IMG/VR virus record: IMGVR_UViG_3300017747_005338
Coordinates: 1 to 33,610 of that record
Reading direction: 5' to 3' (one strand)
Source: a virus
Lineage: Duplodnaviria; Caudoviricetes
DNA length: 33,610 nucleotides
Shown here piece by piece: positions 1 through 33,610 of the stretch. The notes beneath the pieces are model-generated. The model did not search any database. It saw nothing but the letters and a program-made list of their open reading frames with translations, and was not told the DNA's origin. The stretch's first letter is position 1, and each line of letters opens with the position of its first letter. The position numbers and the translations under genes were made by a program.

Positions 1-74
1 GAAGTAGGAGGAAGAGGGTTATTACTATATATACAGTGACCGAAAGATCTATCTCTAAGAGGTATTTTAATCAT
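1..74 (-). CDS. Partial ORF (5' end only; runs off window), MIKIPLRDRSFGHCIYSNNPLPPT..., function unknown
   Basis: ATG at 74-72 overlaps the TGA stop of the upstream GT11 gene (ATGA coupling) and the frame stays open to the window edge. Not in the supplied ORF track. Confidence 0.55.
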   Translation of the reverse strand, partial: MIKIPLRDRSFGHCIYSNNPLPPT

Positions 75-877
75 ACTCTGTACCACCCTTTTACGTGTAA
101 ATCTTTTGCGTCAGATGGGCCAGACCATGGACCTTGTGGTCCAAACCATAACGAAGGCATAACTACTATTTTATTTAAATTTTTATTAAGATAAGCACCC
201 CACCACGCAAATGTTGAGTTAGTAATAATATTATGATCGCAAAGCGTTATCATAATAAAATCATCTATTTGAGTACGGCCTTCCATAAAAAAAACTTTTT
301 TATTAGTGCGTTTAAATAAATGCTGGTTTGCTTTACACCAATTAATATCGTCTGAAAAAATAATATAAGTATCTATTTTGGTTTTGCTCTCCACTATATT
401 TTGCGCATCAAGCCAGTATCTATCTGGTTGTAAGGGATGTATATGTTGCAAATGAACATAGTCTCCGCGGCGCACACTTATAGAGCAAGTAACTCCTAAA
501 TTTAAACTATTTTTTATATCAGTTACTTCTTTTAAATTATCTTCTTTAAATTCAAATGTACTTTTAACTTCTTGTTCAGCCCCAGTAAAATATTTATCAC
601 TCTGTAAATAACCGCTTAAATACACTACTGATTTATCTTTTGGTAAAACAATCGGGTTGTAGTCAAAACTAGCTTCTGTAACATGGAATGGTTCCTTATA
701 TACAGTTAAAAGTTTGTTGAGTTTATTTTTAAAATATTTATTATTATTCCAATCATGTATAAATGTCGGGAAGCCGTGGTTGTCACGAGCTATACCTATA
801 GTACTAGCAATCTGAAACATTTGATTGCCTAGACCATATTCTCCCGACTGAGTTACTCCTGGATGTGTTACGTACAT
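71..877 (-). CDS. Alpha-1,2-fucosyltransferase-like glycosyltransferase (GT11)
   Basis: GT11 motifs GLGNQMFQ, GYLQSDKYF, SVRRGDY (GDP-sugar binding), IFSDDINWCK, NSTFAWWGAYL. Confidence 0.9.
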   Translation of the reverse strand: MYVTHPGVTQSGEYGLGNQMFQIASTIGIARDNHGFPTFIHDWNNNKYFKNKLNKLLTVYKEPFHVTEASFDYNPIVLPKDKSVVYLSGYLQSDKYFTGAEQEVKSTFEFKEDNLKEVTDIKNSLNLGVTCSISVRRGDYVHLQHIHPLQPDRYWLDAQNIVESKTKIDTYIIFSDDINWCKANQHLFKRTNKKVFFMEGRTQIDDFIMITLCDHNIITNSTFAWWGAYLNKNLNKIVVMPSLWFGPQGPWSGPSDAKDLHVKGWYRV

Positions 878-1665
878 TTGTATTTTTTATAAATTGTTTT
901 AAGATTTTTTAATACCACTTCAACTTGAGTATCTGGTGTATGAACGGGTATCCAACCATGCAATTTTTTATAGTGCTCAGCACCTTTTTTCATATTAGTA
1001 GTCCACTCTTCAGTGTGAGTAATAGAACTATTTTGTATAGAATTAGGTATTTCTTCTATTAGTTCATTACTACCTTCAATATCAGGAAACCACCAAAAAG
1101 CAGGTAATAGGCCTTTTTTAATACCTCGTTGACAAAGTTCTACATGCTCCCACGCATTTTTAAAATAAATGTCATGGACACCAACTTCATTAATATAACG
1201 CTTATCAAAATATGAAAAAGCTCCGACGGAGTGCATATTTAATGCAATCTTTATATTATTAGGGTATTCTACTATATAGCGCGGATTAGGCTTAGCATAG
1301 TCTTTAGTTCTGTTTGCAGGTCCATGATAACCAAAATTTAAATGGGTAATACCTGTAACTTTAGCCGCTTCTATATATTTGTTAAATATTGACGGAGATT
1401 TAATGATCATATCGTTTTCTATAAGAAAGATATGATCGCAATTTCTTTTTATAAGTTCCTTTATACCTTTATTTTTAGCAACCCCTACTGTTTGATATGA
1501 AGGAGTATTCTGCAATATTTCAATGTTTTTATTGCAATGCCACGGTATACCGTCATTAATAACTATTAGTTCGTTCAAATCTTGTTTGTTAGCAAGTACA
1601 CTATCGATACATTGTTCAGTAAAGTTAGTTCTGTCACAAGCTATGATTGCTGCTCCGATTTTCAT
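868..1665 (-). CDS. Glycosyltransferase family 2 (GT-A fold)
   Basis: N-terminal IIACDR...CIDSVL, LIVINDG, GVAKNKGI, FLIEND (DxD-like), and AWEHVEL at the ED-motif position. Confidence 0.8.
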   Translation of the reverse strand: MKIGAAIIACDRTNFTEQCIDSVLANKQDLNELIVINDGIPWHCNKNIEILQNTPSYQTVGVAKNKGIKELIKRNCDHIFLIENDMIIKSPSIFNKYIEAAKVTGITHLNFGYHGPANRTKDYAKPNPRYIVEYPNNIKIALNMHSVGAFSYFDKRYINEVGVHDIYFKNAWEHVELCQRGIKKGLLPAFWWFPDIEGSNELIEEIPNSIQNSSITHTEEWTTNMKKGAEHYKKLHGWIPVHTPDTQVEVVLKNLKTIYKKYKCT

Positions 1666-2720
1666 GTTTTTAATGCTCTATGATACAAGTCTGTAACATA
1701 TTCCTTTACTTTATCTTTATCTTTAATCTCTAATAAATCAATAAACTCAGATATAGAAGTTTCAACACTTACACTGAAATTTTTCGTATTAGCAAGTTCG
1801 TTGTTAACTTTATTAATTTCGGTGTAATCATAATCTATTGTTAATTCCACTGGCTTTACAGATACTAATTTACGCACAATAGCATCTACCATGCTCGGCT
1901 CCAATTGCTTATCTATAATAAACTTTACTATATTACCTGCAATTAACTGCTTAATAACAGTAGCTGTATGCTTACCGCTAAAAATATCTGAATAATAAAT
2001 TTTATTGTAACGCGGAGAAATATTGTTTTCGATAAATTCGTATGAAAGAGTATCTAGATCTAATATATAAAGACCTTTAGTAGTATTATAATCTCCCCAA
2101 TCTTGTTGATATGGGCACCCTACGTACAGGATCGTACCTTCGTTATACTTTCTTTCCTCTCTATGATGAAAATGGCCTGAAATAGTAAGTGGTGCTCTAC
2201 TAGTAAGATCAGCTGATTTGAGACCATTAGTACATACTTTAAAAGAGTTCATTTTAAAACTGTTAATTTCAAAATGACCCACAATTAAATCACACTTAGG
2301 TACTTGACTTATATCCTGCCCCCAAGGGCAAAACGCTATGGTCTTACCTTGGAGGTTAACAACTTGAAGAGTGTCAATAACAGTAATATTAGACCAGCCT
2401 CTAAGAATGGAGACGGAATTAACAGTAGAATTGTCACGGTAATAAGCGTCGTGATTACCGACTGTAATAATGATATTGAAGTCGCGAAGTATATCGAATA
2501 TGTCAGTAGCAATATGAAGAGTGTTAACAGCAATGTCGTTGCGATCATGAAATATATCTCCTGGTATTATTATATCTTTTATGCCTCTTTGTTTGAATTG
2601 TTCGCAGGCCCATTTTGCATGATCCAAAGCAATTTTATGCCAGGTCTCACTATTACGGTGTACTCCGTAATGCGGGTCTGAAAAAATACCAACTTCAGAG
2701 TTATGGATTTTAAATGTCAT
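1662..2720 (-). CDS. gp47: Recombination endonuclease subunit, T4 gp47 / Mre11-SbcD family metallophosphoesterase
   Basis: Phosphoesterase motifs FSDPHYG, PGDIFHDR, VGNHDAYY, VGHFE, SGHFH, YVGCPYQ; located next to gp55. Confidence 0.9.
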   Translation of the reverse strand: MTFKIHNSEVGIFSDPHYGVHRNSETWHKIALDHAKWACEQFKQRGIKDIIIPGDIFHDRNDIAVNTLHIATDIFDILRDFNIIITVGNHDAYYRDNSTVNSVSILRGWSNITVIDTLQVVNLQGKTIAFCPWGQDISQVPKCDLIVGHFEINSFKMNSFKVCTNGLKSADLTSRAPLTISGHFHHREERKYNEGTILYVGCPYQQDWGDYNTTKGLYILDLDTLSYEFIENNISPRYNKIYYSDIFSGKHTATVIKQLIAGNIVKFIIDKQLEPSMVDAIVRKLVSVKPVELTIDYDYTEINKVNNELANTKNFSVSVETSISEFIDLLEIKDKDKVKEYVTDLYHRALKT

Positions 2721-3228
2721 TATTTTTGTGCATCGGATTTACAGGATCATCGACCCCTACTTGAGGACCGATTATACTGTAAACCTCTTCTTGGTAAGCT
2801 GCTAAAGTATCTCGCATTCTTTTTTCTTTCTTAATACGAGATCTCCAGCAATTAAACGCAATAGAATTAAAATATGAAAACGGGTTAAAGCCACGATCAA
2901 ATTTGTATTTCTTCTCTTTTATGGCATTAAACATATTGATTAAAGAATCCCCAATTGCTTCTTCTTTAAACGTGTAATTAATAAAATTAGGGGCGTGAGC
3001 TAGACCGTATGCAATGTTTTTTATCATTAATGCGAGTTTATCGGTAATAACATTAGTTTCATAATACATTTTAAGTTCATCTGTAAACTCTTTGGGGTTT
3101 ACATAATAAATTTTTTTAGCTTGCGTGGACGCGCTTAACTTTTTTTCTTTTTTAGGAGCAGCTGCTTTTTCAATCGGAGCTGCTTTCGGTAATGTTTTTT
3201 TCGGTAATTTTAATTTTTTCAAGGGCAT
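2710..3228 (-). CDS. gp55: Late-transcription sigma factor, T4 gp55-like
   Basis: YYVNPKEF...IAYGLAHAPNFINYTFKEEAIGD...FNPFSYFNSIAFNCWRSRIKKEK matches the gp55 pattern; adjacent to gp47 as in T4-like phages. Confidence 0.88.
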   Translation of the reverse strand: MPLKKLKLPKKTLPKAAPIEKAAAPKKEKKLSASTQAKKIYYVNPKEFTDELKMYYETNVITDKLALMIKNIAYGLAHAPNFINYTFKEEAIGDSLINMFNAIKEKKYKFDRGFNPFSYFNSIAFNCWRSRIKKEKRMRDTLAAYQEEVYSIIGPQVGVDDPVNPMHKNNDI

Positions 3229-4633
3229 AAAATTCTTTACGTTTATTATAATGTGCTTTTCCGTAAACTAAATCGTCTACTATATCTATTAGAGTTAATA
3301 TTGTTTTATTTTCGTGAGTGCGAAGGCCGCGGCCTATTGACTGTAGAGTTTTAATTTTTGATTTACCACCAGCTGCAAACATAATATAATGTATATTTTT
3401 AATTGAAATACCGGTAGAGAAAATTTTACTTATTGCGACACACACTACGTTATTATGTGCTTCCATCATCTGCTGTATTTTAAGTCTATCTTCTATCTCT
3501 ACACTGCCTTGTATAAAAAATACTTGTTTATTCTCAATAGTAATTAAATTATTATATAAAGTCTGTCCATGGTCGATATGATCTACTAGAATAAGACAAT
3601 TATTTTGTAATTTTTTTACAACATTTTTTATAACCTTATTTCTGTACTCATTACTATGAATAAAATCTAATTCAAGACGGTATTTTTGCATCGATGATAC
3701 CGAAGTATAATCTGGTATCTTGTCATACTGTAAAAGTAATGAAAGTGCTTGTGCATTTGCAATATATTTATCCCCCGCAATTTCTCTTAATTCTGTTGTG
3801 GTTTTTTTGTATATAACAGGCCCTATATAATTAAATATATTCCATTTATCTATATCATCCTCTGGTAAAGTACCGGTAAACCCTACACGTCGTAAAGTAG
3901 GAATCTTATCAAGTAATTTACAAATTTTATTACCACGCCGTAGCTTATGGCATTCATCTACAATCAAAAGCCCTACTTCAGTAAACCAGGATAAGTCTGA
4001 TTTTTCAGACTGAAGTATACCCATATTAGCAATAATAACTCTACAATTAGGATCAAGTTCGTTATTACCGGTCCACTTAGTAACTAACTTCATAGGGAAA
4101 TTATATGAAGTAAAATCTTTATATGTCTGTTCAACTAACCCTATATCCGGTACAACTATTAACACTTTTTGTGTATACTCTATATATTGTAATGCACCGT
4201 ATACTAAGTTTGATATAATAAAAGTCTTACCGCCTCCAGTTGCTACTTCAATTATACCATAACCCCTTTCAAGTACCCGACCTATAGCTTCAGCTTGATA
4301 GTCTCGTAATTCAAAATTACAATCTAATTTTCTTACACTAGAGCCTGGTGTTGCTATATGCACGTTTGCATATAATTTTATAAGTTCTCCGTTAAAAACT
4401 ATTTCAAAAGGTATATCTAGAGTTTTTAGATATTTTACTATTTCCGGAACTAAACCTACCCCGCAATAGCCAGCTGGAGTAATTGCATATATTCTTTGCG
4501 GCATGAATCTGCCGAATTTATTAAAATGAGCAGCTTTATTACGTACAGAGAAATGTTCTTTAATGTTACTGAAAAAATCAGAAACAATTTTAACTTCTTT
4601 TCTTTTAGAATCGTAATTAAACTCTACTCTCAT
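3170..4633 (-). CDS. uvsW: UvsW-like SF2 DNA/RNA-DNA helicase
   Basis: LRDYQ Q-motif, ATGGGKT, DECH, TGT, FSTGISIKNIH, LQSIGRGLR; downstream of UvsY with a TAATG overlap. Confidence 0.92.
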   Translation of the reverse strand: MRVEFNYDSKRKEVKIVSDFFSNIKEHFSVRNKAAHFNKFGRFMPQRIYAITPAGYCGVGLVPEIVKYLKTLDIPFEIVFNGELIKLYANVHIATPGSSVRKLDCNFELRDYQAEAIGRVLERGYGIIEVATGGGKTFIISNLVYGALQYIEYTQKVLIVVPDIGLVEQTYKDFTSYNFPMKLVTKWTGNNELDPNCRVIIANMGILQSEKSDLSWFTEVGLLIVDECHKLRRGNKICKLLDKIPTLRRVGFTGTLPEDDIDKWNIFNYIGPVIYKKTTTELREIAGDKYIANAQALSLLLQYDKIPDYTSVSSMQKYRLELDFIHSNEYRNKVIKNVVKKLQNNCLILVDHIDHGQTLYNNLITIENKQVFFIQGSVEIEDRLKIQQMMEAHNNVVCVAISKIFSTGISIKNIHYIMFAAGGKSKIKTLQSIGRGLRTHENKTILTLIDIVDDLVYGKAHYNKRKEFYALEKIKITEKNITESSSD

Positions 4634-5034
4634 TACGTTGTTTCAAGTTTTTGTAGGTCTATAAGATTCTTACAGTCCCATGTTAAAGAGCTTGTAAGCT
4701 TTTCAACTTTTTCTAAATACTCAATAATGGTTTCGAGTTTATCTATACTCTCCTGTATTTTAGTTACATTCTCATCATTTGATGTAGCTTGTTCTAGCGT
4801 GGTTTTAGAAAGCGGTATAGGTGATTTGCTAATCATATTTTTTATTGCTTTCTTTTTTGTATCATTAAGTTTTCTGAGCTGCATTTTATGGTTCATCAAA
4901 CGCCCTACCCATTTATGTTTAATAGTAGGCACTAACATCGCTTTGTCTTTTAGAGACAACTCATCAACTTTAATATCCTCAGCTATCTCTTTCTGATACA
5001 AATCAAAAAGATTATCTAAAACCAATGATTCCAT
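4633..5034 (-). CDS. uvsY: Recombination mediator UvsY-like protein (start reassigned to ATG 5034)
   Basis: Helical 133-aa protein ending IEYLEKVEKLTSSLTWDCKNLIDLQKLE, like the UvsY C-terminus. It is adjacent to uvsW, and a sigma70-type promoter lies just upstream of ATG 5034. Confidence 0.75.
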   Translation of the reverse strand: MESLVLDNLFDLYQKEIAEDIKVDELSLKDKAMLVPTIKHKWVGRLMNHKMQLRKLNDTKKKAIKNMISKSPIPLSKTTLEQATSNDENVTKIQESIDKLETIIEYLEKVEKLTSSLTWDCKNLIDLQKLETT

Positions 5035-5041
5035 AGTACTA

Positions 5042-5069
5042 AGTATATAGTATATAATACAAAAATCAA
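5042..5069 (-). promoter_or_regulatory. Sigma70-type (early) promoter TTGATT-N16-TATACT for the uvsY-uvsW-gp55-gp47-GT operon
   Basis: Minus strand reads gTTGATTtttgtattatatactaTATACTtagtactATG; the -10 box ends 7 nt before the ATG. Confidence 0.6.
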
Positions 5070-5070
5070 C

Positions 5071-5322
5071 ATGAAGCAATTTGACGAAAAAATAAAACAG
5101 ATTTTAGAAGATGTAGGGGTAGATGCAGGAGCAGCTGCTAACACAACAACTACAGCCTTCGGGCCAGGTCAATCCCATCCTGCTCAAGTAGGAAAAAGCG
5201 GAGATTTTTACGCGCCTGGGGATGCCCGGAATATATTTGGCCCTAAGTCTAAAAAAACCAAATTCAAACCGCCGGGATTTAAAAAAGGCAAAGTGTTACG
5301 TAGAAGTTTTCCCGGGATGTAA
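5071..5322 (+). CDS. Hypothetical protein, possible internal head protein
   Basis: 83-aa ORF with N-terminus MKQFDEKIKQILE and a basic C-terminus. Confidence 0.65.
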   Translation: MKQFDEKIKQILEDVGVDAGAAANTTTTAFGPGQSHPAQVGKSGDFYAPGDARNIFGPKSKKTKFKPPGFKKGKVLRRSFPGM

Positions 5323-5335
5323 TAAGTAGCCAGAA

Positions 5336-5914
5336 ATGGCCAATGCAAGTAAGAACAAAGGTAAGAGCTGGGAACGGGAAATTGCGAAACATCTCACTGC
5401 AATATACGGAGTAAATTTTCAAAGAGTTCCTAACAGCGGAGCATTTGTAGGCGGTTTTAATGCTAACCGTATTTCTAGCTTGACCCCGGAACAATTATTA
5501 CTTGCATCCGGAGATATAATTTTACCTAGATTTCTATCTCATATTACACTGGAGGGTAAATTTTATAAAGATTTTAATTTTGAAAGTCTGTTAATTAATA
5601 ACCAACAGCTTGATGGCTGGATTGAACAAGCATCTGTGGTCGGTAAAATTCCCTTTGTTCTATTTAAAATTAACCGCAAAGGCGGGTTTGTAGTATTCCC
5701 CTCCGCTATTAAAGATCGGTTAATAATTGAAGGTAGTTATTTAAACTATTGGGTCACTAAAAAGGACAGCCCTGCGCGCGGGTGTTATGTTATTGTCAAA
5801 ATGGAAGGTTTTTTTGAGACAAATAAAGAATCTATAGTTGCTCTTAACCAGGACAATTATAGACTGTATAGTGATGCGTTTTTACAAAACAGCTCTCAAT
5901 CTACTAATAATTGA
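5336..5914 (+). CDS. Holliday-junction resolvase-like PD-(D/E)XK nuclease (Hjc type)
   Basis: SKNKGKSWEREIA...RVPNSGA...GDII...LEGKFYK is the Hjc-like E...D...ExK layout; TAAGTA lies 7 nt upstream. Confidence 0.75.
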   Translation: MANASKNKGKSWEREIAKHLTAIYGVNFQRVPNSGAFVGGFNANRISSLTPEQLLLASGDIILPRFLSHITLEGKFYKDFNFESLLINNQQLDGWIEQASVVGKIPFVLFKINRKGGFVVFPSAIKDRLIIEGSYLNYWVTKKDSPARGCYVIVKMEGFFETNKESIVALNQDNYRLYSDAFLQNSSQSTNN

Positions 5915-6320
5915 TTTTACCTGGATAGAAGAAATTGTCTGCAAAGACTACTACCAACAATTAAACGATTGGGGTATTTTGGAAGAATCTTTAAAAGATA
6001 AAGAAAAAAATAGACTACGTATCTACCATTATACAAAACACATGTTTAATGTGTTAAAAAATAATGATAACAACAAAAATACTGTATTTTATGTTATTAA
6101 AGATAATCCAAATACGTATTTAAATATTATTACAAAATACCTTCCGTTTATAGTTCATTACGGTAGTATAGATTTTAAATGGATTGATTCAAACAACGGG
6201 GAATCTAGAGAAATTATAGAAGGTGTAAAAACTACTAGGTTTAATTTTGACTACAGCAAATACTCTAAACAGAAGGCAAACACCTTTTACGAAAAGTATA
6301 AAATCCAACCATTTATTTAA
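5874..6320 (+). CDS. Hypothetical protein
   Basis: Open frame, probably starting at ATG 5874 (MRFYKTAL), overlapping the end of the resolvase gene; no motif recognised. Confidence 0.6.
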   Translation: MRFYKTALNLLIIDFTWIEEIVCKDYYQQLNDWGILEESLKDKEKNRLRIYHYTKHMFNVLKNNDNNKNTVFYVIKDNPNTYLNIITKYLPFIVHYGSIDFKWIDSNNGESREIIEGVKTTRFNFDYSKYSKQKANTFYEKYKIQPFI

Positions 6321-6355
6321 AATATCCGCTTGAGATATATATTATATATGGTATA

Positions 6356-6378
6356 TAAGGCGAACGAAGTGAGCCTTA
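6356..6378. other. DNA hairpin TAAGGC-GAACGAAGTGA-GCCTTA (tandem G.A pairs and GAA mini-loop on the + strand)
   Basis: 6-bp inverted repeat around GA-AC-GAA-GT-GA, in the largest intergenic gap of the window. Confidence 0.55.
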
Positions 6379-6462
6379 AAAAAGTTACTACAAAAAGAAC
6401 CTTATCTAAATTAAACGTTTACAATGCTATGTAAACAAGCCTCTCCTTTCTCCCCCTAAGAG

Positions 6463-6491
6463 ATTATAAAAATTATATACAAAAAAATCAA
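6463..6491 (-). promoter_or_regulatory. Near-consensus sigma70 promoter TTGATT-N17-TATAAT with no downstream ORF
   Basis: -35 TTGATT at 6491-6486 and -10 TATAAT at 6468-6463. It points into the G-rich sequence TTAGGGGGAGAAAGGAGAGG. Confidence 0.6.
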
Positions 6492-6534
6492 CTGAGAGTT
6501 TACAAAATAGTTAAAAACTAGTAAATATACATAA

Positions 6535-6900
6535 ATGGACAAGATTTATCAAAAAGTTAAAGCCAAAAGTAAGTTCTTTAAGATGTTAGAAGAGTATAAT
6601 ATGAGCGGACTGCCAACTACTTCTACACCGGCTGGAGCTAACCCTGGCACACTACCAGTAACCCCGCAACCAGGAGCAACCACTGGTGGGATAGACCCTA
6701 AAGTCATTGCTGCCCAAAAACTTGCAGCTGATAAAGCTAAAAAAGCTCAAACTGATGCAGCTAAAGCTGAACTTGCTGAATTACAAAAAGCCGCTAAAAA
6801 CTTTCCAGCTCAACAAAAAATGATGAACGATAGAATTAAAAATTTACAGACAGCAATAAAAGATGCAGGTAAATTAAGCGCTGGTACACCCCTACAATGA
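6535..6900 (+). CDS. Hypothetical late protein (Pro/Thr/Gly linker followed by a coiled coil)
   Basis: 121-aa ORF; TAAATA at 6522-6527. Confidence 0.7.
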   Translation: MDKIYQKVKAKSKFFKMLEEYNMSGLPTTSTPAGANPGTLPVTPQPGATTGGIDPKVIAAQKLAADKAKKAQTDAAKAELAELQKAAKNFPAQQKMMNDRIKNLQTAIKDAGKLSAGTPLQ

Positions 6901-7286
6901 AAAAATTTGATTCTATAGTTAACAGAGTTTTTACCGATTTATTAACTGAGCAACCGGCGCCGGCTCCTGTACCACCAGCGCCTGGTCTAGATCAGACCGG
7001 TGGCCCGCAAGGCCAACCAGCTGGCGCACCACCTGCAGCACCGGCCCCTATGCCGGCTGATATACCAGAACCTGAAGAAGAGCAGAAACCTAAACCGTTA
7101 TCATCTCCAGGTCGGGCATTTTTAGTAGATTTAATTAGAAGAGCTTTAGAGATAGACCCTAAATCATTAGATGATGCTGATATGGGAGTTTTTGCTGATG
7201 ATGAAGTAACTATTGAGAATGCAGCTGAGGTAGAAAAGAAACTAGCTAGTATTATTAATAGACTTAATCCTTCTAAAATAGATTAA
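6897..7286 (+). CDS. Hypothetical Pro-rich protein, possible internal head protein
   Basis: ATGA overlap with the upstream ORF; N-terminus MKKFDSIVNRVFTDLLTE followed by a Pro/Ala-rich segment. Confidence 0.7.
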   Translation: MKKFDSIVNRVFTDLLTEQPAPAPVPPAPGLDQTGGPQGQPAGAPPAAPAPMPADIPEPEEEQKPKPLSSPGRAFLVDLIRRALEIDPKSLDDADMGVFADDEVTIENAAEVEKKLASIINRLNPSKID

Positions 7287-7918
7287 TTTTCTCTAGACAT
7301 TATTTCAGCATTACGTTGCATGCGTTTTGCAACACCCGACCCTGAAGCTAAAGCTGCTTTATATTCTTTATTATTTAAATATTCTTTAGCGGCTGCTTGA
7401 TAATTACCTCTGCGTAACAGGTCTCTTGTACGCGGAGAACCAGATAAATCCCCTCTAAAATACCCGTCAATAATTGCTATTTTTAAATCGTCTGAAAAAG
7501 AATCAAATTTCGCTCCAAAATGGCTTTTAGCTAATTGTATTTTTTTGTTTAAATCTTTATTAAACAAATCCATAACTTCTTGATCGCTTAAAGTTTTATT
7601 TTTAAAGGTATTATATTCTTGCGGAGTAACTAAATGACCTATACCCACTGTCCAATAACCTTTACTATCTCTATACAGTTTATTTCTTACCCCCTCATTA
7701 CGTTTTATATATTCTGACGCTTTATTTAAAAATGTATTAGTTTGCGGGGCCGCAAACGACTTTACATTACTGTGATAAAATTTTTTAAAAGAGTTTCCTG
7801 GAGCCGTTGAATACGGCTCTACTATTTGCACTTGAGAGTGCATAGGTGGGGGAATATCTACAGTAATAGGGCCTACTTCATTATTTAGAGATATTTTGCT
7901 CTTAAGACCCGGTCTCAT
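7283..7918 (-). CDS. T4-type lysozyme (GH24) with N-terminal extension
   Basis: Catalytic E-x8-D-x5-T triad in NEGVRNKLYRDSKGYWTVGIGHL; C-terminal AAAKEYL...RMQRNAEIM. Confidence 0.88.
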   Translation of the reverse strand: MRPGLKSKISLNNEVGPITVDIPPPMHSQVQIVEPYSTAPGNSFKKFYHSNVKSFAAPQTNTFLNKASEYIKRNEGVRNKLYRDSKGYWTVGIGHLVTPQEYNTFKNKTLSDQEVMDLFNKDLNKKIQLAKSHFGAKFDSFSDDLKIAIIDGYFRGDLSGSPRTRDLLRRGNYQAAAKEYLNNKEYKAALASGSGVAKRMQRNAEIMSREN

Positions 7919-7924
7919 ATTATA

Positions 7925-7936
7925 TATTTATAAATA
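7925..7936. promoter_or_regulatory. Palindromic bidirectional late promoter TATTTATAAATA (TATAAATA on both strands)
   Basis: The exact T4 late consensus occurs on both strands, between divergent starts at 7918 (-) and 7944 (+). Confidence 0.75.
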
Positions 7937-7943
7937 ATTATTA

Positions 7944-8297
7944 GTGAAGGTTAAATACCGCAACAAAATATATAGTAGCGAAGATATACCTTTGTTTTTT
8001 TACTTTAAAGAACCTTCCAAAAAAGATGATTTTATAAATTTTTTAGCCAATAACTCGTTAATTAAAGAATTTAAAGAAATCCCTTCAATACATGTTATAC
8101 TTGCAGGTAATACAGTTATAAAAGATAAAAGGGCGCGTATTTATATAAGTTTTGATGAAACAGTAGAGAAAAAAGCTTTGCAAAAAAGTATTTTTTTTAA
8201 TCCAAAAGATAGTAACGCATTTTTATGTAGTCCGGGAGACATTGAAGAGCGGAATTTAGAGATATGGATAGAAAAACATATAGACGATCTAAATTAA
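7944..8297 (+). CDS. Hypothetical protein
   Basis: 117-aa ORF with GTG start 7 nt after TATAAATA. Confidence 0.65.
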   Translation: MKVKYRNKIYSSEDIPLFFYFKEPSKKDDFINFLANNSLIKEFKEIPSIHVILAGNTVIKDKRARIYISFDETVEKKALQKSIFFNPKDSNAFLCSPGDIEERNLEIWIEKHIDDLN

Positions 8298-8300
8298 AGC

Positions 8301-8328
8301 TTGAAAATAATAATTTTTCTCATACTAT
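8301..8328 (+). promoter_or_regulatory. Sigma70-type promoter TTGAAA-N16-TACTAT for the queD-queE operon
   Basis: The -10 box ends 6 nt before the queD ATG. Confidence 0.6.
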
Positions 8329-8334
8329 TTTAGT

Positions 8335-8787
8335 ATGGGTAAATTCTATTCTACTAAAGTAATTCCTCTCGGGTCGTGTGCTTTTCGGCAACCTCATGCG
8401 AAAAGCCATTGCAAATATATTCACGGTTACCGGCTACAGGCTAAATTTTGGTTTGCATGCAATGAACTAGATCAAAACAACTGGGTAGTTGATTTTGGTG
8501 GTCTAAAGGAACTAAAGAGAGATCTTGAAAATACATTTGATCATAAAACCGTAGTATGGGGTAAAGATCCTGATCTTGAAACTTTTTACCTACTTGAGAG
8601 TAAGGGAATGATTGAACTAGTTGTGCTTCATGGCGGGGTAGGCATAGAGAAGTTTGCTGAGCTTTGCTGCGATCTTGCTGATTCTTATGTCAGAAATATG
8701 ACTGATAATCGTTGCTGGTGTGAAAAAGTAGAAGTTTGGGAGCACGAACAAAACAGTGCAATTTATCAAAAGTATTTTAATATTTAA
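8335..8787 (+). CDS. queD: 6-carboxy-5,6,7,8-tetrahydropterin synthase (QueD/PTPS family)
   Basis: CAFRQ...SHCKYIHGY, WVVDFGGLK, FDHK, GIEKFA, VEVWEHEQNSA; directly upstream of queE. Confidence 0.9.
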   Translation: MGKFYSTKVIPLGSCAFRQPHAKSHCKYIHGYRLQAKFWFACNELDQNNWVVDFGGLKELKRDLENTFDHKTVVWGKDPDLETFYLLESKGMIELVVLHGGVGIEKFAELCCDLADSYVRNMTDNRCWCEKVEVWEHEQNSAIYQKYFNI

Positions 8788-8789
8788 TT

Positions 8790-9593
8790 ATGAGCGCTGA
8801 TAAGACTCTTTTTCTCTCTGACGATTTTGTCTTTTATACTCTTGAAGGAGAAGGCCGATACATCGGCTATCCTTCTGTGTTTATGAGGTTGTCTATGTGC
8901 AATCTCACCTGTATTGGGTTTAAGAGTGATGATGCACCTTTCGGGTGTGATAGTTATGTAAGCTGGTCTAAGAAGAATAAAATGACTTTTGAAGAGATTG
9001 CTCAGCTCTTTGAAAAGAACGACTATCATGAAATGCTTAAGCAGGGTGCTATTCTTAAGCTTACCGGTGGTGAACCCTTCATTCAGCAAAAGAATCTTAT
9101 TGAATTTGTAAAGTTTATTGTTAATCGTTGGGGGTTCTTTAATTTGGAAAATGAGTTCGACTTTATGGCCGCAGAGCCTCAAGAGCCAGTACTTAGGATC
9201 GATTTTGAAACTAATGGTACTGTTATGCCGGACGAAGAATGGCATCAACTAGGTTGCGTGGTAACATATACTACGTCTCCTAAGCTCTCCAGTAACGGGG
9301 ATCCCGAAGAAAAGCGCTTTAAACCAGACGTGCTTCGTTACCTTGTTGATAAACAAGCGTGTTTTAAGTTTGTTGCTAAGCAAGAATCTGATCTTACAGA
9401 AGTACTAGAAAAGTATGTTAATAACCCTGATGTTGCGGTACCTAATGAACTAGTTTGGATCATGCCTATGTGTGGGTCTCGGGAAGAGCTTCTTAAAGTC
9501 GGCCCAGCTGTAGCTGAAATATGCAAGAAATATTGTTTTAAGTTTAGTAACCGTATGCACTTGCAAATCTGGGATAAAGCCCTAAAGGTATAA
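8790..9593 (+). CDS. queE: 7-carboxy-7-deazaguanine synthase (radical SAM)
   Basis: FYTLEGEGRYIGYPSVFMRLSMCNLTC...GCDS, LTGGEP, FETNGT, SPKLS, KFV, RMHLQIW. Confidence 0.92.
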   Translation: MSADKTLFLSDDFVFYTLEGEGRYIGYPSVFMRLSMCNLTCIGFKSDDAPFGCDSYVSWSKKNKMTFEEIAQLFEKNDYHEMLKQGAILKLTGGEPFIQQKNLIEFVKFIVNRWGFFNLENEFDFMAAEPQEPVLRIDFETNGTVMPDEEWHQLGCVVTYTTSPKLSSNGDPEEKRFKPDVLRYLVDKQACFKFVAKQESDLTEVLEKYVNNPDVAVPNELVWIMPMCGSREELLKVGPAVAEICKKYCFKFSNRMHLQIWDKALKV

Positions 9594-9594
9594 T

Positions 9595-9753
9595 ATGAAA
9601 GCACCCAATCCAGAATGGCATTTTAAACTTAGTGTAATTAAAAGTATACTACGTATTATTGCAGGGGCTGCTTTTATAAAAAGCAATATCGTTGCCGGGG
9701 GATTATTGCTAATTTTAGCTGAAATTATTGGTATAGTGGAAGAAATTATATAA
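9595..9753 (+). CDS. Small hydrophobic (membrane) protein, 52 aa
   Basis: Not in the ORF track. MKAPNPEWHFKLSVIKSILRIIAGAAFIKSNIVAGGLLLILAEIIGIVEEII fills the gap between the queE stop and the next ATG. Confidence 0.75.
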   Translation: MKAPNPEWHFKLSVIKSILRIIAGAAFIKSNIVAGGLLLILAEIIGIVEEII

Positions 9754-9984
9754 ATGAAAACTACAATTAAATTCACGTATGAAAGCGAATACACTTCTGA
9801 GTTTGCCGGGCATTGTGGAACTCCGCGCAAGCTTGAAGTTGTTTTAGGAGGAGATATTACTCTTGATGAACTTGTTGAGCAATTTGGGCTTTTTGTAAAA
9901 GGAGTCGGTTATTACCCTCCTGACAACGCTCATTTAGAATACGTTGATAACGATACAGAAAAGCCTAAGTCGTTAGAAGAATGA
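9754..9984 (+). CDS. Hypothetical protein
   Basis: 76-aa ORF abutting both neighbours (TAAATG upstream, ATGA downstream). Confidence 0.7.
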   Translation: MKTTIKFTYESEYTSEFAGHCGTPRKLEVVLGGDITLDELVEQFGLFVKGVGYYPPDNAHLEYVDNDTEKPKSLEE

Positions 9985-10691
9985 CAAAATTAAAAAAAAT
10001 TGGTATTATTGGTACTCAATGTGTGGGTAAAAGCACACTTATTGAGGATATGATTCTTCAATGGCCTCAATTACAACGACCCGACAAGACCTACAGAGAT
10101 TTAATTAAAGAAAAAAATTTACCAATTAACAAAAACGGTACTAAAGAATCTCAAGAAACTATCCTTAATTTTCTTGTTGATGAGGCCATGGGGTATACAG
10201 GTTCTAAAAAAATGATTTATGACCGAACCCCACTCGATAATCTTGTCTATTCTCTCTGGTTGTATAGTAAAGAGACTTCAGATATTGATGAAGCTTTTAT
10301 CGATAAGTGTGTAGTTACAGTCAGGCACGCACTTAAGTTTTATTCTGTGTTGTTTTATTTGCCCTTAGTTAAGGAAAATGATGTAGCTTTAACTGTAAAA
10401 GAACAAAGAGATGTTGATCCGGCTTATAGAGGTGAAATAGGGGTATTATTTGAAACACTGTACAAAGCATGGCAAAAAGGTGGTTCTAGGTTTTTTGATA
10501 ATGAAGATTGTCCACCGATTATTCCTATTTACGGAAATCCCTTAGAAAGAATTGCTATGCTAAAAATGTATATCAATGAAAAATGCGAATTTTACGGGGA
10601 AAGCGAAAGCCTTATCACTAAAGACATTAACGATCAGGCATTTCTTTCGGAGCAGCTAGGATTATCCAATAAAAACTTGCACAAAAAGTAA
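9981..10691 (+). CDS. P-loop nucleoside/nucleotide kinase-like protein (AAA_28/NadR-kinase/dNMP-kinase-like)
   Basis: Walker A IGIIGTQCVGKST, and YDRTPLDNLVY (the DR motif of NMP/dNK kinases). Confidence 0.7.
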   Translation: MTKLKKIGIIGTQCVGKSTLIEDMILQWPQLQRPDKTYRDLIKEKNLPINKNGTKESQETILNFLVDEAMGYTGSKKMIYDRTPLDNLVYSLWLYSKETSDIDEAFIDKCVVTVRHALKFYSVLFYLPLVKENDVALTVKEQRDVDPAYRGEIGVLFETLYKAWQKGGSRFFDNEDCPPIIPIYGNPLERIAMLKMYINEKCEFYGESESLITKDINDQAFLSEQLGLSNKNLHKK

Positions 10692-10711
10692 TAAGTAATA
10701 ACATACTTATT

Positions 10712-11323
10712 ATGACATTCGATAAACTAGCAAATCAGATCAACGAGAACTTCATGCCAGAAGCTCGTAAGCCTAATCCTGAATTTCAGAAATGGAAAGC
10801 AGAGAACCCTGGAGTGCCGGTTTATAAGTTTTATAAAATGCAGCGAGATAAGAAGGCTGGTCTAGGTGCAGACGCACCTACTTCAGAACCTTCAGAAGAG
10901 CCGGAGATTAGCACCCTAAGTAAGGACCCTGCTACTGAGCGTACTCGTCTTGCAGTAGCAGACTATATCGCGCATAATCCTAACGCTTCAGTTGACGAAA
11001 TTATCGATGCAATTGCAATTGATAGTACTGAAGAGACACCTCTTAATCTTGACCCGGCAGTAGTTAAAGCAATTGTTGATCAAGAATCTTCTATGGAAGA
11101 GCCTGGCATGGAAGAGCCTTCTCTGTCTGATATTAAGAAGGATGAATTGTCTGCTAAGTACGACCGTATGCGTCAAGCTCTATACAGAGCTCGTGGATTT
11201 AAGGCACGTCCAGGTCGCCGCGGTGTTTCCCGAGATGTAGAAGGAGAGCCAGAAGAAGATACACCGATTAGCCGCCGTGGTATTAATATGAGGGATGAGC
11301 CGTTCGATCCTAATGAGTTGTAA
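10712..11323 (+). CDS. Hypothetical acidic late protein, possible internal head protein
   Basis: N-terminus MTFDKLANQINE; Glu/Pro-rich; TAAGTA at 10692-10697. Confidence 0.7.
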   Translation: MTFDKLANQINENFMPEARKPNPEFQKWKAENPGVPVYKFYKMQRDKKAGLGADAPTSEPSEEPEISTLSKDPATERTRLAVADYIAHNPNASVDEIIDAIAIDSTEETPLNLDPAVVKAIVDQESSMEEPGMEEPSLSDIKKDELSAKYDRMRQALYRARGFKARPGRRGVSRDVEGEPEEDTPISRRGINMRDEPFDPNEL

Positions 11324-11768
11324 GAAATTTTTCGGTTAATATAATAAATTTCATACCTTTTTTAGCCGCGTATTCATGCGCGGCTTTCCATTTGCACTGG
11401 TTTTGATGGTACATTAAATTTTCATACAACACTGTACTGCTCTTTTTTTTGTTAGATTGCTTAGGGGGCTGTGTTTGTGCGTATGGTTTTAATTCAATTA
11501 AATATTTTTGCACCTCCCCGGCCGGATCTTTAATTGCAGCTATAAGGTCTATGTAATATTTGTGTACTTTTTTATCCACATCGTTGTAATAAGGTATCAC
11601 TATTGACTCGCTAGCCCAAGCAACCACGTTTGGATTCTTATCAAAATACAAAAAAAAGTTTTTTTCTAATGAAGACCTGTATGACGGATTTGTACCGCCT
11701 TTGTATTTATCTCTATTTATCGGGGTATATAATCCTTGAAAGTACTTGTTATTTTTAGGGTAGGCCAT
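11310..11768 (-). CDS. gp4: Head completion nuclease, T4 gp4-like (TnsA-type endonuclease fold)
   Basis: FQGLYTPINRDKYKG, YRSSLE, WASESIVIPY, HKYYIDL, IELKP, NQCKWKAA, FIILTE. Confidence 0.88.
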   Translation of the reverse strand: MAYPKNNKYFQGLYTPINRDKYKGGTNPSYRSSLEKNFFLYFDKNPNVVAWASESIVIPYYNDVDKKVHKYYIDLIAAIKDPAGEVQKYLIELKPYAQTQPPKQSNKKKSSTVLYENLMYHQNQCKWKAAHEYAAKKGMKFIILTEKFLTTH

Positions 11769-11787
11769 ATACTATAGTTACTTACCT

Positions 11788-12813
11788 GTGCAAATATCTC
11801 AAAATTTAGTTATCAATACGTTTTTCCAATACTGCAAACGTCCGGTATTTAAAAAAACTACTGGCACGTATAACGGGGAGTGTCCGTATTGCCATGAAGG
11901 CAAAAGTGCAGGTAAGAAGAGACGGTTCTTTTATATACCTGAAGAAGACCATCTTTATTGTCATAATTGTAGCGCCAGTACTGATGGTTTTAATTTTGTA
12001 AAAGAGCAAACAGGTATGTCATTAAAGGACATACTTGCAGAGTCTGAATTACGTACAGACACTATAGAAGATATTATTAAACGTTCTTCCGTTTATAAGA
12101 AATACAATCCTAAAAGTTTACCAGATGATTGTATAAACCTGTTTGACAATAATCAGACTTCATTTTATAGTGCAAATGCTACTGTTAAAGATGCTTTAGA
12201 GTTTATTAATAAAAGAAGGCTTAACACCGCAGTCAATCGCCCTAAAGCTTTGTGGTTGAGTTTAACTGACTATACGCATAAGAATAGAGTTGTATTTCCA
12301 TTTTATAGTCCCAATGGAGGGGCTAAAGTAGAATTTTATCAATCTCGTGCACTCTATAAAGTTGATGAAGATAGGGCTAAGTATCTATCTAAAGCTAATT
12401 CAGATAAAGGTATATTTAATATAGACAAGATTGTACCTGATATTGAATATATATTTTTACAGGAAGGACCTATTGACGCTATGTTTTTACGTAATAGTGT
12501 AGCCTTGGCAGGTATTAACCCTACTGAAAGTCAGGTAGATCGTTTACAGACGCTATTCCCTATGCATACCCTAGTTTACGTACTCGACAATCAATGGGTA
12601 GACAGTACTTCTTATGATGTTACCAGAGCTCTTCTAGATAAAGGCGAAAAAGTTTTTCTATGGCCAGCAGGCCTTGAAAGATTTAAAGACATTAACGATT
12701 TATGTGTGCACACTAAACAAGATGAACTAGATTGGAATATAATAGTTAAGCATACATATACAGGTATGAAAGGTTTAATTAAATTTTCTCAAATCAAATG
12801 CAAACAAAATTAA
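11788..12813 (+). CDS. gp61: DNA primase, T4 gp61-like
   Basis: Zn ribbon CPYC...YCHNC; YQSR, KYLS; TOPRIM motifs EGPIDAMF, VLDN and KDINDL; GTG start. Confidence 0.9.
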   Translation: MQISQNLVINTFFQYCKRPVFKKTTGTYNGECPYCHEGKSAGKKRRFFYIPEEDHLYCHNCSASTDGFNFVKEQTGMSLKDILAESELRTDTIEDIIKRSSVYKKYNPKSLPDDCINLFDNNQTSFYSANATVKDALEFINKRRLNTAVNRPKALWLSLTDYTHKNRVVFPFYSPNGGAKVEFYQSRALYKVDEDRAKYLSKANSDKGIFNIDKIVPDIEYIFLQEGPIDAMFLRNSVALAGINPTESQVDRLQTLFPMHTLVYVLDNQWVDSTSYDVTRALLDKGEKVFLWPAGLERFKDINDLCVHTKQDELDWNIIVKHTYTGMKGLIKFSQIKCKQN

Positions 12814-13499
12814 TCGCAATTACTCAGCCGTTTGTCCCCATGGTTCCTGAAGGTTTTAGAAACCCTCACCCTGGTAACGACCATTTCAATATGACCCCAG
12901 AGCAATTTGTTGTGTATATAGCCCGAGTAAGCAATCCGTCTAACCAAATGAATACCGAGACTGGTCACAAGCTTATTCGCTATCTTATTAAACACAAGCA
13001 CTGGAGTCCTTTTGAGCACATAAGCTGCACTTTTGAGATCTGGACATCTAGAGCTATAGCGGCTCAGATTCTAAGACATCGCTCATTTACTTTTCAAGAG
13101 TTTAGTCAGCGCTACGCTCAGGCAACTAATTTTGAACCTGTAGAATGGCGTAAACAAGGCAAGACCAATAGACAAGTCGGGGATGAGCCGGTACAGCTTC
13201 CACAACATCTGCAGTACGCAGTTGATGAAGCTCAGCGTAACGCTAAAGCTTTATACGATCAGCTTATAAATGAAGGTATTGCTAAAGAATCTGCTAGAAT
13301 GATACTCCCCCTTAATACCCAAACAAGAATTTATATGTCAGGTACTTTGCGTAGCTGGATTCACTATCTTGATCTTCGTTGCGCAGAAGGTACTCAAAAG
13401 GAGCATAGAGAAATAGCTTTAGACATAAAAAAAGGTCTCGAAGAATTATTTCCCGAGACCTTTAAAGCTATTAATGAGTTAAGCGTTAACGAGGGGTAG
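12798..13499 (+). CDS. thyX: FAD-dependent thymidylate synthase
   Basis: HWSPFEH, the ThyX motif RHRSFTFQEFSQRY, ESARMILP, TQKEHR. Confidence 0.95.
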   Translation: MQTKLIAITQPFVPMVPEGFRNPHPGNDHFNMTPEQFVVYIARVSNPSNQMNTETGHKLIRYLIKHKHWSPFEHISCTFEIWTSRAIAAQILRHRSFTFQEFSQRYAQATNFEPVEWRKQGKTNRQVGDEPVQLPQHLQYAVDEAQRNAKALYDQLINEGIAKESARMILPLNTQTRIYMSGTLRSWIHYLDLRCAEGTQKEHREIALDIKKGLEELFPETFKAINELSVNEG

Positions 13500-14190
13500 A
13501 AGCGTCTTTAACTTTCTTTTCAGAAGTAATTACGACTGACTTGAAGACCTCTGCTAAACCGCGGAGGTTTTCTGCTAATTTAGTAATACGCTTTTCTTCT
13601 CGACGAACAACTCCACGGAACGGTATCGAATTTTTAATTTCTAATTGATTAATTTGAGAGTTAAGACTTTCAGGACCGGTACCGTTAACGAAATCAGCCA
13701 TCTCTTCTAATTTAGAAATCCAATTACGAGCCGCATCAACACCTGACGAATCGACCTTTAACTGTGGGTTATCAGCAACATCAAAATCTTTAGGATTAGT
13801 ACCTTTGTCTAATGAACGTTTGTAAGCTTCTTCATCAGACATTTCTCCGCCAGAAGGGGCTGGAGCAGCCTCCATTTCATAGTTCTCCTTCATAGCTTTT
13901 TTCTTTTTGTCTGACATTTTATGTTTTTCGCGAAGAGTTATATCTTTATCCCCGACTTTAATTTTATCTCCTGGTTTTTTGCCAGCGGCCTTTGCGTCTT
14001 GCACTGCTTTACTGAACGCATTACCTTCTGTTTCTTCTTTCTTTAAGCCTTTCTTTTTACGAAGAGCTGCAAAATCTGCACCTGTAATTTTACCCTTAGG
14101 TTCTGCTACATCGATGTTTTTTTGACCACCATGAAGTTTTTCGGTTTCTTCGTTTAAGGATTTAAGAAATGTATTTGCAAACTTTGACAT
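13486..14190 (-). CDS. Hypothetical late protein, probable internal head/prohead-core protein (start reassigned to ATG 14190)
   Basis: N-terminus MSKFANTFLKSLNE, several L/I-x-E sites, and a DVAEPKGKITGADF segment; TAAATA 8 nt upstream. Confidence 0.7.
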   Translation of the reverse strand: MSKFANTFLKSLNEETEKLHGGQKNIDVAEPKGKITGADFAALRKKKGLKKEETEGNAFSKAVQDAKAAGKKPGDKIKVGDKDITLREKHKMSDKKKKAMKENYEMEAAPAPSGGEMSDEEAYKRSLDKGTNPKDFDVADNPQLKVDSSGVDAARNWISKLEEMADFVNGTGPESLNSQINQLEIKNSIPFRGVVRREEKRITKLAENLRGLAEVFKSVVITSEKKVKDASTPR

Positions 14191-14214
14191 AATACTATTA
14201 TTTATCAAAAACAT

Positions 14215-14242
14215 TTGAATTTCTAAGGTTATATTTTATTAT
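14215..14242 (+). promoter_or_regulatory. Sigma70-type promoter TTGAAT-N16-TATTAT for queC-gat
   Basis: The -10 box ends 6 nt before the queC ATG. Confidence 0.6.
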
Positions 14243-14248
14243 AAACAT

Positions 14249-14959
14249 ATGGCTAAAGCACTCGTTATTCTTTCTGGTGGTATGGATAGTTCTATTCTCT
14301 TACACCATGTTGCAACACGTATGCGTTATGATGAACTGTACGCAATTACATTCAACTACGGTCAACGGATTATTCGAGAAATTGATTGTGCAAAAGCTCA
14401 AGCTCTAGATGCAGGTGTTACTGAGCATAAAATTATAAATATGGATTTCTTTAGAGATATTTCTAAGATGTCTGCTCTTACCAATACCGATCTTAAAATT
14501 CCTAAAGCAAGAGAAGATATAGGAAACGCTCAACCGCTTAGTTATGTACCGTTTAGAAACTTACTACTTCTAACAACTGCAGCTGGATGGGCTGAAAGCA
14601 TTGGAGCAAATGACTTATTTTACGGGGCAGTACAAACTGATGACTTTTCCGGATACTGGGACTGTACTTCATTATTTTTGAACAAAGTTAATGATGTGTA
14701 TAATCTTAACCGTAAAAATACAATTAAGGTAAATGCACCTTTTATGACATGGTCTAAGGATCAAGTTGTAAAGGAAGGTATTGATTTGAATATTAATTTT
14801 TTACAGACCCATACTTGTTATGAAGGTAAAGAGGTAGCATGTGGAGAGTGTGTGTCTTGCGCAGCGCGTATTAAGGCGTTTATAGACAATAAAACTATAG
14901 ATCCAATTAAATATGCAAAAGAAATACCGTGGAGTAAATTTGATTGTAAGACATACTAA
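14249..14959 (+). CDS. queC: 7-cyano-7-deazaguanine (preQ0) synthase
   Basis: PP-loop SGGMDS, FNYGQR, YVPFRN, GYWDC, and Zn site TCY...CGECVSC. Confidence 0.95.
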   Translation: MAKALVILSGGMDSSILLHHVATRMRYDELYAITFNYGQRIIREIDCAKAQALDAGVTEHKIINMDFFRDISKMSALTNTDLKIPKAREDIGNAQPLSYVPFRNLLLLTTAAGWAESIGANDLFYGAVQTDDFSGYWDCTSLFLNKVNDVYNLNRKNTIKVNAPFMTWSKDQVVKEGIDLNINFLQTHTCYEGKEVACGECVSCAARIKAFIDNKTIDPIKYAKEIPWSKFDCKTY

Positions 14960-14962
14960 GTT

Positions 14963-15637
14963 ATGTGCGGTATAGCAGGATCAATTAATAAGGCTACAGC
15001 TTTTAAACTGTACCAAAGCAATTTAAACCGGGGCTTTTATAGTTCCGGTTCTATTGTACTTGATGACCTCAACATGTGGGTTTGTAAAAAAGTTTTGGGG
15101 CAATTTAAAGATTCAGTTGAGCCAGCATGCGTGCCTGGTATACATACAGAAGGTTTATACTATCTTTATCATTCTAGAGGACCTACAGTAGAAACTAAAG
15201 GTTTTAATGAAGAGGATAACCATCCATTTTTTTATGATGACTGGATAGTTGCTCATAATGGTATTATTAGTAATTTTGAAAAACTTTCTAAAGAACATTA
15301 CCCTGGTGTAGATTTTACAGACAAAACCGATAGTTGCATTATACCTCGAATGCTTAGTTTATTTGGTATTGAGTATGGCCCAGAAAAACTAGAAGGTACT
15401 TTTGCATTCTGGGCTTATAATATACGCACAAACAATCTTTACCTTGTACGCAATTCTTGTACTTTATTTGCAAATTTAGCAACAGGAGATTTCTCATCTA
15501 CTGAATTTGAAAATAGTATACCACTTGAAGAAGGTAAGCTTTATTGCATAGATTATAGTAAACAGCAACTTACACAGAACACTCGATTAAAAATTAAACG
15601 TACTTTTAGTTTTAAATCTCCATATTTTATATTCTAA
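14963..15637 (+). CDS. Class II (Ntn) glutamine amidotransferase, stand-alone, adjacent to queC
   Basis: N-terminal nucleophile MCGIAG, HSRGPT, HPF, HNGIISN, TDS; starts 3 nt after the queC stop. Confidence 0.85.
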   Translation: MCGIAGSINKATAFKLYQSNLNRGFYSSGSIVLDDLNMWVCKKVLGQFKDSVEPACVPGIHTEGLYYLYHSRGPTVETKGFNEEDNHPFFYDDWIVAHNGIISNFEKLSKEHYPGVDFTDKTDSCIIPRMLSLFGIEYGPEKLEGTFAFWAYNIRTNNLYLVRNSCTLFANLATGDFSSTEFENSIPLEEGKLYCIDYSKQQLTQNTRLKIKRTFSFKSPYFIF

Positions 15638-15645
15638 GTATATCT

Positions 15646-16035
15646 ATGGCTAATGATGCTATAGATTACATTAATAGAGACATCGTAAATGTTAAAGAAG
15701 ACCTACGTACTATCAGTAAATTAGTTAGAGATGGTAACGGCCAGCCTAGCCTTATACAACAGGTAACTATGCTGCAAAGCGATATAGGAAGAATTGAAAT
15801 AGAAATAAAAGAAGAAATACTAAACTTACAAAGCACTGTTGAATCATTTAAAGCTAAAGAAAAAGAAAGAAACACACTAACTTGGCAATTTAAAACAGCA
15901 ATCGGGGTTGCATTAATTACAAGCTTTACTTCAGTTTTGTTGCATTATATGAACAACAAAACTACCGATACGGAAAAAGTTCTAACTCAAATAGTAGAAA
16001 GACTTGATAAAGTTAATATAACACCTAAAAAATAA
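15646..16035 (+). CDS. Late coiled-coil membrane protein (holin-like candidate)
   Basis: Coiled coil with GNGQPSL and one hydrophobic helix (TAIGVALITSFTSVLL); TAAGTA 5 nt upstream. Confidence 0.5.
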   Translation: MANDAIDYINRDIVNVKEDLRTISKLVRDGNGQPSLIQQVTMLQSDIGRIEIEIKEEILNLQSTVESFKAKEKERNTLTWQFKTAIGVALITSFTSVLLHYMNNKTTDTEKVLTQIVERLDKVNITPKK

Positions 16036-16075
16036 AGTAGATTTAATAAAATTATACTCTAGAATAATTCTAGAT

Positions 16076-16342
16076 ATGAAGAGTATTAATTTTTCGCTAG
16101 AGGAAGTACAGCTAATTATAGAATCTTTATTGTTTACATCCGGTACCGATGTTTGCTCGGAACATACTGATGCACAAAGAATTAAAATGATAAATTTGGC
16201 TGAATCTCTTAATAATAAATTTGATAAGCCCAATCTGCATAACATATATCTGTATAAAGATATGACAATTTCCGATAAGATTACACCAGTAATTACTGAA
16301 AAATTCTCTAATCTTCCACTTAGTGATATTATTACTGATTAA
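16076..16342 (+). CDS. Hypothetical protein
   Basis: 88-aa ORF, TAATG-coupled to the downstream GT; possible TAGATT-N16-TAGAAT promoter upstream. Confidence 0.65.
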   Translation: MKSINFSLEEVQLIIESLLFTSGTDVCSEHTDAQRIKMINLAESLNNKFDKPNLHNIYLYKDMTISDKITPVITEKFSNLPLSDIITD

Positions 16343-17028
16343 TGAAAAAAACAGTTTTAGTATTCTGCTCTCAAGTCTCGAATGAAAAAGAACTTAATGA
16401 GAGATATGGTAAATATCATATTTTAAAATCTTCCTGTTTAAAAGAAGTAGAATGTGTTAAAATATTTTCTAACACAAAATCTCTTCCAAAGAGATATAAT
16501 GAATGGATAAAAAATGAAGATTATAATGTAGTTTTCGTACATGATGATGTTTTAATAAACGATAATGAATGGTTAGAAAAATTATCTAATAATTTAAAAA
16601 AATACGACGTAATCGGTCTCGCTGGTACTTCAACCGCAAGAATTTCAGAACCATGTCTATGGCATTTAATGAGTTCTAAAGAAGACCATAAAGGTAGAGT
16701 TAGTCATGTATCAGATGGAGGCAACGGCACTTTTGTAACCCACTTTGGCAAACACGGAAGAGTTCTTATACTCGATGGTTTGTTTTTAGCTTTTAACTCT
16801 AAAAAAGTGTATGAGGCTGGAGCATTTTTTGATGAGACCAATCCTTGTGTTGCACATTTTTATGACATAGATTTTAGTTTAACTTGTAATAGTAAAAAAT
16901 TAAAATTGGGTACCGTGGATATTAATGCAATACATAATTCTCACGGACTTCGTTCCTTTACTGATGAATGGCTTTCAGGCCAGGCCTGGTTTTTAGACAA
17001 AGTTAAGAATGGAAAATATTTAACCTGA
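16342..17028 (+). CDS. GT-A fold glycosyltransferase-like protein
   Basis: SLPKRYN, VFVHDDV (DxD), IGLAG, LDGLFLA, HFYDIDFSL, HNSHG. Confidence 0.75.
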   Translation: MKKTVLVFCSQVSNEKELNERYGKYHILKSSCLKEVECVKIFSNTKSLPKRYNEWIKNEDYNVVFVHDDVLINDNEWLEKLSNNLKKYDVIGLAGTSTARISEPCLWHLMSSKEDHKGRVSHVSDGGNGTFVTHFGKHGRVLILDGLFLAFNSKKVYEAGAFFDETNPCVAHFYDIDFSLTCNSKKLKLGTVDINAIHNSHGLRSFTDEWLSGQAWFLDKVKNGKYLT

Positions 17029-17037
17029 TAATATAAT
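17010..17037 (+). promoter_or_regulatory. Sigma70-type promoter TGGAAA-N16-TATAAT for the DUF366-like gene
   Basis: Perfect -10 box ending 6 nt before ATG 17044; same geometry as the queD and queC promoters. Confidence 0.55.
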
Positions 17038-17043
17038 TTAATT

Positions 17044-17625
17044 ATGATTATTAACGATCAAAAAATATACGACGGATCTTTTATTCACAAGCGTTTTGCG
17101 TACAAATATTTCCGAGACAAAACTTTACCTATTGGTAATATTGTTTCGTTTGTGGCACCGGTTGAAGTTACTTTGAATCTTATTGATTTAGAAGATTCTC
17201 TTGAGAAAGATTATATCTATAGCGAGTCTATGGTAAATTTTTGCTGGGAGATACCTAATTTAGATCCTTTCGGTGCTGTATGTTTTCAACGCCTATTCAA
17301 TACTTCTATTGCTAATATTCTTTATAAGCAAATTAATAAGCCTATTGAAATGAAGGGAGACGATATTATGGTTCATGCTGACCATAATCAAGGCGGGATA
17401 CATCAAACTAAAGGTAAAGCCTCCGTTAGCATTACCTATTCAAAAGATAATGTAGCTATAGGGCATACCGGTGTTAACGTTGTAGCTGGTAAAAAGGCTC
17501 CTGCTTTTGCATTTAGTACTAATCTTACCCCTGACCAGACTGTAAAATTTCAGAATGATGTTATGCATCAGTTCTACAGCATGGTAGATAATATTTTTAT
17601 TGCTACTACCAAAGTTATTGTTTAA
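17044..17625 (+). CDS. DUF366-like protein (lipoate/biotin-ligase, class II aaRS-like fold)
   Basis: YDGSFIH...AY, LIDLED, IYSESMVNF, FQRLF, KGDDIMV, KASVSI, HTGVNV follow the motif series I recall for DUF366; recognised by eye, not searched. Confidence 0.7.
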   Translation: MIINDQKIYDGSFIHKRFAYKYFRDKTLPIGNIVSFVAPVEVTLNLIDLEDSLEKDYIYSESMVNFCWEIPNLDPFGAVCFQRLFNTSIANILYKQINKPIEMKGDDIMVHADHNQGGIHQTKGKASVSITYSKDNVAIGHTGVNVVAGKKAPAFAFSTNLTPDQTVKFQNDVMHQFYSMVDNIFIATTKVIV

Positions 17626-18011
17626 TGTTCGAATACTTAAACAAGATCTTATTTAAGACTAAATCTCCAGATACGGAAAACTTAGACGAAAACTCTGAGT
17701 TTCAGCCGTATCTGGTGCAGCGGTGGTGTAGTATGTATTCTCCTGAAATAACTACCCTTCTTAATCAAACTAGTAATAGACATTGGTCTACCTTACAAGG
17801 TAATGTAGAATGGTTTAATTACCTTAACGGGGTAATACCTAAGACTAGATTTAAACGTATTAATTATATTAAGAAAAAGAAAGACACTGAAAATAAAACT
17901 ACTTTAAAGCAAACTATACAAAAAGTTGCTAATAATCTTGAAATTTCAAGTAGGGAAGTAAGTTGTTATATAGAACAATTTAATTTACAATTACCAAATG
18001 AAAAAAAGTGA
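17625..18011 (+). CDS. Clamp-loader small subunit, T4 gp62-like
   Basis: MFEYLNKI...K...FQPYLVQRWCSM...FNYL...KRINYIKK...VANNLEISSRE resembles the gp62 pattern of T4-like phages. Confidence 0.6.
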   Translation: MFEYLNKILFKTKSPDTENLDENSEFQPYLVQRWCSMYSPEITTLLNQTSNRHWSTLQGNVEWFNYLNGVIPKTRFKRINYIKKKKDTENKTTLKQTIQKVANNLEISSREVSCYIEQFNLQLPNEKK

Positions 18012-18453
18012 AATCGCTTTAGAAAAAGCAACAAAAAATATGAGTAAGTCAGACCGCGACAAAGCGTTTCAGGCTTATGAAGATGTGGGTACTAATTTAA
18101 CCAAAGGTATGGTACGCCTAGAGGACTATACTGGCAGTGACCTTAATTTAGCTAATTGGCGCCTCACAGCCGTATTGGATGATATTTTAATGTGCCAGTT
18201 TGTTGATACAAATGAAGACGGCACTCAAATTATGCGCGGCGGGATATTTGTACCTATTAACGTCACGCAACAAGCTTGGCGGGTAGCAAAGGTCCTTCTA
18301 GCAGGCCCCCGGGCTAAAGTTAAACCTGGTCAGCATGTTATTTTTCCAAGTACGTTCGGTCTAAAGGCTAGCAACATAAATAATCTTAGACATATTGTCT
18401 TCTTAAATGAAGATCGTATTTTTGGTGTTGCTGAGCCTGAAGAAAATAAATGA
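17998..18453 (+). CDS. GroES/gp31-like co-chaperonin
   Basis: AVLDDILMC, mobile-loop RGGIFVP, AKVLLAGP, VKPGQHVIF, FLNEDRIFGV. Confidence 0.75.
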   Translation: MKKSEIALEKATKNMSKSDRDKAFQAYEDVGTNLTKGMVRLEDYTGSDLNLANWRLTAVLDDILMCQFVDTNEDGTQIMRGGIFVPINVTQQAWRVAKVLLAGPRAKVKPGQHVIFPSTFGLKASNINNLRHIVFLNEDRIFGVAEPEENK

Positions 18454-18833
18454 GAGTATCTCAAACAGCTTTAACAGCTTTGCTTAATAAAAACGCCGTA
18501 GAACTTAGATTTCTACGGCGTCGCCCTATTGCTGGCTCTCCGGCCACTCGTAGAATGCTTGCAACTAATGATACAATACTTTTAAACAGTACAGAAGGTA
18601 GAGTTGCATTAAATTTTAAACCTGCTTCAGGAAGACTTAAATTTAACCCTCAACAAAAAGGATTAGTTTTAACCTGGGATATATTTATGCAGGATTATAG
18701 ACTAGTACCTTCAGAATCTGTAGAGGTAGTTAGTGTTATTCCAACTACCCCGCCAGAACAATTCTGGAAATACTTTAGTGAGGTGTTAAGTAAGATGTCT
18801 GCAACTGATAAACAACAGTTTATGGACAAATAA
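18450..18833 (+). CDS. WYL-like/DUF2693-type SH3-fold phage protein
   Basis: VELRFLRR...RRMLATND...TWDIFMQDYRLV resembles the V.F.K.....R.M..T...WD.....WRS pattern. Confidence 0.5.
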   Translation: MRVSQTALTALLNKNAVELRFLRRRPIAGSPATRRMLATNDTILLNSTEGRVALNFKPASGRLKFNPQQKGLVLTWDIFMQDYRLVPSESVEVVSVIPTTPPEQFWKYFSEVLSKMSATDKQQFMDK

Positions 18834-18834
18834 T

Positions 18835-19170
18835 ATGTTCGACAATTTAGATAATGCTATTAAACCTTATTTCCTTAAAGATGTGGTATTTTCTTTAAAA
18901 AATAAACCTTATAAAAAAGGCAAGCTTATTAATTTTCGTTTGTCTGGTTGTTATATAGCTTTTATTGTTAATACCGAAAAAAAGAAAGAGACGTTTGAAA
19001 TTCCGTTTCCTTTTGCTTTAGAAGAAAAAAATAATCAGATAATTTTTGACTATAGACTTGAAACTTTGGCTGAACAAGATTTTGAATTACTAATAAATTT
19101 GAAATCAACCTCTAAAATTAGAAATAGCAAATTTTACAACGCTGTACTTACAATTAACAAATTGAATTAG
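18835..19170 (+). CDS. Hypothetical protein
   Basis: 111-aa ORF in operon context. Confidence 0.65.
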   Translation: MFDNLDNAIKPYFLKDVVFSLKNKPYKKGKLINFRLSGCYIAFIVNTEKKKETFEIPFPFALEEKNNQIIFDYRLETLAEQDFELLINLKSTSKIRNSKFYNAVLTINKLN

Positions 19171-19189
19171 TTGTAAGACACTCTATCAT
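19162..19189 (+). promoter_or_regulatory. Sigma70-type promoter TTGAAT-N16-TATCAT for the helicase gene
   Basis: The -10 box ends 9 nt before ATG 19199. Confidence 0.55.
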
Positions 19190-19198
19190 ATAAGGCTG

Positions 19199-20806
19199 AT
19201 GAAACTTACTAAGCCTTTGATAGAGTATTTTCCTGCTGGCTTTACACCGAGAAGCCACCAAGTACAAGGCCTGGAAAAGATAGAAGCTGCTTTAAGCAAA
19301 GGTACAAAGTTTATCATTGTACAGGCCCCAACAGGCTCAGGTAAATCGTTTATCAGCAAAACTCTTTCAAACACCACTGACCGTTGTCATAAAGATTATG
19401 AAGAGTTGGTTTTTAATTATCATGCATATGATGAAGACTATGCTGGAGCTATAGCAAAGCTACCATCTCACGGTTTGTTTGCTCTTACTACCACTAAAGC
19501 GTTGCAGAATCAGTATAAAGATTTGTTTAACGAATCTTCTGTTTTTAAAGGTAAAAGTAATTATCAATGTGAAGTAGATACTAGTTTTACTACAGAGCAT
19601 GCGCCGTGCTTAATTGCCCCCGCTCAAAAGAAAGAATGCTGGGATCAGCATTGCTGCCCGTATTACGAAGCTCGCAATAGCGCATTAATCGAAAGTTTTA
19701 CGGTACTAAACTATGCTTCGTTCTTTAATCTACCCGACCATCTTAAGAAGCGTCAAATAATTGTAGCAGATGAATGCTCGGAATTAGAAGATGAAATAGT
19801 AAAATATTACTCTGCGGTTATTGATTATAAACGTTTGACTGTTAACGGTATTGAATACGAAAAATTAACCAGCGAAACACCTGCCAAAGCGCTGGGATGG
19901 TTGACTGATCTTGCTGAATCTGTAAAAGAAGTTATTGAGGCTCATAAAGGACGCGCTCGTTACGAAAATAATAAAATAGAACTTATTAAACAACAGTTTA
20001 GAAAAGATCTCTACGATTCAATCATCAATATTATTGATCATTGGGATAAGACCCAATATATAATTGAGAAAGACGCTGAGAAAGCCATTTTTACCCCGCT
20101 TAAAATTGATACTTTGTCTCACTGCTTGTTTGATTACGCAGATGTTATTGTATTAATGAGTGCAACTATAGTAGATAAGAATATCTTTGCAAAAACGCTA
20201 GGTATTAAAGAATTTGAATATGTTGAATTTGATTCAACCTTCGACCCTAAAAAGAGCCCTATCTATTGTCATAGTAAATACCCGCTTAATTATAAAACTC
20301 TAGAGACCCATTTACCTAACGTAGTAGAAATTGCGCATACTATTGCCGAGAGCCATAAAGGAGAAAAAGGCATTATACACACCCACTCTTTTAATATTAC
20401 TCAAGCAGTACAGAAGAGACTGAAAGGTAAGCGCTTTCTGTATAGAGAAGAAGGAACAACAAACGAAACTATCATTAAGGAGCATGGTATCCGTAAAGAT
20501 GATACTGTACTTGTAAGTCCTTCTCTTACTATGGGTCTAGATCTCAAAGGAGATTTAGGTAAATGGCAAGTCATTATAAAGATGCCGTATCCTTCTTTAG
20601 CTAGTAAAAGAATAAAAAAGCTTTTTGAAGTAGATCCAAAATGGTATAAAATGAAAATGTTTATTTCGCTTATTCAAGCCTGTGGGCGGTGTACCCGTAG
20701 TGCTGAAGACGAAAGCATAACCTATATTCTGGATGGAGTCTCGGCTAAAACTATTATAGAAAATAGACATATCTTACCTAAACACTTCTTAGACCGTATA
20801 ATGTAA
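19199..20806 (+). CDS. DinG/XPD/Rad3-family SF2 helicase with putative Fe-S cluster
   Basis: Q-motif PRSHQ, APTGSGKS, Cys cluster (NYQC...APC...EC...CPYY), DECS, MSAT, KMPYP, QACGRCTRS. Confidence 0.85.
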   Translation: MKLTKPLIEYFPAGFTPRSHQVQGLEKIEAALSKGTKFIIVQAPTGSGKSFISKTLSNTTDRCHKDYEELVFNYHAYDEDYAGAIAKLPSHGLFALTTTKALQNQYKDLFNESSVFKGKSNYQCEVDTSFTTEHAPCLIAPAQKKECWDQHCCPYYEARNSALIESFTVLNYASFFNLPDHLKKRQIIVADECSELEDEIVKYYSAVIDYKRLTVNGIEYEKLTSETPAKALGWLTDLAESVKEVIEAHKGRARYENNKIELIKQQFRKDLYDSIINIIDHWDKTQYIIEKDAEKAIFTPLKIDTLSHCLFDYADVIVLMSATIVDKNIFAKTLGIKEFEYVEFDSTFDPKKSPIYCHSKYPLNYKTLETHLPNVVEIAHTIAESHKGEKGIIHTHSFNITQAVQKRLKGKRFLYREEGTTNETIIKEHGIRKDDTVLVSPSLTMGLDLKGDLGKWQVIIKMPYPSLASKRIKKLFEVDPKWYKMKMFISLIQACGRCTRSAEDESITYILDGVSAKTIIENRHILPKHFLDRIM

Positions 20807-20814
20807 GTAATAAT

Positions 20815-21927
20815 GTGCAGAAGTATACATTTCACTGGGAAGTAAAGGATTTATTAACCCAATTTTTACAGGCCTTTGACGGGGCTATCGTAAAACGGTA
20901 TGATAATGCACGTGTAGCGGGTAACAATGTTGCAGTCAGATATGTATATGCACCTAAACAGAGAGTATTGCATGATTTAGTTAATAAAGCACAGCATATT
21001 ACTTTGCCTGCTATTTCTTTTTGGATTACTAGTATAAGTAGAGACCCTACTAGAGTTTTTAATAAACTTGAAGGTCAGTACTGGACTAATACTACTACCT
21101 CGGTTTATAATAAAAGTTCTTCGGATAAAAATTTACAGCCAGTACCAATTAACATAGAAGTTAGTGTTAGCATACTAACTAGATTTCAAACAGATATGGA
21201 TCAAATTCTTAGTAATTTTGTTCCTTATAGTGACCCTTATTTTATTATTTCATGGACAAGAGACGGAATGCCGGGATTAGAAATACGTTCAGAAGTTTTA
21301 TGGGGCGGTAGTCTTAATATGACTTACCCGGTCGAGCAACAGAGCACCCAGCCAACTCGAGTCATTTGCGATACAAACTTTACAATAAAGGGTTGGTTGT
21401 TTAAATACGACGCTAACCCAGTAGGCAGAATATTTAAAATTGATACAAATTTTTACCCGGTATCAGGTACCCCTACTTTACAAAATATAGACTACTTAGT
21501 TAATCCAGAATTGACTGAATCTTTTACTCTTTCAGCATTACCAGTTATAGCATATAGCTCTAATTGGTTTGCGCAAAGATCCTTATCAGGTACTTTAGAA
21601 ATATACGGAGATATGTACTCTCACACTAATAACGTATATCTTAGTGGTAGTTCTGGTATGTTTACGGGTACCACTACGATTAACCCGTTTTCTGCTTCAA
21701 CTAGTTTATCTGCATCCTATCCTGCCTTAACCGGGGTCGCTACTGCATTAGATTATTATGTAGTTAGCGACAATAAAATGATTGTGACTTATCAAGCACC
21801 AAGCGCAACAGGCTTTTTTGATATTATAGTCATAAATGATGCGGGTTACACGAAATTATCAACCGGTTCATATAATCCTAATTTTACTACCCAGTATCCT
21901 TATATATCGGGTATACAAGTTGTTTAA
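20815..21927 (+). CDS. gp15: Tail sheath stabiliser/terminator gp15-like, with C-terminal Ig/IPT-like extension
   Basis: YAPKQR, ITLPAISF, ISRDPTR, PVPINI, DMDQILSNFVPY, FTIKGWLF; TAAGTA 5 nt before the GTG. Confidence 0.8.
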   Translation: MQKYTFHWEVKDLLTQFLQAFDGAIVKRYDNARVAGNNVAVRYVYAPKQRVLHDLVNKAQHITLPAISFWITSISRDPTRVFNKLEGQYWTNTTTSVYNKSSSDKNLQPVPINIEVSVSILTRFQTDMDQILSNFVPYSDPYFIISWTRDGMPGLEIRSEVLWGGSLNMTYPVEQQSTQPTRVICDTNFTIKGWLFKYDANPVGRIFKIDTNFYPVSGTPTLQNIDYLVNPELTESFTLSALPVIAYSSNWFAQRSLSGTLEIYGDMYSHTNNVYLSGSSGMFTGTTTINPFSASTSLSASYPALTGVATALDYYVVSDNKMIVTYQAPSATGFFDIIVINDAGYTKLSTGSYNPNFTTQYPYISGIQVV

Positions 21928-21930
21928 TTT

Positions 21931-22632
21931 ATGGCTTTAATCACAGACGGTTTAGTTAATCAATTAGATGCAAGTGTGCTTTTGCTTTCAGGCTTTAGCG
22001 ATGGCCAATCTTTACTTGATAGTTTTATACCTGATAATATAGATAGTGATGGCTGGTACGGGTCTGCTGGCTATGATATGAAAATAGTTGCTAACGGGCA
22101 GTTTAATAAAGCTGTTATTCGAGCCAATACAGGTAATATTACATTTAAAAACCCTTATAAGTTTTTAAATTACACCGAACTAACTGTATTAATAGCAGCT
22201 AAAAGAACCGGATTGAGTTACACTGGTTCTTGGATGGGTTTATTTAGTACTTGGTATAATTATGCAAAATCTGGATTAACTATACTTTCTGTAACTAACA
22301 ATGCTAATGTAGGTGGTTATTATGGTTGGGGCACCTACGGAGGCATTACTACAACTCAATCTAGTAGTTCTATGCCGCTTGATACACCCGTTGTTGTAGG
22401 TGTTACTGTTTCTCCGAGCACCTCAGGTACATTTTACACCAATGGTTCAAATTCAGGCACATTTTTAAATTCTAAATCTCAAGCTTATTTCGGTATAGGG
22501 GGTCTAGAGTCTGCAGAAGGGTTTTTCGTAGGAGATATATATGAAGTGTTAGCTTACAATAGAGTTTTAACTACTTCTGAAGTGCAAGAAACTTCCCAGT
22601 ATTTAATTAATAAATGGTTTTATCCGTCGTAA
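21931..22632 (+). CDS. LamG/concanavalin-A-like virion protein
   Basis: ITDGLVNQLDAS at the N-terminus and FFVGDIYEVLAYNRVLTTSEV at the C-terminus are typical of LamG-like phage domains. Confidence 0.7.
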   Translation: MALITDGLVNQLDASVLLLSGFSDGQSLLDSFIPDNIDSDGWYGSAGYDMKIVANGQFNKAVIRANTGNITFKNPYKFLNYTELTVLIAAKRTGLSYTGSWMGLFSTWYNYAKSGLTILSVTNNANVGGYYGWGTYGGITTTQSSSSMPLDTPVVVGVTVSPSTSGTFYTNGSNSGTFLNSKSQAYFGIGGLESAEGFFVGDIYEVLAYNRVLTTSEVQETSQYLINKWFYPS

Positions 22633-22715
22633 CAATTTGCCAATATTTTAAACAATAAGAATTGGTAATATAAAAAACCTAGTTTATAATAAGAATGTAA
22701 TTGTAAATATTCTAA

Positions 22716-24548
22716 ATGGCTGACGACGTAAAACCTAATTTCTTTACTAAAGCTTTTGATAGCTTTGTAAGCAAGCTTCCTTATACAAGTAATACACAGG
22801 TTATTACGGATATTAAAAGTCTTAATCCTAAATTTGAAACTTTTTACCAGGTAAGTTCATCTTCTAAAGAAAAGCTTTATAATCAAGCAGTTTCAACTGC
22901 ACACGATAAGAACAATATTAATATACCTACTTTAGACGGTATCGTTATTAACAAATCCTATCATGATTTTCTTTACGCTTTAATTGATACCGATAAACCA
23001 AAAAGACTAGCAGATTATCGTATTATGGCGTCTTATGCAGAAATTAGTGCTGCATTAGATGAAATTTGTGATGAAATGTTAGTAAAAGATGAAAGAGGTA
23101 AATACGCCAATTTAAAAGTTGCAGATAGCAAAGACGAAATCATCGTAAAAGAATTACAGAAAAATTTTAGTCAGATTGTAGAGATGTTCAATCTCGAAAA
23201 TAAAGGTTTTGAGTATTTTCGAGCAATATTGATAGACGCAGAGTTATTTTTTGAAAACGTAATTAACGAAAAGAAAAAAGATGCTGGTGTTATTGGTGTA
23301 GTTCAAATTCCAACTGAACATATTAATCCTATTTACGATAATGTTCAAAACATGTTAATTAAAGGGTTCATGTTACGTAAGCCTGTTATTGACACCTCCA
23401 CCAATAATCGTTATACCGCTAAACAAGAACTTATACCTTTAGACCGTCACCAAGTAACATATTTTCATTCAGGTACTTGGAACGAACACAAAACAATTCG
23501 TCTTCCTTATATAGAAATAGCGCGTAGAGCATATAAACAACTTTCTCTCATTGAAGATAGTATTGTAGTTTATCGTTTAGTAAGAGCGCCAGAGCGTTTA
23601 GTATTTAAAGTAGATGTAGGTAATATGCCTGCACCTAAAGCAGAAGCTTATATTAAACGCTTAATGCAGTCTTACTGGTCCCGTAGAACTTATGATTCTA
23701 CTCAAGGCAATTCTATTAATGTTTACGATCCGCAAAGCATGTTAGATAGTTATTGGTTTGCTAAACGCCCGGACGGTTCTGGTACTGACGTAACCACATT
23801 AGCGGGTGGTCAAAACCTAGGTCAATTAGACGACCTTAACTACTTTGTTAATAAACTTTACAAAGCTCTTAGAGTACCGACAAGCCGTCTTAACCCGGAA
23901 ACTAAATTTGCTGATGGAGCTGAAATTCTTAGAGAAGAACTTAAGTTTGCTAAGCTTATTATTAGATTACAGCGTCAGTTTGCATCTACTATTAAGGAAA
24001 CTTTTATTACCCATTTAAAGTTAAAAGGTCTTTGGGAACAATACAAACTTAGAGAATCTGACGTTAGTATTACCCTCAACCCGCCTTCATATTTCCACGT
24101 AGCAAGAGAAGCTCAAATTGAAGAGCTTAAATTCAAGTCTTTCTCTGATTTAACCGGTACCGAAGCAGTATCAAAGACTTACGCATTAAAGAAGTTCATG
24201 GGTTGGACTGATGAAGAAGTTAAAGCTAATAGAGAATGGCAAAAGAAAGATGCAGCATTTGTATTTGAACTTAACCAAATTACTAATGCCGGTCCAAACT
24301 GGCGCGAAGGTTTAACAGCCGGTGGTGGAGCTGAAGCTGGTGCAGGTGGCGCTCCCGCAGCTGCAGGAGGCGGCGGTGGGGGTGGTATACCTTCATTCGG
24401 TCCTGGCCCGGGCGCCGCGCCTGGCCCTGAAGCTGGTGCTCCTGAAGCTGGCGCGCCTGGTGCACCTGAAGCTGGAGCCCCTGGTGCTGCTCCTGCCGCT
24501 GGTCCACAGCCTGCAGGCGGTCCGGCTAGCGCATTACCAACAACATAA
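22716..24548 (+). CDS. gp20: Portal vertex protein, T4 gp20-like
   Basis: YRIMASYAEISAALDEI, QLSLIEDSIVVYRLVRAPERLVFKVDVGNMP, GTDVTTLAGGQNLG, LYKALRVPTSRL, EILREELKF; TAAATA 6 nt upstream. Confidence 0.95.
   Translation: MADDVKPNFFTKAFDSFVSKLPYTSNTQVITDIKSLNPKFETFYQVSSSSKEKLYNQAVSTAHDKNNINIPTLDGIVINKSYHDFLYALIDTDKPKRLADYRIMASYAEISAALDEICDEMLVKDERGKYANLKVADSKDEIIVKELQKNFSQIVEMFNLENKGFEYFRAILIDAELFFENVINEKKKDAGVIGVVQIPTEHINPIYDNVQNMLIKGFMLRKPVIDTSTNNRYTAKQELIPLDRHQVTYFHSGTWNEHKTIRLPYIEIARRAYKQLSLIEDSIVVYRLVRAPERLVFKVDVGNMPAPKAEAYIKRLMQSYWSRRTYDSTQGNSINVYDPQSMLDSYWFAKRPDGSGTDVTTLAGGQNLGQLDDLNYFVNKLYKALRVPTSRLNPETKFADGAEILREELKFAKLIIRLQRQFASTIKETFITHLKLKGLWEQYKLRESDVSITLNPPSYFHVAREAQIEELKFKSFSDLTGTEAVSKTYALKKFMGWTDEEVKANREWQKKDAAFVFELNQITNAGPNWREGLTAGGGAEAGAGGAPAAAGGGGGGGIPSFGPGPGAAPGPEAGAPEAGAPGAPEAGAPGAAPAAGPQPAGGPASALPTT
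24426..24475 (+). repeat. CCTGAAGCTGG x3 (PEAG repeats) in the low-complexity portal tail
   Basis: Copies at 24426, 24441 and 24465 within the GC-rich Gly/Ala/Pro tail. Confidence 0.8.
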
Positions 24549-24569
24549 TCACCCCATAAAGAACATCGG
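24549..24569 (-). pseudogene. Relic duplicate of the gp13 3' end (CCG ATG TTC TTT ATG GGG TGA = PMFFMG*)
   Basis: 14/21 nt identical to the current gp13 end (CCG GGT TTC TTT TTA GGA TAA = PGFFLG*); its stop abuts the portal stop codon. Confidence 0.7.
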
Positions 24570-24586
24570 TTAGCCTAAGTATTTAT

Positions 24587-25165
24587 ATGTCTATTGGCAT
24601 ATATAAAATTATATTAGGTGAATATTACTATATTGGTTCGTCTAATAATATACAAAGACGTATTACCAAACATCTTCAACATTTACGGAGAGGTACACAT
24701 ATAAATCCGTTTCTACAAAATGTATATAACAAGCATTCGGGTACGTGGAAAGTAAAAGTGTTGGAAGAGACCGTAGAGCAAGATTTACTTGCTATAGAGC
24801 AAAAGTACCTAGATATACACTACGGAAAAGACGGCTGTTTAAACCTAGTTCCAACTGCTAATAAACCGCCTTCAGCTCGTGGTAGAAAACAACCTAAATG
24901 GGTCCGTGAGAAAATATCTGAAGGCAAAAAAGGTTGGGACCCGTCTAAAGAAACCAGACAAAATATGTCTTTTTCGGCCCGTCGTAGACACAAAACTGTT
25001 CCGTTTTATCTAGTCTCTGACGCTATACGGCTCGGTCCTTTTTATACTTTTAAAGAGGTAAAACAAGCAGGTATTATGGATGATAGCTCTGCCTGTGAAC
25101 TTTACAATAATCGAGGTGGACCTACCCGTAAAGGTTATAAACTTGAACGTATTAATTTATCCTAA
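24587..25165 (+). mobile_element. Free-standing GIY-YIG homing endonuclease (Seg-like) with NUMOD3-like DNA-binding region
   Basis: GIYKI...YYIGSS...RRITKH...H.NPFLQ...EQKYLD...LN; REKISE and PSKETRQNMS; own TAAGTA late promoter at 24576-24581. Confidence 0.88.
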
Positions 25166-26035
25166 AAAGAAACCCGGAGGCTCTTGGTCTTCTTGTTTAC
25201 TGTTTATTAACTGTTCTTCTAATTCTTTTTTCTCGGTAATACCTTGAGACATTAAGTCTTGATAAGCAATAGTACCACTACCGAATAATGCAGTACCTTG
25301 GTACTTACCACGAGTATTAGCCAGTGATATCTTAACTAAAGCTTTAGCATATTCGAATACCCAGCGCTCTTTTACTAAATCTTTAATAGGGCGTTCTAAT
25401 TTACATGCAATTATAGCCCAATAGCGGTCCTTCCCGCGCGCAGCAGGATCTGGAGTAATACGCAATACTTGGGTACGAGGATCAAATCTAAAATAAGGCT
25501 GCATAGCAAAGACCTTTTCACGGGTCTTTAACCAGTCTTTTAAAATATGCCACGATATTACGTCAAATGCTTTACTGCCTAACGAATACGCAAAATGCAT
25601 TTGCTGAGCTAATGATTGTTCAATAGTAAATAGAGTATTAACACCTTCATTAGTACCTACCGAAAAAGAAGTAACATCCTGTACTTTTCTCCATACTTCT
25701 AAATCTTGATCCCAACCAGATTGAAAGGTTGAACTTAATGCAGACACTTCTGGATTTAAAGTATTATTTATTAATGTATCAATCTTAATACCTTTACCAT
25801 AGGTGTATAAATTACTATCAAACACTAAAAGTTCTTCTGTACCAGGTACAAAACGCGAATACATTTCGCAAGCATAAGCAATAGAATCATAAGTAGCGAC
25901 GCACGCGACTTCTAAATTAATTAAAGGTGCTCCTAACTGAAAAAATATTCTTTCAGCTAACAAATCATACGATGTTATACGGGAATTTAAATTTGTAGAT
26001 AAAAATGCAGAAGGACCAATGGTATTCGTCGCCAT
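25157..26035 (-). CDS. gp13: Neck protein, T4 gp13-like
   Basis: LGAPLINLEV, WVFEYAKALVK, TRGKYQG...LFGSG, C-terminal PPGFFLG; TAAGTA 8 nt upstream. Confidence 0.85.
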   Translation of the reverse strand: MATNTIGPSAFLSTNLNSRITSYDLLAERIFFQLGAPLINLEVACVATYDSIAYACEMYSRFVPGTEELLVFDSNLYTYGKGIKIDTLINNTLNPEVSALSSTFQSGWDQDLEVWRKVQDVTSFSVGTNEGVNTLFTIEQSLAQQMHFAYSLGSKAFDVISWHILKDWLKTREKVFAMQPYFRFDPRTQVLRITPDPAARGKDRYWAIIACKLERPIKDLVKERWVFEYAKALVKISLANTRGKYQGTALFGSGTIAYQDLMSQGITEKKELEEQLINSKQEDQEPPGFFLG

Positions 26036-26049
26036 ATCTACAATACTTA

Positions 26050-26520
26050 CTACATCCCTAATACTTTTATTACTGCAGCATGCACGTCTTCAGCTGTAAC
26101 AAATGCATCTTTATTATACTCGCATTGTTCCCAGAGCCAAAATTGTTTTTCTCTTAGATATTTTTTATGTTTAAGCAGATTAATATTTTCTTTATATCCA
26201 AATATATCAGGGTTAGATTGAGAAAATATTACAACCCCTCGTTTGCGTTCGTAGTTATGATTTAAGTGTTGCAAAAAACTATCAACTGAAATCCAAGTAT
26301 CGTATTCTTTTATAAGCTGTATAATTTCAGATAATTTTAAATTCTGTCTAAAATCAGTAATCCCCGCAATAGGTTTATCTTTACTTGCCCCGATTTGTAC
26401 GGTTTTTATACCACTATTATTCAATAATAAAATTAATTCCGACCAGTAAGGAAAGTTTTTTGGATTTTCTTTACCATTACGTAAAGCTTGTGCGTATGGA
26501 CTTATCAAAACAGTTTTCAT
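26050..26520 (-). CDS. GT9 (heptosyltransferase-like) C-terminal domain protein
   Basis: KNFPYW, VQIG, LSEIIQLI, ISVDSFLQHL, GVVIFS.SNP.IFGY. Confidence 0.75.
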   Translation of the reverse strand: MKTVLISPYAQALRNGKENPKNFPYWSELILLLNNSGIKTVQIGASKDKPIAGITDFRQNLKLSEIIQLIKEYDTWISVDSFLQHLNHNYERKRGVVIFSQSNPDIFGYKENINLLKHKKYLREKQFWLWEQCEYNKDAFVTAEDVHAAVIKVLGM

Positions 26521-27572
26521 GAAGTGTATTTTGTTTTATAAGCTTCTCCTAATGATTTATTCCAATTGTGTTTATCCATCCATGCATAGATATTATTTTC
26601 ATCTTTATTAACTAGCATACAAGATTCCGCTAGACTTACTACCTCAATTCCAACGTCTTGTTCAAACACGTCAGGGTAACACGCCCCAATAATAATTCTA
26701 TGATCAAAATACTTTTTCTTTATTGCAGGTAAAGCTGCTGATCGAAATGCATAGTGATCCCCAATGCCACCATCAAGAGGAATAACTTTAATTTTAGCTA
26801 TAGGCACTTTCCATTTTTTTAAATAGTCATAAAACACTTTTTCATCTTGTTCAAAAAATTTTACTTCATTTTGACTACGTATACCACCTGCTCCATATCG
26901 CATATGCCAAGTCTTTACATCGGTTAGCACTGATAGTCTCCAGCCAGCTCTTTTCATTTCATATGTAAAAATTGTCTCTTCTCTATGACCTACTTTAGAT
27001 AGTCTAGGGTCATACCCATGTTTACCAGCCTCTTTGCGATACAAAAACGTACTACCCTGTAAATGATCAACATCTACTATTTTTTGAGTATGTTTTTCCA
27101 TCCACTGTATATTCAAGCCTATAAAAATATCCTCAATTTTATTAGAACCTAACGTGCTGTATGCAAAAGGGTTTTTGGGATCTAGTATCAACGGCCCCAC
27201 TGCGCCTACCTTGGCATTATTAAACGCAAATTCGCTTAATTTTTGCAAAGTATCAGCTTCCATTATATTATCATCATCTAACCGCCAAACCCAATCCGTT
27301 TTTACTTCTTCTAAAGCGCGATTATGATTGATCACTTGTCCTCTTCGACCCCCTACTTTTACTTCCCAATTTATACCAACTCTATTTAATAGGGTAAAAA
27401 GATTCTTGTATATTTCATTATCTCGTAAATCTTCTAAGGTCGGATTATCATCATAAATAAATAAAGTGCCAGGCTTAACAGTTTGACTTGCAAGAGACGT
27501 TAAGACTAGAGGCAACGTAGTATTAAAACGTCCTTTTGTAGAAACAGTTGCAGTTACGTTTTCTGCTATCAT
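26517..27572 (-). CDS. GT2 glycosyltransferase fused to a GT9-like N-terminal domain (start reassigned to ATG 27572)
   Basis: IYDD, WRLDDD, VGAVG, HREET; C-terminal GGIGDH...ALPAIKKKY resembles a GT9 N-domain. Confidence 0.75.
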   Translation of the reverse strand: MIAENVTATVSTKGRFNTTLPLVLTSLASQTVKPGTLFIYDDNPTLEDLRDNEIYKNLFTLLNRVGINWEVKVGGRRGQVINHNRALEEVKTDWVWRLDDDNIMEADTLQKLSEFAFNNAKVGAVGPLILDPKNPFAYSTLGSNKIEDIFIGLNIQWMEKHTQKIVDVDHLQGSTFLYRKEAGKHGYDPRLSKVGHREETIFTYEMKRAGWRLSVLTDVKTWHMRYGAGGIRSQNEVKFFEQDEKVFYDYLKKWKVPIAKIKVIPLDGGIGDHYAFRSAALPAIKKKYFDHRIIIGACYPDVFEQDVGIEVVSLAESCMLVNKDENNIYAWMDKHNWNKSLGEAYKTKYTS

Positions 27573-27579
27573 TACCAAT

Positions 27580-27607
27580 ATTATACAAAACTACATAGAA
27601 AATGCAA
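27580..27607 (-). promoter_or_regulatory. Sigma70-type promoter TTGCAT-N16-TATAAT for GT2/GT9
   Basis: Near-consensus with an extended-10 TG; the -10 box ends 7 nt before ATG 27572. Confidence 0.65.
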
Positions 27608-27628
27608 TAATTTGACTAAATAATATTG

Positions 27629-28288
27629 ATGGTTTTAAAACTCATTACTCAAACTCCTATTACTGAAGGGCTAGATGTTCTTATTGAAGAGGGTAATAAG
27701 GACAAGCCTTCCAATATATACATTACTGGTGTATATATGGTTGCTGATGAAAAAAATCGTAACAACCGTATTTATAGTAGAGACGAAATGGCTAAAGAAG
27801 TAGCCAGATACAATGAAGAATTCGTTAGTAAAAATAGAGCATTAGGAGAGCTCGAGCACCCGCAAAGCGCAACAGTTAATAGTGAACGGGCTTGTCATAT
27901 GGTGACTGAGCTTAGAATGGATGATAATATCGTTAAAGGTAAAAGTAAAATACTTCGCACCCCAATGGGCGAAATAATGAGATCTTTAATTCTTGATGGT
28001 GTTAAAATGGGTATGTCGTCTCGAGCATTAGGACAATTAGAAGATAAGGGCGGGGTTAATTATGTCAAGAACATGAAACTTATCTGTGTTGATGCTGTAG
28101 CGGATCCTTCAGCACCCGGTGCATTTGTTAATGGTATATTAGAGTCAAAAAGTTTTGTTATTAGTACCGACGGCAGATTTGAAGAGGTATATGATAAACT
28201 TGAAACCGCTCTTTCTAAATTACCGCGTAAAGATGTAGATGTTTATTTAAGAGAAAACATTCTTAAGTTTATTAACAGTTTAAAGTAA
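27629..28288 (+). CDS. gp21: Prohead protease, T4 gp21-like
   Basis: NRNNRIY, ALGELEHP, TPMG, GMSSRALG, DAVADPSAPGAFV; TAAATA 6 nt upstream of ATG 27629. Confidence 0.95.
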   Translation: MVLKLITQTPITEGLDVLIEEGNKDKPSNIYITGVYMVADEKNRNNRIYSRDEMAKEVARYNEEFVSKNRALGELEHPQSATVNSERACHMVTELRMDDNIVKGKSKILRTPMGEIMRSLILDGVKMGMSSRALGQLEDKGGVNYVKNMKLICVDAVADPSAPGAFVNGILESKSFVISTDGRFEEVYDKLETALSKLPRKDVDVYLRENILKFINSLK

Positions 28289-28289
28289 T

Positions 28290-28442
28290 ATGAACCAACA
28301 AAAAGCTAACATTATTAAGTTTGTACAGAGTGTATCAAACAATAACTTTAAGGAAGCTAATAATTTTTTATCCGCGGTTGTTAATGAAAAATTAAAGGCG
28401 CGTATACAATCTGCTAATTCTAAACTTACAAATAGTAAGTAA
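28290..28442 (+). CDS. Small prohead core protein, gp67-like (50 aa)
   Basis: Not in the ORF track. MNQQKANIIKFVQSVSNNNFKEANNFLSAVVNEKLKARIQ... is helical and lies between the protease and scaffold genes. Confidence 0.65.
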   Translation: MNQQKANIIKFVQSVSNNNFKEANNFLSAVVNEKLKARIQSANSKLTNSK

Positions 28443-28488
28443 ACATACTGTAAACTAAGCCCAGTTTCCATAAATAATTCTATACCAT

Positions 28489-29436
28489 ATGAACGACATC
28501 ACCAATCTTTTAAAGGAAGCAACTAAGGACCTTTTATCCGAGGAAAGCCTCAAGGCCATTGCTGAAGCTGTAGAAAAGAAAGCTGAAGAAAAAGTACAAC
28601 TAGCTGTTGAATCAGCTCTTGTTAAGCAAGATGAAGAGTATGCAAGTAAACTTGAAAAAGTATTAGAAGCTATTGATGCCGATCATACTGAAAAGCTTGA
28701 TAAGATCGTAGCTCGTATCGATGAGTCTCATTCTGCTAAGTTCCAGCATGTTATGCAGACTCTCGACGAAACTCATAGTGTAAAGCTCGTTAAGCTTGTT
28801 AAGCTTTATGAAAACGCTCTTAAGAATGAAGCTGAGCAGTTTAAGAACACATTAGTTGAACAGCTTTCAAATTATATTGATCTTTATATTGATAAAGCTA
28901 TTCCAGCTGAACAAATTCGTGAAGCTACTGAAAACGCTCGTTCTCGTAAGATTGTAAATGAAGTAAAACGTCTTGTAGGCTTAAGTGATGAATTTGTAAA
29001 CGAAAGTATTAAAGAAGCTCTTCTAGATGGAAAGAAGCAAATTGATGAAGCTAATGCAAGAACTTCAGAAGTTGAAAAACAACTCAAACTTATATCTGAA
29101 AAAGCTGCAATTGCAGAAAAGAATCTTTTCTTAGAAAAGAAACTTGAAAACTTTCCAACTGCAAAGAAAGAATATATGCAACGTGTTCTTTCTGAAAAGT
29201 CTTTAAATTCAATTAAAGAGAACTTCGAATACGTTTCTGAAATGTATGATAAGAAAGAATCCGATGACGTAGAGACTCTTAGAGAATCCACCTCCCCAAA
29301 GACAAAGGGTGTAGACGTAGTGGTAGAAGACAAAAAAGTTCTAAATGAATCCAAGTCTTTTTCAACCGCTGAAAGCGATGGTGCTGATTTCGTTGCAAAG
29401 GCCTACGTAAGCGAATTTACTAAAAAGCTTTACTAA
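28489..29436 (+). CDS. gp22: Prohead core scaffold protein, T4 gp22-like
   Basis: Acidic coiled coil with LVEQLSNYIDLY and many L-x-E sites; between protease and capsid genes; CATAAATA upstream. Confidence 0.88.
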   Translation: MNDITNLLKEATKDLLSEESLKAIAEAVEKKAEEKVQLAVESALVKQDEEYASKLEKVLEAIDADHTEKLDKIVARIDESHSAKFQHVMQTLDETHSVKLVKLVKLYENALKNEAEQFKNTLVEQLSNYIDLYIDKAIPAEQIREATENARSRKIVNEVKRLVGLSDEFVNESIKEALLDGKKQIDEANARTSEVEKQLKLISEKAAIAEKNLFLEKKLENFPTAKKEYMQRVLSEKSLNSIKENFEYVSEMYDKKESDDVETLRESTSPKTKGVDVVVEDKKVLNESKSFSTAESDGADFVAKAYVSEFTKKLY

Positions 29437-29457
29437 GTTAAAACTTAAAAAAGTTTC

Positions 29458-29486
29458 AAAAAGCCCTCAGAAATGAGGGCTTTTTT
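29458..29486 (+). terminator. Rho-independent terminator AAAAAGCCCTCA-GAAA-TGAGGGCTTTTTT
   Basis: Perfect stem with GAAA tetraloop and U-tract; the upstream A-tract makes it potentially bidirectional. Confidence 0.88.
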
Positions 29487-29488
29487 AA

Positions 29489-29494
29489 TAAGTA
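29489..29494 (+). promoter_or_regulatory. Late promoter TAAGTA for the major capsid gene
   Basis: Immediately after the terminator; same motif as upstream of other late genes. Confidence 0.6.
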
Positions 29495-29557
29495 TTAATT
29501 CAAACGTTGAAGTACTGTCAAGTACTTGAGGTATGTTAGTTAAAAAACATTTAGTAT

Positions 29558-31006
29558 ATGAAACAAGTTAAACCTTCACAATCTTACATCAATCAAGATC
29601 GTGCAGCAAGCCTTCTCAAAAAGTGGGCTCCATTGCTCGATCATGCTGATGAAGCAACACCAGCAATCAAGGACGATCACACACGTCTAAACACCGCCAT
29701 TCTTCTTGAGAACCAAGAGCAGTGGTGCTTAAACGAAGCAAGCAATACCGCAGGCGCCGGTGGCGTATTCGGCACAGCTGGCTCCATGGGTTTTGGTGGC
29801 AAGCCATCTAGCGATTTCTACGCTACTGGTGACGCTCGTCTACCAAAGATCCTCATTCCAATGATCCGTCGTACTTTCCCAGAGCTTATCACCAACGAAA
29901 TCGTAGGTGTACAGCCAATGAGCGGTCCAGTAGGCCTAGCCTTCGCTCTCCGCTACAAGTACGAATCAGATCCTCTCGGTGCAACAAGTCCAGACGGCGC
30001 TTACGGTGCCGCTTCCAATACCCCACAAGGTTGGACAGTAGCATCTGACGGTCAAGAAGTAGGTTGGAATTATCTCAACACCCGCTTCACAGGTACATCT
30101 GCAAGCTGGCTCTCTGGTGGTGCAACAGCAATCACCGGTTCTGAAGCCTTCAACATTGTAGGTAGCGATCAAGGCGTAGCAAATCTTCTTGCTAACTTCG
30201 AACTAAGCTCAAACATCCCACAGATGGTTGTTGCTTTCGAGAAGACCGCTGTTGAAGCTGGTACCCGTCGTTTAGCAGCTCGTTGGTCCGTTGAACTTGA
30301 GCAAGACCTCAAGAACATGAACGGTATCGACATCGATAACGAGCTCACTAACGCAATGAGCTATGAAATTCAGGCTGAAATTGACCGTGAAATGGTAATC
30401 CGTATGTGCCAAGTTGCAATCAATGCAGGCTTCGGTCAGGGTTACTCAGTATGGTCTCCAGTTTCTGCTGACGGCCGTTGGTTAGGTGAGCGCAATCGCG
30501 ACTTCTATGCCCGCTTAATCGTTGAGGCAAATCGCGTTGCTATTCGTAACCGTCGTGGTGCTGCAAACTTCATCGTTGCCACCCCACGTGTTTGCGCAAT
30601 GCTTGAAATGCTTCCTGAGTTCCAATGGTTCCCAGTACAAGGCAATGTCAACACTCAACCTGTTGGCATCGCTAAGGTTGGTACCGTAGGCGGACGTTTC
30701 AACGTTTACCGTGATACACGCACTGAAGCTCAATACCAAGTAGGTACCCGTGGTACTGTTCTTGAGTATGCTCTTCTCGGCTACAAGGGTACAGAGTATT
30801 ATGACACTGGTATCGTTTACTGCCCATACATCCCAGTATTGGTACAACGCACCATCGGTCCTAATGACTTTGCTCCACGTGTAGGTTTAATGACCCGTTA
30901 CGGCGTCATTGACCACATCTTTGGTGCAAATCTCTATTACCACCTCATCATTGTAACTGGTCTAGGTACATCCTTCACACCAGGTACACAGTCAGTATTC
31001 CTCTAA
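29558..31006 (+). CDS. gp23: Major capsid protein, T4 gp23-like
   Basis: LLKKWAPLL, AILLENQ, cleavage-like LNE/A, GVQPMSGPVGLAFALR, ELEQDLK, EIQAEIDRE, YCPYIP, GLMTRYG. Confidence 0.97.
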   Translation: MKQVKPSQSYINQDRAASLLKKWAPLLDHADEATPAIKDDHTRLNTAILLENQEQWCLNEASNTAGAGGVFGTAGSMGFGGKPSSDFYATGDARLPKILIPMIRRTFPELITNEIVGVQPMSGPVGLAFALRYKYESDPLGATSPDGAYGAASNTPQGWTVASDGQEVGWNYLNTRFTGTSASWLSGGATAITGSEAFNIVGSDQGVANLLANFELSSNIPQMVVAFEKTAVEAGTRRLAARWSVELEQDLKNMNGIDIDNELTNAMSYEIQAEIDREMVIRMCQVAINAGFGQGYSVWSPVSADGRWLGERNRDFYARLIVEANRVAIRNRRGAANFIVATPRVCAMLEMLPEFQWFPVQGNVNTQPVGIAKVGTVGGRFNVYRDTRTEAQYQVGTRGTVLEYALLGYKGTEYYDTGIVYCPYIPVLVQRTIGPNDFAPRVGLMTRYGVIDHIFGANLYYHLIIVTGLGTSFTPGTQSVFL

Positions 31007-31037
31007 GAATACTACACCTAAGAGGTGTTTTAACAAG

Positions 31038-31068
31038 AACCCGCCCAGAAATGGGCGGGTTTCTTATT
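31038..31068 (+). terminator. Rho-independent terminator AACCCGCCCA-GAAA-TGGGCGGGTT-TCTTATT
   Basis: 10-bp GC-rich stem with GAAA loop, downstream of the capsid gene. Confidence 0.88.
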
Positions 31069-31095
31069 CTATTTTTACTAAATATTAACAGTTAT

Positions 31096-31386
31096 ATGAA
31101 ACCCATTAAATTAATATCTATATTAAGTTTATTAGCATTAACTGGTTGTGGAACTGTTGATGCAACTTATCAATCCACTAAAGGTATCGGTCAATCTGCT
31201 ATTGGCGGTGTAGGAAATGTAGTTGGCAATGGTGCTAACGATGTTTCTAAATCGCTAGGTATTGTTTCTGATACAGCCGGTAAAGTTTTATCTGGTGGTG
31301 GTAAAGTTATTGGTGGGGGTTTAGAGCTAGTCGGTGGTGTAGTAAAAGGTACATCCGATGTTATAGCTCCTTCCCCTGCTAAATAA
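31096..31386 (+). CDS. Gly-rich lipoprotein (lipobox LTGC), entericidin/glycine-zipper-like; start reassigned to ATG 31096
   Basis: MKPIKLISILSLLALTGC signal peptide II followed by GxxxG-rich repeats; TAAATA 11 nt upstream. Confidence 0.75.
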   Translation: MKPIKLISILSLLALTGCGTVDATYQSTKGIGQSAIGGVGNVVGNGANDVSKSLGIVSDTAGKVLSGGGKVIGGGLELVGGVVKGTSDVIAPSPAK

Positions 31387-32470
31387 GTTCTTGCTTAGCT
31401 AAATGTAGAGCTGCACCTATAATTTGGTGCATATCATAATATCTATATTCAGCTAAGCGACCCCCAAAAATTACATTGCTTTCTAAATCTGCACGCTCTC
31501 TATATTTTTTATAGAGAGCGTTGTTTTTTCCGTCATTAATCGGGTAATATGGTATTTTAGTACGGTTCCACTGTTCAGGAAACTCTAATGTTATAATAGT
31601 TTTATCCTGCTGTCCAAATTCAAAATGTTTATGCTCAATAATTCGAGTATAAGGAACATTTTCGTCTGTATAATTCATTTGCGCTACCCCTTGATAGTCT
31701 TTTATATCTAATACTTTGTGTTCAAACTTTGTAACGCGGTATTCTAATTCTCCGTAGCAATAATCGTAAAAAGCATCTATAGGGCCTGTATATATAATTT
31801 TACTTGCAAGTTTATTCCATTCATTTTTATTTCTTAAATAATCTGTATTAATAAAACACGGTATATTATATAGCATTTTGTCAATTATTTTGGTATAACC
31901 ACCTATAGGTATGCCCTGGTACACATCGTTGTAGTAGTTGTCGTCAAAATTAGTGCGAATAGGTATTCGCTTTATAATTGATGAAGGTAAATCTTTAGGA
32001 TTTTTCATCCATTGTTTTTTTGTATATCCTTTTATAAAGATTTCATATAAATCTTTACCTATTTCTGATAAACACCATTCCTCTAAATTTAAAGGATCAA
32101 CAATAGGCATTCTACTCTTTTCAAGTATTTCTTTTGCTGTATCTGGGTCTTTTACTCCAAATACTTGATATAAAGTTAAAAGATTTATAGGAAATGAATA
32201 AATTTTATCTTTATAGTTAACTCGAGGCCTGTTTACAAAATGATTGAAAGTCGCGAATTGATTTATATAATCCCAAATTTGTTTATTAGAAGTATGAAAT
32301 ATGTGAGGCCCGTACTCATGCACATTAATACCATGTATATTTTGAGTGTATATATTCCCCCCAACATGTTTTCTTTTTTCTAGTACTAAGCATTTCTTAC
32401 CTTGTTTTGTAGCTTCGAAAGCAAATACTGCTCCGAAAAGCCCGGAACCTACGATTAAATAATCATACAT
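31379..32470 (-). CDS. glf: UDP-galactopyranose mutase
   Basis: IVGSGLFG (FAD binding), HVGGN, HEYGPHIFHT, GYTKKQW, YQGIP, YTRIIEHKHF, PYYPIND, GRLAEYRYYDMHQ. Confidence 0.95.
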   Translation of the reverse strand: MYDYLIVGSGLFGAVFAFEATKQGKKCLVLEKRKHVGGNIYTQNIHGINVHEYGPHIFHTSNKQIWDYINQFATFNHFVNRPRVNYKDKIYSFPINLLTLYQVFGVKDPDTAKEILEKSRMPIVDPLNLEEWCLSEIGKDLYEIFIKGYTKKQWMKNPKDLPSSIIKRIPIRTNFDDNYYNDVYQGIPIGGYTKIIDKMLYNIPCFINTDYLRNKNEWNKLASKIIYTGPIDAFYDYCYGELEYRVTKFEHKVLDIKDYQGVAQMNYTDENVPYTRIIEHKHFEFGQQDKTIITLEFPEQWNRTKIPYYPINDGKNNALYKKYRERADLESNVIFGGRLAEYRYYDMHQIIGAALHLAKQELI

Positions 32471-32474
32471 ACTG

Positions 32475-32482
32475 TATAAATA
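32475..32482 (+). promoter_or_regulatory. T4-consensus late promoter TATAAATA
   Basis: Exact consensus 9 nt upstream of ATG 32492. Confidence 0.7.
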
Positions 32483-32491
32483 TAATTATAT

Positions 32492-33610
32492 ATGCCTACA
32501 GCAACTCAAGTCGTATACTACGCTTCTGCAGATGCTAGACTTGCCAATGCAATAGTATACGCAAACAGTTCAGAGTATCCAGCTGTATCAACTGTTAAAG
32601 TAGATCAGAGATACGATAGCGACAATAATACATTTACAACCCCCACTTCTACAACATACGTTTATCCTCAAATGATGTTGTTAACAAAGGACGTAAATAT
32701 CTCCAACGCCACTTCTTTTGGAGATACAGGTTCTATTGATGCTTTTGGCCGTTTAAGAGTTTCAACTATTGAAGCGCTTGAAGATTCAAAACAAATTTTT
32801 GATAGTTTACCACGTGTATTTGACACGTTTTTAAGTGGCGCTACCACATCTAGTTGGGTATCAGGAGATTCTTGTACTATACTAACTACCGCTAGTGCAG
32901 GGGACTTTGGCATAAGACAAACATTTGAACATTTTAATTATTCGCCAGGTAAGTCTCAATTAATATTTTGTACCGGGGTTTTCAGTAGTCAAACAAATAT
33001 TATTAAAAGAGTGGGTTATTTTACAAGCGGGGTGGTTTCTCCTTTTTCGAATATTGAAGGTTATTATTTTGAAAATAATTCCGGTACATTATCATTCAAT
33101 ATAGCAAACCCTAATGGGTCGGCTCCTTCTCAAAATATAACTAGAGCTAATTGGAATGTAGATAAGTTAGACGGTACTGGACCATCTGGAGTAACATTAG
33201 ATATTTCTAAAACTCAAATTATTGTAATAGATTTTGAATGGCTAGGGGTAGGAAGAGTTAGAATGGGATTTGCAATAGACGGGAAAATATATTATTGTCA
33301 TTATTTTAATAATGCTAATAATCTTACAAACGTCTATTTAAGAATGCCTAATTTACCAATAAGATATGAGATTAGACAAACAGGCCCCGGGTCCGGTAGT
33401 TTAACACAAATTTGCGCTTCGGTAAACAGTGAAAACTCTGGTCTGGGTATAGGTAGTCCTCTAGTTGTTAGTACCGGTTTTGCGACCACCACATTTACAA
33501 AAAATCAAAATAATGTCCTTTTTGCTGTTAAACCAACTTTAAAAGGATCTAATCTTTCTATAGACTCTTTAAATATTCTAACAGACAGTAATATCAATAT
33601 TAGATACGAA
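32492..33610 (+). CDS. Putative virion structural protein, beta-rich (partial; runs off window)
   Basis: Not in the ORF track because it has no stop in the window. Open frame MPTATQVVYY...DAFGRLRVS...RQTFEHFNYSPGKSQL...WNVDKLDGTGPSG...IDFEWLGVGRVRMGF, a motif series I recognise from large-phage proteins; late promoter upstream. Confidence 0.75.
   Translation, partial: MPTATQVVYYASADARLANAIVYANSSEYPAVSTVKVDQRYDSDNNTFTTPTSTTYVYPQMMLLTKDVNISNATSFGDTGSIDAFGRLRVSTIEALEDSKQIFDSLPRVFDTFLSGATTSSWVSGDSCTILTTASAGDFGIRQTFEHFNYSPGKSQLIFCTGVFSSQTNIIKRVGYFTSGVVSPFSNIEGYYFENNSGTLSFNIANPNGSAPSQNITRANWNVDKLDGTGPSGVTLDISKTQIIVIDFEWLGVGRVRMGFAIDGKIYYCHYFNNANNLTNVYLRMPNLPIRYEIRQTGPGSGSLTQICASVNSENSGLGIGSPLVVSTGFATTTFTKNQNNVLFAVKPTLKGSNLSIDSLNILTDSNINIRYE

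Follow-up and report, generated by a model that had tools for sequence, protein, structure and literature searches.

The locus and its genes

The stretch of DNA analysed here, referred to as the window, is a 33.6-kb fragment (33,610 nucleotides) of a T4-like freshwater phage. An earlier note on this DNA had described a queD-queE pair, queC with an adjoining amidotransferase gene, a GT-A gene and a DUF366-like gene. The ORFs of all six sit at the coordinates given in that note, and profile matches confirm each assignment:

8301..8334, plus strand: putative sigma-70-type promoter site, TTGAAA-16-TACTAT-6 before the queD ATG
8335..8787, plus strand: QueD (PF01242, E 7e-18; phrog_2389)
8790..9593, plus strand: QueE, radical SAM enzyme (phrog_2076, E 5e-42; Cys motif CX3CX11C)
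14215..14248, plus strand: putative promoter of the same class before queC
14249..14959, plus strand: QueC (PF06508, E 2e-60; TIGR00364 above cut-off)
14963..15637, plus strand: Gat, stand-alone class II (Ntn) glutamine amidotransferase (PF13522, E 8e-12), its ORF beginning 3 nt past the queC stop
16342..17028, plus strand: GT-A glycosyltransferase, GT (PF13712, E 3e-12; GT-A fold in the model)
17010..17043, plus strand: putative promoter of the same class before DUF366, its −35 hexamer inside the end of the GT coding sequence
17044..17625, plus strand: DUF366 protein with a biotin/lipoate-ligase fold (PF04017, E 4e-21, 75.8 bits against a cut-off of 29.9)

Neither FolE nor DpdA was found in the window, which is the whole 33.6-kb record, as had been stated before. 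The window also contains four other GT genes and a gene for UDP-galactopyranose mutase.

The shared geometry of the promoter-like sites before queD, queC and DUF366 holds in the window. The pattern proposed earlier has exactly three matches (8301, 14215, 17010), where 200 locally shuffled sequences gave 0.035 on average, a ratio that overstates significance because the pattern was fitted to these very sites. The geometry is conserved in relatives before queC (20/20) and DUF366 (16/20), and before queD in 4 of 14 under strict spacing. The spacing at queD would imply a leaderless transcript. A slightly looser form of the promoter precedes unrelated genes as well, namely 5 of the 45 window ORFs and 14 of the 131 ORFs of the relative G001, where uvsY, gp46 and UDP-galactopyranose mutase are among the genes that follow it. 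The idea of one early regulon, specific for the Que genes, was therefore abandoned; judged by sequence, these are promoters of a general sigma-70-type class of the phage.

The cassette in close relatives points to a known base

The missing genes had been expected elsewhere in the genome, and folE, dpdA and queF, which the earlier note proposed to look for beyond the window, are all present in close relatives. In the closest long relative (QueD 99%, DUF366 95% identical), folE and a pol-dpdA3-x-dpdN-kinase-queF cassette lie a short way past the window's end. In G001 this cassette occupies positions 62392-68060 and folE lies at 75350; by G001 coordinates, the record of the window stops about 9 kb short of the cassette. 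DpdA3 was found in 10 of 12 close relatives and QueF and DpdN each in 8 of 10, all misses being truncated contigs; folE was found in 3 of 5. A nucleotide-level route without DpdA was rejected for the window's subclade because of the DpdA3 count. Of the words sampled from window positions 1-6000, 99% are present in sequencing run X2, and one 10.7-kb contig from this run spans gp46-pol-dpdA3-dpdN-kinase with about 85% identity to G001, a value within the window's own 73-90% identity to that genome. No viral contig matched the left end of the window; the left end itself is present in 20 runs from 17 studies. Since the cassette is outside the window itself, its assignment to the window's phage goes through close relatives and is likely.

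The order dpdA3-x-dpdN-kinase-queF is the same in Flavobacterium phage immuto_2-6A, at 47/41/35/40% identity, and this phage is the best cultured-phage match of the cassette's DpdA3. In immuto_2-6A guanine is fully replaced, with 345,000 fdPreQ1 (7-(formylamino)methyl-7-deazaguanine) per million nucleotides (PMC10516641). The functions of DpdN and DpdA3 are predictions in that work too, and tests of DpdA3 in E. coli failed there (PMC10516641). QueD, QueE and QueC of the fdPreQ1 system are all present in the window. Once the close relatives are counted the gene set is the same, with DpdA3 47-48% identical. Given this gene order and the presence of DpdA3, QueF and DpdN in close relatives, the likely base is fdPreQ1, which is already known. 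Our results support the earlier view of a 7-deazaguanine DNA-modification pathway, with Que genes here and FolE and DpdA3 in close relatives, but not an undescribed base: in close relatives QueF and DpdN stand beside DpdA3 in the immuto_2-6A order, a pointer to fdPreQ1 and not to preQ0 or G+. On balance it is probable that the window's genes are the visible part of machinery replacing DNA guanine with fdPreQ1, helped by Gat and DUF366.

There are differences between the two systems. In the window's clade the Que genes are scattered over several sites and the polymerase is of family B, while that of immuto_2-6A is annotated as family A. Of the two, the window's clade has a free Gat and DUF366 in addition, and our searches detected neither in immuto_2-6A; as that phage makes fdPreQ1 all the same, both appear to be extras.

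QueC and the free Gat

A canonical QueC has SGGxDS, essential Y35/R99/Y131/Y189, Zn cysteines and a length of about 220-240 aa (PMC13329287). The window QueC has the equivalents SGGMDS, Y37, R103, VPFRN, YWDC (for YPDC), Y191 and Zn cysteines C190/198/201/204; the H of YxQxHxxE and the P of YPDC are substituted. In Gat, residues R23, H70, R72, H98-N99-G100 and D123 are conserved in 39 of 39 close relatives; the count for the N-terminal Cys follows from choosing sequences that start with MC, and the other residues are independent of this choice. By its residues, the free Gat retains the class II catalytic set, and it is likely that it supplies ammonia to QueC. That Gat goes with Que genes, as previously claimed, is borne out by distant loci: of the 59 whose upstream sequence extends 3.5 kb or more, 58 contain queC. 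In four loci the order is queD-queE-queC-gat-folE, with GT missing.

The nearest known relative of this pair is the phage 9g system, in which a fused Gat-QueC yields G+ and DpdA acts with it (PMC6884629). In both cases a class II Gat is coupled to QueC, and the Gat profile matches the Gat half of the 9g protein (E 1e-13). This homology raises the possibility that QueC and the stand-alone Gat work together like a divided Gat-QueC making archaeosine, in which case the DNA would contain dG+, by itself or together with fdPreQ1. In the complete genomes of two distant relatives (G016 and G035), DpdA3, QueC/D/E, Gat and DUF366 are found but QueF and DpdN are not, and for these phages dG+ is a fair guess as the modified base. 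In the window, however, Gat has its own gene, which follows queC, and is not an N-terminal fusion; in relatives, too, the two are separate ORFs. Identity between window QueC and the QueC half of the 9g protein is just 28%. Moreover, the window's relatives have DpdA3, QueF and DpdN; the latter two, kept by 8 of 10 records from the window's own subclade, fit a preQ1 branch only. We consider dG+ unlikely for the window's phage.

DUF366: fold and linkage

The top fold match of the DUF366 model is 2ddz (TM 0.71), followed by BPL/LplA; the model has a pLDDT of 76, with residues 1-27 and 45-56 poor. The protein passes the Pfam cut-off of DUF366/PF04017/COG2029 and shares the fold of 2DDZ from Pyrococcus horikoshii, differing from that family in being phage-borne and linked to QueC. 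Although the structure is solved, literature searches found no paper and no function for DUF366. The fold also matches the BPL/LplA catalytic domain (E 5e-5 to 1e-3, TM 0.4-0.57), but at 9-16% identity, with the catalytic domain only and no identified acceptor protein; profile searches with the sequence gave no BPL/LplA family match. D48/E50/D51, E69, Q82/R83, D107, K125, H141 and N145 are invariant across 42 sequences, and we take the GDD...K segment to resemble the catalytic Asp/Lys motif of BPL/LplA.

There are 514 stretches bearing DUF366 in IMG/VR. The proposed co-occurrence with que genes holds: DUF366 is present in 13 of 33 records, all 13 of them QueC-positive, and in none of the 11 QueC-negative ones. 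It was not found in 9 of the 22 QueC-positive records, which are fragments, one of them 81% complete. One DUF366 copy does not adjoin queC. In distant phages it is gained or lost together with queC/gat. Gene order in the 80 closest loci says nothing about linkage, as each tallied neighbour, including primase and helicase, is kept wherever the contig reaches; the median DUF366 identity of 85% in these loci is inflated, because DUF366 was used to choose them.

In metagenome loci of cellular look, DUF366 stands directly behind queC among housekeeping genes in 30 of 32 cases. It is also found in two archaeal control genomes. None was found in the plasmids searched, nor in cultured phages save for one record with chromosomal-looking surroundings. 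The only match in a scan of species genomes was a phage-like contig in a MAG, so that the evidence on cellular surroundings comes from a single metagenome scan; 400 more genomes from that MAG's phylum gave none. A search for longer, fused forms yielded one chimeric-looking match, which is weak evidence.

DUF366 is quite probably a helper, contributing somehow to the reaction of QueC. A more specific role, considered from fold and linkage only, is tentative: DUF366 might form or handle CDG-adenylate, yielding ADG, an amide, for dehydration by QueC. The earlier proposal that it decorates the base fares less well. In that case DUF366 would be a ligase that couples an amine to CDG or to an intermediate further down the route, and the phage DNA would contain a 7-deazaguanine with an amide link, a base not described so far. 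The ligase fold, the invariant residues, its own putative promoter and inheritance with the pathway in phages agree with this, but the queC-adjoining metagenome loci, without a dpdA match nearby (phage queries, limited sensitivity), and the archaeal copies fit precursor synthesis better than DNA decoration, and the side chain is already accounted for by QueF and DpdN. We regard such a ligase as improbable. A version limited to DpdA3 phages lacking QueF and DpdN, in which DUF366 as an unrecognised ATP-dependent ligase makes a never-described amide-linked derivative with QueC and free Gat, is hardly more probable. If DUF366 were such a ligase, the phages with the complete genomes G016 and G035 would have the amide-linked base where guanine normally stands, and the queC-DUF366 pairs in cells would be explained by this enzyme too.

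The glycosyltransferase

The GT occurs at two genomic sites. It adjoins queC-gat in 14 of 38 loci at the primase site and in 41 of 44 at the second site, about half of the latter coming from a Gat-seeded search. This neighbourhood and the GT-A fold would agree with the former claim that GT decorates the base, here by glycosylating the side chain of the 7-deazaguanine in DNA. However, 24 of the 38 primase-site loci have neither queC, gat nor DUF366, and 3 of the 44 second-site loci keep GT without queC/gat. Four of the primase-site records without these genes also lack dpdA3 behind pol, and GT is kept in records 73% and 77% complete without QueC, QueE, DUF366 and DpdA3. One supported clade holds GTs of Que-bearing and Que-free phages; the window's GT does not fall within the clade where Que-free phages were found and has a long branch. 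Conversely, 10 loci have Gat but no GT, some of them being truncated. The other GT genes and the mutase of the window also speak against a role in the pathway. The fold matches of GT were generic GT-A proteins and gave no hint of the acceptor, and no relative was detectable in cultured phages. As GT persists in relatives without any tested Que/Dpd gene, a glycosylated base is very unlikely; GT is likely a resident gene of the phage group, a bystander to the pathway with an unrelated job.

Equally remote is the idea that the Que genes are there for modifying host tRNA or for protein deazaguanylation and not for phage DNA: QueC-family Cap9 and QatC modify proteins (PMC13329287) and distant second-site fragments tested gave no DpdA3 or TGT match, but in the window's subclade DpdA3 immediately follows the DNA polymerase, in another subclade its gain or loss goes along with that of the Que genes, and window QueC is full length and above the QueC equivalog cut-off.

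Proposed pathway and implications

By established chemistry, FolE, QueD and QueE convert GTP into CDG, and the phage enzymes would do the same. For fdPreQ1, QueC would then turn CDG into preQ0 using ATP and ammonia, the ammonia being likely freed from glutamine by Gat, as intact motifs and linkage suggest, and the step likely assisted by DUF366. QueF would reduce preQ0 to preQ1. DpdN is a predicted formyltransferase and DpdA3 a predicted base-exchange enzyme, no order of the two being implied. The modification would serve resistance to host nucleases.

Full replacement of guanine by fdPreQ1 is thus predicted to reach a widespread uncultured clade of freshwater T4-like phages. Lineages with and without QueF/DpdN offer a natural test of whether free Gat supplies ammonia for preQ0 or instead forms G+. 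A new lead is a testable role for the unstudied DUF366, which may work alongside QueC, in phages as well as in cells.

Results

The record, of which the window is the whole, is a T4-like phage fragment that carries genes for a portal, major head protein, primase, UvsW-type helicase and late sigma factor, and the metagenome runs containing it are freshwater or lake samples. Our searches of the window recovered all six genes named in the earlier note, with family matches that agree with its description. Further features of the window are:

71-1665, 26050-27578 and 31379-32470: four further glycosyltransferase genes (GT11, GT2-like, GT9, GT2) and a UDP-galactopyranose mutase gene
8790-9593: queE, cysteine motif CX3CX11C
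9981-10691: thymidylate-kinase-like P-loop kinase (phrog_2107), two genes behind queE
24587-25165: homing endonuclease, free-standing, flanked by the portal and head-tail adaptor genes

A distant, different QueE type occurs in the viral records G016, G025, G031 and G037. The kinase is likely to lie outside the pathway, since Que-free relatives have the same one.

The DUF366 search gave 514 viral stretches, and the best 80 were taken further. G001, the longest close relative among these best 80 of 514 (120 kb, 57% complete; QueD 99%, QueC 91%, DUF366 95%), continues past the window's left end with pol, dpdA3, a small ORF, a PurN-like formyltransferase gene (dpdN), a kinase gene and a bimodular queF, in this order, and has folE 7 kb beyond this cassette. 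Of the genes that the earlier note proposed to seek in the rest of the genome, folE, queF and a dpdA gene (dpdA3) are present in G001 beyond the window's left end. Of 12 close relatives, 10 gave a DpdA3 match; the two negative records break off roughly 24 and 26 kb away from DUF366, and dpdA3 lies 25–28 kb away in the records computed. QueF and DpdN were each found in 8/10, and both negative contigs have dpdA3 at their edge. In sequencing run X2 the stretch from gp46 to the kinase lies on a single 10.7-kb contig that is about 85% identical to G001, and run X1 has the same stretch in two pieces; these two are not independent support, because the runs are possibly the window's source. The cassette kinase is a second one, distinct in place from that after queE. 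G001 lacks the homing endonuclease at the corresponding site and carries a ferredoxin-dependent bilin reductase (PF05996; L090:6450-7124).

Regarding transcription, the earlier note saw promoters of identical geometry before queD, queC and the DUF366 gene and took them as consistent with one early regulon. The pattern, which was fitted after the fact, has three matches in the window versus 0.035 expected. Its geometry is kept before queC in 20/20 relatives, before the DUF366 gene in 16/20 and, under strict spacing, before queD in 4/14. With the pattern loosened, matches stand before 5 of 45 window ORFs versus 12 of 997 of all ATGs, and in G001 before 14 of 131 ORFs versus 26 of 3148. A Que-specific regulon is not supported, since the loosened pattern also precedes uvsY, gp46 and UDP-galactopyranose mutase in G001. 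We read the promoter as the phage's general sigma-70-type class, whose transcripts are probably leaderless.

The class II residues of the stand-alone amidotransferase Gat, with roles that we take to be those in GlmS, are intact in 39/39 distinct close sequences and, except R72, in 67 distant ones (7 matches without the leading MC set aside). A profile built from it picks up the Gat portion of Gat-QueC from phage 9g. Of 59 distant-phage gat loci whose upstream sequence is 3.5 kb or longer, 58 have queC, and the order queD-queE-queC-gat-folE occurs at four distant loci.

For the GT-A glycosyltransferase (GT), searches seeded with GT and with Gat gave 139 distant loci, which include near-duplicates and are not independent; GT is present at 129 of them. 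The evidence remaining for a link to the Que pathway is that GT often adjoins queC-gat at two genomic sites: at the uvsX-gp41 site, queC and gat are found at 41/44 loci. At the primase site, however, 24 of 38 GT loci are devoid of queC, gat and DUF366 (all three are present at 13, and one is incomplete), so the persistence of GT in Que-free phages speaks against its proposed role as a decorator of the base. In four Que-free GT records the next core gene lies directly behind pol; their relatives G033–G035 have queE and dpdA3 inserted at the corresponding sites, with queD too in G033 and G035. Que-free and Que-bearing phage GTs share one supported clade in a 17-row tree, with the window's GT on a long branch outside it. 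This retention and shared clade suggest that GT follows phage lineage, not the Que pathway.

Six distant phages (G022, G024, G025, G031, G032, G036; loci L165, L170, L179, L195, L197, L242) have the order uvsX-queC-gat-GT-gp41, and several also have QueE and DUF366. At 25–47% completeness, none gave a DpdA3 match and five gave no TGT match; nothing was found behind pol in G024. Given this completeness, the part of the genome that is missing may encode their insertion enzyme, or the enzyme may be of another kind.

The predicted DUF366 model (pLDDT 76) best matches the Pyrococcus horikoshii structure 2DDZ, then biotin and lipoate ligases. On the co-occurrence with que genes that the earlier note proposed to test, all 13 DUF366 records among 33 longer ones are QueC-positive, even when the genes are tens of kilobases apart, and in the 11 QueC-negative records QueE, DUF366 and DpdA3 are missing as well; nine QueC-positive fragments have no DUF366. 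A metagenome scan with three distant family members as queries found 32 loci, apparently mostly of one lineage with four more distant, and with neighbours that look housekeeping-like from ORF starts. At 30 of them queC is directly upstream, and the remaining two have 36 and 48 bases of sequence ahead of the match. The MaAM05 record has one copy that does not adjoin queC. Among 14 control genomes DUF366 turned up in two, both of them methanogens. At L303-L331, QueC beside the cellular-looking DUF366 has FPDN or FSDN versus the canonical YPDC, where phage QueC has YWDC or similar. The divergent homologues P0164, P0168, P0204 and P0236 lack the DLED loop and GDD motif and have partly lost the conserved lysine.

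Discussion

[quoted passage not shown] Genes, motifs, folds and linkage form the basis for the pathway proposed here. We conclude that this is probably the known DpdA3/DpdN system in a variant form that carries two additional genes. Among cultured phages, G001 DpdA3 is matched best (48%) by that of Flavobacterium phage immuto, which has the same cassette order at 35–47% identity. Cui et al. (PMC10516641) measured full replacement of dG by fdPreQ1 in immuto, named the formyltransferase DpdN with a predicted function, list three uncultured phages with DpdN and describe unsuccessful DpdA3 tests in E. coli. We infer that the window's phage carries the dpdA3-dpdN-queF cassette, and its product would be fdPreQ1.

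Phage 9g Gat-QueC is described as leading to dG+ (PMC6884629). In a setting with QueF and DpdN, the simpler reading is that Gat supplies ammonia for preQ0 and would deliver it to the QueC step. Two distant genomes that CheckV rates as complete, G016 and G035, have DpdA3, QueC/D/E, free Gat, GT and DUF366, and neither QueF nor a formyltransferase was found in them; candidates for their DNA base are dG+, dPreQ0, dADG or a new base. They are the best cases for what base split Gat and QueC yield.

Literature searches for DUF366 and COG2029, with most subscription papers outside their reach, found no paper. DUF366 is absent from the supplement of Cui et al. and from one supplementary file of the 2026 QueC survey (PMC13329287), whose full neighbourhood tables are possibly elsewhere. 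DUF366 would act at the QueC step, perhaps forming ADG through CDG-adenylate, and it carries most of the interest of the finding.
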